Shown: piece by piece, positions 1 through 56,320 of the stretch
Numbering within the stretch: the stretch's first letter is position 1
Layout of the letters: each line of letters starts with the position of its first letter
Source of the DNA: Betaproteobacteria bacterium
Lineage (GTDB): Bacteria; Pseudomonadota; Gammaproteobacteria; Burkholderiales; SG8-41
DNA: 56,320 nucleotides
Reading direction: 5' to 3'
NCBI GenBank assembly: GCA_947467315.1
Contig: CANIID010000002.1
Coordinates: 1-56,320 of the forward strand
Notes under the pieces: generated by a model
Told to the model about the DNA's origin: nothing
Databases searched by the model: none
The model's input: the letters and a program-made list of their open reading frames with translations, nothing else
Program-made: the position numbers and the translations under genes

Positions 1-441
1 AAGTTCACGCATATTCCGTACAAAGGCGGCGGCGCGGCGGTAGCGGCGCTGGTGTCGGGCGAAGTGGAAATGGCCTTCACTACCTTGCTCTCAACACGCG
101 CGTTTATCAACAGCGGCAGACTGCGCTATCTCGCCATCACTGCGGGCAAACGGTCACCGGCGATTCCCGATCTTCCGACGATTGCCGAAGCCGGCGTACC
201 GGGCTTTGAAGCGAATCAATGGTACGGCGTGGTCACGTCATCGAAAGTAAACCCCGCGATTGTGCGCAAGCTGTCAAACGCGATGCGCGACGCCGTGCAT
301 GCGCCCGATGTGGCGGAGCGCTTGGCGGCGGACGGCTCCACCGCGCTGTCGAGCACGCCTGAAGCCTTCAACGCGCACATCAAATCCGAAATCGTGAAGT
401 GGCGCAGGCTGGTGAAAGAAGCGGGTTTACAGCTACAGTAA
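1..441 (+). CDS. Bug/TctC-family periplasmic solute-binding protein, C-terminal fragment (5' end outside window)
   Basis: Frame 1 is open from base 1 (KFTHIPYKGGGAAVAALVSGEVEMAF...), which is the family's central PYKG motif. The C-terminal layout (PDLPTIAEAGVPGFE, STPEAF, KSEIVKWRRLVKEAG) matches the complete paralogs. Stop at 439-441. Confidence 0.85.
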   Translation, partial: KFTHIPYKGGGAAVAALVSGEVEMAFTTLLSTRAFINSGRLRYLAITAGKRSPAIPDLPTIAEAGVPGFEANQWYGVVTSSKVNPAIVRKLSNAMRDAVHAPDVAERLAADGSTALSSTPEAFNAHIKSEIVKWRRLVKEAGLQLQ

Positions 442-445
442 AATA

Positions 446-1408
446 ATGAATAAAAACAATTACTTAAATATAATTGCCGCCTTACTCTTGGGGTGCGCCC
501 TACTCCCGGCGCACGCCCAACATTTCCCCAGCAAACCGCTGCGCATGCTCACCGCCGAGCCCGGCGGCGGCAGCGACCTTACCGCGCGCATCATCGCGCA
601 GGGGCTATCCGCGAGTCTCGGGCAAGGCGTGGTGGTGGACAATCGCGTGGGCGGCATCAACATCGCGGAGCTTGCCGCGCGGGCCGCGCCGGATGGCTAC
701 ACGCTGCTCACCTACAGCAGCACGCTGTGGCTGATCCCGCTGATGCGCGCGCACACGCCGTACGATCCGCTGCGCGATTACGCGCCCGTCACGCTGATCG
801 GTAGCTCGCCGATGGTGCTGGTGACGCATCCGTCGGTGGCCGCAACCTCGGTCAAAGAATTAATCGCGCTGGCGAAAGCCAAGCCGGGTGAACTGAATTT
901 TGCATCGGGGCCATCGGGTGCGATTCCGCATTTGTCGGCGGAGTTGTTCAAATACATGGCCGGCATTGATATCGTTCACGTGCCCTACAAAGGCGTGGGC
1001 GCGGCGGTGACTGATCTGATCGGCGGACGCACGCAGTTGATGATGCCCAATGCCAGCGCTGCCTTGCCGCATATTAAATCCAATCGCCTGCGCGGCCTGG
1101 CGGTCAGCAGCGCGCAGCCTTCCGCGCTCGCGCCCGGCTTGCCGTCGATGGCGCAAGCGGGCTTGCCCGGCTATGAAAGCGTGGCAATGTATGCCGTGTT
1201 TGCGCCGGCGAAAACACCCGCCGCCATCGTCCAGCGCTTGAATCATGAGATCGTCAGGCATCTGCATCGCGCGGAGATTAAAGACAAGCTCCTCGCGGCC
1301 AGCACCGACATCATCGCCAGCACGCCGCAAGGGCTGGCCGACACCCTGCGCGCGGAAATGGCGCGCATGGGCAAGGTCATCAAGGCCGCGCGTATACGCG
1401 TGGATTAG
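446..1408 (+). CDS. Bug/TctC-family periplasmic solute-binding protein
   Basis: 320 aa. Signal peptide MNKNNYLNIIAALLLGCALLPAHA, then FPSKPLRMLTAEPGGGSD, HVPYKGVGAAVTD and STPQGL...MARMGKVIK. The ATG lies 4 nt after the previous stop. Confidence 0.9.
   Translation: MNKNNYLNIIAALLLGCALLPAHAQHFPSKPLRMLTAEPGGGSDLTARIIAQGLSASLGQGVVVDNRVGGINIAELAARAAPDGYTLLTYSSTLWLIPLMRAHTPYDPLRDYAPVTLIGSSPMVLVTHPSVAATSVKELIALAKAKPGELNFASGPSGAIPHLSAELFKYMAGIDIVHVPYKGVGAAVTDLIGGRTQLMMPNASAALPHIKSNRLRGLAVSSAQPSALAPGLPSMAQAGLPGYESVAMYAVFAPAKTPAAIVQRLNHEIVRHLHRAEIKDKLLAASTDIIASTPQGLADTLRAEMARMGKVIKAARIRVD
449..470 (+). repeat. AT-rich 22-nt motif, copy 1 (AATAAAAACAATTACTTAAATA)
   Basis: Member of the 10-copy family wwTAAAAACAwwTAsTTAyAww. 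It overlaps codons 2-9 of the Bug gene that starts at 446. Confidence 0.6.
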
Positions 1409-1432
1409 CCAAATCGATTTCAGGAAACACCC

Positions 1433-2464
1433 ATGGCCGCCAAAAAAACCCCGCCACGACGCAAGCCCTCCCAACGCATCGACGTTCACAGCCACGTGCT
1501 GCCGAAAGAAATGCTCGATGCGCTCAGTGCGCGGCCAGAGCGCTTCAAAATGCGCTACATCGCCGACGGCAAGCATCGCCGCGTGGCCAAGGACGGCGGT
1601 GGCGGACAGCCGGTGTTTGACGAATTTTTTGATCCGGCGGCAAAGGTCGCGGGCATGGATCGCAAGGGGCTGGACGTATCGATCATTTCGCCCGCACCGA
1701 TTGCGTATTTTTACTGGCTCGACGCCGATGCCGGCCTCGAAGCCGCGCAACTCGTCAAGGACGGCATCGCCAATATGGCGCGCGCGTTTCCCGAGCGTTT
1801 GATGGGCATGGGCACCTTGCCGATGCAAAACCCGGACGCCGCCGTGGCGGAACTTGAACGCATCGTCAAACAGCACGGCTTTCGCTCGGTGGAACTCGGC
1901 ACCTCAGTGGGCAATGAACAACTCGCCGACCCGCGCTTTCGCCCGGTGTTGCGGCGCGCGCAGGAACTCAACGTGTTCATCTTCGCCCATCCGTATTCCA
2001 ACTCGGCGGTGTGCAATCTCGATGACTATTACCTCAGCAACCTCATCGGCAACCCGCTGCAATCGACCATCATGGCCTCGCACCTGATGTTCAGCGGCGT
2101 GCTCGATGAACTGAAAAAGCTGAGAATTTGTCTCGCGCACGGCGGCGGTTATTTGCCGTATCAAATCGGGCGCTTCAATCACGGCCACAAAGTGCGCAAT
2201 GAAACGCGCGCGCTGACCAAAACCAAACCCAATGCACTGCTGCGGCGCTTTTACTATGACGCGCTGACGCATGACCCGCGTGCGCTGCGCTATTTGATCG
2301 ATCTGGTCGGCGCGGACCGCGTGGTCATTGGCACCGATGCGCCGTTCGACATGGGCGAAGAACATCCCATCGAAATGATCAACAAGGTCACGCGTCTCAG
2401 CGCCAAAGATCGCGAACAGATTTTCAGCAAGACGGCGCTGCGTTTGATGGGCAAGCGGGTGTAG
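1433..2464 (+). CDS. Amidohydrolase-2 family metal-dependent hydrolase/decarboxylase (ACMSD-like)
   Basis: 343 aa. N-terminal IDVHSHVLP metal-binding motif, later AHGGGYLPY and GTDAPFD. SD AGGAAA upstream of the ATG. Confidence 0.8.
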   Translation: MAAKKTPPRRKPSQRIDVHSHVLPKEMLDALSARPERFKMRYIADGKHRRVAKDGGGGQPVFDEFFDPAAKVAGMDRKGLDVSIISPAPIAYFYWLDADAGLEAAQLVKDGIANMARAFPERLMGMGTLPMQNPDAAVAELERIVKQHGFRSVELGTSVGNEQLADPRFRPVLRRAQELNVFIFAHPYSNSAVCNLDDYYLSNLIGNPLQSTIMASHLMFSGVLDELKKLRICLAHGGGYLPYQIGRFNHGHKVRNETRALTKTKPNALLRRFYYDALTHDPRALRYLIDLVGADRVVIGTDAPFDMGEEHPIEMINKVTRLSAKDREQIFSKTALRLMGKRV

Positions 2465-2504
2465 CGCCCCGCAGTGGGAGATTATTGAATTTTCCCTGTT
2501 TCAT

Positions 2505-2580
2505 GACACCGTTCGAGCTGAGCTTGTCGAAGCCTGCTCACCTGACCATGCCCTTCGTCGGGCTCAGGGCGAACGGTGTT
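2505..2580. repeat. REP-like imperfect inverted repeat
   Basis: Left arm gacaccgttcgagctgagcttgtcgaagc (2505-2533) pairs imperfectly with right arm cccttcgtcgggctcagggcgaacggtgtt (2551-2580). Intergenic. Confidence 0.55.
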
Positions 2581-2609
2581 GGTTTATCATGAATCATGGA
2601 AAGATAAAT

Positions 2610-2631
2610 ATTTTAACTATATGTTTTTAAA
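2610..2631 (-). repeat. AT-rich 22-nt motif, copy 2 (rc TTTAAAAACATATAGTTAAAAT)
   Basis: Same family. Lies 23 nt upstream of the Bug gene starting at 2654, in reverse orientation. Confidence 0.6.
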
Positions 2632-2653
2632 CACTTTTTAATAGAGGTGTGAA

Positions 2654-3631
2654 ATGAACATCCAGCGCCCGCCGTGTATCGCGATCATGCTTCTGCTTCC
2701 AGGCGTGCCGCTGCACGCGCAAGCACAGTCCGCCGCGTACCCCAACAAACCCATCCGCATGATCGTGCCGCTCGCCGCAGGCGGGCCCAGCGACACCACG
2801 GCACGCATCGTCGCACCCAAGTTGAGCGAAGCCATCGGGCAAAACATCATCGTCGATAACCGCCCCGGCGCCAGCGGCATTATCGGCACCGAGATCGGCC
2901 TGAAATCTCCGCCCGACGGCTACACGATTTTGCTGGTATCGAACACCATCTCGCTTAACCCGGCGATGTTCCGCAAGCTGCCCTACGACAACGAACGCGA
3001 CATGACGCCGGTGTCACTGCTGGCCGCCACGCCGTACACGCTGAACGTGCATCCATCGCTGCCGGTGAAAACCATCAAGGAACTGATCGCACTGGCGAAA
3101 GCGCGTCCCGGTGAACTGAATCACGCCTCCGCCGGCGCGGGCACCGGGCCGCATCTGGCGATGGAATGGTTTGCACAGCGCAGCGGCATCAAAATCCAGC
3201 AGATCATCTACAAGGGCGGAGGCCCGGCGATGATTGACTTTCTCGCGGGGCAAACACAACTCAATCTCACCAACATGATTACCGCCATGCAGCACGTGCG
3301 CACGGGTCGCATCCGCGCGCTAGCGGTGTCGAGCCTCAAACGCTCGCCGGTGGCGCCGGACATACCCACCATCCACGAATCGGGCGTGGCCGACTTCGAC
3401 GAAGGCGGCCAGCACGGCATCGTCGGCCCCGCCGCGTTGCCGAAAGACGTGCTCGCCAAACTACACAGCGCCATCGTCACCGCCATGCGTTCGCCCGAAA
3501 TCACCAAACGGCTCGCCGAAGACGGCTCCGCCGTCGTCGCCAACACGCCGGAAGAATTTCGCGCGCTGATACGGCGCGAGACGGCGAAGTGGACGCAGAT
3601 TGTGAAAGTGGCGGGGATACAGCCGCAGTAA
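2654..3631 (+). CDS. Bug/TctC-family periplasmic solute-binding protein
   Basis: 325 aa. Signal peptide ending PLHAQAQS, AYPNKPIRMIVPLAAGGPSD, IIYKGGGPAMID, NTPEEFRALIRRETAKW. SD GAGGTG upstream. Confidence 0.9.
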   Translation: MNIQRPPCIAIMLLLPGVPLHAQAQSAAYPNKPIRMIVPLAAGGPSDTTARIVAPKLSEAIGQNIIVDNRPGASGIIGTEIGLKSPPDGYTILLVSNTISLNPAMFRKLPYDNERDMTPVSLLAATPYTLNVHPSLPVKTIKELIALAKARPGELNHASAGAGTGPHLAMEWFAQRSGIKIQQIIYKGGGPAMIDFLAGQTQLNLTNMITAMQHVRTGRIRALAVSSLKRSPVAPDIPTIHESGVADFDEGGQHGIVGPAALPKDVLAKLHSAIVTAMRSPEITKRLAEDGSAVVANTPEEFRALIRRETAKWTQIVKVAGIQPQ

Positions 3632-3819
3632 TTCTGGAAAAAACGATTTGCCTTAGCGAGCGTAGCGGAAAAAACGGCATCAAAACCCAATGCCTGCCGA
3701 GCACCGACTTTCAGCAAGTTGCGGGAGTAGAATTACAATCCGGCAATGTGAAAGCTGCCGTTGATTAAGATCGTGTCCAACCCTATAGTTCTATCGTTCA
3801 ACGCCCAAGGAGACAAAAC

Positions 3820-4257
3820 ATGTCCCACAAATACACAGGTGGTTGCGCCCATCATCAAACCTATGCCGACCAGGATCCTATAGACAATCACACCTGCCAT
3901 TGCTCGGTGTGCAAGGCAGTTACCACGCAACCTACAACGCATGTGGTGTTTTTTAAACATGGTGATCTCGCGGTTGCAGGCGCGGGCAGCCTGAAGCGCA
4001 TGCCGTTCAACAGCAAGAACCCGAACGGCCCGCTGGAGTTATGCGTGTGCGAAACCTGCGGCTCGCCCATCATGCTGGACGACAAACAGAAGCGCATACG
4101 CGTCGTGGTACCGAACCTGATGGGCTATGACGCCAAAAACCTGCCTGCGACCTATCACGCATTTTATGACCCTGCTACTGGCGTACCCAAACCGAATGAT
4201 GGGCGCCCGGTCTATGAAGGCCTGCGTCCTGATTTCGTATGGCCTCGTGTGGCCTAA
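3820..4257 (+). CDS. GFA (glutathione-dependent formaldehyde-activating / CENP-V-like) family zinc protein, putative
   Basis: 145 aa with Cys clusters CHCSVCK and CVCETCGSP typical of the GFA fold. The first Cys pair is degenerate (GGCAHH). SD AAGGAGA upstream. Confidence 0.55.
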   Translation: MSHKYTGGCAHHQTYADQDPIDNHTCHCSVCKAVTTQPTTHVVFFKHGDLAVAGAGSLKRMPFNSKNPNGPLELCVCETCGSPIMLDDKQKRIRVVVPNLMGYDAKNLPATYHAFYDPATGVPKPNDGRPVYEGLRPDFVWPRVA

Positions 4258-4358
4258 GGGCGCCTGACTGCACCTAAAAAGGCAGGCAAGGCGCGCTGCC
4301 ATCGCGGCCCGCGCAACTGTAATTAAGCGAGTCGCCTCTCAATGAGACAATCCGCAGC

Positions 4359-5024
4359 ATGCCATCCACGCCCTACTGTCCGCCTGCGGATCGGGGACTT
4401 GCCATCCTCTATCTCTCGGCGCAACTGATCGTTGTCAACAAACCCAGCGGGTTGTTGAGCGTGCCCGGGCACGGCGCAGGCAAGGAAGACTGCTTGTCGC
4501 GCCGGGTTCAAGCCGAATTCTCCGACGCCTTGATCGTTCATCGTCTGGATATGGGCACCTCGGGCATCGTCGTCATGGGGCGCGGCGCCAAGGCGCAGCG
4601 CGAGCTGAGTCTCCTGTTCCAGGAGCGCAAGGTTCGCAAGCGCTACCAGGCCTTGGTCGACGGGCCCTGGAGGGCTGCTGCCACAGGGGAGATCGAGCTC
4701 CCCATCAGCGTCGATTGCGCCAACCGCCCGAAACAGAAAATTGACCACACCATGGGTCGGCCGAGCCTGACCCGCTATCGCGTAATCGACATCGACATTG
4801 CGCGCGCGGTTTCGCGCATCGAGCTCGATCCCATCACCGGTCGTTCGCATCAGTTGCGGGTACACATGGAAGCCATGGGACATCCCATCCTCGGCGACGA
4901 CTTTTACGGAACGCCGGCATCCTGCGCCAAGGCGGAGCGTCTGATGCTGCACGCCTGCCTGATCGAGTTCCGCCATCCTGAAACGGGCTTTCCGTTGTGC
5001 GTTGACTGTCCGCCACCCTTCTAA
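4359..5024 (+). CDS. rluA: RluA-family RNA pseudouridine synthase
   Basis: 221 aa. Catalytic-Asp motif HRLDMGTSGIVVMGR plus ANRPKQK and PITGRSHQLRVHMEAMGHPILGDDFYG, colinear with RluA as I remember it. Confidence 0.8.
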   Translation: MPSTPYCPPADRGLAILYLSAQLIVVNKPSGLLSVPGHGAGKEDCLSRRVQAEFSDALIVHRLDMGTSGIVVMGRGAKAQRELSLLFQERKVRKRYQALVDGPWRAAATGEIELPISVDCANRPKQKIDHTMGRPSLTRYRVIDIDIARAVSRIELDPITGRSHQLRVHMEAMGHPILGDDFYGTPASCAKAERLMLHACLIEFRHPETGFPLCVDCPPPF

Positions 5025-5165
5025 GCGGTACGTAAAGACCCCAACGAGTAGCATCGTGCAGCCCTCGGAGGAAAACCGCCGCAATGACCGCTACCGCCGA
5101 GGACCAGATGCTCCAGCAATCACGGCGACCCTCTCAATGGAGGCAATCTGACATGTTCACGTGCA

Positions 5166-5198
5166 AACAAAAAAGCCCCGCAAGGGGCTTTTTGTTTT
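5166..5198. terminator. Bidirectional rho-independent terminator
   Basis: aaaaaGCCCCgcaaGGGGCtttttgtttt: a 5-bp GC stem extended by A/T pairs, with T-runs on both strands. It sits between convergent rluA (+) and the 138-aa gene (-). Confidence 0.7.
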
Positions 5199-5222
5199 GC
5201 AGCGATCAGGCTACGAAAAAAA

Positions 5223-5639
5223 TCACTTCTCCACCACCCCCTCCTGCTCACGCAGATTGGCATTAAGCGATAAACCGGATTCGGTGTTGGTGATTTTCTT
5301 CAACGCGCCACCCTTGCCGCCGTCGCGCAACGGCGCCATATCGACATCCACCTTGTCGCCGGGCTTGAACGACGTGCGCTTCCACACGCCGGCGCGCATG
5401 AGGTTGCCGGGGCTGGTCATTTCGAGCACCCAGGTGACGGGCTTTTCGCCTTTTTGCGCGCCTTCGACGTAAATAGCCACGTGCGGATTGGTCCAGTGCA
5501 CCTCTTTGACCACGCCCGAAATCGACACGACCTTATCGTGCATGAACATGGTGGTGGCGTGATGCGCCGCGACCGGCCAGGCTGCTGCGCCCAATCCCAG
5601 CAGCGACGTGTAAATCAGTGTCTGTTTCAATAACTTCAT
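5223..5639 (-). CDS. Small secreted protein of unknown function, predicted mature N-terminus His-His (paralog of 6734-7174)
   Basis: 138 aa. Signal peptide ...GAAAWPVAA followed by HHATTMF. Conserved VKEVHWTNPHV, EMTSPGNL, KPGDKV, APLRDG.KGGALKK. From memory it resembles proteins RefSeq labels as a DUF family with an N-terminal HH motif (unverified). Confidence 0.75.
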   Translation of the reverse strand: MKLLKQTLIYTSLLGLGAAAWPVAAHHATTMFMHDKVVSISGVVKEVHWTNPHVAIYVEGAQKGEKPVTWVLEMTSPGNLMRAGVWKRTSFKPGDKVDVDMAPLRDGGKGGALKKITNTESGLSLNANLREQEGVVEK

Positions 5640-5677
5640 GATGTCTCCTTCTTCGATGTTTATACTTCGTAACCTGT

Positions 5678-6523
5678 CTACTTGGGTGGCGTGCGGTTGC
5701 CGTACGGATCATGCGTAATCTTTTCCCACACCGGGTAACCATCCTTGTCCACCGCCGGCTTGAAGTAACCTTCCAGGCAGGTGCCTTCGACGATATCCAG
5801 CCGGCGCAGGCGCTGCCGGTAATAAATGCGCGTGGTCACCCAGGGCTTGGTCAGCACCTTGGGTGCGGTGATAGTCAATTCGTCGGCCCACACATCGGGC
5901 TTTTGCAGATACATGCGCTCCTTGATATGCATGTCGCCGCCGTTGGGGATGCCCTGCGCTTCGCTGATTGCGATGTAATTTTGCGGATGCATGGCGATGG
6001 TATCGACATTCAGATCGTCGCCTTGCCACTTGCCGATGGATTCACCGTGAAACGAGGGATCGGGATCCTCGGTGTGACCGCGGCCATCCGTATAAATGCG
6101 CCGCAGACGCGCGCTGTCGGATTCGCCGAGCATCGTGACGCGACCCGGCGAGAAAATAATCTCCATTGCGTTGTGCGTCACCAGCATCCATGCCGGCATG
6201 GATTCCGGCAAGCAATTCTGGAACAAGGGTGGCGGACGGCCCGCGCGCTCTTCGGCGTACTGCCATTCAATCACCTTGGCGGCTTTTTCGTTCCACGGCG
6301 GCGGGTTGGTTTTCATCTGCCGGTCCTGATCAGAGCGCACGTGCGTCCACACGCCGCTCCAATCCGGCAGCTTGGCGATATCGGCCCAATCCTTCGCAGT
6401 CGGCGGCGGATTAATGACGGGCTTGGCAGCGGGTTTCGCGCCCGGCGTACCTTGCGCGAACGAAACGCCCGGCAATAACGAGACGCCAAGCAGCGCCATC
6501 ACTTCACGACGAATATTACGCAT
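5678..6523 (-). CDS. Secreted protein of unknown function (paralog of 7209-8039)
   Basis: 281 aa. Signal peptide ...GVSFAQG. Conserved blocks KDWADI.KLPDWSGVW, NPPPWN.KAA, NCLPE, RVTMLGESD, YTDGRGH..DPDP.FHG.SIGKW, GIPNGGDMH, DIVEG.C.EGYF. Ends 38 nt upstream of the 138-aa gene. Confidence 0.75.
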   Translation of the reverse strand: MRNIRREVMALLGVSLLPGVSFAQGTPGAKPAAKPVINPPPTAKDWADIAKLPDWSGVWTHVRSDQDRQMKTNPPPWNEKAAKVIEWQYAEERAGRPPPLFQNCLPESMPAWMLVTHNAMEIIFSPGRVTMLGESDSARLRRIYTDGRGHTEDPDPSFHGESIGKWQGDDLNVDTIAMHPQNYIAISEAQGIPNGGDMHIKERMYLQKPDVWADELTITAPKVLTKPWVTTRIYYRQRLRRLDIVEGTCLEGYFKPAVDKDGYPVWEKITHDPYGNRTPPK

Positions 6524-6642
6524 CTTGCGTGTTCCCCCTTGAACCGTTGCTACGTTTTTTTGGCACCACCGAGAAAGTTTACCACGCTCGATTTATACCC
6601 TGTAAGGCGCGTGCCACTCAGTGCCAATGACAATAAATATTG

Positions 6643-6664
6643 TCTAAAAACAAATACTTACATT
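6643..6664 (+). repeat. AT-rich 22-nt motif, copy 3 (TCTAAAAACAAATACTTACATT)
   Basis: Same family. Lies in the 210-bp spacer between the two copies of the duplicated module. Confidence 0.6.
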
Positions 6665-6684
6665 TTTAACCCCATGCCAGTATC

Positions 6685-6710
6685 CACAAAAAAGCCCCTC
6701 GCGGGGCTTC
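6685..6710 (-). terminator. Rho-independent terminator (minus strand)
   Basis: Minus strand reads gaaGCCCCgcgaGGGGCttttttgtgg, about 25 nt downstream of the stop of the 6734-7174 gene. Confidence 0.7.
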
Positions 6711-6733
6711 TCTGCCGGATGGAAAACCGCCGC

Positions 6734-7174
6734 TTACTTGGCGGGCGCTTCCTGCTCCAGATTGGCGCGTTCCTGCGCGCGGATATCCGCCGTCAAAACT
6801 TTACCGCTATCCGCGATGGTCACTTTTTTTAGCGCGCCGCCTTTTTTTCCGTCGCGCAACGGCGCCATGGATATCTCGACTTTATCGCCGGGCTTGACCG
6901 AATTGCGCGTCCAGCCGCCGGCACGCACCAGGTTGCCGGGGCTGGTCATTTCAATCACCCACAGCGCTGCTTCCGCGCCATCCTTGCCCGCGACATCCAC
7001 GTAAATGCCGACGTGCGGATTGGTCCAATGTACTTCTTTGACGACACCGTTAATCGTCACCACCTTGGCGTGATCGAACATGGTGGTGGCGTGGTGCGCG
7101 GCCACCGGATAAGCGCTGGCAACCAAACCCAGCAGCGCGGCAATGCGAACAACTTTATTCAGTGATGATTTCAT
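6734..7174 (-). CDS. Small secreted protein of unknown function, predicted mature N-terminus His-His (paralog of 5223-5639)
   Basis: Track ORF 6734-7372 trimmed to the ATG at 7174 (MKSSLNKVVRIAALLGLVASAYPVAA|HHATTMF), which has SD AAGGAG 6 nt upstream. The longer N-terminus is Arg/Ser-rich and overlaps the upstream gene. Confidence 0.75.
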   Translation of the reverse strand: MKSSLNKVVRIAALLGLVASAYPVAAHHATTMFDHAKVVTINGVVKEVHWTNPHVGIYVDVAGKDGAEAALWVIEMTSPGNLVRAGGWTRNSVKPGDKVEISMAPLRDGKKGGALKKVTIADSGKVLTADIRAQERANLEQEAPAK

Positions 7175-7208
7175 AATGGCTCCTTGCGTTAGTGAATTCA
7201 TGTTCAAA

Positions 7209-8039
7209 CTATTTCGGCGGAATGCGGTTGCCGCCCACGTCATGCGGCTGCGGCACGAACACATGGAATCCGTCCTTGTCGAGGCGTGGCGCAAAGTAGC
7301 CTTCCGAACACACGCCTTCGACGATATCGAATTTGCGCGCGCGCTGGCGGAAATAGTAGCGCGTGGTCTCATACGGCTTGGTCAGCACATGCGGTGCGGT
7401 GATTTTCATGTAGACATGCATCACGTCTTTTTCCACCCAGATGCGCTCCTGGGTGTGCATATCGCCACCGTTGGGAATGCCGTGCGCTTCGCTCGGCGCA
7501 ATGTACACCTGCGGCAGAACGGCGATGGTGTCTATCACCAGCACGTTGCCCTCCCATTTGCCGATGGAGTGACCGTGGAAGGTCGGATCCGGATCGGGCG
7601 GGTGCCCGCGGCCATCGGTGTAAACGCGGCGCAGACGACCACCATCGGATTCGCCCAGCATGGTGACGCGGCCCGGCGTGATCAGAAATTCCAGCGCGTT
7701 ATGGCTGATCATCATCCATGACGGATGTCCTTCAGGCAGGCAGTTGACGAACAGCGGCGTTGGGCGCCCCGCTTTTAATTCGGCCTGCTGAAACTGAATA
7801 CGCGCTGCGGCCTTGGCATTCCAAGGCGGCGGATTGGTGACGTGCTGCTTGTCTTGATCGGTGATATTCGGATTCCACACGCCGCTCCAATCGGGCAGCT
7901 TGCCGATATCGGCCCAGTCTTTTGCCGTGGGCGCCGGATTGACCACCGGTTTTTCCGCAGGCTTGGTTTGCGCGAACGACACCGACGCAGCCAACCCCAC
8001 CACAGCCAACACTACAGTCAAAGTACGCTTCATATTCAT
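7209..8039 (-). CDS. Secreted protein of unknown function (paralog of 5678-6523)
   Basis: 276 aa. Signal peptide ...AASVSFAQT. Same conserved blocks as 5678-6523, and 34 nt upstream of its small partner. Confidence 0.75.
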   Translation of the reverse strand: MNMKRTLTVVLAVVGLAASVSFAQTKPAEKPVVNPAPTAKDWADIGKLPDWSGVWNPNITDQDKQHVTNPPPWNAKAAARIQFQQAELKAGRPTPLFVNCLPEGHPSWMMISHNALEFLITPGRVTMLGESDGGRLRRVYTDGRGHPPDPDPTFHGHSIGKWEGNVLVIDTIAVLPQVYIAPSEAHGIPNGGDMHTQERIWVEKDVMHVYMKITAPHVLTKPYETTRYYFRQRARKFDIVEGVCSEGYFAPRLDKDGFHVFVPQPHDVGGNRIPPK

Positions 8040-8122
8040 CTAACCCCTTCCCGGTAAATTATTATTCTCAAAATTCACGGCGGAAACATTACTCCCGGCG
8101 CAATACATTGTCCATTCCGCCG

Positions 8123-8617
8123 CTAAGTCGTGAAACCTATCCAGCGGCCAAACACCACGATACACACCCACAGCGCCAACGACATCCCACCGGCCACTTT
8201 AGCACCTTGCGGCGTGGCGCGATTTTCCGCCCCCCAGTCCTGCACGTTCCGGTTGGTAACCTTGTGAAAAAACAACATGTTACAGCCGGCCAGCACGAGG
8301 AATCCCATCTTCAACAGAAAATACGTATTGGGGCCGTAGGTGGTCGCCTTCGCGCAAAACATCAGCACGCCGGTGATCACGGCTATAGCAAACGCGACCC
8401 ACGTCAGGGGCAAGACTTCCGCAGTCAGGCGGCTGACAGCGCGCTCGCGCGAGGCCCAGCCCAGCAACCGAAGATCGACCATGACGATAGAGCCCACTAC
8501 CAGCACAATCGCCAGCACGTGGATGGATTCGAGCCATGGAAAAAGCGACTCTCCCTCGCGGATGGCGGTGGCGATGCCGAAGGATTCAAGCCATTTGTAA
8601 AACGCAGTGATATTCAT
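8123..8617 (-). CDS. Four-TM inner-membrane protein of unknown function (paralog of 8632-9129)
   Basis: 164 aa with four hydrophobic segments. Shares W(L).S......A.....P..(E/Q)..H(V/I)LAI....GS.VM..LRLLG, TG and a C-terminal SLALWV.I(V/I)..GRWI with its neighbour. Confidence 0.7.
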   Translation of the reverse strand: MNITAFYKWLESFGIATAIREGESLFPWLESIHVLAIVLVVGSIVMVDLRLLGWASRERAVSRLTAEVLPLTWVAFAIAVITGVLMFCAKATTYGPNTYFLLKMGFLVLAGCNMLFFHKVTNRNVQDWGAENRATPQGAKVAGGMSLALWVCIVVFGRWIGFTT

Positions 8618-8631
8618 AAGCTATCGCCCGG

Positions 8632-9129
8632 TTAAAAGTAGGCGATCCAGCGCCCGGCAAAGATGATGCCCACCCATAGCGCGAAAGAAACCACGGCCAC
8701 CACCCTGCCCACACCGCCCCGGCTATCCCAGTAGGCCGGGTTCTTATTCAGCGGCGCGGTGAAATACAGGGTAATCAAAACCGCGCTGATGACCATCAGC
8801 ATCTTCCACTGGAAAATCACATTTTTCAGCGCGCGCGCCGGTTCGCCGGTAATGAGAATAATGCCGCTGACCAACAGCACCGGTAACGCCCACCAGATCA
8901 CAGGGCTGAAGCGCCGCGATACCGCCGCCAACGACTGATCACGCCCCGTTACACCGAGCAGGCGCAAATTGATCATCACCATCGATCCCATCAGCGCCGC
9001 AATCGCGAGGATATGCACAGTCTGCACGGCGGGCACCACCCATGCCGCGCTTTGTATCGCCTGACTCAGCGCCGTGCTGTCGATCCACACGCAGACACTG
9101 TTTAGCCACTGCTTGAATGCCGGATTCAT
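8632..9129 (-). CDS. Four-TM inner-membrane protein of unknown function (paralog of 8123-8617)
   Basis: 165 aa with four hydrophobic segments. Has an invariant His in helix 2 (TVHILAIAALMGS) and a C-terminal GRWIAYF. Separated by 14 nt from the next gene. Confidence 0.7.
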   Translation of the reverse strand: MNPAFKQWLNSVCVWIDSTALSQAIQSAAWVVPAVQTVHILAIAALMGSMVMINLRLLGVTGRDQSLAAVSRRFSPVIWWALPVLLVSGIILITGEPARALKNVIFQWKMLMVISAVLITLYFTAPLNKNPAYWDSRGGVGRVVAVVSFALWVGIIFAGRWIAYF

Positions 9130-9152
9130 GTGCGCTCGACCGTTGGCGTTGC

Positions 9153-9680
9153 TTACTTGGCGGACTTCGCCGGTGCCGGCGCTGCGGTGGCCGCCGGTTT
9201 CGCGTCCGGCGCTGGTTCACCCACGCGAAAATCGGCATGGCAGGCTGAACACGCGTTGTAGATGAGCGCGCCCGAATCAAACAGCGTCGGCACATCCTTT
9301 TTCTCCGCGGCTTTAAGCGCGATCCCGGCCGCGTCGCTCATGCGCTTGGCCGACGCCATCCATTTTTTGTCGTCACGCGCGCGCCCCTGCATCATCAACA
9401 GATTGCCGCCCTCCACCATCGTGGCGGCGGCATTGCGCACCTTTTCCCACTCTTCGTCGGTCTTGGGCGCCTTGGCGTTTTCACCCTTCTCGGTAATGAT
9501 AATCGCGACCGACTCCCACACCACGTCGGCGGCAGGATCGATCACCCATTCCATCACCTGCTTCAGACTGAGGGTCGTGTTGTACGGCGGCGCTGCCGGA
9601 GCGGGCGCGGGAGGCGGCGGTTGATTGCAACCAGCCAGCATTAACATGCAGAGCGAAATACCAGACAAGATTGTACGCAC
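9153..9680 (-). CDS. Class-II (cytochrome c'/c556-like) c-type cytochrome, lipoprotein
   Basis: 175 aa, GTG start after SD AGAGGAA. Lipobox MLMLAGC. Predicted helical body with a single C-terminal haem motif NACSACHADFR, the class-II arrangement, followed by a Pro/Ala-rich tail. Confidence 0.7.
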   Translation of the reverse strand: MRTILSGISLCMLMLAGCNQPPPPAPAPAAPPYNTTLSLKQVMEWVIDPAADVVWESVAIIITEKGENAKAPKTDEEWEKVRNAAATMVEGGNLLMMQGRARDDKKWMASAKRMSDAAGIALKAAEKKDVPTLFDSGALIYNACSACHADFRVGEPAPDAKPAATAAPAPAKSAK

Positions 9681-9817
9681 GAGGTTCCTCTCTTTTCACT
9701 GAGTTACTCTTGACAATGCATTGCTGCCTCGGCTGCGCGGCGCTGCTTTTGTGGCGAACACCACACTGCCCCCCGAATATATCGCGAGCCGATGCTTAGG
9801 CGAATAGACTTTCCGTA

Positions 9818-10690
9818 CTATGAAACAAATATTCGGTCATGCGACAGCGACGGCAGCATTCCCCTCACCTTCGCCACGCGCGCGACATCCATTTCCGCAT
9901 AGATAATACCTGGCGCCTCACCGCCATCGGCAATGATTTCGCCCCATGGATTCACCACCAGCGAGTGCCCGAACGTCTGCCGGCTTCCCGCGTGATCGCC
10001 GCACATGGCGGGCGCAACGATGTAGCAGCCGTTTTCAATCGCGCGCGCCTGTAGCAGCGGATGCCAATGCGCCTTGCCGGTTTGGCGCTGAAAGGACGAG
10101 GGCACCGTAATCATTTGCGCACCCGCCTGCGCCAGCGTGCGAAACAGCGCCGGAAAACGCAGGTCGTAGCAGATAGTCATGCCGAGCTTGCCCCAGAGCG
10201 TGTCGGCCACCACCGCTTTGTCTCCGGGACGATACGCCGACGACTCGCGGATCACTTTTCCATCGGGCAGCGTGCAGTCAAACATGTGTATTTTGTCGTA
10301 GCTGGCCACGATGTCGCCGCTGTCGTTGATTAAAAACGAACGATTGGCGATGCGCTCCTCCTCGGTTTTGAGTGTGAGCGAGCCGAGCAACAGCCAGATG
10401 CCCAGTTCTTCAGCCAGCGCGCGCAATTGCGCAAGCGGCTCGCCGCCATCCGCAGGCAAGGCTTGCTCGCGCATCACGCGGCCGCTGCCGTCCATCATCA
10501 GCGTGTATTCGGGCGTCAACACTAATTTTGCGCCGCTGGCGGCGGCCTCACGCAGCATCGTGGTAACGATTGAGAGATTCGCGGGCAGGTCGTTGCTGGT
10601 GTTGGTCTGGATACAGGCTAATTTAAGTGTCGTCATGCCCATATTGTGCATCAGAGAACCATTGCGCGAAAGCGCGCGAAATGAAATCAT
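9818..10690 (-). CDS. Carbon-nitrogen hydrolase (nitrilase superfamily)
   Basis: The body (LKLACIQTN..., LVLTPEY, ICYDLRFP, HWHPLLQARAIENGCYIVA) carries the E-K-C triad context of C-N hydrolases. The start is ambiguous: in-frame ATGs at 10690, 10651, 10642 and 10636 (MTTLKLACIQ). Confidence 0.85.
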   Translation of the reverse strand: MISFRALSRNGSLMHNMGMTTLKLACIQTNTSNDLPANLSIVTTMLREAAASGAKLVLTPEYTLMMDGSGRVMREQALPADGGEPLAQLRALAEELGIWLLLGSLTLKTEEERIANRSFLINDSGDIVASYDKIHMFDCTLPDGKVIRESSAYRPGDKAVVADTLWGKLGMTICYDLRFPALFRTLAQAGAQMITVPSSFQRQTGKAHWHPLLQARAIENGCYIVAPAMCGDHAGSRQTFGHSLVVNPWGEIIADGGEAPGIIYAEMDVARVAKVRGMLPSLSHDRIFVS

Positions 10691-10733
10691 TCGGGTTCCG
10701 CGAAATTCAGATCAGTTCATTAAGGAGAATGTG

Positions 10734-11792
10734 GTGTTAAAAATTGGCGTATTGCTGGGCGACGATATTGGACTCGAAGTAGTACCCGAGGCGGTCAAAT
10801 GCATGAAAGCGGCGGCGGCGATTACCGGCATGCAGGCCGAGTGGATCGATCTGCCCATCGGCAAACGCGGGCACGAATTGCACGGCGACGCCTCGCCGAA
10901 AATTACCTTGGAAACCTTGAAAGACTGCGATGGCTGGATTTGCGGCCCGATTGGTCACAATGCCTATCCGCGCAACGACCCGACGTGGGTAATGCCGGCG
11001 CTGCGCAAAAAGTTTGAACTCTTCGCCAACATCAAGCCGGTGAAGTCGTATCCGAATCTGCCCTCGATCCACAAAGACGTGGACATCGTGTTTCTGCGCG
11101 AAACCACCGAAGGCATGATGTCATCGAGCCTGGTGGTTGCAGGCGCGGGCGAATTCCGCCCCAACGATGACATCTCCATCGGCATGCGCGTGGTCACGCG
11201 CAAGGGTGCGAACCGTGTCGCGCGCGAAGCGTTCGAAATCGCGCGCACGCGCAAGAGAAAAATCGTCACCTGCGTACACAAAGAGCCGGTATACCGCCTG
11301 GTGTGCGGCATGTTCGCCGAGGAGCATCGCAAGCTGCAAGCGGAGTATCCCGACGTCACGCTCAACGAAGTGCTGGTCGATGGCTTCGCGATGAAGCTGG
11401 TGATGAAGCCGCAGATGTTCGACGTGGTGGTCACCACCAATCAATTCGGCGATATTCTGACGGACGAAGGCGCGGGTCTGGTCGGCGGTCTCGGTCTTGC
11501 GCCGGGTCTGGTCGCGGGCCACACGCAGGCGATGGCGCAAGCCACGCACGGCTCCGCGCCGGATATCGCCGGACAAAACATCGCCAACCCGTACGCAATG
11601 ATTATGTCGGGCAAGATGCTGCTCGAATGGCTCGGCCGCAAACGCAACGATCCGAAAGCGACCGCGGCATCCAAAGTCATGGACGACGCCATGGAGCGCG
11701 TGATCGCCGAAGGCAAACATCTCACCGGTGACCTGGGCGGCAAAGCCAGCACCACCGGGATGGGTGATGCCGTAGTGGCGGCAATGAAATAA
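10734..11792 (+). CDS. Isocitrate/isopropylmalate dehydrogenase family (tartrate/3-isopropylmalate dehydrogenase-like)
   Basis: Track ORF 10311-11792 trimmed to a GTG at 10734 (or 10731) after SD AAGGAG (10722-10727). LKIGVLLGDDIGLEVVPE, FLRETTEG, TTNQFGDILTDEGAGLVGGLGLAPG, HGSAPDIAGQNIANP. The upstream extension overlaps the divergent hydrolase gene. Confidence 0.85.
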   Translation: MLKIGVLLGDDIGLEVVPEAVKCMKAAAAITGMQAEWIDLPIGKRGHELHGDASPKITLETLKDCDGWICGPIGHNAYPRNDPTWVMPALRKKFELFANIKPVKSYPNLPSIHKDVDIVFLRETTEGMMSSSLVVAGAGEFRPNDDISIGMRVVTRKGANRVAREAFEIARTRKRKIVTCVHKEPVYRLVCGMFAEEHRKLQAEYPDVTLNEVLVDGFAMKLVMKPQMFDVVVTTNQFGDILTDEGAGLVGGLGLAPGLVAGHTQAMAQATHGSAPDIAGQNIANPYAMIMSGKMLLEWLGRKRNDPKATAASKVMDDAMERVIAEGKHLTGDLGGKASTTGMGDAVVAAMK

Positions 11793-11797
11793 AATAC

Positions 11798-11819
11798 AAT
11801 AAAAACAACTACTTACATA
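11798..11819 (+). repeat. AT-rich 22-nt motif, copy 4 (AATAAAAACAACTACTTACATA)
   Basis: Same family. It fills most of the 31-nt gap between two convergent stop codons (11792 and 11824). Confidence 0.6.
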
Positions 11820-11823
11820 GTTT

Positions 11824-12780
11824 CTATACTTGTGATTTAACCGACGCCACCACCGCTTCAAACGCAGCGATGGTGGCGATCATTTCTTCACCCGATATCG
11901 GGTAAGCCGCACGCCCCGCCACCGCATCCGCGAAGGCTTCGAACTCCGCTGCCAGCGAATCCACCGGTTCATAGGTGGTTCGCTGCGGCGGTTTTCCATT
12001 CAGCCGCACCACTAATTCATTTTCACCCAGCGCTTCGGCCGAGCCTTCACTACCGAACACGTGAATGCGCCAGTAAAACGGCGTCGAGCGTATCGCCGCC
12101 AGCGTGCCGCTAAGGCCACGTTCAAACTCGAACATCACGGTGATGGTGTCGAGCGGGCTCGGCTGCGGTTGCAGCGACAGCACTTGCGCCTGCACACGGC
12201 GCGCAGGCCCGGCGTAACTCACCAGCGCATCCAGCACGTGTATGCCTGATCCGGTCAGCCCCGCCGCTGGTGCTTCGCCGGGATTCGTGCGCCACGAGGA
12301 AAAATGTTTACCGGTATTCTCGTTGCTGTAATGGCCTTCGACATGCAACAAGCGCCCCAGCACGCCGCTATCGACCACGCGCCGCAGCTCGCGCATGCAC
12401 GGCCAAAAGCGTTTGTTGGTGCCAATGCCGAGCAGCACGCCCGCCTTGCGGCAGGCCTCAACCGAGCGCGTCGCATCGGCTTTTGTCAGCGCCAGCGGCT
12501 TTTCGCAAAACACCGCTTTGCCGGCTTGCGCACAGGCGAGGATTTGCTCGGTGTGCAGCGAATGCGGCGTGGCCAGCACTACCGCCTGCACGCGCGGATC
12601 AGCCAGCACATCACGCAGTTCTGTCGAAAGTTCGATGCCATGACGCGAGGTGAAATCGCGCACGGTATCCGGCTCTTTGCTCACGCCGCGAATGAAACGC
12701 AGGCGTGTACTTTTACCCTGCACGGCGGTGACGATTTTCTGTCCCCACCAGCCGATGCCTACTATCGCTGCGTTGATCAT
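11824..12780 (-). CDS. Gfo/Idh/MocA family NAD(P)-dependent oxidoreductase
   Basis: 318 aa. N-terminal Rossmann motif MINAAIVGIGWWGQKIV, then ATPHSLH and FCEKPLAL. Confidence 0.85.
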   Translation of the reverse strand: MINAAIVGIGWWGQKIVTAVQGKSTRLRFIRGVSKEPDTVRDFTSRHGIELSTELRDVLADPRVQAVVLATPHSLHTEQILACAQAGKAVFCEKPLALTKADATRSVEACRKAGVLLGIGTNKRFWPCMRELRRVVDSGVLGRLLHVEGHYSNENTGKHFSSWRTNPGEAPAAGLTGSGIHVLDALVSYAGPARRVQAQVLSLQPQPSPLDTITVMFEFERGLSGTLAAIRSTPFYWRIHVFGSEGSAEALGENELVVRLNGKPPQRTTYEPVDSLAAEFEAFADAVAGRAAYPISGEEMIATIAAFEAVVASVKSQV

Positions 12781-12798
12781 CTCATGGGTCTGCCAGCG

Positions 12799-14331
12799 CT
12801 ACGACTTCAGCGTATACCGCACCCAATCGTAATCGACGGCCTTTTCAACCATCCTTGACGGCGTCAGCGACCAGGTGGTCTCATTCGGACCAAACGTGAT
12901 GTCAATGTCTTCGTTCAGCGCAAAGGTGCCTGGGCGCATCAGCATATGCACGCCGCCCGCGCGGCTGGGCTTGGCGTTGAGCAGGATGCCGAGCTCCGGC
13001 CTGTCTTGCGTGCTGGAGCGCAATTTCGAGCGCATCAGCGCGGTTACCGGCTTGCGCGCAATCATGCGGATACCGACCTTGCGCTGCTGATGTTCATCGG
13101 TCTCCACACGGCGAATCACCGCGATGCTCCAGAATTCGCGAAACTCCAGCCGCATGGCGATCAGTGCGCCCAGCCGCAACCAGGCACGCAATCCCTTGGG
13201 CACAATGGCGCGATAGCCGCCGCGCCCCGCGTTATCCACGATCCAGTACTCCGGTCGTATCGCGATCACATCGGTGAAATCCAGCACACCCTGCTCCATG
13301 TCTGCCAGCGCCTGCCGCACCGAACCATAATCGTGCTTGACCTCGATGGTCGTGGCGGTAAACCGCCGGTCCCACTCGCGGGACGGCGGCGCCTCTCCCC
13401 AGTGCAGCATCAGGTGCTCCAGCACCTTGACCACGTGCGTCATCTCTCCGCCTTTGGGCAGCCTGAACGGCACCGGCGTGGCCCCCGTCTTATGCGTGGA
13501 TTCGAGATATTCCTGCATCTGCGGCAGCGCATCCGAGGCGCCGAAATAGCGCCGGTGCGGATTGCTGCCGGTTTCGCCGGCGACGCGGCTCGGCGCCGAC
13601 GCCCGATCCAGATCGAAAAAAAGATTCAGCGCCTTGTGCGCCTTCGCATCGACCTTGAACGTGCTGGCAAAGTAATCAATCCAGCGATCGGCGATTTCCT
13701 GCTCCATCACCGACAGACTATCCATGGACGCGGCGGACAACATGACTGCGCGCAGAAACTCTTCGTTCGGGCAACTTTTGGTCTGGTTGGACAGGTAAAG
13801 GGAAACCGCTTGGCCGTCAATTTTGCGGGCTTCCGCAAACTGCTGGCAGTGCGCCAAATCCGCCCACACCTGGGGTTCTACCATGCCAAAGCGAAACAAC
13901 ACCCACTTGATCTGCATGGCCACCGCGCGCGCGCCACGTGCCGCCAGCACCGGTAACTTCGCCTTTAACTTGTCTGCCGACGCCGGGTTCTTGTGCAGCT
14001 GCTCCATGCATTCCAGATACCCCGCGCTCAAGGCCGTCCAAAAACCGTGCGCGGTTTCCCACAGCAGTTTTTCCTGTTTGCGATTCGCGTGCAGCAGGCC
14101 AAGGTAATCATCGCCAATCTGCTTCTGGTGCTTGCGCGTCGAGGTATCGAGCAAATCCACGCTGTCAAAACGCTGCGCCACGGTAAAACCCGGCGTCCTG
14201 CAGATGGATTCCAGCCACACGGTTGCTTTCAGCAACGAACGCGTGCTGTCAGACTCGTCGCGAAACTGCGTCGCTATCTTCTGCGTTTGACTCAGATCGA
14301 CAATCTGCTTGCCCAAATCGGTTGAATCCAT
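12799..14331 (-). CDS. Hypothetical 510-aa cytoplasmic protein, possible C-terminal PilZ-like domain
   Basis: Balanced amino-acid composition, whereas the antisense 336-aa ORF is Arg/His/Gly-rich. No signal peptide or TM segment. Residues 318-371 carry R-E-W-D-R ... D-N-A-G-R-G, which fits RxxxR / (D/N)x(S/A)xxG but with a longer spacer than usual. Confidence 0.65.
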   Translation of the reverse strand: MDSTDLGKQIVDLSQTQKIATQFRDESDSTRSLLKATVWLESICRTPGFTVAQRFDSVDLLDTSTRKHQKQIGDDYLGLLHANRKQEKLLWETAHGFWTALSAGYLECMEQLHKNPASADKLKAKLPVLAARGARAVAMQIKWVLFRFGMVEPQVWADLAHCQQFAEARKIDGQAVSLYLSNQTKSCPNEEFLRAVMLSAASMDSLSVMEQEIADRWIDYFASTFKVDAKAHKALNLFFDLDRASAPSRVAGETGSNPHRRYFGASDALPQMQEYLESTHKTGATPVPFRLPKGGEMTHVVKVLEHLMLHWGEAPPSREWDRRFTATTIEVKHDYGSVRQALADMEQGVLDFTDVIAIRPEYWIVDNAGRGGYRAIVPKGLRAWLRLGALIAMRLEFREFWSIAVIRRVETDEHQQRKVGIRMIARKPVTALMRSKLRSSTQDRPELGILLNAKPSRAGGVHMLMRPGTFALNEDIDITFGPNETTWSLTPSRMVEKAVDYDWVRYTLKS

Positions 14332-14454
14332 TGCAGCGCCTCCCCATGAATATGCCGCTACCCTTCGCGCATCGCTAGCCTTCGGTACTACAACTCTTTG
14401 TTATTATGGCTCTTTTTTTCAAGAATACCAAACCTTGTTGGAATGTCGTGCGGA

Positions 14455-15381
14455 TTATTCGCCGGCCAGCATGGCAAATAATTGTGTATCGAGTTGCCCG
14501 CGATATTTGGCCAGCACCGGCTCCATCGCCTGAACAAACGCCGCACGCTCGGCCGGCGTTAATGCGATCAGTTCGTTGTCACGTGGATCCAGTTTGGCGC
14601 GGATAGCCTCATCTTCCTTCGCCGCCAATTCATGCTGATACGCCGTGGCCATGATCGCGGCCTCATCCACCGCTGCGCGCACAGCCGCAGGCCACGACGC
14701 ATAGTGCGCGGCATTGCAAATCATCGCCGATGCGCCAAAGAAATGTCCGCTCAGCGTGATGTAGCGATGGTATTGATGAACGCCGAAGTTGTAGATGTTG
14801 GTGAGCGGATTGTCCTGTGCATCAAAACGATCACTGCCGATTTGCTCGACAAACTCTTTGACATCCGCCGCTATCGGCACAAACCCCAGCGCACGCAAAG
14901 CCTCGCCGTGCGACGCGCTCATCTGCGTGCGTATATTCAGGCCGCTGCAATCCGCTGGCGTGCGGATCGGACGCACTTTATTGGAGAATTGGCGGAAACC
15001 GTTGTCCCACAGTCCCAACAGTTTGAACGGCGAGGCTTCGGTAAAGCGGCGTTTGAAAAATTCACCCAGCGCGCCATCGATGGCGCGTTGAATGGTCGCG
15101 CGATCACGCACCACGAACGGCAAGTCAATCACCGCCAGTTCCGGCACCCACTTTGTAAACCGCACCGTCGAGATGTAGCAGCATGACAATTCGCCGCTTT
15201 CCACCATCGACGGCAAATCCCCGGACTTTCGCCCCAACGCCAGCACATCGCCAATGAGCTGAAAATTGATCTGCGAACCCAGACGTTCTCGCAACAATTC
15301 ACCAAAACGCGTCGCGGCTTGATTGTGGATGGAAGCGGGTTTCTGATAACCGCCGAATTTGAGTGTGATGGTTGCTGTCAC
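14455..15381 (-). CDS. DctP-type TRAP transporter solute-binding protein homolog, no signal peptide
   Basis: Track ORF 14455-15774 trimmed to the GTG at 15381 (SD AGGAAA 7 nt upstream), giving VTATITLKFGGYQKP.... LWDNGFRQFS and DNPLTN motifs of the DctP family. The upstream ORF extension is Arg/Cys/Trp-rich and overlaps the divergent Bug gene. Confidence 0.75.
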   Translation of the reverse strand: MTATITLKFGGYQKPASIHNQAATRFGELLRERLGSQINFQLIGDVLALGRKSGDLPSMVESGELSCCYISTVRFTKWVPELAVIDLPFVVRDRATIQRAIDGALGEFFKRRFTEASPFKLLGLWDNGFRQFSNKVRPIRTPADCSGLNIRTQMSASHGEALRALGFVPIAADVKEFVEQIGSDRFDAQDNPLTNIYNFGVHQYHRYITLSGHFFGASAMICNAAHYASWPAAVRAAVDEAAIMATAYQHELAAKEDEAIRAKLDPRDNELIALTPAERAAFVQAMEPVLAKYRGQLDTQLFAMLAGE

Positions 15382-15497
15382 GAGAGGATTTCCTGGCAAT
15401 GCGTTGTTTGTGTACCGAGGATGCAATGATCGCGTGGTATCATTTTCGCATGAAAAGCAGGCCCATTCGGAGCGTGCGCTGTCGAGGAGAACTAACG

Positions 15498-16457
15498 TTG
15501 CAAAAAATATTGCTTTCCCTGCTGGCGGGCGCAGCTTGCGCATCCACCGCGTACGCACAAAACTTCCCCACTCGCCCCATCCGTGTGGTGGTGCCCTTCC
15601 CCGCCGGCGGCAATGTTGATACCTACATACGCCAGCTCGCACGGCAGATGGAAAACACCATGGGCCAACCGCTGGTGATCGACAACCGCGGCGGCGCCAA
15701 TGGCATCGTCGGCTGCGACATCGTGGCCAAGGGCGCGCCTGACGGTTACACCATCCTCGCCACCTCGATAGCATTCGCGGTGAATCCGGCGATGTATAAA
15801 AAGTTGCCGTACGACAGCGAGAAAGATTTCACCCCTATCACCAACTACGCCAACGGTCTGGGTTATGTGATGGCCGTGCATCCGTCGGTGCCCGCGAACA
15901 ACACCAAAGAACTGATCGCGCTGGCGAAAAAACAGCCGCTGCGCTACGGCTCGGCGGGCATCGGCAACGGCCAGCATCTGGCGGGCGTGTTGTTCTCGCA
16001 AAAGGCCGGCGTTGAAATGCTCCACGTGCCATATAAAGGTGGCGGTCCAGTGCTGACGGCTGTGCTCGGTGGCGAGGTGCATATCAACTTCCCCGGCGCC
16101 AGCGTGGCCGTGCCGCACCTGAAATCCGGCAAACTGCGCGGGATCGGTTTCACCGGTGAGAAACGCATTTCGTCGCTGCCCGATTTGCCGACGCTTGCCG
16201 AAAGCGGTTTGCCCGGCTTTAATTTCGATACCGGCTGGCACGCCATGTTCGGGCCGCCAAAATTACCCGCCGCACTGGTCAATCAATTTCACGCGGCGGT
16301 GAAGAAGGCCTTCGATAACGCGCAACTGCGCGAAACTTTCTCCAGCACCGGCTATGAACCTGCGGCGGCACCACCTGCGGAATTCGCCAAACTGTTCAAG
16401 ACCGATCTCAAACGCTTCGCCGAAATCGTCCGCGCCGCGAAGATTGAGTTACAGTAA
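15498..16457 (+). CDS. Bug/TctC-family periplasmic solute-binding protein
   Basis: TTG at 15498 after SD GAGGAG (8-nt spacing) gives the signal peptide (M)QKILLSLLAGAACASTAYA. NFPTRPIRVVVPFPAGGNVD, HVPYKGGGPVLTA, PPAEFAKLFKTDLKRF. An alternative in-frame ATG lies at 15450. Confidence 0.85.
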   Translation: MQKILLSLLAGAACASTAYAQNFPTRPIRVVVPFPAGGNVDTYIRQLARQMENTMGQPLVIDNRGGANGIVGCDIVAKGAPDGYTILATSIAFAVNPAMYKKLPYDSEKDFTPITNYANGLGYVMAVHPSVPANNTKELIALAKKQPLRYGSAGIGNGQHLAGVLFSQKAGVEMLHVPYKGGGPVLTAVLGGEVHINFPGASVAVPHLKSGKLRGIGFTGEKRISSLPDLPTLAESGLPGFNFDTGWHAMFGPPKLPAALVNQFHAAVKKAFDNAQLRETFSSTGYEPAAAPPAEFAKLFKTDLKRFAEIVRAAKIELQ

Positions 16458-16463
16458 AACCCG

Positions 16464-16485
16464 TTTAAAAACAAATAGTTGTATA
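16464..16485 (+). repeat. AT-rich 22-nt motif, copy 5 (TTTAAAAACAAATAGTTGTATA)
   Basis: Same family. Starts 7 nt after the Bug stop codon at 16457. Confidence 0.6.
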
Positions 16486-16491
16486 AATATC

Positions 16492-16583
16492 CGTAGCGTG
16501 CGCTGCGCGCACGCCCCCCCCCCTGCTGGCGCATGACCTCCGGCCCATGGTGGTCGCGCGTCGTGCGCACAGCGCACGCTACG
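16492..16583. repeat. REP-like inverted repeat (22-bp arms, 1 mismatch) with a C10 tract in the loop
   Basis: cgtagcgtgcgctgcgcgcacg (16492-16513) pairs with cgtgcgcacagcgcacgctacg (16562-16583). A homopolymer C10 lies at 16514-16523. Intergenic. Confidence 0.65.
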
Positions 16584-16607
16584 TGTGTCCGCGTTGAGGA
16601 ATAACCC

Positions 16608-17495
16608 ATGTCCACCAGCAGACCCATCGGCGTCATCGGCCTCGGCCTGATCGGCACGTCGCTCGCGCAACGGCTACTGCACGCCGGTTTTGAAGTCGCA
16701 GGCTTCGACATCGCTGTTGAGCGCCGCGACAACCTCGCACGGCTCGGCGGCATCGCATGCGCATCCGCACGTGAAGTCGGCGAACGCTGCAAGCAAATCG
16801 TGTTCGCGGTGTTCAACACCGATCAGGTCGAAGCCGTGCTCGAAGCCAGCGACGGCGCACACCTCGGCAGCGATCACACGGTGATCTGCACCAGCACCTG
16901 CGACCCGGATCGCATCGAAGCCCTCGCCGCACGCGTGGCAAAACGCGGCATACATTTTCTCGAAGCGCCACTCTCCGGCAACAGCGACCAGATCGCCAAA
17001 GGCAACGGCATCGCACTCATCGGCGGCGAGCGCGTCGTAATGGATTCCGCGCTGCCAGTGCTAAACGCGCTATGCAAGCAAAGCTACCACCTCGGCCCGG
17101 CCGGATCGGGCGGGCGGGCCAAACTCGCGGTCAACCTGATCGGCGGCCTGAACCGCGCGGTAATGGCCGAAGGCCTCGCCTTCGCCGAATCGATGGGCCT
17201 CGAACTCGTGCCGTTTCTCGAAGTGCTCAAAGGCTCCGCCGCCTACTCGCGCACCATGGACAATCGCGGCCTGAAAATGATTAACAGTGACTACGCGCCG
17301 CACGCGTGGCTGACGCAATCGCTGAAGGATTTCACGCTGATGCACGAAGTGGCGGCACGTGTGGGGCAGGAGCTACCGCTCGCCACGCTCTATACCGAAA
17401 TCGTTGAGAGTTGCATCGCGCACGGCGACGGCCAGTTGGATAACTCGGTGGTGATGCAGGAGATGCGACGGCGACGAAAGCAGCGCGGGAATTAA
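16608..17495 (+). CDS. NAD(P)-dependent oxidoreductase, 3-hydroxyisobutyrate/6-phosphogluconate dehydrogenase-like
   Basis: 295 aa. N-terminal IGVIGLGLIGTSLAQRLL dinucleotide fold, FLEAPLSG, AKLAVNL. SD GAGGAA upstream. Confidence 0.85.
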   Translation: MSTSRPIGVIGLGLIGTSLAQRLLHAGFEVAGFDIAVERRDNLARLGGIACASAREVGERCKQIVFAVFNTDQVEAVLEASDGAHLGSDHTVICTSTCDPDRIEALAARVAKRGIHFLEAPLSGNSDQIAKGNGIALIGGERVVMDSALPVLNALCKQSYHLGPAGSGGRAKLAVNLIGGLNRAVMAEGLAFAESMGLELVPFLEVLKGSAAYSRTMDNRGLKMINSDYAPHAWLTQSLKDFTLMHEVAARVGQELPLATLYTEIVESCIAHGDGQLDNSVVMQEMRRRRKQRGN

Positions 17496-17565
17496 TCCGT
17501 TGCAGCCTTGCCGCTATCTGACATGCAGCGGCGAATTAGAGTCCCTTGTTCAGAAATGGCAGCCG

Positions 17566-17973
17566 CTACTTCGCCCGCATTCGATTGTTCTTGGCGTTGT
17601 GCTCCAGCTCGCACAGGCCCAACGCTTCCATCAATGGCGGCACGTACACACCGAATCTGCCGCGCAGGCCTTTTTTCAATCCGTACCATCCGCCGACAGG
17701 GTTATTTGCAGAGCGGCCCCAAGCTTCGACGGTGCCGTCCTTGGCCGGTTTTTGTTCATCGGCGCCGCCGAGATCAACCCAGTCTTTAGCGGCAAGCAGC
17801 ATTTTGTGCAGATCGTCGATACAGCGCGCATCGTAGTGCAGCACGGTTTTACCTACGGTGCAGACGAGCACTTGCTTGCCGTCTTTTTCATCGACATGCA
17901 TGGTGTAGCCAGAAGTACCAGGCGGTGTCTTAAGTGCCCAGGGATTGTCTTTGGTGTGATCCAGCTTGGCCAT
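17566..17973 (-). CDS. Conserved hypothetical protein (135 aa)
   Basis: ATG at 17973 with a strong SD AAGGAGG 4 nt upstream; the track start at 17988 is a TTG inside the SD. Normal composition. Blocks PWALKTPPGTS, DEQKPAKDGTVEAWGR, NPVGGWYGLKKGLRGRFG and a C-terminal NNRMRAK look like a family I have seen annotated only as hypothetical. Confidence 0.7.
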   Translation of the reverse strand: MAKLDHTKDNPWALKTPPGTSGYTMHVDEKDGKQVLVCTVGKTVLHYDARCIDDLHKMLLAAKDWVDLGGADEQKPAKDGTVEAWGRSANNPVGGWYGLKKGLRGRFGVYVPPLMEALGLCELEHNAKNNRMRAK

Positions 17974-18254
17974 GCGGCCTCCTTTCAAGATTATGTGGGA
18001 TATGTCACGCTTACCTTATATCAGCGCGGCGAACACAAGGACGCTTACAGGGTTAGTAAGCCGAGATGCCGCTTAGTTCAAATGGGTGCGTCGGTCAAAG
18101 CGGTACTACGGCAACGCCCTATCCAAGCTACTCCATTGGATCGACCGATAGCGGTCAGCCGACAACATCGACTCAGGTCGGTCGCTTATAGTCACTCTTT
18201 CCGACCGCAGCCGGACAACGCGTGCCAGATCAACTCATACCGACTCTTCCGCAC

Positions 18255-19211
18255 CTAATCCGCCCGCAACCCCGTCGCCTTGACGATTTTGGAAAACCGC
18301 GCCATCTGCGTTCGAATATAAGCGTCCAGCTCCTGCGGCGTGCTGCCCACCAGCTCCAGGCCTTGTGCGGCGGCCTGGTCCCGATACTCCGGGTTCTTGG
18401 GCATTTTGGCGATTTCCGTACTCAACCGCTGCAATAGGGCCTGCGGCGTCTGCGCTGGTGCAAGCACGCCGTGCCAGGTGCCGATGTCGTAGCCCGGCAG
18501 TGTCTCGGCCAGCGTGGGCACTGCGGGCAAACGCGCGATGCGACGCAGCCCGCCAATGGCCAACACACGCACGCGGTTGCCGCTGATATGCGGCAGGATG
18601 GCCGGCAACGTGACAAAACTCATTTGCACTTCGCCCGACAATAGCGCGTTGAGATTTTCGGCGGTGCCTTTGTACGGCACGCGCACGATATTCACGCCCG
18701 CCATCAGCTTGAGCAACTCGGTGCCCAGATGCGCCGACGAGCCGTTGGTGCCTGATGCGTAGTTGAGCTTGCCGGGCTGCGCCTTGGCGAGATCGATCAA
18801 TTCCTTCACCGTTTTTACCGGTATCGAAGCATGCGTCATCAGCAGGCTGTGCGTCAGCGCCACCAAGCTTACTGCTGCAAAATCCTTGTTCGGGTCGAAC
18901 GGCAATTTCGCATGCAGGCTGGGTTGCACCGCGTGGCTGGTATTGGTCATCAGCAGCGTGTAGCCGTCGGGGCGCGCTTTGGCGGTCATTTCCGCGGCAA
19001 TAATGCCCCCACCACCGGGACGATTATCGATCACCACTGTCTGCCCCAGGCTATCGCCCAGTGCGCGCGCAACGCTGCGCGCCACCATGTCGGTGCTGCC
19101 GGATGCGGATGACACCACGATCATGCGGATAGGTTTATCGGGGTACTGCGCGGCGGCGTGACTGGCCGAGCACAGCACACCATAAAGGATCAGGATTAAA
19201 GCTCTACTCAT
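18255..19211 (-). CDS. Bug/TctC-family periplasmic solute-binding protein
   Basis: Trimmed to the ATG at 19211 (MSRALILILYGVLCSASHAAA). QYPDKPIRMIVVSSASGSTD, RVPYKGTAENLNA, STPQELDAYIRTQMARF. Confidence 0.85.
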   Translation of the reverse strand: MSRALILILYGVLCSASHAAAQYPDKPIRMIVVSSASGSTDMVARSVARALGDSLGQTVVIDNRPGGGGIIAAEMTAKARPDGYTLLMTNTSHAVQPSLHAKLPFDPNKDFAAVSLVALTHSLLMTHASIPVKTVKELIDLAKAQPGKLNYASGTNGSSAHLGTELLKLMAGVNIVRVPYKGTAENLNALLSGEVQMSFVTLPAILPHISGNRVRVLAIGGLRRIARLPAVPTLAETLPGYDIGTWHGVLAPAQTPQALLQRLSTEIAKMPKNPEYRDQAAAQGLELVGSTPQELDAYIRTQMARFSKIVKATGLRAD

Positions 19212-19316
19212 AGCGACACAATTCCTTTGATTTTGAGCCCCATTGTAACGGCACGTTGCTGCTAGAATCAAAACTCAATTGCACATTCACTTTCAACTTT
19301 TTCACTCACAACCACC

Positions 19317-20360
19317 ATGCTGATCCTCTCCAACGAAGACGCCGAATCGCTGCTGACCCTGTCGGATTGCATCACGGCGCTTGAACAAGCCTATACCGAA
19401 TATGCGCACGGTCGCGCCGCCAATGCGCCGCGCTCGGATGCGGTTTCCACCACGGCGCGTCCCGACGCGGTTTACTCCCTGAAGCTGATGGGCGCGGTAA
19501 TCCCCAGCCTTGACGTCAGCGTGGTGCGGCTGAACTCCGACATCATTTCCTTCGGCGAAAAGCGTCAGGTGAAATTGCCGCTGGCCCCGGGCAACCGCTA
19601 CACCGGGCTGGTGCTGCTGTTCAGCGTCAACACCGGCGAACCGCTGGCGATATTCCCGGATGGCGTGCTGCAATGCATGCGCGTGGGCGCCACCTCTGCG
19701 CTCGCCACCCGATACATGGCGCGCAAGAATCCGCGCACCGCCGCCGTCATCGGCGCAGGCTGGCAGGCGAGTGGCCATATCAAGGCCATCACCGCCCTGC
19801 ATGCACTGACGGAAATCCGTTGCTACAGCCCGACGCGCGACAAGCTGGTCGCCTTCTGCGGCGAGATGAGCAAGCTCACCGGCGTTGCGGTGGTTCCTGC
19901 CGCGTCACCCGAAGCTGCGGTCAAGGGCGCGGACATCGTGCTGTGTGCCACGAATGCCTCGCAGCACGTGTTTAAAGCGGAATGGCTGGAACCCGGCATG
20001 CATGTCTGCACCATCCGCGGCCCGGAGCTGGAGCCGGGCGTGGTGACGCAATCCGATCTGGTGGCCGTGAATGACCGCGTGGCGCACGAAAATTTCAGCG
20101 TCACCCAGGGGGTGACGCTGCCGAAAAACCGTCACAGCATCGCGGGGCTGGACCCGAAGACCACGCCCACGTTGGGCGATCTGATCGCAGGCTTGGCGCC
20201 TGGGCGTGTGTCCGATGAGCAGAAATCCTGCTTTGTGAATTTGCCGGGTATTGGTTTGCAGTTTGCGGCGGTCGGTGGGGCGCTTTATCAAAAGGCGCTG
20301 GCCGCAAAGTGCGGGCATGAATTGCCAACGGAGTGGTTTACCGAGGATGTGGTGCCGTGA
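19317..20360 (+). CDS. Ornithine cyclodeaminase / mu-crystallin family protein
   Basis: 347 aa. MLILSNEDAESLL...ALEQAY N-terminus, and a Rossmann segment AAVIGAGWQASGHIKA typical of the OCD/mu-crystallin family. Confidence 0.8.
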   Translation: MLILSNEDAESLLTLSDCITALEQAYTEYAHGRAANAPRSDAVSTTARPDAVYSLKLMGAVIPSLDVSVVRLNSDIISFGEKRQVKLPLAPGNRYTGLVLLFSVNTGEPLAIFPDGVLQCMRVGATSALATRYMARKNPRTAAVIGAGWQASGHIKAITALHALTEIRCYSPTRDKLVAFCGEMSKLTGVAVVPAASPEAAVKGADIVLCATNASQHVFKAEWLEPGMHVCTIRGPELEPGVVTQSDLVAVNDRVAHENFSVTQGVTLPKNRHSIAGLDPKTTPTLGDLIAGLAPGRVSDEQKSCFVNLPGIGLQFAAVGGALYQKALAAKCGHELPTEWFTEDVVP

Positions 20361-20383
20361 TCGTTACCACCCCGAATTGCATC

Positions 20384-20464
20384 CGTAGGATGGGTGAAAC
20401 CCATCACAAACGCACCAACGCTGCTACATGACGTGTATTTGTGATGGGTTTCACCCATCCTACG
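20384..20464. repeat. REP-like perfect 27-bp inverted repeat
   Basis: cgtaggatgggtgaaacccatcacaaa (20384-20410) is the exact reverse complement of 20438-20464, with a 27-nt spacer. Each arm holds an inner palindrome GATGGGTgaaACCCATC. Confidence 0.85.
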
Positions 20465-20561
20465 TAATCTTTTTCCGGGATTTCGATTTCTCGATTTCGA
20501 CACCTCCAGCGCACTAAATGATTTGTGCAAAAATGCACGCTCGACCATTGGAGAATAGCGA

Positions 20562-21404
20562 ATGAGTACCGATCACGATCGTAACAAAGACATCAGCGAA
20601 GACATGAGCGCCGAAGCGGTGATCGCGCGCGCCATCGCGCGGCGCGGCGAGATATTCGATGAGTTCAGGCTACTGGCGCAGGAATCGCCGCACACCTACG
20701 ATCTAATTTCCAAAACCGCCGGCTACATGCACCACTACGAAGGCGAGGAAGGTGCCGCGCAAAAACTATCCGGTACCATGCGTGAGTTGATCGCGCTGTG
20801 CCAGCTTTGCGCCAAGGGTGACGACCGCTTCGCCGCCAACCATGTGCGCCGGCTGTGGCAACGCGGCGTAACCAACAAGGTGATGGTCGAGGCCGCAACC
20901 TCGATTGCACCCATTGTCGGCTGGTCCACCATTGCGCATGTCACGCTGGCGATGTTGACTGCCAATGACCCGGCGTATCCCTTTGGCAAGCGCCCGCCCG
21001 AAGGCGCGCCGAAAACATTGACGCCATTCCCTGAACTGCACACGGGGCGCGAGAAAAAAACCGCCGTCGACGAAAGCCTGCTCAACACACCGGAGTGGCA
21101 ATACGTTGCCCGCCTGGAACCGGAACTCGCGCGCCGTGCGGCAAAGTGGGTCGATCACTGCCTGCTGCCCGACGGCGCCGTGAACGAGTTACTGGGCCCC
21201 GGCCCGCGCGAACTGATTGCCATCGCGGCGCTGTGCGCGCGCGGCGAGGTCGAATTTGCGGCTCAGCATATCCGCCGCGCCTATCAGTACGGCCTGACGC
21301 GCCTGCAGGTGCTCGAAGCGATCTCGTGTGTGCTGCCCATGACCGGCGCGCTCACCGTGCAGATCGGCGTGCGGGCGATGCAACTGGTGGATGCCGCGCC
21401 ATGA
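20562..21404 (+). CDS. Carboxymuconolactone decarboxylase (CMD/AhpD-like) family protein, two-domain
   Basis: 280 aa with two internal repeats (RELIALCQLCAKGDDRFAANHVRRLWQRG and RELIAIAALCARGEVEFAAQHIRRAYQYG), the helical CMD repeat. SD GGAGAA upstream. Confidence 0.7.
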   Translation: MSTDHDRNKDISEDMSAEAVIARAIARRGEIFDEFRLLAQESPHTYDLISKTAGYMHHYEGEEGAAQKLSGTMRELIALCQLCAKGDDRFAANHVRRLWQRGVTNKVMVEAATSIAPIVGWSTIAHVTLAMLTANDPAYPFGKRPPEGAPKTLTPFPELHTGREKKTAVDESLLNTPEWQYVARLEPELARRAAKWVDHCLLPDGAVNELLGPGPRELIAIAALCARGEVEFAAQHIRRAYQYGLTRLQVLEAISCVLPMTGALTVQIGVRAMQLVDAAP

Positions 21405-22366
21405 GGCACATCGCGGCTGCTGCTGCGGCTGCATTGGCGACAGCAGCAAATGTCGCCGGCGCCCAGCCTTATCCGGTGAAATCGATACTCGTCATCTCCC
21501 CGGTGCAGGCAGGCAGCGCGGGCGACACCACCTTGCGCATCGTCATGCAGAAGATGGCACAAAACATCGGCCAGCAGTTGCAGGTGGAAAACACCACCGG
21601 CGCCGCCGGCTTGATCGGCGCGCAGCGCCTCGCGCGCGCAGCACCCGACGGCTACACCATCGGTGGGGTCAGCGACAGCACGGTGACGTACGTGCCGCTA
21701 CTGCAAAAGCGCAGCGACTTCGATCCCCTGAGCGCGTTGGAGCCGATCAGCCTCATATCGTCGAGCACGTGGGTGCTAATCGTGCATCCGTCCGTGCCGG
21801 CTAGAAGCGTACGCGATTTCGTCACGCTGGCGAAAGACCCGAAGCGCAAACTGGATTACGCCTCGGCCGGCCTCGGCGGCTCGCATCACGTGGTAATGGA
21901 AATGTTCAATGCCGCCACAGGCATCAAGCTCAACCATGTGCCTTATCGCGGTGCGACGCAGGCCGCAGTGGATGTGCAAGCTGGCCATGTGCCGGTGATG
22001 TTCTCGGCGCTGGCGGTGGTGCTCGGGCCGATCAAGGCCGGACGGCTGCGCGCACTCGGTATCGCAAACGACAAGCGCACCAGCCTGCTGCCCGAAGTGC
22101 CCACCATCGCGGAATCCGGCGTACGCGATTTTGCGTTCTCGACCTGGACCGGCCTGCTTGCCCCGCGCGGCACGCCCCGCCCCATCATCGACCGTTTGCA
22201 AGCCGAAGCGGCAAAAGCGCTGAGCGACCCGTCCGTGCGCGAAAAACTTCAGGCGCTGGGCGGCAATCCGCAGGCAAGCACACCGGCGGAACTCGCCGCA
22301 ATGATACGCGGCACCACCGCAAAAATGCTCAAGGTCATTCTGGAAGCGAAGATCAGCATTGAATGA
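21401..22366 (+). CDS. Bug/TctC-family periplasmic solute-binding protein
   Basis: Track ORF 21095-22366 trimmed to the ATG at 21401, which overlaps the upstream TGA (ATGA). MRHIAAAAAAALATAANVAGA signal, QPYPVKSILVISPVQAGSAGD, HVPYRGATQAAVD, STPAELAAMIRGTTAKM. Confidence 0.85.
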   Translation: MRHIAAAAAAALATAANVAGAQPYPVKSILVISPVQAGSAGDTTLRIVMQKMAQNIGQQLQVENTTGAAGLIGAQRLARAAPDGYTIGGVSDSTVTYVPLLQKRSDFDPLSALEPISLISSSTWVLIVHPSVPARSVRDFVTLAKDPKRKLDYASAGLGGSHHVVMEMFNAATGIKLNHVPYRGATQAAVDVQAGHVPVMFSALAVVLGPIKAGRLRALGIANDKRTSLLPEVPTIAESGVRDFAFSTWTGLLAPRGTPRPIIDRLQAEAAKALSDPSVREKLQALGGNPQASTPAELAAMIRGTTAKMLKVILEAKISIE

Positions 22367-22394
22367 TCTTCGTGGCCTGCCCGAACAAACCGCC

Positions 22395-24818
22395 TTATTT
22401 TTTTAGCTTCGCAAACGCCAGCGCCATCGCGCTGGGCGCTTCCTGCGACGGACGTCCGCTATCACGCCCCGTATTACCGCGACCTTCATTGCCGCGCCCC
22501 GCGCCGCGATCATTGCGCGGCCCCGCTCCGGCCGTCGCCATCGCTCTGGGTTGCGCGCGTGATTCCGCCGTATCATCCAACCGCATCGTTAGGGCGATGC
22601 GTTGCCGCTTTACATCCACTTCCAGCACTTTGACTTTGACGATCTGGCCGGGCTTGACCACCTCGTGCGGGTCTTTCACAAACTTGTGCGCCAGCGCCGA
22701 AACATGCACCAGGCCGTCCTGATGCACACCGATATCGACAAACGCGCCGAACGCCGCCACGTTGGTGACCACACCTTCGAGAATCATGTCGGGGCGCAGG
22801 TCATTCAGTGACTCGACGCCCTCCTGAAAGGTGGCGGTTTTGAATTCAGGACGCGGATCGCGGCCGGGTTTTTCCAGCTCGGCAAGGATATCGCGCACCG
22901 TCGGCACGCCGAATTTTTCATCAACAAAATCAACAGCTTGCAATCCCTTTAGCGCTTCGGGATGGCCCATCACTTCGGTGATGCTTTTGCCGATACGCGC
23001 GAGTATGCGTTCGACCACCGGATAGGCTTCGGGATGCACAGACGAGCGATCCAGCGGATTGGCTTTTTTGTTGTCGCCCGCGTTATTGATGCGCAAAAAT
23101 CCCGCCGCCTGCTCAAAGGTTTTGTCGCCCAGGCGCGGCACTTTGCGCACGCCGGTGCGATTTACAAACGGTCCGTTGGCATCGCGATACTCGACGATGT
23201 TTTTCGCCAACACAGCGTTTAGGCCCGACACACGCGCCAGCAGCGGCGCGGACGCGGTGTTCAAATCCACACCCACCGCGTTGACGCAATCTTCTACCGT
23301 GGCATCGAGCGAGCGCGCGAGTGCGCGTTGATTTACATCGTGCTGATACTGGCCGACGCCAATCGCCTTGGGATCGATCTTCACCAGTTCCGCCAGCGGA
23401 TCCTGCAAGCGGCGCGCAATCGACACTGCGCCCCGCAGACTCACGTCCAGCTCGGGAAATTCCGCCGCTGCAAACGCCGACGCGGAGTACACCGAGGCCC
23501 CCGCTTCGCTCACCACGATTTTGCTGACCTTCTGCTCCGGCTTGTGCGTTGCCACCAGCTTGATTAACTCGATCGCCAGCTTATCGGTTTCGCGGCTGGC
23601 GGTGCCATTTCCGATGGAAATCAACTCCACGCCGTGCTGCACCACCAGGCGCGCCAGCACCGCCAGCGAGCCTTGCCAATCGTTACGCGGCTGATGCGGA
23701 TACACCGTGGCCGTCTCCAGCAACTTGCCGGTGGCGTCCACCACCGCCACTTTACACCCCGTGCGGATGCCCGGATCAAGACCCATCACGGCTTTCGGCC
23801 CGGCGGGCGCGGCCAACAACAACTCGTGCAGATTGCGGCCGAAAATTTTGATCGCCTCGGCTTCGGCGGCTTCGCGCAATTGCAGCATCAGTTCGCTGCT
23901 GATGTGCAACTGCGCCTTCACGCGCCAGGTCCAGCGGCACACGTCCGCCAGCCATTTGTCGGCGGAACGGCTGCGATCTTCAATGCCGAAATGCGCCGCG
24001 ACCATGCCCTCACACGGGTGCGGCACCAGCGCATCCAGCTCCGCGCCCAACCCCAGCGTGACGGACAACACGCCCAGTGCGCGGCCGCGAAACAGCGCCA
24101 GCGCGCGATGCGACGGTATGGTGCGAAAGGTTTCCGAGTAGGCGTAGTAATCGCGGAATTTTTCCTCCTCGGCCATTTCTTTGCCCGCAACAACCGTTGC
24201 CGTCAGGAATCCCTGCTCCTGCATGCGCGTGCGCAACTTGGCGAGCAGTTCGGCCGTCTCGGCAAAACGCTCGGCCAGAATGTCGCGTGCGCCTTCGAGC
24301 GCAGCTTTAACGTCGGGAATATTGATCGCCTCAACATCGCCAACTGCCGGTTTGACGATCAGGTATTTGGCGGCTTCGATCTGCGGGTCCAGTGTGGGAT
24401 CGGCCAACAACGCATCCGCCAGCGGCTCCAACCCGGCTTCGCGCGCGATCTGCGCTTTGGTGCGGCGCTTGGGTTTATACGGCAGATATAGGTCTTCCAG
24501 CACTTGCTTGGTGGCAGCGGATTCGATGGCGAGTTTCAGCGCATCGGTGAGCTTGCCCTGCTCCGCGATGGAACCCAATATCGCCGCGCGGCGGTCTTCG
24601 AGTTCGCGCAGATAGATGAGCCGCTCTTCGAGATTACGCAGATGCGTGTCGTCGAGATTCCCGGTCACTTCTTTGCGGTAGCGTGCGATAAACGGCACGG
24701 TCGCGCCTTCATCGAGCAGTGCCACGGCGGCAGCTACCTGGTTGGCACCTACAGCCAGCTCCTTGGCAATGAGTTGAACAATCTTGATTTGTGCGGCTTC
24801 GGATACAGTGGTGGGCAT
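22395..24818 (-). CDS. tex: Tex transcription accessory protein (S1 RNA-binding domain protein)
   Basis: Track ORF 22395-25157 trimmed to the ATG at 24818 ([23 protein letters not shown]...[12 protein letters not shown], the canonical Tex N-terminus). YqgF/HhH body and a C-terminal S1 domain ([26 protein letters not shown]), then an Arg/Gly-rich tail. Confidence 0.9.
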
Positions 24819-24884
24819 TGAGTGTTTCTGAGAAATATGGATTAAGAGGTCTATCGCGGCGTTACCGGAATATCGCTCCTTCCT

Positions 24885-24962
24885 CCGCGTGCGGGGGAAG
24901 GCTGGGATGGGGGCAAGTGCATAGCGCCGCGATTGCCCCCTCCCCAACCCTCCCCCGCGCAA
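24885..24962. repeat. G/C-rich REP-like inverted repeat (family shared with 29794-29876)
   Basis: ccgcgtgcgggggaaggctgggatgggggcaa pairs imperfectly with ttgccccctccccaaccctcccccgcgc. Shares the core GGGGGAAGG(C/T)TGGGATGGGGG with the 29.8-kb element. Lies in the divergent tex/ykgJ-like spacer. Confidence 0.6.
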
Positions 24963-25037
24963 ACAACACGCGCAAGGGAGGGAGTTAATTTCGCAAGCGC
25001 GGCATTTTGCCACAGTTTCATCGCGTAAAATCCACAT

Positions 25038-25325
25038 ATGCCCGCCGCCATTCATTGCAACACCTGCCGTGCCAACTGCTGCAAACTCGAAGTCATCCTC
25101 ATGGGCGACGATGATGTTCCCGCCCATTACACGCAAACCGATCGCTGGGGCGGGCAAGTGATGGCACGCCTGGATGACGGCTGGTGCGCCGCGCTCGACC
25201 GCGATACGATGCTGTGCCGCATTTACGAACGCCGCCCCGGCGTGTGCCGCGACTATGAAATGGGCGGCGGAGATTGTCTTATCGAACGACGCTCTCTTAC
25301 GCCCTCACTAACCCCCACTCTCTGA
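25038..25325 (+). CDS. YkgJ-family (UPF0153) cysteine-cluster protein
   Basis: 95 aa. N-terminal CNTCRANCC (CxxCxxxCC) and later WCAAL...[14 protein letters not shown], the pattern of YkgJ-type Fe/Zn cluster proteins. Confidence 0.65.
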
Positions 25326-25333
25326 CCCTACTC

Positions 25334-27073
25334 ATGAACCCAATGAAAAGCGAAGTACGCGACGGTATGCACATCGATTGGGATGCGCCGATCACCATGG
25401 ACGATGGCCTCGTGATGCGCGCTGATGTGTTCCGGCCTTTAACAGATGGCAAACACCCGGTGATTTTGACCTACGGCCCCTACGCCAAGGGGCTTGATTT
25501 TAAAGAAGGCTACAAAAGCCAGTGGGCGCGCCTCATCAAAGCGGTGCCTGAAACGCTTGAGGGTTCGAGCAACAAGTATCAAAACTGGGAACTGGTCGAT
25601 CCTGAAAAATGGGTGCCCGACGGTTACGTGTGTGTGCGTGTGGATTCGCGCGGCGCAGGCCGCTCGCCCGGCGTACTCGACAGTTGGTCGGCGCGCGAGG
25701 CACTCGATTTTTACCACTGCATCGAATGGGCCGGCACGCAGCCGTGGAGCAACGGCAAAGTCGGCATCAACGGCATTTCGTATTACGCGATGAACCAATG
25801 GCAGGTCGGCGCGCTGCAACCGCCGCATCTGGCCGCGCTGTGCATCTGGGAAGGCGCTTCGGACTATTACCGCGATCTGTCGCGCCACGGCGGCATCCTG
25901 TGTGATTTCTTGAACTCCTGGTACAACCGCCAGGTGTTGAGCGTGCAGTACGGCGTGGGCGATAACGGCGCGCGCAATCCTGTCACCGGCGACACCATCG
26001 CCGGGCCGGAGACTTTTACCGTCGAGCAATTGAAACAGAACCGCGCCGACGTGGATGGCGAAGCGTTGCGTCGACCATTCATCGACGACTACTACCGCGC
26101 GCGCATGCCGGATTTTGCAAAAATCAACGTGCCGCTACTGTCGTCCGGCAACTGGGGCGGGCAAGGTCTGCATCCGCGCGGCAACTTCGAGGGTTACTTG
26201 CGCGCAGCCTCCGAACAAAAATGGCTGGAGGTACACGGCGACACGCACTTCACGCATTTTTACAGTCAGTACGGCGTGGCGTTGCAAAAGAAATTTTTCG
26301 GCCACTTTCTCAAGGGCGAAAACACCGGCTGGGATCAGCAACCGCGGGTGTCGCTCAACGTGCGCTGGCCCGGTGAAAAATTTGCACTGCGCGCTGAAAA
26401 CGAATGGCCGCTCGCACGCACGCAATGGACAAAATACTATTTGCAGCCGGACGATTTCAGTCTCAGCACAGAAACAAAAACATCATATAAAACAATACGT
26501 TACGTAACCAACGGCGATGGCGTGACTTTCCTCTCTGCGCCCATGGCAGCCGATCTCGAAATCACCGGGCCGGTGGCCGCCAAGTTATGGCTGTCATCCG
26601 ACAGCATCGACGCCGACGTGTTCGTTGCGCTGCGCGTGATTGACCCGGCAGGCAAAGAAGTCACGTTCATCGGCTCCAACGACCCACGCACGCCGGTGGG
26701 CCTGGGCTGGTTACGCGCATCGCAACGCAAGTGTGATCCGGTTGAGAGCCGCCCCTACCGACCGTGGCACACGCACGATGAAGCACAGCCGCTGACGCCG
26801 GGCGAGACGGTTGAACTCGATGTCGAAATCTGGCCGACCTCGATTGTGGTGCCGGTGGGCTACCGCATCGCCTTCACCGTGCGCGGCAAAGATTACGAAT
26901 TCGACGGCACCGATGCGGGCGTGGCGCACGCGCCGTATCCGATGAAAGGCGTGGGGCCGTTCACGCACACGCATCCGGTTGATCGGCCGGCGGAGATTTT
27001 CGGCGGCAAAAATACGCTGTATTTCCTGCTGGGAAAAATGCCTTACGTGCTGCTGCCGGTGATACCGGGCTGA
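25334..27073 (+). CDS. CocE/NonD family alpha/beta hydrolase (S15 X-Pro dipeptidyl-peptidase-like)
   Basis: Trimmed to the ATG at 25334, 9 nt after the previous stop. RADVFRP..GKHPVILTYGPY, VRVDSRGAGRSPG, nucleophile elbow GINGISYYA, and a large C-terminal beta domain. Confidence 0.85.
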   Translation: MNPMKSEVRDGMHIDWDAPITMDDGLVMRADVFRPLTDGKHPVILTYGPYAKGLDFKEGYKSQWARLIKAVPETLEGSSNKYQNWELVDPEKWVPDGYVCVRVDSRGAGRSPGVLDSWSAREALDFYHCIEWAGTQPWSNGKVGINGISYYAMNQWQVGALQPPHLAALCIWEGASDYYRDLSRHGGILCDFLNSWYNRQVLSVQYGVGDNGARNPVTGDTIAGPETFTVEQLKQNRADVDGEALRRPFIDDYYRARMPDFAKINVPLLSSGNWGGQGLHPRGNFEGYLRAASEQKWLEVHGDTHFTHFYSQYGVALQKKFFGHFLKGENTGWDQQPRVSLNVRWPGEKFALRAENEWPLARTQWTKYYLQPDDFSLSTETKTSYKTIRYVTNGDGVTFLSAPMAADLEITGPVAAKLWLSSDSIDADVFVALRVIDPAGKEVTFIGSNDPRTPVGLGWLRASQRKCDPVESRPYRPWHTHDEAQPLTPGETVELDVEIWPTSIVVPVGYRIAFTVRGKDYEFDGTDAGVAHAPYPMKGVGPFTHTHPVDRPAEIFGGKNTLYFLLGKMPYVLLPVIPG

Positions 27074-27080
27074 GACAACT

Positions 27081-27839
27081 CTACAGCGCCTGCCCCATCG
27101 GCGTAATCAAAATGTCCTGTACCTGCACATGCGGCGGCGTGGACAGCATGTAGAGCACCGCGTCGGCAATATCCGACGGCAACAGCGGTTGATATTTCTC
27201 GAAATACGATTCGTATTTGAACGTGCCGTGCGTGGCGCGCTCGCGAAACTCGGTCGCCACCAGGCCCGGCGAGATCATGCCGACGCGTATTCTTGTTCCC
27301 TTCACTGCCAATTCCGCGCGCAGGGTATCGGTCAACGCGCGCACGGCAAATTTTGACGCCTGGTAAAACGAAAAATTCGGCACCTGGTCGCGGTGGCTGT
27401 AAATCGACGACAGGTTGATGATCTGCGCTTCGTCCTTGGCGTGCATGCCGCGCAGCGCCTCGCGCACGCACAGGGCAGGCGCGGCGACGTTGATGTGCAA
27501 CGTATCGCACCAATCCTGCCATTGGCCGTTTTCCAGCGTGCTCATCATGCCGGTGCCGGCGTTGTTGACCAGCACATCCACGTCGCCCCACTGGCGCTTG
27601 ATCGCGGCAAACATCGCCAGTACGTCGGCTTCGTTGCCCAGATCAACGGCGCACGCCATCACCTGCGCGCCGCTTTTGCCCAGTTCGGCGGCCAACGCGC
27701 CCAACCGATCACGCCGCCGGGCGGCAATCGCCACTTTCATGCCGATGCCTGCCAGGGCTCGTGCGATGCCTTCGCCGATACCGCCCGAGGCGCCCGTCAC
27801 CAGCGCGATGCGCCCTGCCCACCGTTTGCAGCCTTGCAT
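27081..27839 (-). CDS. SDR family oxidoreductase
   Basis: 252 aa. ALVTGASGGIGEGIA (TGxxxGxG), NNAG, and the catalytic YQASKFAV (YxxxK). Confidence 0.9.
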   Translation of the reverse strand: MQGCKRWAGRIALVTGASGGIGEGIARALAGIGMKVAIAARRRDRLGALAAELGKSGAQVMACAVDLGNEADVLAMFAAIKRQWGDVDVLVNNAGTGMMSTLENGQWQDWCDTLHINVAAPALCVREALRGMHAKDEAQIINLSSIYSHRDQVPNFSFYQASKFAVRALTDTLRAELAVKGTRIRVGMISPGLVATEFRERATHGTFKYESYFEKYQPLLPSDIADAVLYMLSTPPHVQVQDILITPMGQAL

Positions 27840-27903
27840 GTCTATTCTCCCGTTGAATGGCGCTTATAATAAGCGAACACCCCGACCTTCGAGGAGATTG
27901 GAT

Positions 27904-28302
27904 ATGAACGCCCCCGAGATGCAATTTGCAGTCAGCATGGCCAAGGACGCGAAGTTTGAATCCGGCCTGCGGCCATTTCTGGAATACCGGGAACTCGGCA
28001 TCAAGCACGCGACCAACGGGCAGTTCAAGGCGCATGTCATTCGCGTCAAGAAAGGCGAGGACCACACCTCGCTGCATACCACCGGGTTGCACCAGCACCG
28101 CGTCAATTTTCAGATGATCTACATCCTCAAGGGCTGGATCAAATTCACCTACGAAGGGCACGGCGAACACACCTTCGGTCCCGGCGACTGCTGCCTGCAA
28201 CCGCCCGGCATCGTGCACAATGAACTCGATTGCTCGGACGATCTGGAGTTGCTCGAAATCCTTTCCCCGGCCAATTACGAAACCGTTGCGTTGCAGAAGT
28301 AA
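27904..28302 (+). CDS. Cupin domain protein
   Basis: Track ORF 27415-28302 trimmed to the ATG at 27904 (SD GAGGAG). 132 aa with HTTGLHQHRVNFQMIYILKGW and PPGIVHNE cupin motifs. Confidence 0.7.
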   Translation: MNAPEMQFAVSMAKDAKFESGLRPFLEYRELGIKHATNGQFKAHVIRVKKGEDHTSLHTTGLHQHRVNFQMIYILKGWIKFTYEGHGEHTFGPGDCCLQPPGIVHNELDCSDDLELLEILSPANYETVALQK

Positions 28303-28340
28303 CGCCGCAGCCACCGCACCACACTGACTCTGGAGACAGC

Positions 28341-28712
28341 ATGCATTCCGACGTACCCTTTCTCGCCATCAACACTGACAACCTGGACTGGGACGATAAC
28401 GTCACGCTATTTCAGTTGCCCACGGGCGCGCACAAGATTCATCCGAATCTGAAAATCAAAGTGCTGATGCGCGACGACAAGCAAGGCCAGGTGGCGGCGC
28501 TGGTGAAATTTCCGCCGGGTTATGTTGAGCCCGCGCACGAACATGTCACTTCGCATTGCGTCACCGTCATCGAAGGCGAACAACACGTCGCCGGCAAAGT
28601 GCTGAAAAAAGGCGACTTTCATTACGCGCCGCCCAACACGAAGCACGGCCCGTTTTCCTATCCGGTCGGCGGCATCGTGTTTGCGGTGTATCGCTTTCCG
28701 CCTGCGGTGTAA
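28341..28712 (+). CDS. Cupin domain protein (ChrR-C-terminal-like)
   Basis: Trimmed to the ATG at 28341 (SD GGAGA). 123 aa with KFPPGYVEPAHEHVTSHCVTVIEGE, then PPNTKHGP. Confidence 0.65.
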   Translation: MHSDVPFLAINTDNLDWDDNVTLFQLPTGAHKIHPNLKIKVLMRDDKQGQVAALVKFPPGYVEPAHEHVTSHCVTVIEGEQHVAGKVLKKGDFHYAPPNTKHGPFSYPVGGIVFAVYRFPPAV

Positions 28713-28732
28713 TAACGCCAGAGGCGCACGCC

Positions 28733-29716
28733 TCAGTCGGCGCGGGCGCCTGACTCGCGTATCACGCGCTGCCAACGCAGAATTTCTTCTCGCGTGTAGC
28801 GACCCAGTTCCTGCGGTGTGCTGGTCAACGCTTCCGCGCCCTGCGCGGCGAGGCGATTGCGCACCTCGGCGGAATTGATGATGCGCACGATTTCGCCGTT
28901 CAGTCGCTGCACCAGTGCCGCAGGCGTTCCCGCAGGCGCGTAGGTCGCGAACCACGCATTGGCTTCATAGCCCGCCAAGCCAGAGCCGCCGGATTCGCTG
29001 ATCGTCGGCAACTCCGGCGCGGCGGCTGAACGGCGCGCCCCCGTCACCGCCAACCCGCGCAGTCTGCCGCTTTTCACCTGCGGCAGGATCGACAGCATGG
29101 TGGCGAACATCATGTCGGTTTCCGCGCTCATCACGCTGGTGATGGCCGGCGCCGCGCCCTTATACGGCACATGCAGAATTTTCGTGCCGGTCATGTGCGC
29201 AAACAAAATACCCGACAGATGCGTGGATGCGCCGCTGCCGGTTGAGGCAAACGACAGTTGCTTCTTTTTCGCCAATGCCACCAATGCGGAAACAGAATCC
29301 GCCGCCACCGACGGATGCAGCACCAGAATATTCGGTATCGTCGCAATCAACGTGATCGGCGCAAAATCCTTCACCGCGTCGTACGAGAGCTTGGGATACA
29401 AACTCGGATTGGTCACATGCGAGGTGAACGCCATCAGCAGGTTGTAACCATCGGGCGGGCTGCGCGCGACGATTTCACTCGCCACAATGCCGCCGCCGCC
29501 CGGACGATTGTCCACGATCACTTGCTGGCCCCATTGCTCGCCCAGCTTTTGCGCGATGGCGCGCGCAAGGCTGTCTGCACCGCCACCGACCGCGCCGCCC
29601 ACGACATAACGCACGGGGCGAATCGGATAGTTACCGGCGGGCGCGGGCTGCGCTTGCGCCTCGCCTGCGGCTATTATCAAAACCAGAGATATGTATAATT
29701 TATCGTTTAAAAACAT
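28733..29716 (-). CDS. Bug/TctC-family periplasmic solute-binding protein
   Basis: Trimmed to the ATG at 29716 (MFLNDKLYISLVLIIAAGEAQA). NYPIRPVRYVVGGAVGGGAD, HVPYKGAAPAITS, STPQELGRYTREEILRW. Confidence 0.85.
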   Translation of the reverse strand: MFLNDKLYISLVLIIAAGEAQAQPAPAGNYPIRPVRYVVGGAVGGGADSLARAIAQKLGEQWGQQVIVDNRPGGGGIVASEIVARSPPDGYNLLMAFTSHVTNPSLYPKLSYDAVKDFAPITLIATIPNILVLHPSVAADSVSALVALAKKKQLSFASTGSGASTHLSGILFAHMTGTKILHVPYKGAAPAITSVMSAETDMMFATMLSILPQVKSGRLRGLAVTGARRSAAAPELPTISESGGSGLAGYEANAWFATYAPAGTPAALVQRLNGEIVRIINSAEVRNRLAAQGAEALTSTPQELGRYTREEILRWQRVIRESGARAD

Positions 29717-29727
29717 ATACTTATAAT
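29706..29727 (+). repeat. AT-rich 22-nt motif, copy 6 (TTTAAAAACATATACTTATAAT)
   Basis: Same family. Antisense across the start codon of the Bug gene 28733-29716; the CAT at 29714-29716 is that gene's ATG. Confidence 0.6.
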
Positions 29728-29793
29728 ATACCCATACACCGATATGCAGCCCGGTTAATTGCACTGTGTTAGAAATGAACTGCCTCGTTGCAA

Positions 29794-29876
29794 CGAACGC
29801 TCCTTCCCCTTCAGGGGGAAGGTTGGGATGGGGGTGGGGTTACACCCGTCGCCCCATCCCCACCCTAACCCTCCCC
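29794..29876. repeat. G/C-rich REP-like inverted repeat (about 35-bp arms)
   Basis: tccccttcagggggaaggttgggatgggggtgggg pairs with ccccatccccaccctaaccctccccttgaagggga (about 5 mismatches, 12-nt loop). The left arm has four G-runs of at least 3 (G-quadruplex-type pattern). Confidence 0.65.
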
Positions 29877-29913
29877 TTGAAGGGGAGGGAAACAAATAAG
29901 TGACACAGTACAG

Positions 29914-30885
29914 TTAATTGTTCGGCTTTATCCCCGCTTGCCGGATCACCTTGGTCCACACGTCGATTTCAGTTTGCAAAAATTGCCGCAGCTCATCCGG
30001 CGTATTGCCGATCGGATCGCCACCCTGCCCCACCAATTGCTCCACCACCGCAGACGACTTCAACGCCTGCACCGCGCTGCGATGCAAAGTGTTGATGACA
30101 GACGCCGGTGTACGCGCCGGTGCGAACAAGGCATACCAGGTGCTTGCGCGAAAACCCGGCAGCGAGGCCGCTTCGGCCACCGTCGGAATATCCGGCGCGG
30201 CGCGCGTGCGCGCGGCGGTGGTCACGGCGAGCCCGCGCAACTGCCCTGAGCGCACATGCGGCAACGCGGGCAGCGTGCTGGTGCAGACCATTTGTATCTG
30301 CGCGCCGAGCAAATCAATCAACGCCTGACCCGCGCCCTTATACGGGATGTGCAGCATTTTGATACCGGTGCGGTAGCTCAGCATCTCGTTCGCAAGATGC
30401 CCGCTGGTGCCCTGACCTGAAGAGCCATACGTCAAACTGTTCGGCTTGGCCTTCGCCATTGCAATTAATTCGGGCAGTGTTTTGGCGGGCAGTGAAGCCG
30501 GCACCACAATAATCAACGGCGTATCCACGGCGAGCGTAATCGGTGAAAAATCCTTCAGCGCATCGTACGGCGCTTTGGTCAGCAGCCCCGCGTTCACCGC
30601 CAGCGTGGTGGCCAGCATGCCCACCGTGTAACCGTCGGGCGCAGCACGCGCCACGATCTCGCTGCCCAGCACCGTGCCGCCGCCCGGTCGCGTATCGATC
30701 ACGATGGATTGCCCCAGTGTCTCCGTCATTTTCGCGCCCATCAGACGCCCGATGATGTCCGCCGCGCCGCCGGCGGAGAACGGCACGATCATGCGGATCG
30801 AGCGCGCGGGGTAGCTATCGGCGGCGTGTGCCGAGGCACACGCGCAGGCCGCCACCCATAGTGTGAAGCGTGATGTGTGTTTCAT
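29914..30885 (-). CDS. Bug/TctC-family periplasmic solute-binding protein
   Basis: Trimmed to the ATG at 30885 (MKHTSRFTLWVAACACASAHA). SYPARSIRMIVPFSAGGAAD, HIPYKGAGQALID, NTPDELRQFLQTEIDVW. Confidence 0.85.
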   Translation of the reverse strand: MKHTSRFTLWVAACACASAHAADSYPARSIRMIVPFSAGGAADIIGRLMGAKMTETLGQSIVIDTRPGGGTVLGSEIVARAAPDGYTVGMLATTLAVNAGLLTKAPYDALKDFSPITLAVDTPLIIVVPASLPAKTLPELIAMAKAKPNSLTYGSSGQGTSGHLANEMLSYRTGIKMLHIPYKGAGQALIDLLGAQIQMVCTSTLPALPHVRSGQLRGLAVTTAARTRAAPDIPTVAEAASLPGFRASTWYALFAPARTPASVINTLHRSAVQALKSSAVVEQLVGQGGDPIGNTPDELRQFLQTEIDVWTKVIRQAGIKPNN

Positions 30886-31006
30886 TTTGGCTTTGCGTGA
30901 CGTCTGTTTTCCAATCGGGGCGTTCTCGTGCATGGCACACGGGAAACGAATGTTATTCTACCGTTTTGGCTCCCCCTACAAATCTGTCGCGCAACACCGG
31001 ACCATC

Positions 31007-32023
31007 ATGACCGCGAAACCCCAAAGGCACTTTCCCCTCTATGCCGTCGCAGCCGTCGCAGCGATCGCATCACCGTTGCAAGCGCAAACCCGCACGGACA
31101 AGCCGCCCGCGTCTTCTCTCACGCCGCCGCTCACGCAACCCATCCGCTTTGTAGTGCCCAACGCACCCGGCGGCCCCACGGATACCGTGGCGCGCATCGT
31201 CGGGCAAAAACTGGCCGAACGCGTGGGCGTGCCGGTGGTGATCGACAATCGTGGCGGCGCCACCGGCACCGTCGGCGGCGACATCGTGGCGAAATCCGCG
31301 CCGGACGGACGCACGCTGTTGCTGTCCAGCAGCAGCGCGTTTGTCTCGACGCCGATTCTGATGCCCAACGCACCCTACGATGGTCGGCGTGACTTTGCGC
31401 ATGTCACCGCGATTTTATCCGTGCCGTATTTGTTATTCGTGAATCCCACACTGGGCGCCAAATCCGTCACCGACCTCATCGCGCAAGCGAAAGCAAAACC
31501 CGGCGTGCTGAACTTCGGCTCGTCGGGCGCGGGCAGCACGTCTCATTTGACCGCCACGTTGTTCACCACCATGGCCGGCATCACCGTTACGCATGTGCCG
31601 TATAAAGGCAGCGCGCCCGCAGGGATTGACCTCATCGCGGGTCAACTGCAATTTATTTTCGAGGCCACGGCGGGTGGCATGCCGTTGTTGAAAAGCGGCC
31701 GCTTGCGCGCGCTGGGTATTTCATCCGCCAAGCGGCTGGGGCTACTGCCCGATCTGCCGACCATCGCCGAGGCCGGATTGCCGAACTATGAATCCAGCGT
31801 CACGCACGGCGTATGCGTCACCGCCAAAACGCCGCCTGCGCTGGTCACACGGCTGAATCGCGAACTGGTGGCATCCATCAACAGCCCCGACATACGCGAG
31901 CGCCTGACGGGCATCGGCGCGGAAGTCATCGCGAATTCGCCAGAGGAATTTCAGGCGGCCACGCGCTTGGAAATGAAGCGGTGGGAGAAGGTGGTGCGGG
32001 ATTTTGCGGCTAAGGGTGGATGA
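31007..32023 (+). CDS. Bug/TctC-family periplasmic solute-binding protein
   Basis: Trimmed to the ATG at 31007 (MTAKPQRHFPLYAVAAVAAIASPLQA). QPIRFVVPNAPGGPTD, HVPYKGSAPAGID, NSPEEFQAATRLEMKRW. The start is uncertain, with alternative ATGs at 30950 and 30932. Confidence 0.8.
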   Translation: MTAKPQRHFPLYAVAAVAAIASPLQAQTRTDKPPASSLTPPLTQPIRFVVPNAPGGPTDTVARIVGQKLAERVGVPVVIDNRGGATGTVGGDIVAKSAPDGRTLLLSSSSAFVSTPILMPNAPYDGRRDFAHVTAILSVPYLLFVNPTLGAKSVTDLIAQAKAKPGVLNFGSSGAGSTSHLTATLFTTMAGITVTHVPYKGSAPAGIDLIAGQLQFIFEATAGGMPLLKSGRLRALGISSAKRLGLLPDLPTIAEAGLPNYESSVTHGVCVTAKTPPALVTRLNRELVASINSPDIRERLTGIGAEVIANSPEEFQAATRLEMKRWEKVVRDFAAKGG

Positions 32024-32082
32024 CCCTCTCCCCTACCCCTCTCCCGCAAGCGGGAGAGGGTGGCCGTGAGGCCGGGAGAGGG
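32024..32082. repeat. REP-like nested palindrome
   Basis: ccctctcccctaCCCCTCTCCCGCaaGCGGGAGAGGGtggccgtgaggccgggagagggc: an inner 11-bp palindrome plus outer ccctctcc/ggagaggg arms. Lies between convergent genes. Confidence 0.55.
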
Positions 32083-32106
32083 CACCAACAATCGTAACTG
32101 AGGCGC

Positions 32107-33738
32107 TCACTGCCGCACCCCACTCTCCGTCAACACAATCTCCTTAGTCACCGAGCGCGTATGCGCCGACACCGGCACAAACACCGAATGTGACCCCGGC
32201 CCACCGGCGACGATGATACTGATGTCGTCCGCCTTCTCGGAAATCGGCACCATCGTCTCCGGCCCGATCTCGCCCAGCTCCGCGCGCCGGCCCGTGGCCA
32301 TGCGCTCGAACTCGCTGCCTTTAGAACGATCCGCGCGTATTTTTGACTGCTCCCATAGACGGCGCTTTACCTCCGCCTTGCTCCAACCCTCACGGTGAAA
32401 CAGCGCCGCGTGCTGCGGTGACAACAACACAAACGGCGCGCCGCCGTAGATGTAGTCGCTGCTCGCCGGATACTGCATGGTGTCGGCAATCATCGCGATT
32501 ACTTCTTCGCCGCGTTTCGCGGTCATGTTCATGCTCCACGTGCCGAGCGCGCCGACCACCGTGACGGTGTTCGCATCACGCGCAAAACCGCGCTCCACAT
32601 GCAGCGGCTCCCACGGATTCGCATCCTCGTTTTCCGCGCAGCAGAAGGTGTATTTCGCCGGCTGGCCCTGCGTGGCTTTGTCCATCTCGCCCGGCCATGC
32701 GCCCCCAATGTTGAGCAGCATCAGCCGCAGCGCGCGTCCCAGCGTCGCGTTCGCCCACGTGCCCGGCCCCAGACAACCGGCGCCACTATTCACCTCCAGC
32801 CACTTCGCAATCGGCCCATTGACGATCAGCCACACCGCCGCCGGATTGGTGGTGGACTGTATCGCCTGCAAATGAAATTGCGATTTGCCCACCGCCTCTG
32901 CCGCCGCAATCAGCACCGGCATATATTCGGGATAACAGCCCGCCATCACGCCGGCTATCGCGATGTATTCCACCGTAGCCGCGCCCATGCCCGGCGCAAT
33001 AGTCGCCACCACGTCATGCGGTGCGCGGTTCGTGTGACGCAACATGCGCGCCACGGCTTCCTGCGTCGGCGGCGCGATAATCAAACCATCGCCCCAGCGC
33101 CGCTGCATGTAAAACTTGTTGAGTTCGCCCAGATCAGCCGGCGCCTCGATCAGCTTCGCGCGCGGCGCCGTTGCGGCCACTGCCGCCGTGGCGGAACCGG
33201 CCGGCGCGGCCTCGCACAACAGCCGCGCGATGTCGTCCACGCACTTCGCGGCTATCTCCTTCAACTCCGCGCGCGAGCGCGTGCCAAACGGATGCGGTAT
33301 CAGTGCCATCGGCAAATCCGGCGAACCCAAAGCCTTTTGTTGCGCGCGGCCCAAACCCACGAAACTCTGCGACACCACCGTCAGCGCCGCCTTACCGCGC
33401 TTACCCGCTTCTACGCTGTCGTGGATACTCCACGACGTGCAAGAGCCTCAGTCACCCGAGCCGGTAATAATCGCGTCCGTCTGCGCCACCAGCTCATTCA
33501 TCGCTGCTTCGGACAAGCCCTGCGACGCGCTGCGCTTGCGCTGCTTGATCACCGCTTTCACGCCATGCTTTTCGATCAGCAACTGTGACAGGTCTTCAAC
33601 CAGATAATTGAAATTCGGCTTGGAGTTGTCGATGAAGCCAATGGTTTTGCCGGCCAGGTTGTCGAGTGATTGGCGGGATTTTTGCGGTTGGGTGAGGCAG
33701 GGGGCTACGGGGTCGTAGACAAGCGTGCTGCTGGACAT
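32107..33738 (-). CDS. Candidate UGSC-family (seleno)protein fused to a large uncharacterised C-terminal domain; in-frame TGA at 33448-33450 read as Sec
   Basis: Track ORFs 33448-33780 and 32107-33378 are in the same frame, with no other stop between them. Across the TGA the peptide reads ...DAIITGSGD-U-GSCTSWSIHDSVEAGKRG.... The start is taken as the ATG at 33738 (SD AGGAG, 6-nt spacing). The 69 nt between the TGA and the next possible start keep a coding-like third-position GC bias. A SECIS-like hairpin follows the TGA. Confidence 0.55.
33410..33445 (-). promoter_or_regulatory. Putative bacterial SECIS hairpin
   Basis: On the minus strand, 11 nt after the UGA: GUCGUGG-AGUAU-CCACGAC, a 7-bp perfect stem with a 5-nt apical loop containing GU. 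It can be extended by GC/GC and further pairs after a small internal loop. Confidence 0.4.
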
Positions 33739-33797
33739 GAATACTCCTGAGACAAGGTGGTTGTTGGTGACGTGCCTCAAATTTTAGCCCGGAAACG

Positions 33798-34778
33798 CTA
33801 CACCCGCCCAAAATCACTCCCATATAGCGCATCCAGCCGAGCCAGCACGTCTGCCGGCAGCGGCCCCATTGCCGCTGCTTGCAACGCCTCATCCACATGC
33901 TGCAACTCCGCGCTGCCGATAATGGCACACGACACATCGGGGTTCGACAGCACAAAGCGCAGCGCGACTTGCGCGCGGGTGCCGTGGTTGCTGCCGGTGG
34001 CGTCGAATACCGCCTTCGCTTTGCGTTGCTCTTCGGCGAGGGTAGTGTCGGTGGTGAGCATGCTTTCGCGTCCGGTGCGTTCATCCGTGGCGATGATGCC
34101 TGCGGCGAATATGCGTATCGCCATCACTGCCACACCGTTGGATTTGCAGGCTTCAATAATGCCGCCGAGGTTCTGCCCGGTCCAGGCCTTGGGCATACTG
34201 CGCCCAGCGCTGGGGTTGAGCAGGTTGTAATAGACCTGCGCGGAATCGAAACGCTTGCTGCGGATTACCTCGCACACGGAAGCGGCCTCCCCGAGCGCGG
34301 TGATACCCCGGTATTTAATCAGGCCCTTTTCGCGCAGCCGGTCCAGCCCGTCAGCAACGCCGTTTTTGCCGAGAATTTGCTCGACGGTCATCACGCGTCC
34401 ACCCGGCTTGGTGCCGATGCGGTTATGCAGTTGCAGCACATCGACGGCAGTACGCTTCAGCCGCGCGAGACTGGTCATCAAGCGTTCTTCGATCTGCGCC
34501 GGAATGTCGTTCAGATTTTCGACATCCAACTGAAACTTGGTCGACAAATAAGGCGTCGCCCCCGATTCCGGCAACAACCAGCCCAGCGATTCTTCCGACT
34601 TGCCGTTGCCGTACGCGGCTGCCGTATCGACCCAGTTGATGCCGCCCGCGAACGCACGGCGTATCGCGTCGCGCTTGGTCGCGTCATCCTTGTAAACGAG
34701 AATGCCGCCGACAGCACCCGCGCCGAAAATGATTTCCGAAACCTGAATACCGGTGCTGCCGAATGCGCGATGTTTCAT
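33798..34778 (-). CDS. Aldo/keto reductase
   Basis: MKHRAFGSTGIQVSEIIFG..., DTAAAYGNGKSEE, LQLHN: the AKR catalytic context. ATG at 34778 is preferred over the track's TTG at 34793. Confidence 0.85.
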   Translation of the reverse strand: MKHRAFGSTGIQVSEIIFGAGAVGGILVYKDDATKRDAIRRAFAGGINWVDTAAAYGNGKSEESLGWLLPESGATPYLSTKFQLDVENLNDIPAQIEERLMTSLARLKRTAVDVLQLHNRIGTKPGGRVMTVEQILGKNGVADGLDRLREKGLIKYRGITALGEAASVCEVIRSKRFDSAQVYYNLLNPSAGRSMPKAWTGQNLGGIIEACKSNGVAVMAIRIFAAGIIATDERTGRESMLTTDTTLAEEQRKAKAVFDATGSNHGTRAQVALRFVLSNPDVSCAIIGSAELQHVDEALQAAAMGPLPADVLARLDALYGSDFGRV

Positions 34779-34801
34779 GTGGCCTTTATTCAAAAATACT
34801 C

Positions 34802-34823
34802 AATAAAAACATATTGTTACAAT
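34802..34823 (+). repeat. AT-rich 22-nt motif, copy 7 (AATAAAAACATATTGTTACAAT)
   Basis: Same family. Lies in the 35-50 nt gap between the Bug stop (34829) and the AKR start. Its flank TACTCAATAAAAACAT is shared with copy 8. Confidence 0.6.
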
Positions 34824-34828
34824 GCCGT

Positions 34829-35794
34829 CTAGTCAATGCGGGCGCCCGACAGCTTCACAATCTCTCGGTACTTTTCGTAATCTGACCTCAGCAACTTGGC
34901 GAATTCTTCGGGTGTCGAATACATCGGATCGAGCACTTGCGCGGAGAGCTTCGCGGCCACATCGGTATCCGCCACCGCTTTTTTCAGTTCGGCATTGAGT
35001 TTATCGACGATCGGCCTTGGCGTGCCGGCAGGCACGAACGCGCCGAACCATCCGACGAACTCAAATCCTTTGAGGGTTTCTGCAATCGCGGGTATCTCCG
35101 GAAACTGCGTGGTACGTTGCGGCGTCGACACCGCGAGCGGGCGCAGGCGGCCCGACTTGAGGTAAGGATAGACCTCGGCCACGGGCGTGAGTATCGAATG
35201 TATCTCGCCACCGATCATCGCCAGCACCGCCGGCGCGCCGCCCTTAAACGGCACATGCGTCATCTTCGCGCCGGCCACATTGGCAAACAGGCTCATCGAA
35301 AGATGCTGCGAAGCGCCAACGCCCGCCGAGCCATAGAGCATTTCACCGGGCCGCACTTTTGCCAGATTGATGAATTCCCGCGTGGTGCGCGCGGGCAACT
35401 GCGGATGCACCGCCAGCATGTTTATCAGCCGCGTCACCGGCGTGATGCCGATGAAATCCTTTATCGAGTCATACGGCAGATTCTGGTAGAGGTGCGCATT
35501 CGCGACCAGCGTCTGCGAATACACCATGATCGTATACCCATCAGGCGGGCACTTCGCCACGATGTCTGCGCCGATGGTGCCGCCCGCGCCGGCGCGGTTA
35601 TCAATGGGGAACTGCTGGTTAAGCTGCTCGCTCATTTTCTGAAACACAAAACGCGCGACGACATCCGTGGCGCCACCCGGCGGAAACACCACCACCACGC
35701 GTACCGGTTTCACCGGGTAGGGCTGCGCCCACGTTGCGCTATGCATGAACAGAATCATTCCGACAAATGCACCGAACCAACGAATCGCGTTCAT
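34829..35794 (-). CDS. Bug/TctC-family periplasmic solute-binding protein
   Basis: 321 aa. Signal peptide ...MHSATWA. QPYPVKPVRVVVVFPPGGATD, HVPFKGGAPAVLA, STPEEFAKLLRSDYEKY. Confidence 0.9.
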   Translation of the reverse strand: MNAIRWFGAFVGMILFMHSATWAQPYPVKPVRVVVVFPPGGATDVVARFVFQKMSEQLNQQFPIDNRAGAGGTIGADIVAKCPPDGYTIMVYSQTLVANAHLYQNLPYDSIKDFIGITPVTRLINMLAVHPQLPARTTREFINLAKVRPGEMLYGSAGVGASQHLSMSLFANVAGAKMTHVPFKGGAPAVLAMIGGEIHSILTPVAEVYPYLKSGRLRPLAVSTPQRTTQFPEIPAIAETLKGFEFVGWFGAFVPAGTPRPIVDKLNAELKKAVADTDVAAKLSAQVLDPMYSTPEEFAKLLRSDYEKYREIVKLSGARID

Positions 35795-35909
35795 GTCATT
35801 CCTCCTTACCTAAACGGTTACAGGAATTTCACGCCATGGGTCACGAAGCCGCACTGTAGTCCTGGCACGGCAAGGGGTCAATCAGGGGCAACCTCCCTAT
35901 GGAAGCGGC

Positions 35910-36875
35910 CTACTTCGCCATCCCCAAATCCACCAGCGCCGCGCGCAAGCGCTTGTCTTCCGCTTGCAAATATTTGCGGAACGCGGCGCTGTCGAGATAA
36001 TCCAGTTCGCTCTGAGTGGATTCAACGAACGCCTTCCACGTGGGTGTTACGACACTGGCGGCAATCACGCCGTCCCAATACGCCACCTGCGGTCGGGTCA
36101 AACCCTTCGGGCCGAAGAGGCCTGCCCAGTTTTGCAAGATGAGATCGACGCCTTGTTCCTTGAAGGTGGGCACGGATGCCAGGATGCCCGACAGGCGCTT
36201 GGGTGCGGAGACGGCCAGCATGGTGAGTTTGCCGGATTCGACGTGCGGCTGAATGTTGGATGCGACAGTGACGATAGCGTCGACGTGGCCGCCGATGCCC
36301 GCGGTCATCAGCTCACCGCCATTGAACGCGGTGATGCGCGCTTTTTTCGGCTCGCCGCCCGCCGCGCGCACCATCATCCCCGCCACGATATGCAGCGTGC
36401 CGCCCGCGCCGTTGATACCCATGCTGAAGGTGTAGGGGTCACGCTTGAGCCGCTCCATCAGATCGCGCCCGGATTTCACCGCGGATTCGGGGCGAACGGC
36501 TACGGCAAGATATTGTTTGCCGAGCAGCGCCAGCGGCGTGAAGTCGGTGTATTGATACGTGCTCAGCCCGTTGATGTAACTCGTCAAAAACGTGGGCGAC
36601 ACCACATACATGGTGTGCGCGTCGCCCGCGCGCGCTGCCAGCACGTCCAACGCCATTTGCCCGCCGGCGCTAGGCCGGTTGACGACGTTCACCGACATCG
36701 GCGTCAACTTGGCGTCCTGCCAGATTTTTTGCAGCATGCGCCCGGTACGATCCTGCGAACTGCCGGCGGATAGGCCGATCAGTATTTCCATGTTTTTTTC
36801 GGGCTTCCAGGCTTGGGCGTGCGCGCATGCACCCGTGAGTGCGAAAACACAGAAAATGATCCAGGTGATTTTCAT
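35910..36875 (-). CDS. Tripartite tricarboxylate transporter substrate-binding protein (divergent Bug/TctC member)
   Basis: 321 aa. Signal peptide MKITWIIFCVFALTGACAHA and the same overall length and layout, but with divergent motifs (WKPEKNMEILIGLSAGSSQD, AFNGGELMTA). Confidence 0.75.
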   Translation of the reverse strand: MKITWIIFCVFALTGACAHAQAWKPEKNMEILIGLSAGSSQDRTGRMLQKIWQDAKLTPMSVNVVNRPSAGGQMALDVLAARAGDAHTMYVVSPTFLTSYINGLSTYQYTDFTPLALLGKQYLAVAVRPESAVKSGRDLMERLKRDPYTFSMGINGAGGTLHIVAGMMVRAAGGEPKKARITAFNGGELMTAGIGGHVDAIVTVASNIQPHVESGKLTMLAVSAPKRLSGILASVPTFKEQGVDLILQNWAGLFGPKGLTRPQVAYWDGVIAASVVTPTWKAFVESTQSELDYLDSAAFRKYLQAEDKRLRAALVDLGMAK

Positions 36876-37010
36876 TATTCAAAGAGCTCCTTAATCCATT
36901 CGCGCAGACCGGGATGTGCCTCGTGCAGCGCTATCCGATCAGCATCTAACTAAGTATACTCAATGCGCGGCGGATCAAGACATCAAATTCATACCCCAAA
37001 GGAACACTCT

Positions 37011-37997
37011 GTGATTGGCTTACTGGCTCGTATCGCGGTTCACCTGCTGCCACTCGCGACCTTCGTTTGCGCTGGCACTCTGAATGCGCAGACCTTCCCA
37101 ACCAAGCCGTTACGCATAGTGGTTCCGTTTCCCCCAGGCGGCAGCGCGGACTTCTTTACCCGCGTCATTGCACAGAAATTGTCCGAGGGCTGGAGCCACT
37201 CCGTAGTTGTGGAGAACAGACCGGGCGCCACCACTGTGATCGGCACCCAATTCGTCGCGCGCGCGCCAGCGGATGGCTACACGCTGCTGGTGATGGCGAA
37301 TAGTTTCACCATCAACCCGAGCTTGCGTGCCAATCTGCCTTACGACATCACTAAGGATTTCGCCCCGGTCTCGCAGCTCGTGGTTTCGCCGAATGTGATC
37401 GTGACGCATCCTTCGGTTCCGGCAAAATCATTCGGCGAGTTGCTGGCGCTAGCACGCACCCAGCCGGGCAAATTGACCTACGCCGCGCTCGGACCCGGCG
37501 GGGCACAGCATGTCGTAGGCGAAATGATTAGGCTTGCGGCAAAAATCGATATGATCTACGTGCCTTACGCGGGCGGTGCGCCCGCAGTACTCGCTGCGGC
37601 CGGCGGTCACGTCAGCCTCGCCATCGCCAATATTTCAGAGGTCACTTCGCATATCGAGGCTCGAAAGCTGCGAGCTTTGGCCGTGACGTCGCGCGAACGT
37701 GACCCCACCTTGAAGATAGTACCTACTGTTGCTGAATCCGGCATCCGGGACTTTCGGAATTTCGAGGCCCTCGCCTGGTGGGGCATCGTTGCCCCGGCCG
37801 GCACCCCCGCAGATGCCATTGCAAAAATCAATATGGAAGTCGCGCGCGTACTGAAACTGCAGGACGTGCGCGCCAAGCTGACCGAGCAAAGCCTGTATCC
37901 CGTCGGCTCAACGCCAGCGCAATTTGACTCCCACATCCGTGCGGAGACGGCACGCTATGCAATGGTTGTCAAATCGGCGGGCATCAAGGTAGACTAA
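37011..37997 (+). CDS. Bug/TctC-family periplasmic solute-binding protein
   Basis: GTG at 37011 after AAAGGAA gives (M)IGLLARIAVHLLPLATFVCAGTLNA. TFPTKPLRIVVPFPPGGSAD, YVPYAGGAPAVLA, STPAQFDSHIRAETARY. An alternative ATG at 36963 has no SD. Confidence 0.8.
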   Translation: MIGLLARIAVHLLPLATFVCAGTLNAQTFPTKPLRIVVPFPPGGSADFFTRVIAQKLSEGWSHSVVVENRPGATTVIGTQFVARAPADGYTLLVMANSFTINPSLRANLPYDITKDFAPVSQLVVSPNVIVTHPSVPAKSFGELLALARTQPGKLTYAALGPGGAQHVVGEMIRLAAKIDMIYVPYAGGAPAVLAAAGGHVSLAIANISEVTSHIEARKLRALAVTSRERDPTLKIVPTVAESGIRDFRNFEALAWWGIVAPAGTPADAIAKINMEVARVLKLQDVRAKLTEQSLYPVGSTPAQFDSHIRAETARYAMVVKSAGIKVD

Positions 37998-38026
37998 ATT
38001 CGCGGATAATTCAGCGGAACAATCAA

Positions 38027-38443
38027 CTACCCCGGCACCACCACTCGCGGCGCCAACCCCAAGCGTCGCGACCGCCGGGCAAATTGTTTGTCGTCAAACG
38101 AGGCCATGCTGTCGCAATCGCGATAGCTCGCGTGATGCAATGCATCCGCCAGCTCCAGCCCTGCTTCACGGTGAGAAAGCGCCTGAACGATACCGGCTCG
38201 ATCTTCAATGGTGACGTGCGGCAACGCCAGCAGGTGTTTCATCACGCCCGCAATTTGTGCCGCCGAAAATTTGTAGTAACCACGCATCACCCATTCCAAT
38301 TCCAGCAGCACGGTTTTGCAAACCATCAGTGGCTTGCCCGACTCTATCAGCCGTCGTGCGGCCTCACGCTGTTTTTTCGCCTCGACATCACTGTCATCCT
38401 GAATGTAGTAACGCGTCAGAACATTGGTATCGAGACCTATCAC
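38027..38443 (-). CDS. vapC: VapC-type PIN-domain toxin
   Basis: 138 aa. MIGLDTNVLTRYYIQDD (first acidic PIN residue), later LLELEWVMR and a C-terminal SFDKQF. The GTG start overlaps the upstream stop (GTGA). Confidence 0.85.
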   Translation of the reverse strand: MIGLDTNVLTRYYIQDDSDVEAKKQREAARRLIESGKPLMVCKTVLLELEWVMRGYYKFSAAQIAGVMKHLLALPHVTIEDRAGIVQALSHREAGLELADALHHASYRDCDSMASFDDKQFARRSRRLGLAPRVVVPG

Positions 38444-38706
38444 TTGCGTCGTTCCCGCTTACTTGCCGTCTTGTGCGCGGCCAGCAAGGTCGCCGGATCA
38501 AAATCCGCGGGCACTGCTGCCCGCTTGCTCTTGAGCATGCCGAATCCGCTGCTCGGAACGTTCGCCGGCTTGCTGAAAACACGCATCTCCAAGTGGTCGC
38601 CCACCAGACTAAACTCAACCTTACTGCCTTGACGCAGCCCCAGTCGCTGCCGCAGTGGTTTCGGAATGGTAACTTGCCCCTTGCTGGTAACTGATGTGGT
38701 GTCCAT
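38440..38706 (-). CDS. vapB: AbrB/MazE/SpoVT-family antitoxin (VapB-type)
   Basis: 88 aa. SKGQVTIPKPLRQRLGL..GSKVEF swapped-hairpin motif. Four-nucleotide overlap with vapC. Confidence 0.8.
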   Translation of the reverse strand: MDTTSVTSKGQVTIPKPLRQRLGLRQGSKVEFSLVGDHLEMRVFSKPANVPSSGFGMLKSKRAAVPADFDPATLLAAHKTASKRERRK

Positions 38707-38796
38707 GATTGGCCTTTGTGAAATCCATGGTAATACTCGGTAAGAATATCATGATTTTCAGGGTGATGACTCGTATGGCAGGAACATCCCGCCGCC

Positions 38797-39867
38797 CTAC
38801 TGCCGCCCGCCCTCCACCGCAAAACCCTCCGCGCGCCAGCGCAGCATACCGCCCGCGAGATTCGCCACGTCGGTAAAACCCGCGCGCTGCAAAATTACGC
38901 AGGCCTGCGCGGAGCGCGCACCCGAGCGGCACACCGCCACCACCGGGCGTTCGCGCGCCAGCTCGCCCGCGCGCGCGGTCAACTCACCCAGCGGGATCAG
39001 CGCCGCGCCCTGGATATGCCCCAGCGGACCGCTGAATTCCGTTGCCTCGCGCACATCAACAATCTGCACCTTGCCCGCGACCTCTTCCAGAGTATGCGGA
39101 TAAATCTCCCAGATGCCGGCGAAGGTGAAGGTCAGATGCGCCCATGCCGGCTCAGCCGCGTTCGCCGGCGCATCGGTGACCTGCCCGCATTTCAGATTGG
39201 CAGGCACCGCCACGTCGATTTGTTTGGGATGCGGCAAGCCCAGGTTGCTCATGTAGCCGGTGAAGTCCGCTTCGCCGATGCTGCTGCCGAGCCGGGGGTT
39301 GAAGCGCCGCTCTTCGTCCACGCTGGTAACCGACAGCCCGCGGTAATCGTGGCCGGGATACAGCAGACACGTGGGCGGCAGCGTAAATATCTGGCTGTGC
39401 ACGGAACGATACAGCGTGCGCGCGCTGCCCTGCTGAAAGTCGGTGCGCCCGCAGCCGCGGATCAGCAGCGCATCGCCGGTAAAGGCCATCGACTCGTCGT
39501 CGAGCACGTAGGTGAGACAACCGCTGGTGTGCCCCGGCGTCTCGCGCGCTTCAAGGTAGCGCGAACCAAATTCGATGCGCGTGCCGTGGATCAACGCAAG
39601 ATCGGCGCCCGCGGCGCCACTGACTCCGGAGATCGCGATGCGGCTACCCAGGCGCTGCTTGAGTAGCGATGCGCCGGTCACGTGATCGGCATGCACGTGG
39701 GTTTCGAGCGTGCAGATTAATTTAAGGCCCAATTCGGAGATCAAGGCCCGATCTCGGCGCGCCTGCTCGAACACCGGGTCGATCAGCACCGCTTCACAAG
39801 TGCGTTCATCGCCCAGCAGGTAGCTGTAGGTGGAGGACTGCGGATCGAATAGCTGGCGAAAAATCAT
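38797..39867 (-). CDS. Persulfide dioxygenase (ETHE1-like MBL fold) fused to a C-terminal rhodanese domain
   Basis: 356 aa. [56 protein letters not shown]. The C-terminal roughly 100 aa carry a rhodanese active-site loop [10 protein letters not shown]. Confidence 0.85.
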
Positions 39868-39977
39868 GGTGCGCGCTCCGTGACGGCAATCTGCATTATG
39901 GGCCGTCGGACGCGGAATTCAAGCTACCGACGGTTGACCATTCCCAGGCACGGGAATACATTGCCGGTCTGTGACTC

Positions 39978-40850
39978 GTGATCAGGGAGACTCAAATTTC
40001 CACTGTCCTCAAGCAGCAGCCCGGCATACTCAACACGCTCGACATCCGCCCGCTCACCGGCGGCATGGGCGCGGAAATCCACGGCGCCGATCTGTCACGG
40101 GAAATGGATGACGCTACCTTCGCCGCGATCAACCAGGTGTTGCTGGATCACGGCGTGATTTTTTTCCGTGGCCAGAGCATCACGCCGGCGCAGCAAATGG
40201 CGTTTGCAAAACATTGGGGCGAGATACATTTGCATCCGCACATGCGATGTTTGCCGGATCATCCGGGCATCATCGAGGTCGTCAAAAAGGAAACCGACAC
40301 CACGGTGTTCGGCGCGAACTGGCACACCGATCAGATGTTCACGCCCACGCCCGCGCGGGTGACCATGCTCTACGCCAAGCAGGTGCCGCCGGTCGGCGGC
40401 GACACGCTGTTCGCCAATTTGCATAGGGCTTACGATACGTTGTCGGACGGCATGAAGGCGATGATCGCCAACCTGCGCACGCTGAGCATCTACGACAAAA
40501 AGAAAAAACGCCCGGCCGCGATGACGCCGACCGCACCCGAGGAAGACCCGCTCCCCTACGAGCATCCGCTGGTCAGGCATCACCCTGAAACCGGACGCAA
40601 GGCGCTGTACCTGTGCCACATCGGCATCACCTATCAAATCGTCGGCATGACGCCGGACGAAAGCCGTCCGCTGCTGCTGTACCTGATGCAGCACGCAACC
40701 CAGCCGGAATTCACCTGCCGCTTCCGCTGGGATGTCGGTTCGATGGCGGTGTGGGACAACCGCCGCGCCCTGCACTATCCGGTCAATGACTACTACGGCC
40801 ACCGCCGCGTCATGCACCGCATCACGGTCAAGGGCGAATCCACGTTTTGA
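39978..40850 (+). CDS. TauD/TfdA family Fe(II)/2-oxoglutarate-dependent dioxygenase
   Basis: 290 aa, GTG start. LDIRPLTGGMGAEIHGADLS, WHTDQMF (the HxD facial triad), and VWDNRRALHYPVNDY...RVMHRITV. Confidence 0.85.
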   Translation: MIRETQISTVLKQQPGILNTLDIRPLTGGMGAEIHGADLSREMDDATFAAINQVLLDHGVIFFRGQSITPAQQMAFAKHWGEIHLHPHMRCLPDHPGIIEVVKKETDTTVFGANWHTDQMFTPTPARVTMLYAKQVPPVGGDTLFANLHRAYDTLSDGMKAMIANLRTLSIYDKKKKRPAAMTPTAPEEDPLPYEHPLVRHHPETGRKALYLCHIGITYQIVGMTPDESRPLLLYLMQHATQPEFTCRFRWDVGSMAVWDNRRALHYPVNDYYGHRRVMHRITVKGESTF

Positions 40851-40964
40851 TTTAACGGGACAGCCCAACACACATCGGGCTAGCCACATCGTGTCGTAAT
40901 ACCGCCGCGGAATACGTCGCGGGTGATGCGGAGTCGCGAGGCCTGCGTTATCCTCGGGCATCCC

Positions 40965-42206
40965 ATGAAGAAAATATTTTACGGCTGGAAAATTGTATTT
41001 GCCGGCGGCGCTCTGCAATTTTTGCAGGGCATGCTGCTGAATCAGGCGTTCGGCGTGTATGTCGCGGTGCTGGTTGAAGAGCGCGGCTGGAGCAAGACCT
41101 CCCTGTCGGCCGCTGCCGCGCTGAAATCAACCGAAGTGGCGTTGCTGGGCCCGGTGCTCGGCTGGATGGTGGATCGCTTCGGCTCGCAGGGCATGGTGCG
41201 CGCGGGTGTGCTGTTGTTCGGCCTCGGGTTCATACTATTGAGTCAAATCGACACGCTCGCCGGCTTCTATGGCGCGTTTGTGATACTCGCGCTGGGCTCC
41301 AGCATGTTCAGCAACTTCCTGATGAGCGTGTCGATCATTCAATGGTTTGAAAAGCGCCGCACGCGCGCGCTGTCGGCGCTGCAGATGGGCGGCGCCATCG
41401 GCGGCCTGTTTGTATTCCTGGTGGCGCTATCGATGCAACACTTCGGCTGGCGGGTGACCGCCTTCGGTTCGGGCGTGATCGCCATCCTGGTCGGCTGGCC
41501 GCTCGCCTGCATGATTCGCAGCCGCCCGGAAGATCACGGTGAAACCATCGACGGTCTGCCCCCCGCCCCGAAAATCAGTGGGCAGCCCGAAGCGCCCGCC
41601 GCGCCGGCATTCACCGCGCGCCAGGCCTTGCGCACCAGCGCGTTCTGGCTGATTTCGCTGGGGCACGCCTGTTCTCTGCTGGTGGTGATTGCGATCAACG
41701 TGCATGCGATCACGCATATCAAAGTGGGGCTGGGCTATACGCTATCGCAGGCCACGCTTATTTTCACGCTAGTGACCGTAGGGCAATTTTTCGGCGTGAT
41801 ACTGGGATGGGGGCTTGGCGAAAAATTCGAGAAACGAAAGGTCGCCGCCGCCTGCATGCTGATGCACGCCACCGGCATGCTGATGCTCACCTACGCCATC
41901 GGCCCAGTCATGCTGGTGCTCGGCGTGCTGATTCACGGCACCGCATGGGGATTGCGCGGCCCGTTCATGCAGGCGATCCGCGCGGATTATTTTGGCCGGC
42001 GCTCGATCGGCGTGATCATGGGCCTGTCAGCAACCATCACCGTATTCGGCCACATCATCGGCCCCATATTGGCTGGCGCGTTTGCCGATTGGAACGGCAA
42101 CTACCGCATGGGTTTTACCGTGCTGGCGATGATGGCGGCCGCAGGCTCGATGTTCTTTTTGATGGCGCGCCCACCGAAAATGCCCGAAGCGGAGAAGGTA
42201 TTGTAA
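40965..42206 (+). CDS. MFS transporter
   Basis: Trimmed to the ATG at 40965 (MKKIFYGWKIVFAGG). About 12 hydrophobic segments with a central charged loop (RSRPEDHGETIDGLPPAPK). Confidence 0.85.
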   Translation: MKKIFYGWKIVFAGGALQFLQGMLLNQAFGVYVAVLVEERGWSKTSLSAAAALKSTEVALLGPVLGWMVDRFGSQGMVRAGVLLFGLGFILLSQIDTLAGFYGAFVILALGSSMFSNFLMSVSIIQWFEKRRTRALSALQMGGAIGGLFVFLVALSMQHFGWRVTAFGSGVIAILVGWPLACMIRSRPEDHGETIDGLPPAPKISGQPEAPAAPAFTARQALRTSAFWLISLGHACSLLVVIAINVHAITHIKVGLGYTLSQATLIFTLVTVGQFFGVILGWGLGEKFEKRKVAAACMLMHATGMLMLTYAIGPVMLVLGVLIHGTAWGLRGPFMQAIRADYFGRRSIGVIMGLSATITVFGHIIGPILAGAFADWNGNYRMGFTVLAMMAAAGSMFFLMARPPKMPEAEKVL

Positions 42207-42221
42207 GTTATTGGTTTTATT
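42200..42221 (-). repeat. AT-rich 22-nt motif, copy 10 (rc AATAAAACCAATAACTTACAAT)
   Basis: Same family. Spans the MFS stop codon and the 35-nt gap to the convergent oxidoreductase gene. Confidence 0.55.
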
Positions 42222-42241
42222 ATATTTTTTAGTTGCATCGG

Positions 42242-43243
42242 CTACGTTTCCGCCATTCCGCGCGCGCTCATCAGAACACATTTGCCGATCACCTGACGCT
42301 CGCGCACCAGCGCCAGCGCTTCCGGCGCCTGCTCAAACGTAAAGCGCCGATGGATCAGCGGCTTCAATACGCCGCAGCGCACCTGCTCCAGCAGCGTGCG
42401 CATCAACTCGGCCCAGGGTTCGGGATTACGCTGGGTGAATCCGCCGTACGGCGCACCGATCACCGACAGCGCGCCAAACAACACCTTGTTTGCGGGCGCA
42501 GCGGGTATGCGCCCGCCGGCAAACCCCACCACCAAAATGCGGCCGTCGATGGCGGTCGAGCGCATGGCCGCGTCGAACACATCGCCACCCACCGGATCAA
42601 ACGACACATCCGCGCCGCGCCCCTGCGTCAATTCGCGGATGCGTTTGGCGAGCGGCTCGGTGCGCACATTCACCACGTAATCCGCGCCTTCGGTCTTGAC
42701 TGCGCGCAGTTTGGCATCGTCGCTGCCGGTGGCGATCACGGTTGCGCCCATCATCTTGCCGAGCTTGACCGCCGCCAGCCCGACCCCGCCCGATGCGCCG
42801 TGCACCGCAAGCACTTCGCCCTGGGCGAGCCGCGCGCGAACCGCGAGCGCGTAATAACTGGTGCCGAAGTTGAGCGGAAATCCGGCGATGTCCGTAAGCC
42901 GTATGCCGGGCGGCACTAACACGGCACGCGCGGCCGGCAGCGTTACTTCATCGGCGAAACAGGCACGCACGTCGTTGTTTTGCACCAGCACGCGGTCGCC
43001 CTCCTTGAAACGCGTGACACCCACGCCACAGGCCGTAACCACGCCCGCGCCCTCGGTGCCCAGCACAAACGGCGGCGTGAGCTTCACCTGATAGCGGCCC
43101 GCGGTGACCAGCAGATCGCCAAAATTGACGCCGCCCGCGTGCAGCGCGACGCGTATCTCGCCGGTGCCGGGTGGGCGCGAGGGCCACTCCATCACCGTCA
43201 GTTGCGGCGGCTCCCCGAGTGCCGTGCAGACGACGGCTTTCAT
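42242..43243 (-). CDS. NADPH:quinone oxidoreductase / zinc-type alcohol dehydrogenase (MDR) family
   Basis: MKAVVCTALGEPPQL..., GVNFGD, and the nucleotide fold AVHGASGGVGLAAVKLGKMMGA. The ATG at 43243 overlaps the upstream TGA (ATGA). Confidence 0.85.
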   Translation of the reverse strand: MKAVVCTALGEPPQLTVMEWPSRPPGTGEIRVALHAGGVNFGDLLVTAGRYQVKLTPPFVLGTEGAGVVTACGVGVTRFKEGDRVLVQNNDVRACFADEVTLPAARAVLVPPGIRLTDIAGFPLNFGTSYYALAVRARLAQGEVLAVHGASGGVGLAAVKLGKMMGATVIATGSDDAKLRAVKTEGADYVVNVRTEPLAKRIRELTQGRGADVSFDPVGGDVFDAAMRSTAIDGRILVVGFAGGRIPAAPANKVLFGALSVIGAPYGGFTQRNPEPWAELMRTLLEQVRCGVLKPLIHRRFTFEQAPEALALVRERQVIGKCVLMSARGMAET

Positions 43244-44868
43244 CGGTACGCAACGCTTTCCGCGTCCCACGCATCGGCGCTTAATCCTGCTTTCACCAGC
43301 GAATTTTTTTCCACCTTGTTGGTGCCAGTGCGCGGCAAGGTGTCCATGAATTCGATGTAGCGCGGCAACATGAATTTCGGCAAACGCGCGTTAAGCCACG
43401 CATGCAGATCGGCCGGTGCAAGCGCCGCGCCGGATTTCAGCACCGCCACCAGCCGGATATCGTCTTCGCCCGACGGCGCGGGATGCGCGATCACCACGCA
43501 CTCGGCAATCGCGGGATGCGCCGCGACGCCGCGCTCGACTTCGGACGACGACACGTTTTCGCCGCGTCGCCGGATGCGCTCTTTCATGCGGTCGATATAG
43601 AAATAGTTGCCGTCCGCATCGCAGCGGAGGATATCGCCGGTGTGAAACCACAGGTTGCGCCAGGCATCGAGCGTCGCCTGCGGCTTGTTGAGATAGCCCT
43701 GCATCGCGATGTACGGCTTGCGCGGGCGGCCCACCAGTTCGCCCGGTTCGCCCGGCGGCACCGGCAAATCATTGTTGTCCACCAATGCGAGATCCCAGTC
43801 TTCATGCGCGCGCCCTGTCGAGCCCAGCGTGCGCTCCGGGTAAGGGTTGTAGAGCATGAAGCTGGTTTCCGTCATGGAAAAGGCTTCCAGCGTGCGCACG
43901 CCGAAGCGCGCTTCGAAATCCAGATCATGCGCGGCATTAAAAATCGCGCGAACGCGATGCGCGCGGTCATACGCGCCGGGCGGTTGCGCCTGCACCAACG
44001 CCACCACCGCATGCACGATGTAGGCCAGCGTCGCCTTGCACTGCGCCGCCTGCTCCCAGTAGCGCGACGCGCTGAAACGCTCGCCGATCACGGCGTGCGC
44101 ACCGAGCACCAGCGCGGGCAGCGCGCACATGCGGCTCGACAAGCCGTGAAACAGCGGCAGCGGCGAATACAACACGTCGTCGCGCGTCATGCCTGACAGG
44201 CGCATGAAGGTGCAGGCCGACGAAAACGTCAATGCATTCGGCAGCATCACGCCCTTCGCCGGGCCGGTGGTGCCCGAGGTATACGAAATAAACTGAATGC
44301 GGCGAAAGTCGCCCGCAATTTCCGGATCGGCGCCCGTGCTTTGATAGAGCGTTTCAAACGGCACGATGCGGCTCTGCTCGACAATCGCTGCGGCGCCCGT
44401 GGTGTCGCCCATCACGGCGAGCCACGGAATCAACTGCTTGAACGCCGCGCGCATCGAATCCAGCGCGGGCAGCAGATCGTGCGAGACAATCACTACGTCG
44501 GCTTGCGCGTCTTCAAGCTGCGCTTCGAGCGCCATGCCCTTGAGATTGGTATTGAGCGGCACGATTGCCGCGCCCAGCAAGCTGCACGCGTACCACGTAA
44601 AAATAAATTCCGCGCAGTTGGGCAGCAACAGCAGCACACGGCCGCCCTCGCGGATGCCGCGGGCGGCCAGCCCACGCGCGAGATCGCGCGAGCGCCGCTC
44701 GGTTTCGGCAAACGTATAGGTGCGCGCCCCAAACGTGAGATAGGGCCGATCGCCATCCTCGGCGGCGCGTAGCCGCAGCAAGCGGCCGATGTCGCGTTGA
44801 TGGAGAGGCAGGTTGTAGAGCGGATCAGCGTCGTGCTGCGCCCGTCGATCGGATTGTTCGGATTTCAT
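43240..44868 (-). CDS. AMP-dependent acyl-CoA synthetase/ligase
   Basis: 542 aa. AMP-binding signature ISYTSGTTGPAKGVML, later WFHTGDIL..DADGNYFYIDRMKERIRRRGENV and the C-terminal lysine context GTNKVEK. Confidence 0.9.
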   Translation of the reverse strand: MKSEQSDRRAQHDADPLYNLPLHQRDIGRLLRLRAAEDGDRPYLTFGARTYTFAETERRSRDLARGLAARGIREGGRVLLLLPNCAEFIFTWYACSLLGAAIVPLNTNLKGMALEAQLEDAQADVVIVSHDLLPALDSMRAAFKQLIPWLAVMGDTTGAAAIVEQSRIVPFETLYQSTGADPEIAGDFRRIQFISYTSGTTGPAKGVMLPNALTFSSACTFMRLSGMTRDDVLYSPLPLFHGLSSRMCALPALVLGAHAVIGERFSASRYWEQAAQCKATLAYIVHAVVALVQAQPPGAYDRAHRVRAIFNAAHDLDFEARFGVRTLEAFSMTETSFMLYNPYPERTLGSTGRAHEDWDLALVDNNDLPVPPGEPGELVGRPRKPYIAMQGYLNKPQATLDAWRNLWFHTGDILRCDADGNYFYIDRMKERIRRRGENVSSSEVERGVAAHPAIAECVVIAHPAPSGEDDIRLVAVLKSGAALAPADLHAWLNARLPKFMLPRYIEFMDTLPRTGTNKVEKNSLVKAGLSADAWDAESVAYR

Positions 44869-44944
44869 GTGAATAACGAATAGGACGTGCGACGTATACT
44901 ACACTAGCAAAATCACCAGGCATCCAGCGAATTTGGAGAGAACC

Positions 44945-45967
44945 ATGATTGATTTGCCACCACCGTTACCTGCACGCGTCACGCTGATTATGTTGATCGC
45001 GTTGACTGCATTCATTCTGTTGGCGGCAATTGCGTCCCCTACGACGGTCTTCGCGCAGAACAACGCTCCGGCGGCGTATCCGAACAAACCCATACGCATG
45101 TTAGTGCCGTTTGCCACCGGCGGTGGCGCCGATGTGGTGATGCGGCCCTTCGTACAACGGCTGACCGAGCGTCTGGGTCAATCCATCGTCTACGAAAATC
45201 GCGGCGGCGCGGGCGGCGTGCTGGCCGGCGAAACCGTGGCGCGCGCCGCGCCTGACGGGTACACCCTGCTGGCGGGCGCGGTTTCCGTGATGACGGTCAC
45301 CGGAAATCTGATGAAGATTCCGTTTGATCCCGCCACGGATTTCGCGCCGATCACCAAGGTCGCGGATGTCACGAGCCTGCTGGGCGCTCGCCCCGGTCTC
45401 GCGCCGCGCACGCTGAAGGAAATGGTTGAATACGCGAAGGCGTCGCCCGGCAAGCTCATCTGGGGTATTTCCGGCATCGGCTCGGCGGGCCATCTGGCGA
45501 TGGAGCGCTTTCGCATGGAACAAGGCATCGACGTCACGCAGGTCATCTACAAAGGTGCCGGGCCCGGCACGCTCGCCCTGCTGAGCAACGAAATCGACAT
45601 CATGTCGGCGAACCCCGGCGTGTTCATGCCGCACATCAAGGCCGGGCGCCTGCGCGCCGTCGCCGTGTCGAGCGCGCAGCGCATCGCGATTCTGCCGGAT
45701 CTGCCCACCTATGCCGAAATGGGATTTCAGGGTTACATCCACGGATCGTGGTACGGTTTGGTCGCACCCGCGCGCACGCCGCCGACCCTCATTAACCGTC
45801 TGCACGAGGAAAGTATCAAGGTGCTGAAGGAGCCTGACATCATTGCCGTGTTCGCACGCGACGGCGGCGTGCCCGTCGGCAATACGCCGCAGGCGTTTGC
45901 ACGCGAAATACGCGAAGAAATCGCCGCTTCGGCGAAAATTATCCGCGCAGCGAAAATCAAACTGTAG
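44945..45967 (+). CDS. Bug/TctC-family periplasmic solute-binding protein
   Basis: ATG at 44945 after SD GGAGAG. Long signal peptide ...AIASPTTVFA. AYPNKPIRMLVPFATGGGAD, VIYKGAGPGTLA, NTPQAFAREIREEIA. Confidence 0.85.
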   Translation: MIDLPPPLPARVTLIMLIALTAFILLAAIASPTTVFAQNNAPAAYPNKPIRMLVPFATGGGADVVMRPFVQRLTERLGQSIVYENRGGAGGVLAGETVARAAPDGYTLLAGAVSVMTVTGNLMKIPFDPATDFAPITKVADVTSLLGARPGLAPRTLKEMVEYAKASPGKLIWGISGIGSAGHLAMERFRMEQGIDVTQVIYKGAGPGTLALLSNEIDIMSANPGVFMPHIKAGRLRAVAVSSAQRIAILPDLPTYAEMGFQGYIHGSWYGLVAPARTPPTLINRLHEESIKVLKEPDIIAVFARDGGVPVGNTPQAFAREIREEIAASAKIIRAAKIKL

Positions 45968-45979
45968 TCGCGCGCAGGC

Positions 45980-46849
45980 TCATTTCTCGACGGTTTCGCG
46001 CTCCACCGCCAGCATGCGTTCCATGCCTATCGTGTCATGCAAGGCGTGCTGCTCGTCTTTGTGCGTGGTGCCGGCCATCAGCGGATCGGGTACGCCGCGC
46101 GCCAGGCACTCGTAGCTCTGCTTCATGGCGCGGTGAAACGCCCACGCTGAAATGGAGCTGGCAAGTATGCGATAACCGAGCGCGCCCAGTTCATCCAGCG
46201 GCAAACCGGCGCCTTGCGCGCCATGCCCGCCCAGACCGAACATCAAGGGCGGAGGCAACTCGCGCGCGACGATTTTTGCTTCGTCGGCATTGCGCACGCT
46301 CAAGTACAGCATGTCGGCGCCGGCCTCGCGGTACGCCCGCGCGCGTTTGATCGCGTCGCCCATGCCGCCCGGCCCGCGTATGCCATTGGTGCGCGCGATG
46401 ATGACAAAATCAGGATCGCGCCGTGCCTTTACCGATTCGCGAATTTTAGCGGCCATCAATTCCAGCGGCGCCATGTGTTCGGTGCCGACGTGATGATGCG
46501 CGCGCTTGGGCAGAATTTGATCCTCGATTTCAATCGCGGCAAATCCTGCCACCTCCGCCATGCCGATGGTGTGGTGCATGTGCATCGGATCGCCAAAGCC
46601 CGCCGCGCCGTCAAGAATCAACGGCAGGCTGCACGCCGCACGGATATCGATGCCGGCCTGACATAGTTGCGTGATGTTGAGATTCGCTTCAAGGCAGCAA
46701 TTCAGATAGCCGATGGTGCCGCCGCCGAGATACAGCACCTCGAAGCCCGCGCCTTCAGCGAGTTTCGCGCTCAAGGGATTGAACACCGCCGGTGCGATCA
46801 AGGCGCGATTGCCGGCGAGTAACTGGCGTAATGTTTTTGCTGCGGTCAT
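45980..46849 (-). CDS. Isocitrate lyase / PEP mutase family enzyme (methylisocitrate lyase / carboxyvinyl-carboxyphosphonate phosphorylmutase-like)
   Basis: 289 aa. LRQLLAGNRALIAPAVFNPLSAKLAEGAGFEVLYLGG, AAIEIEDQ, IIARTN: the PEP-mutase/ICL superfamily pattern. Confidence 0.85.
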   Translation of the reverse strand: MTAAKTLRQLLAGNRALIAPAVFNPLSAKLAEGAGFEVLYLGGGTIGYLNCCLEANLNITQLCQAGIDIRAACSLPLILDGAAGFGDPMHMHHTIGMAEVAGFAAIEIEDQILPKRAHHHVGTEHMAPLELMAAKIRESVKARRDPDFVIIARTNGIRGPGGMGDAIKRARAYREAGADMLYLSVRNADEAKIVARELPPPLMFGLGGHGAQGAGLPLDELGALGYRILASSISAWAFHRAMKQSYECLARGVPDPLMAGTTHKDEQHALHDTIGMERMLAVERETVEK

Positions 46850-46883
46850 CGATGCTGCCTCCTTGGCTTATGTGCGCTACGTC

Positions 46884-47870
46884 TTACTTGACTTGAATCC
46901 CGACCTCTTTAATCAGCTTGGCCCAGCGCGTGATTTCGAACTCCAGATACTTGCCGAGCGCCTCGGGTGTGCCGCCGAGCGGCGTCACGCCCAGCGTCTG
47001 AAGCCGCTCCCGCACGTCCGGCATTTGCAGCATGCGCGTGATTTCGTTATTGAGCCGGTCCACGATCGCGCGCGGCGTGCGCGCCGGGGCAAACACGTTG
47101 TACCACGCGATCATCTCGTAGCCGGCCACACCCGATTCGCCGATGGTGGGTATGTCGGGCGCCACCTCCACCCGCTTTGCGCTGCTAACGCCCAGCGCGC
47201 GCAACTTGCCGCTGCGCGTATACGGCAGCGTGCCGGTGATCACGTTGAAAGTCCCTTGCACTTCGCCGCTCATCACGGAAGTCACCGCCGGCCCGCCGCC
47301 CTTGAACGGCACGTGCAGCATGTCGATGCCGGCCATGCTGCGAAACAATTCCATCGCCAAGTGCGACGAGGTGCCCGCGCCCGACGACGCGAAGATCACC
47401 TTGCCGGGTTGCGCCTTGGCCAAGCTGACCAGATCGCGCGCTGACTTTGCGGGCAACGACGGGTTCACCGCCAGCAGATAAGGCATCTGCGCCAGCAAAA
47501 TCACCGGTGCCAGATCCTTGACCGGATTAAACGGCAACTTATACAGCGACACATTCATCGCAACCCCGCCAGAGGTCGTCAGCAAGGTGTAGCCGTCCGG
47601 CGGCGCGCGCACCACCACGTCGATGCCGATGGTCGAACCGCCGCCGGGACGGTTGTCGATAATCACCGGCTGTCCCCAAACCTCGAACAATTTTTGCGAC
47701 AGCACGCGCCCCACCAGATCATTCGAACCGCCGGGCGTGAAGGGCACCACCAGCCGTATCGGTTTGCTCGGGTAATTGTCGCCGGCCGCGGCGGCGGCAG
47801 TAGTTGCGATGCCTGTTGTAACCGCCATCAGGCAGAGAATCTGCATTGATTTCCACATAAATCGTAACAT
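46884..47870 (-). CDS. Bug/TctC-family periplasmic solute-binding protein
   Basis: 328 aa. NYPSKPIRLVVPFTPGGSND, HVPFKGGGPAVTS, GTPEALGKYLEFEITRW. The start ATG at 47870 is embedded in AT-rich motif copy 8. Confidence 0.85.
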   Translation of the reverse strand: MLRFMWKSMQILCLMAVTTGIATTAAAAAGDNYPSKPIRLVVPFTPGGSNDLVGRVLSQKLFEVWGQPVIIDNRPGGGSTIGIDVVVRAPPDGYTLLTTSGGVAMNVSLYKLPFNPVKDLAPVILLAQMPYLLAVNPSLPAKSARDLVSLAKAQPGKVIFASSGAGTSSHLAMELFRSMAGIDMLHVPFKGGGPAVTSVMSGEVQGTFNVITGTLPYTRSGKLRALGVSSAKRVEVAPDIPTIGESGVAGYEMIAWYNVFAPARTPRAIVDRLNNEITRMLQMPDVRERLQTLGVTPLGGTPEALGKYLEFEITRWAKLIKEVGIQVK

Positions 47871-47882
47871 AATGTTTTTATT
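47861..47882 (-). repeat. AT-rich 22-nt motif, copy 8 (rc AATAAAAACATTATGTTACGAT)
   Basis: Same family, in sense orientation across the start codon of the Bug gene 46884-47870. Confidence 0.6.
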
Positions 47883-47972
47883 GAGTAATTTTTATAGCTC
47901 ACTGAAACCCGGATCAACCGGGCGCCCTCACCTGCGATGGTAAAATCTTTTCAACCACCAAGGAATATTCCC

Positions 47973-49082
47973 ATGAATTTAAAAATAGAGCGAGTCGAAG
48001 TATTTGCCGTAGCGATGCCTTTGATGGGCAACTTCCGAAGCGCTGGCGTGACCAAGCAGGCGACGAAATGCGTGGTGGTGCGCCTTACCGCATCGGACGG
48101 CACGGTGGGCATCAGCAGCATCGAACCGTCGGCCGTGGTCAAATCGCCGGGCACCGCTGCGGACCTTGCGGTCGCCATTCGCGAGCGCATCGCGCCGGCG
48201 CTGATCGGATTGGACCCGACCAACATCAACCGCTTGATCGCCTTGATGGACGGACTAACGCCTACACAGCCCGGCGCGGCCGCCGCGGTAGAAATGGCCT
48301 GCGTCGAACTCGCGGCGCGCAGTCAGGGCGTGCCGCTCTACACCTACCTCGGCGGTGCGGCGCATACCGAGGTGCTGTTCAATGGCTGGATCGGCGAGCT
48401 GCCGCCCGACGAGGCGGCAACCGAAGCGCGGCGCTGGCTCAAGGCCGGTTTTCGCTCGGCAAAAATCAAAGTCGGCGGCGGCATCGAAGCCGACCGCGAC
48501 CGCGTTGCCGCGGTGCGCGACGCGGTGGGCAACGCGATGAAGTTGCGCATCGACGCCAACTTGCAGTACGACGCCGACACTTCGCTGAAACTCTGTCGCA
48601 TGGTCAAGCCATATGACTTGCAACTCTTCGAGCAGCCGGCGCATTTGCGCGATCTCGATGGATTGGCGCGCGTGCGTCGCGAAGGCGGCATACCGGTGAT
48701 GGCCGACGAATCCGTCAGCGACCACGCCAGCCTGATCGCAGTCATCAAGGCCGGCGCGGCGGACTACGTCAAATTCGGCATCAAGCAGGCTGGCGGCATA
48801 CTGCGCGCCTCGCGCATGCTCGCCACCGCCGAGGCCGCGGGCATTCCGGTGGTCATCGGTCACGGCTTCGGTCTGGATCCGAGCACGCTGGCGGAAATCA
48901 TGCTGGCCGCGACCTCGCGCAATGTGCTGCCCGGACTCGAATGCGTGGGGCCGCTCAAGGTGGTCGATACGGTTGCCACCACGCGCCTGGATATTTCCTC
49001 GGGCAGCATGCCATTGCCTGACGGGCCGGGGCTCGGCATCACCCTCGATGACAGCAAACTCCAACAATACCGGATGCGGTAG
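47973..49082 (+). CDS. Mandelate racemase / muconate lactonizing enzyme (enolase superfamily) protein
   Basis: Trimmed to the ATG at 47973 (SD AAGGAA). MNLKIERVEVFAVAMPL, the KxK motif SAKIKVG, and metal ligands in RIDANLQY / LFEQP / MADES. Confidence 0.85.
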   Translation: MNLKIERVEVFAVAMPLMGNFRSAGVTKQATKCVVVRLTASDGTVGISSIEPSAVVKSPGTAADLAVAIRERIAPALIGLDPTNINRLIALMDGLTPTQPGAAAAVEMACVELAARSQGVPLYTYLGGAAHTEVLFNGWIGELPPDEAATEARRWLKAGFRSAKIKVGGGIEADRDRVAAVRDAVGNAMKLRIDANLQYDADTSLKLCRMVKPYDLQLFEQPAHLRDLDGLARVRREGGIPVMADESVSDHASLIAVIKAGAADYVKFGIKQAGGILRASRMLATAEAAGIPVVIGHGFGLDPSTLAEIMLAATSRNVLPGLECVGPLKVVDTVATTRLDISSGSMPLPDGPGLGITLDDSKLQQYRMR

Positions 49083-49102
49083 CGGTAGCGCAGACGCCGC
49101 CG

Positions 49103-50065
49103 CTACTCCGCTTTGATGTTGCCGGCCTTGACCACCTTCGACCACATCGCAATCTCGCGCGCGATGCGTTGTGAAAAAGCGTCGGGCGTGGAGTGTGCGG
49201 CTTCCAGATCGTAGCTGCGCAAACGTTTCGTCACGTCGGGCTGCTGGAGTATGCGCGCGAGCTCCTGATTCAACAGCGCGATGATCGGCTTGGGGGTGTG
49301 CTGGGGCACGCCGAGGCCGTACCAGAACGTCGCCGCATAGCCTGGCGCAATTTCCGCCATGGTGGGTAGATCGGGCGCCTCCGGCGAACGTTGCTCGCCG
49401 CTGACTGCAAGCAAACGCAGCTTGCCCGCGCTGGCGTGCGGCAAAAGCCCGGCGCCCGGCGCAAGGTAAAACTGTATCTGTCCGCCGAGCAAATCCGCGA
49501 TGGCGGCGCCGATGCCTTTGTACGGCACGTGAACCAGGTCGGTGCTGGTCATCTGACGAAACAGCTCGGTCGCAAGATGCGTGGAGCTGCCGATGCCGCC
49601 GGAACCGTAGTTCAGGCTACCCGGTTTCGCGCGCGCCAGATCGACAAACTCCTTCAGCGTCGCGGCCTTCACCGACGGGTGTACGGCGAGGAACATGGGG
49701 CCGGCGGCGATCAAGCCGACGGGGGCTATGGCTTTGAGCGGATCGTACGGCAGTTTATACAGCGCCGCGCTGCCCGAATACGCCGACGACATCATGATGA
49801 TCGTGTAGCCGTCCGGATTGGCGCGCGCCGTGATCGCGACGCCAAGCGTGGTGGCCGCGCCGGGACGGTTATCGACGATAAACTGCTGGCCGAATTTGTC
49901 GGTAAAGCGTGTCGCGATCATGCGCGCGACCGTGTCCACGCTGCCGCCAGCCGCCAGAGGCACGATGATACGCACCGGCTTTTCGGGCCACTTTCCCAAT
50001 TGCGCATGGGCAAGCTGCGCCGCTGCGGTAAGTACCACGAGTAGCAATGCAACGCGTCTGTTCAA
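49103..50065 (-). CDS. Bug/TctC-family periplasmic solute-binding protein
   Basis: 320 aa. MNRRVALLLVVLTAAAQLAHA signal, WPEKPVRIIVPLAAGGSVD, HVPYKGIGAAIAD, STPDAFSQRIAREIAMW. Confidence 0.9.
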   Translation of the reverse strand: MNRRVALLLVVLTAAAQLAHAQLGKWPEKPVRIIVPLAAGGSVDTVARMIATRFTDKFGQQFIVDNRPGAATTLGVAITARANPDGYTIIMMSSAYSGSAALYKLPYDPLKAIAPVGLIAAGPMFLAVHPSVKAATLKEFVDLARAKPGSLNYGSGGIGSSTHLATELFRQMTSTDLVHVPYKGIGAAIADLLGGQIQFYLAPGAGLLPHASAGKLRLLAVSGEQRSPEAPDLPTMAEIAPGYAATFWYGLGVPQHTPKPIIALLNQELARILQQPDVTKRLRSYDLEAAHSTPDAFSQRIAREIAMWSKVVKAGNIKAE

Positions 50066-50223
50066 TACCGGCCCTCCTCCCAGAATCCGCGGCTATCCTG
50101 CGCTTGTCACACAATGTCCGTCAAGCCGACGCCAGGATTTTGCGCTGGCCGGTGAGCGGTGCGACAATCACTCTCGGGTAAGCAAGCCCGCATGCGCCGG
50201 GCGTGTATCAGGGAGAAAGCAAA

Positions 50224-51309
50224 TTGAGCACTACCAAGACTCGGGAACTCGGCATTGCAGTGGTGGGCTCCGGCAGAATCGGTTCGTTGCGCGCGCGCAT
50301 GGCGGCGGCGCACCCCGCGGTTAAATTTCTTGCGGTGTCCGATCTCAGCGCCGACCGTGCCGCCCATCTCGCCGAACTCAGCGGCGCTGACTTTTCAACC
50401 ACCGATAATCTGGCGGCCATCTCGCACCCGCAAGTCAACGCGGTGATCGTCTCCACCAGCGAGCACGAACATCTTGAGCCCGTGATGCAGGCGCTCGAAC
50501 TCGGCAAGCCGGTGCTGGTGGAAAAGCCCATTGCCCTGACCCTGGCCGACGCCGATCGCATCATCGCCAAATCCGAGCAAACCGGAACGCCGCTGCACGT
50601 CGGTTATGCGCAGCGCTTCAAGCGCCGCTATCTGTCCGCCAAGGATCAAATCCTCGAAGGCCGCCTCGGCGAGATCACCGCGCTCACCGGGCGCGCCTGC
50701 AATACGCGCGCGCAAGGCATCGAAATCCTCAAGCGTTCCGCCATCGCAACCCCGGTGGTCGATGTGCTGACCTATTGGGTCGATGTCGCGGGCTGGTTTC
50801 TGGAAGGCATACGCCCGGTTGAAGTCACCGCGCGCGGACACGGTACCGTGTTTCGCGCGGCGGGCTACGACGTCAACGATGCCACGTTTTCGCTGATCAC
50901 GTATGAGAACGGCGCGGTGGTTAACCTCGGCGTCTACTTTGCGCTGCCGGCCCATGCGCCGCAACTCGGCATGGGTGTGCGCATCGAAGTGTATGGCTCC
51001 GAAGGCGCATTGATCCTCAACGACGATCACACCGACGAACTGCTGATCACCAATAAGGGCATTCCGCACGCCTATATCCCCGACCTCGAATTCAAGACCG
51101 CATTCCTGTCGTCATCCACGCCGGGTAACTGGCATCTGGGCGACTACTGGGGCCCGGTCGCGGACGAGTCGCGGGTGTGGCTCGACCATCTGTCACGCAA
51201 CCGCGCGTGCCCGATGGCCACCGCGCGCGAGGCGCGGCAAACACTCGAGATCACACTGGCCATCGAGGAATCCGCGCGCATCGGCAAGGCGGTAAGGCTG
51301 GGCAAATGA
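50224..51309 (+). CDS. Gfo/Idh/MocA family NAD(P)-dependent oxidoreductase
   Basis: LGIAVVGSGRIGSLRA Rossmann motif, STSEHEH, LVEKPIAL. TTG at 50224 after SD GGGAGAA; the track's GTG at 50203 is the alternative start. Confidence 0.85.
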   Translation: MSTTKTRELGIAVVGSGRIGSLRARMAAAHPAVKFLAVSDLSADRAAHLAELSGADFSTTDNLAAISHPQVNAVIVSTSEHEHLEPVMQALELGKPVLVEKPIALTLADADRIIAKSEQTGTPLHVGYAQRFKRRYLSAKDQILEGRLGEITALTGRACNTRAQGIEILKRSAIATPVVDVLTYWVDVAGWFLEGIRPVEVTARGHGTVFRAAGYDVNDATFSLITYENGAVVNLGVYFALPAHAPQLGMGVRIEVYGSEGALILNDDHTDELLITNKGIPHAYIPDLEFKTAFLSSSTPGNWHLGDYWGPVADESRVWLDHLSRNRACPMATAREARQTLEITLAIEESARIGKAVRLGK

Positions 51310-52328
51310 GCATTCGTCGCCGCCTTGAAACAGGCAAAGAGGAATATGTGATAAGTATATATTTTTATTCATTATTTTTTACGTTGTTACTGACAGCCTC
51401 TGCGCTCGTCGAGGCGCAAGCACCCGCCCCCGCACCGTTTCCCACGCGCCCGGTACGCCTGCTAACCGCGCAAGCCGCAGGGGGACCGACCGATGTCGTC
51501 GCACGCATATACGCAAGTCGGTTGTCTGAACTGCTCGGCCAGCAAGCGGTAGTGGACAACCGTCACGGCGCGGGCGGCAGCATCGCAGGAGAACTCACCG
51601 CGCGCGCGCCAGCCGATGGCTACACGCTCATGGTCGCAGCCAACGGCACACTGGCGGTCGCGCCGCATCTGATCAAATTGTCCTACGACGCACGCAAGGA
51701 TTTGACGCCGGTGGCGCTGATCGGCAACAGTCCGCTGGGCTTGATGGTCTATCCGCAACTGCCGGCCGCGTCGTTCAAGGAACTGATCGCGCTCGCTAAA
51801 GCGCGGCCCGGAAAAATAAACTTCGGCTCGTCGGCCACCGGCGCGACATCGCATCTTGCCAGTGAACTATTGAAAATGCTGGCCGGCATCAACATCATTC
51901 ACGTGCCGTATAAAGGCGCTGGCCCGGCATTGATCGCCATCATGTCCGGCGAAATCGAAATGCTGATTTCCGGTCTGTCGTCAGGCATGCCCTACGTCAA
52001 GCAAAAGCAAGTGCGCCTGCTGGCGGTGAGCAGCGCCAAGCGCGTGTCACTCGTGCCGGACGTGCCGTCGATGGCCGAGACCGTACCAGGATACGATGTG
52101 AGTTCCTGGTACGCCGTGCTCGCGCCCGTAGGCACGCCGCGCGCAATCATCGAGCGGCTGCATCAGGCTTCCACTGCGGCGGTGACGACGCCGGAAGTTC
52201 AAGCCAAACTGGTAACGGCCGGCGTGGAAATAGAAACACCTTCCCCCGCGCAACTGGCTGCAAAACTCAGCGCCGACTATGAGCGCTGGGGTAAAGTGGT
52301 CAAAGCCGCCGGCATCAAACCCAACTGA
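51306..52328 (+). CDS. Bug/TctC-family periplasmic solute-binding protein
   Basis: Track ORF 51177-52328 trimmed to the ATG at 51306, which overlaps the upstream TGA (ATGA). MSIRRRLETGKEEYVISIYFYSLFFTLLLTASALVEA, PFPTRPVRLLTAQAAGGPTD, HVPYKGAGPALIA, PSPAQLAAKLSADYERW. An alternative GTG lies at 51348. Confidence 0.8.
   Translation: MSIRRRLETGKEEYVISIYFYSLFFTLLLTASALVEAQAPAPAPFPTRPVRLLTAQAAGGPTDVVARIYASRLSELLGQQAVVDNRHGAGGSIAGELTARAPADGYTLMVAANGTLAVAPHLIKLSYDARKDLTPVALIGNSPLGLMVYPQLPAASFKELIALAKARPGKINFGSSATGATSHLASELLKMLAGINIIHVPYKGAGPALIAIMSGEIEMLISGLSSGMPYVKQKQVRLLAVSSAKRVSLVPDVPSMAETVPGYDVSSWYAVLAPVGTPRAIIERLHQASTAAVTTPEVQAKLVTAGVEIETPSPAQLAAKLSADYERWGKVVKAAGIKPN
51348..51369 (-). repeat. 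AT-rich 22-nt motif, copy 9 (rc AATAAAAATATATACTTATCAC)
   Basis: Same family, antisense inside the 5' end of the Bug gene that starts at 51306. Its extended flank AAAATAATGAATAAAAA matches copy 1. Confidence 0.55.
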
Positions 52329-52344
52329 TGAAATCGAAATCGTA

Positions 52345-53460
52345 ATGCCGGATTTTGACGCAATCGTTGTAGGCGGTGGCTTGGTCGGCGCAGCCGTCGC
52401 CTACGGCCTCGCGCGACGCGGTAAAAAAGCCGTAGTGCTGGACGAGGGGGACATCGCGCATCGCGCCTCGCGCGGCAACTTCGGCCTGGTGTGGGTGCAG
52501 AGCAAAGGCTTCGGCGTGCCGGAATACCAGCGCTGGACGCGACGCTCGTCCGAGGACTGGGTTGCGTTTTCCGCTGAGTTGCAACAAGAAACCGGCATTT
52601 ATAGCGGCCACGAACGACCCGGCGGTGTCACGATCTGTCTGACCGAAGCAGAATTCGCCAAGCGCAGCGAGCGCATGGCACAACTGCATCTCGAAGCCGG
52701 CAACACGGGGTTCGACTACGAGATGCTGGATCACGCGGCGCTGAAGAAACGCATTCTCGCCATCGGGCCAACGGTAACCGGCGCATCGTTCACGCCCTAC
52801 GACGGCCACGCCAATCCGCTGACGACCTTGCGCGCGCTGCATGCGGCGCTGCTTAAGCGCGGAAGCGTCTATGTACCCCATGCCAGGGTCGAACACATCA
52901 ACGCCGCGCCCAACCAATTCAGCATCACCCGCAATGGCGTCACCTATGCCGCGCCTCGTCTGGTGCTCGGCGCGGGCCTCGGCAACAATCCTCTCGGCAA
53001 GCTGGTCGGGCTTAACGTGCCGGTGCATCCCTCGCGCGGGCAGATCATCGTCACCGAGCGCGTGCAGCCGGTACTGCCCATGCCCACGCTGATGATCCGT
53101 CAGACCGTGGAAGGCACGCTGATGATCGGCGAATCGCGCGAGGACGCCGGCTTCGACGACACCACCTCGCCGGAAATACTGCACACGCTGGCGGATCGCG
53201 CGGTGAAAACCTTCCCTTTCCTGCGCGACACACGCATTGTGCGCACGTGGGCGGCGCTGCGCGTGATGGCGCCGGATGGCTTGCCAATTTATGAACAGTC
53301 GCGCGAGTATCCCGGCGCGTTTGTCTGCACCTGCCACAGCGGTGTCACCTTGGCGGCGGCGCATGCGCTGCACTATGCGGGTTATGTGATCGACGGCGCG
53401 CTGCCGCCCGAACTGGCGCGCTTTTCAACGAGGCGATTCGATGTTCAAGCTGCTGCCTGA
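52345..53460 (+). CDS. FAD-dependent oxidoreductase (DAO family; opine oxidase subunit B / HcnC-like)
   Basis: Trimmed to the ATG at 52345. MPDFDAIVVGGGLVGAAVAYGLARRGKKAVVLDE dinucleotide fold, 371 aa. Confidence 0.85.
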   Translation: MPDFDAIVVGGGLVGAAVAYGLARRGKKAVVLDEGDIAHRASRGNFGLVWVQSKGFGVPEYQRWTRRSSEDWVAFSAELQQETGIYSGHERPGGVTICLTEAEFAKRSERMAQLHLEAGNTGFDYEMLDHAALKKRILAIGPTVTGASFTPYDGHANPLTTLRALHAALLKRGSVYVPHARVEHINAAPNQFSITRNGVTYAAPRLVLGAGLGNNPLGKLVGLNVPVHPSRGQIIVTERVQPVLPMPTLMIRQTVEGTLMIGESREDAGFDDTTSPEILHTLADRAVKTFPFLRDTRIVRTWAALRVMAPDGLPIYEQSREYPGAFVCTCHSGVTLAAAHALHYAGYVIDGALPPELARFSTRRFDVQAAA

Positions 53461-53737
53461 TAACGCTGCGACTACGGTCACGGTCATGGTTAACGGCAAA
53501 ACCGTAAGCGTGCCGCAGGGTTTTACCGCCGCGGCGGCGATGCTGCTGCAGGGCAACGGCGCCACGCGCACGAGCGCCTTGAGCGGTGAAGGCCGCGCGC
53601 CGTACTGCATGATGGGCGTGTGCTTCGAATGCCTGATGGACATCAACGGTGAGCCGAATCAACAAGGTTGCCTGGTCACCGTGACCGAGGGCATGCGTAT
53701 CAACGCGCAGCACGGCAAACGCATGGTGGCCGAATGA
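53441..53737 (+). CDS. (2Fe-2S)-binding small subunit (HcnA / opine-oxidase-associated type)
   Basis: 98 aa. VNGKTVSVPQG...APYCMMGVCFECLMDINGEPNQQGC Cys cluster. Overlaps the upstream gene by 20 nt and the downstream gene by ATGA. Confidence 0.75.
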   Translation: MFKLLPDNAATTVTVMVNGKTVSVPQGFTAAAAMLLQGNGATRTSALSGEGRAPYCMMGVCFECLMDINGEPNQQGCLVTVTEGMRINAQHGKRMVAE

Positions 53738-55155
53738 GCCCGCCATTTGATCTAGCCATCGTCGGTGCCGGCCCCGCCGGCATGGCCGCTGCGATGACCG
53801 CCGCCGAGTTGGGGCTGAGCGTCGCGGTGCTCGATGAGCAACCCGAACCGGGCGGGCAAATTTATCGCGGCGTGGAACGACTCGCCGCCACGCGCCCGAA
53901 TCACCTCGCGTGGCTGGGGCCTGACTACGCCGCCGGGCTGGAATTGGCACGCTCGTTCCGCAAGGCCAAGGTTGAATACCTGGACGGCGCGAAAGTCTGG
54001 CAAATCGAAGGCACATCTGCAGGCCGCCTCTTTTACAAACGCCATAGCGCGGCAGGCATACTCACCGCCCAAAAATTCCTTATCGCGCCCGGCGCGATGG
54101 AACGACCCATGCCGGTGCCGGGCTGGACATTGCCAGGCGTGATGACCTGCGGCGCGGCGCAAACGGTGCTGAAGGCGCACGGTCTGGTACCGCAAGGACG
54201 CTTCGTGCTCGCGGGCTGCGGGCCGCTGCTGTTGCTGCTGGCGACGCAACTGGTACGCGCCGGGATCAAACCCGCCGCGATACTCGAAACCGAAATCAAC
54301 CGCTGGACCGCGCTGCCGCGACTGCCCGGCTTTTTGGCCGCGCCCGGTTATCTCGGCAAAGGGCTGGGCCTGCTGCGCGAACTCAAGGCTGCGAGCATCG
54401 CGGTTCACAAGGGGGTGACGCACCTCGCGATCAAGGGCGACACACAGGCACGCGAAATCGAATACACCTGCGGCGGAGCCACGCGCACCGAGCCGGTGGA
54501 TCTGGTGTTGCTGCATCAGGGCGTCGTGCCCAACGGCAATCTCGCGTGGTCGATGCGCCTCGCGCATGAATGGGATGACGCGCAACGCAGCTATCGCCCG
54601 GTACTGGATGCGTGGGGACGCAGCTCAAATCCGGCGGTGCTGGTGGCCGGTGACGCGGGCGGCATCATTGGCGCCAAGGGCGCGGAAGCCATGGGGCGCG
54701 TAGCGGCCTTCGCTGCGGCAACCGATGCCGGCAAGATCAGTGCAGGGGACGCCGGCGAACGCGCCAACGCCGCACGCGCCGAGTTCGCCAAACATCGCGG
54801 CGCGCGGCCCTTTCTGGATGCGCTGTATCGGCCGCAACAACAGTGGGTCGCCCCGCCCGATGCCGACACGATGGTGTGCCGGTGCGAGGAAGTGCGCGCC
54901 GGTGAAATCCGCCGCCTCGTCACGGATCAACTCTGCCCCGGCCCCAACCAGATGAAATCGTTCGTACGCTGCGGCATGGGGCCGTGTCAGGGGCGCTTGT
55001 GCGGGCTTACCACAGTGGAGATCATCGCCGAGTGCCGCGGCTTGCCGGTCAAGGACATCGGCTACTATCGAATTCGCTCACCCATCAAACCCATTACCGT
55101 CGGCGATCTGGCCACGCTGGATGTGCCCCGGCGCGACGACGCTGTTGGTTTATAA
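53734..55155 (+). CDS. NAD(P)/FAD-dependent oxidoreductase (opine oxidase subunit A / HcnB-like)
   Basis: Track ORF 53668-55155 trimmed to the ATG at 53734. MSPPFDLAIVGAGPAGMAAAMTAAELGLSVAVLDE, a second nucleotide fold VLAGCGPLLLLLA, and a C-terminal Cys cluster CRCEEV...CGMGPCQGRLC. Confidence 0.85.
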   Translation: MSPPFDLAIVGAGPAGMAAAMTAAELGLSVAVLDEQPEPGGQIYRGVERLAATRPNHLAWLGPDYAAGLELARSFRKAKVEYLDGAKVWQIEGTSAGRLFYKRHSAAGILTAQKFLIAPGAMERPMPVPGWTLPGVMTCGAAQTVLKAHGLVPQGRFVLAGCGPLLLLLATQLVRAGIKPAAILETEINRWTALPRLPGFLAAPGYLGKGLGLLRELKAASIAVHKGVTHLAIKGDTQAREIEYTCGGATRTEPVDLVLLHQGVVPNGNLAWSMRLAHEWDDAQRSYRPVLDAWGRSSNPAVLVAGDAGGIIGAKGAEAMGRVAAFAAATDAGKISAGDAGERANAARAEFAKHRGARPFLDALYRPQQQWVAPPDADTMVCRCEEVRAGEIRRLVTDQLCPGPNQMKSFVRCGMGPCQGRLCGLTTVEIIAECRGLPVKDIGYYRIRSPIKPITVGDLATLDVPRRDDAVGL

Positions 55156-55229
55156 AACAGGCACGCAGTGTATTCCGTGCGAATCAACGAACATCCCAAA
55201 CTATTAACGACGCCCCCAAAAAACCAACC

Positions 55230-55310
55230 CGTCGTTCCCGCGCAGGCGGGAACCCATAACACAGTGCCACGTGAGACACCGCACGGGTTCCGACCTGCGC
55301 TGTAACGACG
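55230..55310. repeat. REP-like imperfect inverted repeat
   Basis: cgtcgttcccgcgcaggcgggaaccc (55230-55255) pairs with gggttccgacctgcgctgtaacgacg (55285-55310), about 22/26 matches. The left arm contains the hairpin GTTCCCGCgcagGCGGGAAC. Confidence 0.55.
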
Positions 55311-55358
55311 GCGAGGGGTTTCAACCACTCTTGGATGAAGCATAAATAAGGAAACACC

Positions 55359-56320
55359 ATGACCACCTACCGCCCCACCATCACCGGCCAGAAACATATG
55401 ATCTCGGCCGGTCACTACTCCGCCACGCACGCCGGGTTTCAAATCCTCGAAGCCGGTGGCAACGCCATAGACGCTGGCGTCGCGGCAGGCATGGCGCTGG
55501 GCATACTGCAAACCGACCGCGTGAACTTCGCCGGCGTCGCACCGATCATGATTTACCTCGCCGATAAACGCGAGATCATCAACATCGACGGCCTCGGCAC
55601 CTGGCCCAAGGCCGCGTCACTCGATTACTTCATCCAAAAACACGGCGGCAAAATGCCGCCGGGCATCCTGCGTACGGTGATGCCCGCAGCACCTGCGTCG
55701 TGGATCATGGCGCTGCAACGCTACGGCACGATGAGTTTCGGCGAAGTGGCACGCGAAGCCACGCGGCTCGCACGTGAAGGCTTTGCGATGCATGGATTCA
55801 TGCAGGAATACATCGCCGATCACGTCGAGAGTTATCGGCGCTGGCCGTCGAGCGCTGAAGTATTTTTACCCAAGGGCCGTCCGCCGAACGTCGGCGCGCG
55901 TTTTGTGCAAACCGAACTGGCGGCATCGCTGCAATACATGGCCGACGAAGAAGCCGCGCACAAAGGTAAAGGCCGCGCGGCGGGCTTGCAGGCCGCGCGC
56001 GATGCCTTTTACAAAGGTGACATCGCGCAAAAAATCGCGAAATATCACAATGATAACGGCGGCTGGGTGACGGCGGATGATCTCGCTGCGTATGAAGTCA
56101 GTTTTGAAAAACCCGTGAGCACGAATTTTCACGGCGTCGATGTCTATGCCTGCGGCCCGTGGACGCAAGGGCCGGTGCTGCCGCAAACACTGAATCTATT
56201 GAGCGGTTTTGACCTGAAAGCGATGGGCCACAATTCCGCCGCCTATGTGCATACGCTCACCGAGGCCTTGAAGCTTTCATTCGCCGACCGCCACCGTTAC
56301 TACGGCGATCCGAAATTCGT
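55359..56320 (+). CDS. Gamma-glutamyltransferase family protein, N-terminal part (3' end outside window)
   Basis: Not in the ORF track because no stop falls inside the window. ATG at 55359 after SD AAGGAAA, open to the window edge. MTTYRPTITGQKHMISAGHYSATHAGFQILEAGGNAIDAGVAAGMALG... and ...LTEALKLSFADRHRYYGDP are typical of the GGT family. Confidence 0.85.
   Translation, partial: MTTYRPTITGQKHMISAGHYSATHAGFQILEAGGNAIDAGVAAGMALGILQTDRVNFAGVAPIMIYLADKREIINIDGLGTWPKAASLDYFIQKHGGKMPPGILRTVMPAAPASWIMALQRYGTMSFGEVAREATRLAREGFAMHGFMQEYIADHVESYRRWPSSAEVFLPKGRPPNVGARFVQTELAASLQYMADEEAAHKGKGRAAGLQAARDAFYKGDIAQKIAKYHNDNGGWVTADDLAAYEVSFEKPVSTNFHGVDVYACGPWTQGPVLPQTLNLLSGFDLKAMGHNSAAYVHTLTEALKLSFADRHRYYGDPKF

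Follow-up and report, generated by a model that had tools for sequence, protein, structure and literature searches.

A conserved periplasmic protein pair with DUF6644 membrane proteins and a class II cytochrome c as a lead to an undescribed envelope system

In the MsrP/MsrQ and YceI/YceJ (CybB) systems, the genes for a soluble periplasmic protein and for its integral membrane electron carrier lie side by side, and YceI is a lipocalin-like barrel. Other envelope proteins expose a free N-terminal histidine, which is a natural transition-metal chelator. In CopC/CopD, YcnI/YcnJ and Escherichia coli YobA-YebZ-YebY, a metal-binding histidine at the mature N-terminus is combined with a membrane partner that needs a transmembrane histidine (PMC12362106, PMC13344008). 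Such an N-terminal histidine binds Ni, Cu or Zn regardless of the protein fold (PMC12537917) and, once exposed, can chelate metal together with another histidine (PMC12537917, PMC10952591). Some N-terminal-His proteins are encoded near TonB receptors or have their domains attached to small permeases (PMC12537917). Among small membrane proteins, HemJ (PgdH2, UPF0093) is a dimeric b-haem protein (PMC13564367). Our literature search found no paper mentioning DUF6644 or DUF6152, two families of the locus described here.

The window, i.e. the whole analysed stretch of 56,320 nt from a betaproteobacterium, carries seven envelope genes on its minus strand, and the ORF list confirmed the positions at which a sequence-only reading had placed them. 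They encode a class II (four-helix-bundle type) cytochrome c lipoprotein of 175 aa (9153..9680), the DUF6644 membrane proteins M1 (165 aa; 8632..9129) and M2 (164 aa; 8123..8617), the secreted protein Sa (276 aa; 7209..8039), a secreted DUF6152 protein of 146 aa (6734..7174), the Sa paralogue Sb (281 aa; 5678..6523) and a second DUF6152 protein of 138 aa (5223..5639). The gaps in this order are 23, 14, 83, 34, 210 and 38 nt. As had been read, spacing is tight except at one internal terminator: the 210-nt gap holds an intrinsic-terminator-like hairpin (GCCCC-GCGA-GGGGC followed by T6; 6688..6707, minus strand), which was assigned by eye and was not listed by a consensus scan. A nearly identical hairpin, also found by eye, follows the last gene (GCCCC-TTGC-GGGGC and T6; 5169..5188, minus strand). 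The cluster is a five-gene unit (cytochrome, two DUF6644 genes, S and DUF6152), closed by the first terminator and followed by a duplicated S–DUF6152 unit. Thus all genes of the proposed seven-gene cluster are present, but the conserved unit comprises five; the second secreted pair, which has a separate terminator, is a duplicate specific to its lineage. In a tree, Sb falls into a sub-clade with the second copies of five other loci (L002, L004, L006, L008 and L108). The AT-rich spacer upstream of the second pair (6524..6687, minus strand) presumably holds that pair's own promoter. It contains the palindrome GACAATA-TT-TATTGTC (6629-6644), which is unique in the window and is not conserved in related loci. 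A riboswitch search found none.

The order M1-M2-S-DUF6152 is kept in about 70 of 80 genome loci from Beta- and Alphaproteobacteria and in all 36 metagenome loci that were retrieved with M1 and were long enough. The neighbourhood also extends to sphingomonad megaplasmids. M2 directly follows M1 in every locus of sufficient length. We found this order in well over 100 independent loci, spanning two proteobacterial classes as well as metagenomes of soil and freshwater, which places the adjacency far beyond chance. The sequence-only reading had staked its case on a neighbourhood shared with other genomes, and the order proved conserved whether loci were found from S or from DUF6644. That seven unrelated envelope genes lie side by side by accident and form no functional unit is refuted by this gene order, and we give that idea practically no weight. 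S and DUF6152 are adjacent even at 30-40% identity, in loci that their source records label Acidobacteria, Gammaproteobacteria and sphingomonads; their genes often overlap, by 4 nt. DUF6152 adjoins S in ten of ten distant loci checked, and DUF6644 is absent from nine of these. The deepest conserved core is therefore the secreted pair S–DUF6152 alone, and the lack of DUF6644 beside most of the distant pairs points to a periplasmic function of the core rather than to transport. Several paralogous S–DUF6152 pairs can share one replicon: the window has two, and tblastn matched five places on one Novosphingobium plasmid.

Profile searches placed none of the proteins in a well-characterised family with an unrelated function. 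They matched only DUF6644, DUF6152 and class II cytochromes, in keeping with the earlier view that most of the protein types lie outside characterised families. S matched nothing in Pfam, NCBIfam or PDB sequence searches and represents a large family without a Pfam model (2616 homologues; 8026 clusters at 50% identity). Sa and Sb are 64% identical, and Sb retains the residues that are invariant family-wide (W55, C100, M109, E130, R137, S158, W162, E198, E241 and C244). The family alignment contains no conserved histidine and no cysteine motif besides one cysteine pair, which is probably a disulfide, and by this alignment no redox centre is evident in S itself. The description of the periplasmic proteins as His-rich was only partly right: histidine contents are 4.3%, 2.5% and 3.4-3.6%, and most histidines of the 280-aa proteins are unconserved across the wider family. 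S is 60-70% identical between Alpha- and Betaproteobacteria with many invariant charged residues, and S-S tandem fusions were found; from its sequence, S resembles an enzyme or a subunit of a complex that is under constraint.

An AlphaFold2 model of S (pLDDT 85.4, pTM 0.79) predicts N-terminal helices followed by an up-and-down beta-barrel. Its best Foldseek matches are calycins that bind ligands and are not enzymes (FABP, CRABP, avidins and the tardigrade SAHS proteins). These matches are weak (E 1.3e-3 to 1e-2; TM 0.5-0.6 on the target, 0.3 on the query), and S differs from calycins in having twice their size, a helical N-terminal half, no sequence similarity and quite different conserved residues. 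One rival explanation builds on this fold: the barrel would bind a small lipophile or carboxylate (a lipid, quinone, aromatic acid or organosulfur compound) and shuttle it between outer-membrane receptors and the membrane proteins, with DUF6152 as lid or adaptor. Besides the resemblance to fatty-acid-, retinoic-acid- and biotin-binding barrels, S has a conserved R137-R138-x-Y140 strand, which we take, as a lead only, to recall the Arg-x-Tyr carboxylate clamp of FABPs. Some loci neighbour TonB receptors, CBM9/DUF5916 outer-membrane proteins and aromatic or organosulfur catabolic genes, and an expanded set of paralogues could serve a variety of ligands. However, such neighbours are not conserved, the structural similarity is weak, and a carrier leaves both the recurrent cytochromes and the invariant N-terminal His-His of DUF6152 unexplained. 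We regard it as improbable.

For the first DUF6152 protein (Pfam DUF6152, E=5.5e-31), the ORF list gives 6734-7372, and we chose the ATG at 7174 on the basis of a ribosome-binding site and a signal peptide. Its mature N-terminus is predicted to be His27-His28. The second protein (E=1.4e-25) likewise has an A|HH cleavage site and a WTNPH motif. Across the family, the signal-peptidase motif [VAST]-x-A, followed after the cut by H-H-[SA]-x-x-M-F, occurs in 151 of 152 sequences and at a fixed spacing from W-x-N-P-H; further invariants among 86 sequences are M32, W50, N52, P53, H54, W72, E75, R84, W88, R107 and R132. Cleavage similarly exposes a histidine in N-terminal-His metalloproteins identified by 'signal strapping' (DUF4198, DUF6702, anglerases) and in histidine-brace proteins (LPMO, CopC). 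DUF6152 is absent from the described families of this kind and differs from them in always having a second histidine and always being partnered with S. Furthermore, its N-terminal histidine is kept in >99% of sequences, compared with 65-79% reported for DUF6702 and DUF4198. A further comparison is with CusF, an OB-fold chaperone for Cu(I)/Ag(I) in the periplasm that has a similar size and beta-strand pattern. NCBIfam CusF matched DUF6152 at E=0.05, and hhalign gave a probability of 37% over 81 columns with an approximate CusF sequence; it paired W72/E-M-T with W-P-E-M-T-M of CusF. However, the CusF methionine ligands are unconserved in DUF6152, whose conserved site consists of the N-terminal His-His and H54, and, unlike in CusF systems, there is no CusCBA pump here.

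M1 and M2 (Pfam DUF6644, E=4.7e-12 and 8.3e-11) are paralogues of 28% identity with four transmembrane helices each. In M1, for which the hydropathy profile was examined, the way charges are distributed favours an N-out/C-out topology. The invariant positions are H39, E96, P97, R99, K109 and G159-R-W-I-A-Y in M1 (72 sequences) and E21, E30, H33, D48, W73, Y94, K103, N113 and G157-R158 in M2 (74 sequences). Each protein thus keeps one histidine, one lysine and a Gly-Arg motif, and the conserved residues are predicted to lie on the periplasmic side of the membrane. Weak matches to DUF2214 and CopD accompany DUF6644 in the Pfam search with M1; among 40 DUF6644 members, 19 cross-matched DUF2214, 10 CopD and 3 HemJ/UPF0093, with the similarity to CopD and HemJ below Pfam thresholds. 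Assignment of DUF6644 to the CopD family failed, as scores stayed under the gathering score and E. coli YebZ gave no significant match. HemJ, a 4-TM b-haem protoporphyrinogen dehydrogenase, shares with DUF6644 the small 4-TM architecture and a conserved histidine in the first helix. In contrast to the HemJ homodimer, two distinct paralogues occur here, any haem in M1/M2 is putative, and the gene context is unrelated to tetrapyrrole synthesis.

The pairing of an N-terminal-His periplasmic protein with a His-bearing membrane partner resembles CopC/CopD, YcnI/YcnJ and YobA-YebZ-YebY, and metal capture and import of this type is the main rival explanation, although we consider it unlikely. DUF6152 would catch a periplasmic metal, most likely Cu(II) with Ni or Fe possible, through its invariant N-terminal His-His; the two DUF6644 proteins, which together have the eight helices of CopD, would import it using their invariant membrane histidines; the cytochrome would reduce the metal before transport and S would be an accessory partner. 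Copper uptake by CopC/YcnJ needs a histidine brace and a conserved histidine of the CopD domain (PMC12362106, PMC13344008), and N-terminal-His domains attached to small permeases have already been described (PMC12537917). The weak CopD and DUF2214 matches of DUF6644, the weak CusF-like signals of DUF6152 and the TonB-dependent receptors adjoining the module in Sphingobium, Novosphingobium and Croceibacterium also fit import. However, DUF6152 is not CopC or YcnI, and hhalign against YobA aligned the cleavage site only. Neither the class II cytochrome nor S has an equivalent in the copper-uptake systems, and S, the largest and most conserved component, lacks a counterpart in any metal-uptake system. 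Our flank census of close loci detected no copper-homeostasis genes and no metal-responsive regulator, efflux pump or cuproenzyme gene; unlike in copper-uptake systems, no copper regulator lies near the module, nor was a riboswitch seen. Several paralogous S–DUF6152 pairs per replicon would be unusual for a trace-metal importer, and the absence of a DUF6644 partner from most of the distant pairs, together with the failed CopD assignment, also argues against import.

A connection to electron transfer is suggested by the cytochromes. The lipoprotein has a lipobox LAGC (Cys18), a Pro/Ala-rich linker and, as the sequence-only reading had it, a single C-terminal CSACH haem site (C144/C147/H148), whose histidine is the only one in the entire protein. 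M43, C144, C147 and H148 are invariant in all 32 cytochrome sequences and C18 in 31 of them. The window protein matches Pfam Cytochrom_C_2 at E=0.004, under the gathering score, and the profile of its family matches PDB cytochromes c', c-556 and b562 (E 1e-4 to 1e-3). Class II cytochromes c (c' and c-556; b562 shares the fold) likewise carry CxxCH close to the C-terminus, but the module cytochrome differs in being lipid-anchored via its Pro/Ala linker. The invariant methionine about 100 residues upstream of the haem site is presumably a ligand as in low-spin c-556. This cytochrome is a dedicated subfamily that travels with the module. Of 54 metagenome loci, 35 encode it immediately upstream, and roughly 30 of the 80 genome loci have it no more than about 3 kb away from the core; Bradyrhizobium-type loci have a divergent soluble homologue directly downstream of DUF6152. 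Overall, most loci have a class II cytochrome c beside the module, and Cytochrom_C_2 is the only non-background family enriched (143 flanking ORFs). The flanking c-type cytochromes belong to one class II family, in which there are two subtypes, apart from an unrelated class I cytochrome at one Novosphingobium locus. About one third of loci have no cytochrome gene in reach, e.g. L012, L018 and L030 of Polynucleobacter. At one distant locus, the gene for a PQQ-type GSDH dehydrogenase separates the DUF6644 pair from a class II cytochrome. Other redox enzymes, such as a GMC oxidoreductase, peroxiredoxin or glutathione peroxidase and monooxygenases, are frequent neighbours in the distant and sphingomonad loci inspected.

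Based on gene content and order, residue conservation, the predicted fold of S and the cytochrome class, we tentatively favour, with somewhat less than even confidence, an undescribed periplasmic metalloprotein system, S–DUF6152, that is wired to the respiratory chain via the cytochrome and a CopD/HemJ-like heterodimer. Its core would be a translationally coupled pair of the beta-barrel S and the small DUF6152, probably an OB-fold; the two may assemble in the periplasm into a complex that has a mononuclear metal site, with copper as the likeliest metal. In the clade of this window, the DUF6644 pair and the cytochrome are added onto this core. M1 and M2 would each contribute the invariant histidine, lysine and Gly-Arg motif at the periplasmic membrane side, and the heterodimer could bind haem b in the manner of HemJ, or else a metal ion like CopD, and contact the quinone pool. 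The class II cytochrome c, which would be low-spin (Met/His) and has a lipid anchor in Betaproteobacteria, could carry single electrons between the membrane site and S–DUF6152. Either a periplasmic compound might be oxidised and its electrons passed to the quinone pool, or an oxidant or metal might be reduced with quinol electrons. Against this reading stand the loci without a cytochrome, the missing redox centre in S, its fold matches to ligand-binding calycins and not to enzymes, and the low similarity of DUF6644 to CopD and HemJ and of DUF6152 to CusF; moreover, a single haem near one membrane face cannot alone explain transmembrane electron transfer.

We take this architecture to match that of MsrP/MsrQ and YceI/YceJ (CybB). 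MsrQ, CybB, MsrP and YceI have no sequence or fold relationship to the module proteins, YceI was not among the top 50 Foldseek matches of the S model, and these systems have no counterpart of the extra cytochrome c or of DUF6152. The sequence-only proposal of a periplasmic redox or metal-handling system, a function that is still putative, draws support from the recurrent cytochromes, the His-His of DUF6152 and the weak CopD, DUF2214 and HemJ matches. Overall, the module makes a good lead towards an envelope system of metal handling or electron transfer that has yet to be described.

A module of five genes, encoding a lipoprotein cytochrome, two paralogous DUF6644 membrane proteins (M1 and M2), a secreted protein of about 280 aa (S) and its small secreted partner DUF6152, is defined by its composition, gene order, conservation and motifs, together with a predicted fold for S. 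In the window, this module is followed by a second S–DUF6152 pair. Both the ORF list and the sequence bear out the seven minus-strand genes that the sequence-only reading had placed here: the cytochrome (9153-9680), the 4-TM proteins M1 (8632-9129) and M2 (8123-8617), the 276-aa S protein Sa (7209-8039), a DUF6152 protein of 146 aa (6734-7174), the 281-aa S protein Sb (5678-6523) and a DUF6152 protein of 138 aa (5223-5639). From the cytochrome to the last DUF6152 gene, the intergenic gaps measure 23, 14, 83, 34, 210 and 38 nt. A minus-strand terminator hairpin read from the sequence (GCCCC-GCGA-GGGGC-T6, 6688-6707) lies within the 210-nt gap, and a near-identical minus-strand hairpin (GCCCC-N4-GGGGC, then T6; 5169-5188) is located 3′ of the last gene. 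The cluster therefore comprises a five-gene unit and a duplicated two-gene unit with its own terminator, and this terminator was apparently copied along with the secreted pair. The GC content of the cluster is the same as that of its flanks, and the surrounding genes (Bug/TctC receptor, GFA protein, pseudouridine synthase, CN-hydrolase, isocitrate/isopropylmalate-type dehydrogenase and Gfo/Idh/MocA oxidoreductase) look unrelated to the module. Regarding regulation, Rfam revealed no riboswitch or other RNA family, a promoter scan yielded nothing above chance and no common motif emerged when the upstream sequences of close relatives were aligned. A perfect palindrome (GACAATA-TT-TATTGTC, 6629-6644) is located in the AT-rich spacer that precedes the second S–DUF6152 pair. 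It occurs once in the window, against a chance expectation of 0.19 matches, is missing from the related loci compared and may be a strain-specific operator or meaningless. Long plus-strand ORFs antisense to the real genes (5711-6478, 7143-7721 and 8108-8635) are without support as genes and are typical of GC-rich DNA.

A check for co-occurrence across genomes had been proposed for the cytochrome, the 4-TM proteins and the secreted pair, and these do recur together in two surveys, one based on S and one on DUF6644. Since the gene order recurs in both, chance adjacency is excluded. For the S-based survey, one genome per species was scanned, which yielded 299 relatives, and the best 80 loci were inspected. 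Around 70 of these 80 carry the order DUF6644-DUF6644-S-DUF6152 on one strand, the remainder being cut by contig ends, and they belong to Polynucleobacter, Limnohabitans and other Burkholderiales, a Nitrosomonadales MAG (S 89% identical), Bradyrhizobium, Pseudolabrys and other Alphaproteobacteria. In the DUF6644-based metagenome survey, M2, S and DUF6152 were found together in 36 of 36 loci that extended far enough downstream, 32 of them by a strict automatic test and four by inspection. The cytochrome is the component whose position varies: the lipoprotein form is encoded directly upstream of the module in 35 of 54 metagenome loci, alphaproteobacterial loci instead carry a divergent soluble homologue directly downstream of DUF6152, and a class I cytochrome c of unrelated sequence adjoins the module on a megaplasmid of Novosphingobium. 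The second S–DUF6152 pair is also present in the window's nearest relatives; sphingomonads and L134-type loci have acquired double pairs that are arranged differently, and a tree points to duplications of the pair at different times, some old and some more recent. Three MAG contigs labelled Sediminibacterium, Streptomyces and Chitinophaga (L017, L044 and L050) carry modules 62-68% identical to betaproteobacterial ones and are probably mis-binned rather than evidence of wide horizontal transfer.

The genes around the module provide few functional hints. A census of Pfam families among 143 flanking ORFs (89 loci) found only Bug/TctC and Cytochrom_C_2 as recurrent flanking families, and Bug/TctC is background in these genomes; clustering of the flanking ORFs likewise returned no conserved neighbours beyond the module other than this background and further class II cytochromes. 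Two sphingomonad megaplasmids, from Sphingobium (AP027331.1, L087) and Novosphingobium (NZ_CP117882.1, L169), carry the arrangement S-DUF6152-S-DUF6152 with a convergent DUF6644 pair amid TonB-dependent receptors and luciferase-like monooxygenases. Further neighbours are TauD, a sulfonate-binding protein and a peroxiredoxin in L087, and a cysteine-dioxygenase-like gene in L169. This setting, which was not seen in other lineages, looks like organosulfur or sulfur-starvation metabolism. As a general explanation we rejected an organosulfur link, as it is confined to these two sphingomonad loci and is unsupported by the flank census in the beta- and alphaproteobacterial ones. In two other loci (L170 and L171), the neighbours of the S–DUF6152 pair encode a glutathione peroxidase and a disulfide-isomerase-like protein, accompanied in L170 by a bacterial globin; together with the peroxiredoxin of L087, these neighbours form a faint link to oxidative stress.

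The deep core of the module is the S–DUF6152 secreted pair. A DUF6152 gene adjoins S in 10 of 10 loci examined for S homologues of 30-40% identity, some of which are named in their source records as Steroidobacteraceae, Acidobacteria and Croceibacterium. Of these ten distant loci, a single one also encodes DUF6644 proteins, a class II cytochrome and, with them, a PQQ-type GSDH dehydrogenase. This locus (of the S protein P0285) reads: unknown 461-aa protein, DUF6152, DUF6644, DUF6644, GSDH (a PQQ-type sugar dehydrogenase), class II cytochrome, S and DUF6152, with a GMC oxidoreductase nearby, and it suggests that the DUF6644 pair and the cytochrome can also serve other periplasmic dehydrogenases. 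Overlaps of 4 nt between the S and DUF6152 genes are common, and tandem S-S fusions of 450-560 aa exist (P0138, P0166, P0184, P0185, P0237, P0264 and P0269), which together suggest a stoichiometric complex. Moreover, the fusions hint that S acts as a dimer, and such dimerisation may explain why two S paralogues are frequently retained together.

The S family is very large, with 8026 clusters at 50% identity at E ≤ 1e-3 and 2806 at E ≤ 1e-10, and occurs in Proteobacteria of soil and freshwater as well as, going by source-record names, in Acidobacteria. Neither Pfam nor NCBIfam matched the S proteins of the window, ten distant relatives were without a Pfam match and two S family profiles found nothing in the PDB; a match to the BP39L lectin in the PDB sequence search reflects a short repeated motif and not homology. 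An AlphaFold2 model built from 87 diverse homologues (pLDDT 85.4) predicts N-terminal helices followed by an up-and-down barrel of nine consecutive antiparallel strands. It replaces an earlier model from 20 close homologues, which reached a pLDDT of 60 and gave non-significant Foldseek matches. Foldseek searches with the new model returned only weak calycin matches (FABP4, CRABP2, SAHS and avidins; E ~1e-3), with TM scores of 0.5-0.6 on the target and only 0.3 on the query. Ten S residues are invariant family-wide (W55, C100, M109, E130, R137, S158, W162, E198, E241 and C244), none of which is His, and no His is conserved across the family. We consider it quite improbable that S is a ligand carrier, as this would leave both the His-His motif of its DUF6152 partner and the cytochromes unaccounted for.

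Among N-terminal His motifs, this His-His ranks with the most strictly conserved seen to date. Both DUF6152 proteins of the window score above the Pfam threshold (107 and 89.6 bits versus 27; E 1e-25 to 1e-31), and 151 of 152 DUF6152 sequences have H-H-[SA]-x-x-M-F directly after a canonical signal-peptidase I site, [VAST]-x-A|. The predicted cleavage would therefore make mature DUF6152 start with His-His, so that a His is the first mature residue, as in histidine-brace and other N-terminal-His proteins. At a fixed distance of 23 residues, the H-H motif is followed by W-x-N-P-H, and the invariant H28 and H54 are candidate partner His residues for a metal site. Whatever the fold, a His at the N-terminus can chelate transition metals (PMC12537917), and a second His completes the copper histidine brace (PMC10952591). 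Owing to its strict conservation, DUF6152 is a prime candidate for a metalloprotein class of its own. Profile comparison of DUF6152 with CusF gave 37% probability over 81 columns (hhalign), and the NCBIfam CusF model matched at E=0.05. The CusF Met ligands are not conserved in DUF6152, and the DUF6152 family profile did not find CusF in the PDB, where sequence searches returned nothing meaningful. An OB fold for DUF6152 is plausible. A comparison with E. coli YobA was negative, and judged by this profile comparison DUF6152 is unrelated to CopC.

The cytochrome is a class II cytochrome c and the sole module component that can be assigned to a known class. It has a lipobox (LAGC), a Pro/Ala linker and one CxxCH near the C-terminus, where class II cytochromes, helical proteins of ~130 residues, carry their single haem site. 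The haem site (C144-S-A-C147-H148, 27 residues from the C-terminus) is invariant in 32 of 32 sequences and contains the only His of the protein. The lipobox Cys of L-A-G-C18, as expected of a bacterial lipoprotein, is kept in 31 of 32 beta-type sequences, and the lipobox is absent from the alpha-type homologues. The window protein stays below the gathering threshold of Pfam Cytochrom_C_2 (18.5 versus 26.5 bits; E 0.004), and a family profile of 24 members matches cytochromes c', c-556 and b562 in the PDB at E 1e-4 to 1e-2; a PDB search with the cytochrome as a single sequence returned nothing meaningful. Six class II cytochrome ORFs that flank the module in related loci match Cytochrom_C_2 strongly (best E 5e-16). 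Cytochrome c-556 is the low-spin class II type with Met/His haem ligation. Met43 is invariant in all 32 sequences and there is no second His, which by analogy suggests Met43 as the sixth ligand of a Met/His low-spin haem.

M1 and M2 clearly belong to DUF6644 (46.8 and 42.7 bits versus a gathering threshold of 27), as do 40 of 40 related proteins scanned. Among these 40 relatives, sub-threshold matches were found to DUF2214 (19), CopD (10) and HemJ/UPF0093 (3). Scores fall short of CopD membership (PF05425; 19.2 versus 32.1 bits) and of HemJ/UPF0093 (best E 0.027 in the three weak matches), and sequence searches of the PDB with DUF6644 returned nothing meaningful. A profile comparison with E. 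coli YebZ was negative (hhalign, 0.25% probability); in this non-significant alignment with yebZ (L173, 8720-9592), the sole paired stretch joins the invariant W…G-R-W at the end of TM4 of DUF6644 to LWCMQLIKGRW in YebZ, and may represent a shared superfamily motif. Three features are conserved in both paralogues: a single His where TM1 starts, which is at most a possible counterpart of H295 of YcnJ, one Lys in TM3 and a Gly-Arg at the end of TM4, followed by Trp in all M1 and most M2 sequences; M1 additionally keeps E96-P97-R99. An N-out/C-out topology is favoured by the distribution of charges and would place all these conserved residues on the periplasmic side. M1-M2 fusion proteins were looked for and none was found. 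HemJ is a dimeric 4-TM protein that binds haem b (PMC13564367), and copper uptake by CopD/YcnJ depends on a transmembrane His (PMC13344008). A CopC/CopD-like system that captures, reduces and imports a metal would account for DUF6152, DUF6644 and the TonB receptors of the sphingomonad loci. However, it leaves S unaccounted for, most of the distant S–DUF6152 pairs lack DUF6644 and the neighbours include no metal-homeostasis genes, and we therefore regard it as unlikely.

The reading we prefer, which we hold tentatively, is that S and DUF6152 form a periplasmic metalloprotein pair that has been provided with a dedicated electron conduit in this clade. The two secreted proteins would bind a metal and form a complex, and the conduit acquired here would consist of the class II cytochrome c and a DUF6644 membrane heterodimer; both the presence of haem b in this heterodimer and the direction of electron flow are what we infer. 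The sequence-only reading had proposed a periplasmic redox or metal-handling system of unassigned function. A more far-reaching version, which we would put forward with considerable doubt, is that S–DUF6152 represents a new, very widespread class of periplasmic mononuclear-metal enzymes with a cytochrome/haem-b electron line to the quinone pool. Such an enzyme would carry an N-terminal His-His active site, resembling a histidine brace, on an OB-fold DUF6152 subunit docked onto a new beta-barrel subunit, and its electron line would comprise the class II cytochrome c and a haem-b-binding, CopD/HemJ-like 4-TM heterodimer. Among known systems, CopC/CopD and YcnI/YcnJ are the closest in their parts list, which combines an N-terminal-His protein with a membrane protein that has a conserved His, and MsrPQ and YceI/YceJ are similar in architecture. 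The module belongs to none of these, since M1 and M2 fall outside CopD and HemJ, DUF6152 is not CopC and S is without a known relative. The urate oxidase PuuD, in which a membrane domain is fused to cytochrome c, was rejected as an analogue: its domain is DUF989, for which no link to DUF6644 was found, so that PuuD serves only as a loose precedent.

Our literature search found no paper on DUF6152 or DUF6644 and nothing useful for the module on DUF2214, CopD or HemJ, and for the S family there is neither a Pfam model nor a solved structure nor a publication. In composition, we therefore regard the system as new. Its very large family and the near-perfect conservation of the N-terminal His-His make it a strong experimental target, and since the five-gene unit is compact, self-contained and present in cultivable Polynucleobacter, Bradyrhizobium, Sphingobium and Novosphingobium, genetics and biochemistry are directly feasible. 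Proteins with an N-terminal His, such as LPMOs, CopC, YcnI and the “anglerases”, are now changing views of copper and nickel biology. Moreover, the module could give the first functional handle on DUF6644 and bears on the question of transport versus redox function in CopD-like 4-TM proteins. If S–DUF6152 does prove to be a new enzyme class, it would add a hitherto unrecognised branch to the redox chemistry of bacterial respiration or of the envelope.

Follow-up and report, generated by a model that had tools for sequence, protein, structure and literature searches.

An in-frame TGA joins two open reading frames into a candidate UGSC-family selenoprotein with a fused, conserved partner domain

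The UGSC family of selenoproteins is not new. It was already known from the Sargasso Sea and GOS surveys, it ranks with the leading selenoprotein families of aquatic metagenomes, and the GOS paper (PMC2398784) gives 'UGSC-containing' as a UxxC selenoprotein family. The origin in marine metagenome surveys, given for this motif in a preliminary description of the DNA analyzed here, is correct, as is the RefSeq name given there, the description of NCBIfam model NF041046 being literally 'UGSC family (seleno)protein'. A fusion of UGSC with a domain called 'Unknown_1' was already reported in the same 2008 paper (PMC2398784, Fig. S1A). Below we describe a UGSC gene found in the window, i.e., the whole analyzed stretch of DNA (56,320 nucleotides). 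The features of the locus are as follows:

32107..33738, minus strand: complete candidate selenoprotein gene, 543 codons plus the terminal TGA stop at 32109-32107 (sequence, ORFs, translation)
33744..33748, minus strand: Shine-Dalgarno-like AGGAG, 5-nt spacer before ATG 33738 (read from the sequence)
33448..33450, minus strand: UGA codon 97, putative selenocysteine (Sec), in D-U-G-S-C (Cys at this column in full-length homologues; TGA in 88/92 copies)
33418..33436, minus strand: candidate SECIS-type hairpin GUCGUGG-AGUAU-CCACGAC, 7 bp, beginning 11 nt past the UGA (folding)
33214..33717, minus strand: UGSC domain, residues 8-175 (PF24696, E=1.3e-42; predicted three-layer alpha/beta, flavodoxin-like)
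33154..33213, minus strand: Ala-rich variable linker, about residues 176-195 (unaligned and length-variable in the alignment; pLDDT 64 at the equivalent position of homologue P0209)
32110..33153, minus strand: partner domain, residues 196-543 (no Pfam or NCBIfam match; AF2 pLDDT 95.6)

A single minus-strand frame begins at ATG 33738 and ends with the stop at 32107; its sole internal TGA (33450-33448) is codon 97 from this ATG. The 110-aa ORF (33448-33780, minus strand) terminates at that TGA; the 423-aa ORF (32107-33378, minus strand) continues in the same frame, with no further stop in between. The read-through translation, ...AIITGSGD-U-GSCTSWSIHDSVEAGKRGKAALTVVSQSF..., bears out the proposed merging of the two ORFs, in its coordinates and frame, as well as the position of the TGA inside D-U-G-S-C at residue 97. 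The true start is likely to be ATG 33738 and not TTG 33780; the N-terminus MSSSTLVYDPVAP aligns with the N-termini of two relatives (L001 and L002). Over the 23 codons from the TGA to GTG 33378, third-position GC is 17/23 = 0.74, with values of 0.74 and 0.78 in the flanking ORFs, and reading of the 69 nt 3' of the TGA revealed no start codon preceded by a ribosome-binding site; both the coding-like composition of this segment and its lack of a credible start had been anticipated. Frame and TGA are both shared by a relative with 99% identity; a copy this similar lies on contig CAMDWR010000045.1 of GCA_945878615.1. The window genome uses the standard code, since the gene's own stop codon is also TGA. 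A gene for an aldo-keto reductase lies 57 nt upstream, a promoter and terminator scan yielded nothing convincing immediately upstream of the selenoprotein gene, and the two genes may be co-transcribed. A systematic scan of the window for other TGA codons bridging two coding-like frames returned only one, at 54627 on the minus strand, which was rejected as an antisense artefact, since a real gene occupies the opposite strand and no motif is present.

The read-through product was searched against family models with Sec entered as Cys in the Pfam search. Pfam PF24696 (UGSC) matched with 146.3 bits (cut-off 25), residues 8-175 corresponding to model positions 3-171 of 172, and the match spans the TGA. 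NCBIfam NF041046 (UGSC_fam) matched residues 30-174 at model positions 2-146 of 147 with 110.2 bits (E=8.2e-32), short of its equivalog cut-off of 125 bits. Judged by these matches, the protein is a clear UGSC homologue, though one below the NF041046 threshold, so that automatic naming would fail. In full-length homologues, cysteine occupies the very column of the TGA (GDCGSCTSW), and the alignment is colinear through the rest of the protein. The motif D/A-C-G-S-C is present at this column in P0145, P0150, P0178, P0205, P0209, P0226, P0244, P0248, P0251, and P0252, and likewise in loci L051, L058, and L075.

In 83 related loci, 92 copies of the UGSC domain have a residue at the Sec column, and for 88 of them it is an in-frame TGA. 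The TGA-bearing copies come from Betaproteobacteria, Dehalococcoidia, Rokubacteria, Binatia, Acidobacteriota, Actinomycetota, and one Bacillaceae isolate, and in L001 and L002 the codon is kept amid synonymous variation around it. This distribution bears on the idea that the gene is a pseudogene, or the TGA an assembly error, in which a TGC or TGT cysteine codon was mutated or misread. The existence of Cys forms, both in the three loci named above and in full-length Cys proteins, would allow for it. However, TGA recurs in those 88 of 92 copies from independent assemblies and in 120 of 120 metagenome loci (for which the DNA search pattern already included the TGA), both halves of the gene have high third-position GC (0.74 and 0.78) and conserved residues, and the downstream hairpin covaries; the chance of such an error is close to nil.

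In E. coli fdhF, an 11-nt spacing between the UGA and the SECIS hairpin and a G/U in the loop are the signature of SelB-dependent decoding. The window hairpin resembles this fdhF-type SECIS in lying inside the coding sequence just past the UGA, in its 11-nt spacer, and in its small apical loop, which contains G and U; it differs in that its sequence is family-specific and has no Rfam match. Across 84 Sec loci, 87.6% of cells in the hairpin are paired, and double changes occur at 6 of the 7 pairs. Compensatory cells number 32 versus 8.8 in shuffles (0/500) and also exceed all slid controls; the covariation sits within conserved coding sequence, and part of the conservation reflects the amino acids C-T-S-W-S-I/V-H-D. 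Sequence and comparative evidence thus present the hairpin as a candidate bacterial SECIS that would be read by SelB.

Genes for Sec decoding were sought as well. None of the 48 window ORFs was annotated by Pfam as selA, selB, or selD, an Rfam scan of the 56-kb window revealed no SECIS, tRNA-Sec, or other RNA family, and ARAGORN found no tRNA in the window and no tRNA-Sec across 60 related loci; we assume that the decoding machinery is present in the window genome. That none of it was observed in the window would also suit a UGA read through without Sec, for instance by a near-cognate Trp or Cys tRNA after loss of the Sec machinery. Against such read-through stand the conserved hairpin at canonical 11-nt spacing with G/U in its loop and the cataloguing of UGSC as a selenoprotein family in Sec-trait organisms, and we regard it as very improbable. 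The candidate selenoprotein proposed in the preliminary description is supported by the family match, the Cys homologues, the conservation of the TGA, and the SECIS-type hairpin, and, on sequence and comparative grounds, UGA codon 97 with its downstream hairpin is put forward as a codon decoded as selenocysteine. Cys100 is presumed to be the resolving thiol to Sec97.

The fold of the UGSC domain was predicted from a model of Cys homologue P0209 (35% identical to the window protein; pLDDT 94.6). The model matches flavodoxin-like and Rossmann-like domains, including lumazine synthase (TM 0.57), a flavodiiron flavodoxin domain, and PTS IIB. A thioredoxin fold had been suggested for UGSC in 2008; it was rejected here, as no thioredoxin-fold entry is among the top 50 structure matches of the P0209 model. 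The UGSC domain is thus predicted to be flavodoxin-like and not thioredoxin-like. By sequence, the only PDB match was a marginal one, to the lobe of a periplasmic binding protein (E=0.006).

The C-terminal two thirds of the protein, which the preliminary description had missed, form a separate unnamed domain outside the UGSC family proper. This partner domain of about 350 aa folds confidently in AF2 (pLDDT 95.6), and its homologues fall into 4818 representative clusters, encoded in loci from many soil, groundwater, and freshwater lineages. Arg335 and Glu369 are invariant; Asp217, Cys268, and Cys366 are nearly so. Nothing significant was found when the domain was compared with Pfam (as a single sequence, and then with 65 members at E<=10), with NCBIfam, or with the PDB (by sequence profile and by Foldseek), and hhalign showed it to be unrelated to PrdB and to UGSC. 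The top fold match, a class I fumarate hydratase subunit, was not significant (TM 0.24-0.28, probability 0.47). The domain is probably the 'Unknown_1' of the GOS paper. As in the fusion published there (PMC2398784), UGSC is followed by a conserved Cys-containing domain, which also occurs stand-alone; this architecture and the conserved Cys268 and Cys366 fit the published description of 'Unknown_1', with which the comparison was made.

UGSC and the partner domain are adjacent or fused in nearly every locus, whichever of the two is used for the search. Starting from the partner domain, 27 of 102 copies are fused to UGSC, 41 have UGSC directly upstream and 18 directly downstream, 11 have it farther off (about 540-1500 nt), and 5 have none. 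Starting from the UGSC DNA motif alone, 33 of 120 metagenome loci are fused and 56 adjacent, and in each locus without a partner at least one flank was shorter than 600 nt. In split-gene genomes the break follows the complete UGSC domain, at about residue 175, and in no case coincides with the TGA. The window gene thus consists of a UGSC domain in its N-terminal 175 residues and, in the C-terminal 350 or so, of a partner that is a separate adjacent gene in other genomes. These boundaries also weigh on the reading of the TGA as a true stop, which would give two proteins, a 96-aa fragment and a separately initiated protein of 423-447 aa. Public annotations of relatives do call exactly these two ORFs, and the two domains really are separate genes in many genomes. 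However, the split genomes divide at about residue 175, Pfam UGSC runs across the TGA, Cys homologues are continuous, the 69 nt past the TGA offer no start with a ribosome-binding site, and a 96-aa fragment would, according to the structural model, end mid-fold. We consider two proteins extremely improbable. As had been expected of gene callers, the single gene is split: two public relatives are called as a 96-aa UGSC fragment plus an ORF of 425 or 431 aa, and the closest database proteins are all truncations of 400-438 aa that start after the TGA and are named 'hypothetical protein'. As an example of how gene callers split a selenoprotein, the gene could hardly be more typical, and the NCBIfam equivalog would miss it too.

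No third conserved gene was found around the UGSC/partner pair across related loci. Recurrent neighbors are carboxylate transporters, CoA-transferases, enoyl-CoA hydratases, and MmgE/PrpD proteins; TctC is present in 25 loci, but is abundant in the window itself (17 copies). The pair also occurs in a carboxylate/CoA-ester catabolic setting in a cultured and experimentally tractable isolate, Robertmurraya sp. 2P01SA (L027; NZ_CP154845.1), where the Sec form is fused and located at about 3.22 Mb, with a PrpR-type sigma-54 activator adjacent to it. From the recurrent neighbors, a small carboxylate or an acyl-CoA would be the likely kind of substrate.

A possible mechanism may be outlined. Sec97 and Cys100, as a U-x-x-C pair at a helix start in the flavodoxin-like domain, would cycle between selenol/thiol and selenenylsulfide. 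The partner domain could hold a substrate site on which the pair would act, or to which it would pass reducing equivalents; the invariant Arg335 and Glu369, along with the near-invariant Cys268 and Cys366, would form the core of that site. The nearest analogy would be the B subunits of glycine and proline reductases, which carry Sec in a loop that the UGSC loop resembles. Alternatively, Sec97, Cys100, Cys268, and Cys366 might bind a metal or Fe-S centre instead of containing a selenenylsulfide pair. Four conserved (seleno)thiols, two on each obligate partner, would suit such a centre, as would the context of carboxylate catabolism and the weak top fold match of the partner domain, class I fumarate hydratase being Fe-S-dependent (probability 0.47, TM 0.24-0.28); but that match is not significant, and a redox pair is classically arranged in just this way, as U-x-x-C at a helix N-terminus. 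Moreover, because the fused proteins P0123, P0131, and P0214 keep Cys268 and Cys366 after loss of U/C-x-x-C, the partner cysteines work without the UGSC pair. A metal centre is therefore unlikely. Overall, we have high confidence in one gene for a 543-residue protein with Sec, a UGSC domain and the partner domain, the redox type outlined above being its putative mechanism. More tentatively, and with considerable doubt, UGSC and its partner might be a previously unrecognized, self-contained two-component or fused selenoenzyme, in which a Sec domain distantly derived from the GrdB/PrdB loop is docked on a catalytic domain with no solved fold relative and performs a reductive or thiol/selenol-dependent step by which aerobic bacteria of soil and freshwater break down small carboxylates or acyl-CoA esters. 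If this is true, a selenoprotein family that is among the most abundant in the environment acquires a function. The search for that function is narrowed by one specific unnamed companion of about 350 aa, by its confident fold with no solved relatives, and by the carboxylate/CoA-ester catabolic clusters.

Compared with described systems, the window protein has the same domain as the UGSC family (PF24696, NF041046; the 'UGSC-containing protein' of Zhang and Gladyshev), with D-U-G-S-C-T-S-W, an in-frame TGA, and rare Cys homologues, but it is three times longer than the family models (147-172 positions) owing to the fused second domain. With GrdB/PrdB of the glycine/sarcosine/betaine and D-proline reductases, including the 'PrdB' homologues of the GOS paper, it shares, in the same order, a beta-strand, U-x-x-C at a helix start, an 'LE..G(I/V)PTV' strand, and an 'HP(F/L)G' loop. 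Alignment of the UGSC Sec loop with the GrdB/PrdB profile by hhalign gave a probability of 85.8% (E=5e-6); the Sec positions of the two coincide, as do the 'LE..GIPTV' and 'HPxG' motifs, the similarity being restricted to about 70 columns, and a reversed control gave 0.1%. Pfam PF07355 (GRDB) did not match the window protein at E<=1, and HMMER gave only 5 bits. Thus, UGSC is not a member of PF07355 and, as far as sequence comparison goes, is possibly a distant relative of GrdB/PrdB. The UGSC system differs from these reductases in having no pyruvoyl-type GrdE/PrdA partner, and its own partner domain is unrelated to PrdB. The UGSC family and a UGSC fusion had already been described; added here are the fold of the partner domain, the near-constant pairing, the flavodoxin-like prediction, and the moderate match to the GrdB/PrdB loop.

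Two ORFs of the mechanical ORF list, 33448-33780 (110 aa) and 32107-33378 (423 aa), lie in the same frame of the minus strand, as the preliminary description had noted, and read-through of the TGA that ends the first gives the peptide ...AIITGSGD-U-GSCTSWSIHDSVEAGKRGKAALTVVSQSF... (U, selenocysteine, Sec). The following features were located in the window sequence and, for the hairpin, by folding:

ATG 33738 to TGA stop 32109-32107, minus strand: selenoprotein reading frame
33748-33744, minus strand: AGGAG before ATG 33738
33450-33448, minus strand: in-frame TGA, codon 97, the sole interruption of the frame
33436-33418, minus strand: hairpin GUCGUGG-AGUAU-CCACGAC, 11 nt after the UGA

A whole-window scan for TGA codons bridging two coding-like frames returned the codon-97 site and one antisense case, rejected as implausible; hence, this layout is not a common accident in the window. 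TGA is also the terminal stop of the gene, and therefore the standard code applies.

For family-model searches, Cys was entered in place of the TGA. The protein matches Pfam PF24696 (UGSC family) with 146 bits against a cut-off of 25, and, as residues 8-175 span essentially the entire model, the match crosses the TGA without a break. It also matches NCBIfam NF041046, "UGSC family (seleno)protein" (E=8e-32), at 110 bits, under the equivalog cut-off of 125 bits. Given both matches, the family and RefSeq name given in the preliminary description are correct.

The library-wide search with the C-terminal part of the protein yielded homologues of three length classes: about 340-370 aa (only the partner domain, corresponding to residues 196-543), about 410-460 aa (ORFs truncated directly after the TGA, whose matches begin around residue 80-110), and about 530-570 aa (full length). 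All 18 aligned full-length proteins run colinearly on into the C-terminal domain, and in 10 of them the TGA column itself is occupied by Cys, in GDCGSCTSW and close variants, which is the alignment the preliminary description had proposed to look for. It had also asked whether homologues end at the TGA; where the two domains are separate genes, the break follows the complete UGSC domain and never falls at the TGA, so that split genes elsewhere give no support to the TGA as a stop. Both L001 (99% identical; GCA_945878615.1) and L002, from a Burkholderiales MAG, have the TGA in frame, and the codons around it differ synonymously. Searching one genome per species with only the C-terminal domain as query gave 80 loci, from Betaproteobacteria, Dehalococcoidia, Rokubacteria/Methylomirabilota, Binatia, Deltaproteobacteria, Acidobacteriota, Actinomycetota, Alpha- and Gammaproteobacteria, the cultured Robertmurraya (Bacillaceae), and Methanobacteria. 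A home-made UGSC HMM, applied to six-frame translations in which TGA was rendered as U, found 95 UGSC domains in related loci; the residue at the Sec column is present in 92, and 88 of these have TGA. Cys occupies the column in loci L051, L058, and L075, and Ser or Gly in two degenerate copies. No tRNA or Rfam family was found in the window, no selA, selB, or selD among its 48 annotated ORFs, and no tRNA-Sec in 60 related loci.

The hairpin resembles the SECIS of E. coli fdhF, which has an 11-nt spacing and G/U in a small loop, in both these features. As the stem encodes the conserved C-T-S-W-S-I/V-H-D, its conservation alone is uninformative, and the meaningful part of the evidence is the compensatory changes. 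In a gap-free alignment of 84 distinct Sec loci, 87.6% of cells at the seven stem positions are paired, against 22-55% with the 3' arm slid; six of the seven pairs show two-sided changes, and compensatory cells number 32, against 8.8 +/- 2.6 in shuffled alignments (0 of 500 shuffles reach 32). The top pair changes from G-C to C-G 16 times, Trp TGG becoming Cys TGC with the partner codon changing in step. The TGA could instead be a true stop between two genes, a pseudogene or sequencing error, or a site of non-Sec read-through; even taken together, these explanations are improbable, being opposed by domain continuity across the TGA, its conservation across phyla, and the covarying hairpin. We thus consider the in-frame TGA, and its interpretation as a Sec codon, correctly recognized in the preliminary description.

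The 102 copies of the partner domain in 84 loci were classified by the position of UGSC:

fused in frame with UGSC: 27/102
UGSC gene directly upstream, same strand: 41/102
UGSC gene directly downstream: 18/102
UGSC farther off (about 540-1500 nt): 11/102
no UGSC found, several at contig ends: 5/102

Reciprocally, 120 metagenome loci were collected with a DNA pattern that specified D-U-G-x-C-T-x-W-x-(I/V)-H and nothing else; all of them match the UGSC HMM:

partner fused: 33/120
partner gene directly downstream: 48/120
partner gene directly upstream: 6/120
partner adjacent on the opposite strand: 2/120
partner farther off: 1/120
no partner found: 30/120

In all 30 partnerless loci the flank is shorter than 600 nt on one side or both; among the 120, no partnerless locus with room on both sides was found.

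Residues 196-543 match nothing in Pfam or NCBIfam, nor do 65 diverse members of the partner domain at E<=10, and its sequence profile found nothing in PDB. Homologues form 4818 representative clusters at E<=1e-3, with every named member a "hypothetical protein". The AlphaFold2 model from a 65-sequence alignment is very confident (pLDDT 95.6, pTM 0.94); Foldseek against PDB gave no match at E<=1e-3 (top TM-score 0.28). G218, G267, G308, R335, E369, and G512 are invariant, and D217 (WTDGLP), C268 (AVMAGC), N330, C366 (FC.AENE), and W376 nearly so. The 2008 marine metagenome (GOS) selenoproteome survey already describes a "UGSC/Unknown_1" fusion with a conserved Cys (PMC2398784), and the partner domain is very probably this Unknown_1.

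The AlphaFold2 model of P0209 (ITGSGDCGSCTSW), a full-length Cys homologue 35% identical to the window protein, has pLDDT 94.6 and pTM 0.92, and holds both domains in a single confident assembly, with a linker of low confidence. As UGSC never occurs without the partner and the two form one confident assembly, they most likely constitute one enzyme. Sec97 and Cys100 are positioned at a strand-to-helix turn; Asp96, Gly98, Trp103, and His106 near them, and Asn38, Lys40, and Pro150 elsewhere in the UGSC domain, are invariant. Judged by this arrangement, Sec97 and Cys100 would be a selenol/thiol pair forming a selenenylsulfide. Cys268 and Cys366 persist in fused homologues that have lost the U/C-x-x-C motif, and therefore the substrate site is probably in the partner domain, for which UGSC could serve as nucleophile or reductant, as GrdB/PrdB (the Sec-bearing B subunits of glycine and proline reductases) do in their own complexes. 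Less probably, the four (seleno)thiols would instead be ligands of a metal or Fe-S site.

Some UGSC variants with an in-frame TGA lack the resolving Cys (GH-U-GSSAPW, GD-U-GTSAS; L009 20673-20999, L047 5995-6507, L057 9515-9889, L033 6350-6871); their Sec has no U-x-x-C partner, which argues that these variants, at least, need no selenenylsulfide with a resolving Cys. A second class of Sec-containing paralogue carries the motif G-A/G-U-GSCTPAV and a fused partner-domain copy of its own; it also has its own hairpin sequence, CCCGC...GCGGG, with unchanged spacing to the UGA (L007 16253-16792, L014 13556-14092, L015 184-432, L042 11980-12516).

Beyond UGSC and its partner, the loci examined share no conserved gene. 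Recurrent neighbours are:

TctC: 25 loci
CoA-transferase III: 15 loci
luciferase-like monooxygenase: 15 loci
SDR: 13 loci
enoyl-CoA hydratase: 13 loci
MmgE/PrpD: 10 loci
acyl-CoA synthetase: 7 loci
FMN-dependent dehydrogenase: 7 loci

Going by this context, the substrates may be small carboxylates or acyl-CoA esters. In the cultured Bacillaceae strain Robertmurraya sp. 2P01SA (L027, NZ_CP154845.1), a possible experimental system for the family, the fused Sec form lies in a co-directional cluster (5091-17842) in the order PrpR-type sigma-54 activator, enoyl-CoA hydratase, MmgE/PrpD, UGSC fusion, TRAP DctM, DUF6282, NAD-binding protein, Ldh_2, thioesterase, and MFS transporter.

The window itself contains 17 genes for TctC/Bug-family tripartite tricarboxylate transporter solute-binding proteins (446-56318) amid catabolic enzymes, an extreme local expansion of "orphan" binding proteins (e.g., 446-1408, 2654-3631, 15372-16457, 18255-19271, 28733-32023, 34829-37997, 44933-45967, 46884-47870, 49103-50065, 51177-52328). 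The 83-nt gap between the UGSC gene and the convergent TctC gene ending at 32023 holds a GC-rich inverted repeat (32037-32060, ccctctcccg cttg cgggagaggg) without a T-run, not called by the terminator scan. Only 57 nt separate the aldo-keto reductase and UGSC genes; in L001 (contig CAMDWR010000045.1, 7555-9551) a three-gene insertion lies between them, encoding a Gp49-like toxin, an HTH antitoxin, and a 446-aa ORF without a Pfam match. At 38797-42206 of the window, a metallo-beta-lactamase-rhodanese fusion (persulfide-dioxygenase-like) precedes a TauD-family dioxygenase and an MFS transporter, a block also conserved in L001; this points to metabolism of organosulfur compounds close to the selenoprotein gene. 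Tandem DUF6644 genes (8123-9129) and four sizeable ORFs of coding-like composition without Pfam matches were also found (12799-14331, 5678-6523, and 7209-8039, minus strand; 17500-18258, plus strand), one of 510 aa.

The window gene adds a new member to a selenoprotein family that has been known since 2005-2008 and has entries in both Pfam and NCBIfam, and its fused architecture was already reported; the host, judged by its nearest relatives, is an uncultured Burkholderiales-like betaproteobacterium. The GOS survey places the "UGSC-containing protein", a UxxC selenoprotein, among the most abundant selenoprotein families in its data (255 sequences with Sec, 21 with Cys; PMC2398784), and a thioredoxin fold was suggested for it in 2008. 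A 2026 review still regards the family as functionally uncharacterised. PDB matches of the P0209 model are instead flavodoxin-like or Rossmann-like three-layer alpha/beta domains (lumazine synthase, TM 0.57 on target; flavodiiron flavodoxin domain; PTS IIB; FtsZ N-domain), with no thioredoxin fold among the top 50, in conflict with the 2008 suggestion. By eye, UGSC resembles the GOS "PrdB" (PF07355-type) in its succession of strand, U-x-x-C, helix, LE..GIPTV strand, and HP(F/L)G. By hhalign (83 UGSC domains, 21 PrdB-type sequences) the two match along 70 columns, their Sec residues being aligned with each other (probability 85.8%, E=5e-6; reversed control 0.1%), whereas HMMER alone gives only 5 bits, and Pfam GRDB has no match in the window protein. 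These comparisons are a moderate indication that the Sec loops of UGSC and GrdB/PrdB share a distant common origin, not of membership. Four additions, modest and testable leads rather than a discovery, thus go beyond the known family: the strict two-way linkage of UGSC and its partner, the partner's confident predicted fold without a solved relative, the predicted non-thioredoxin fold of UGSC, and its possible link to GrdB/PrdB.
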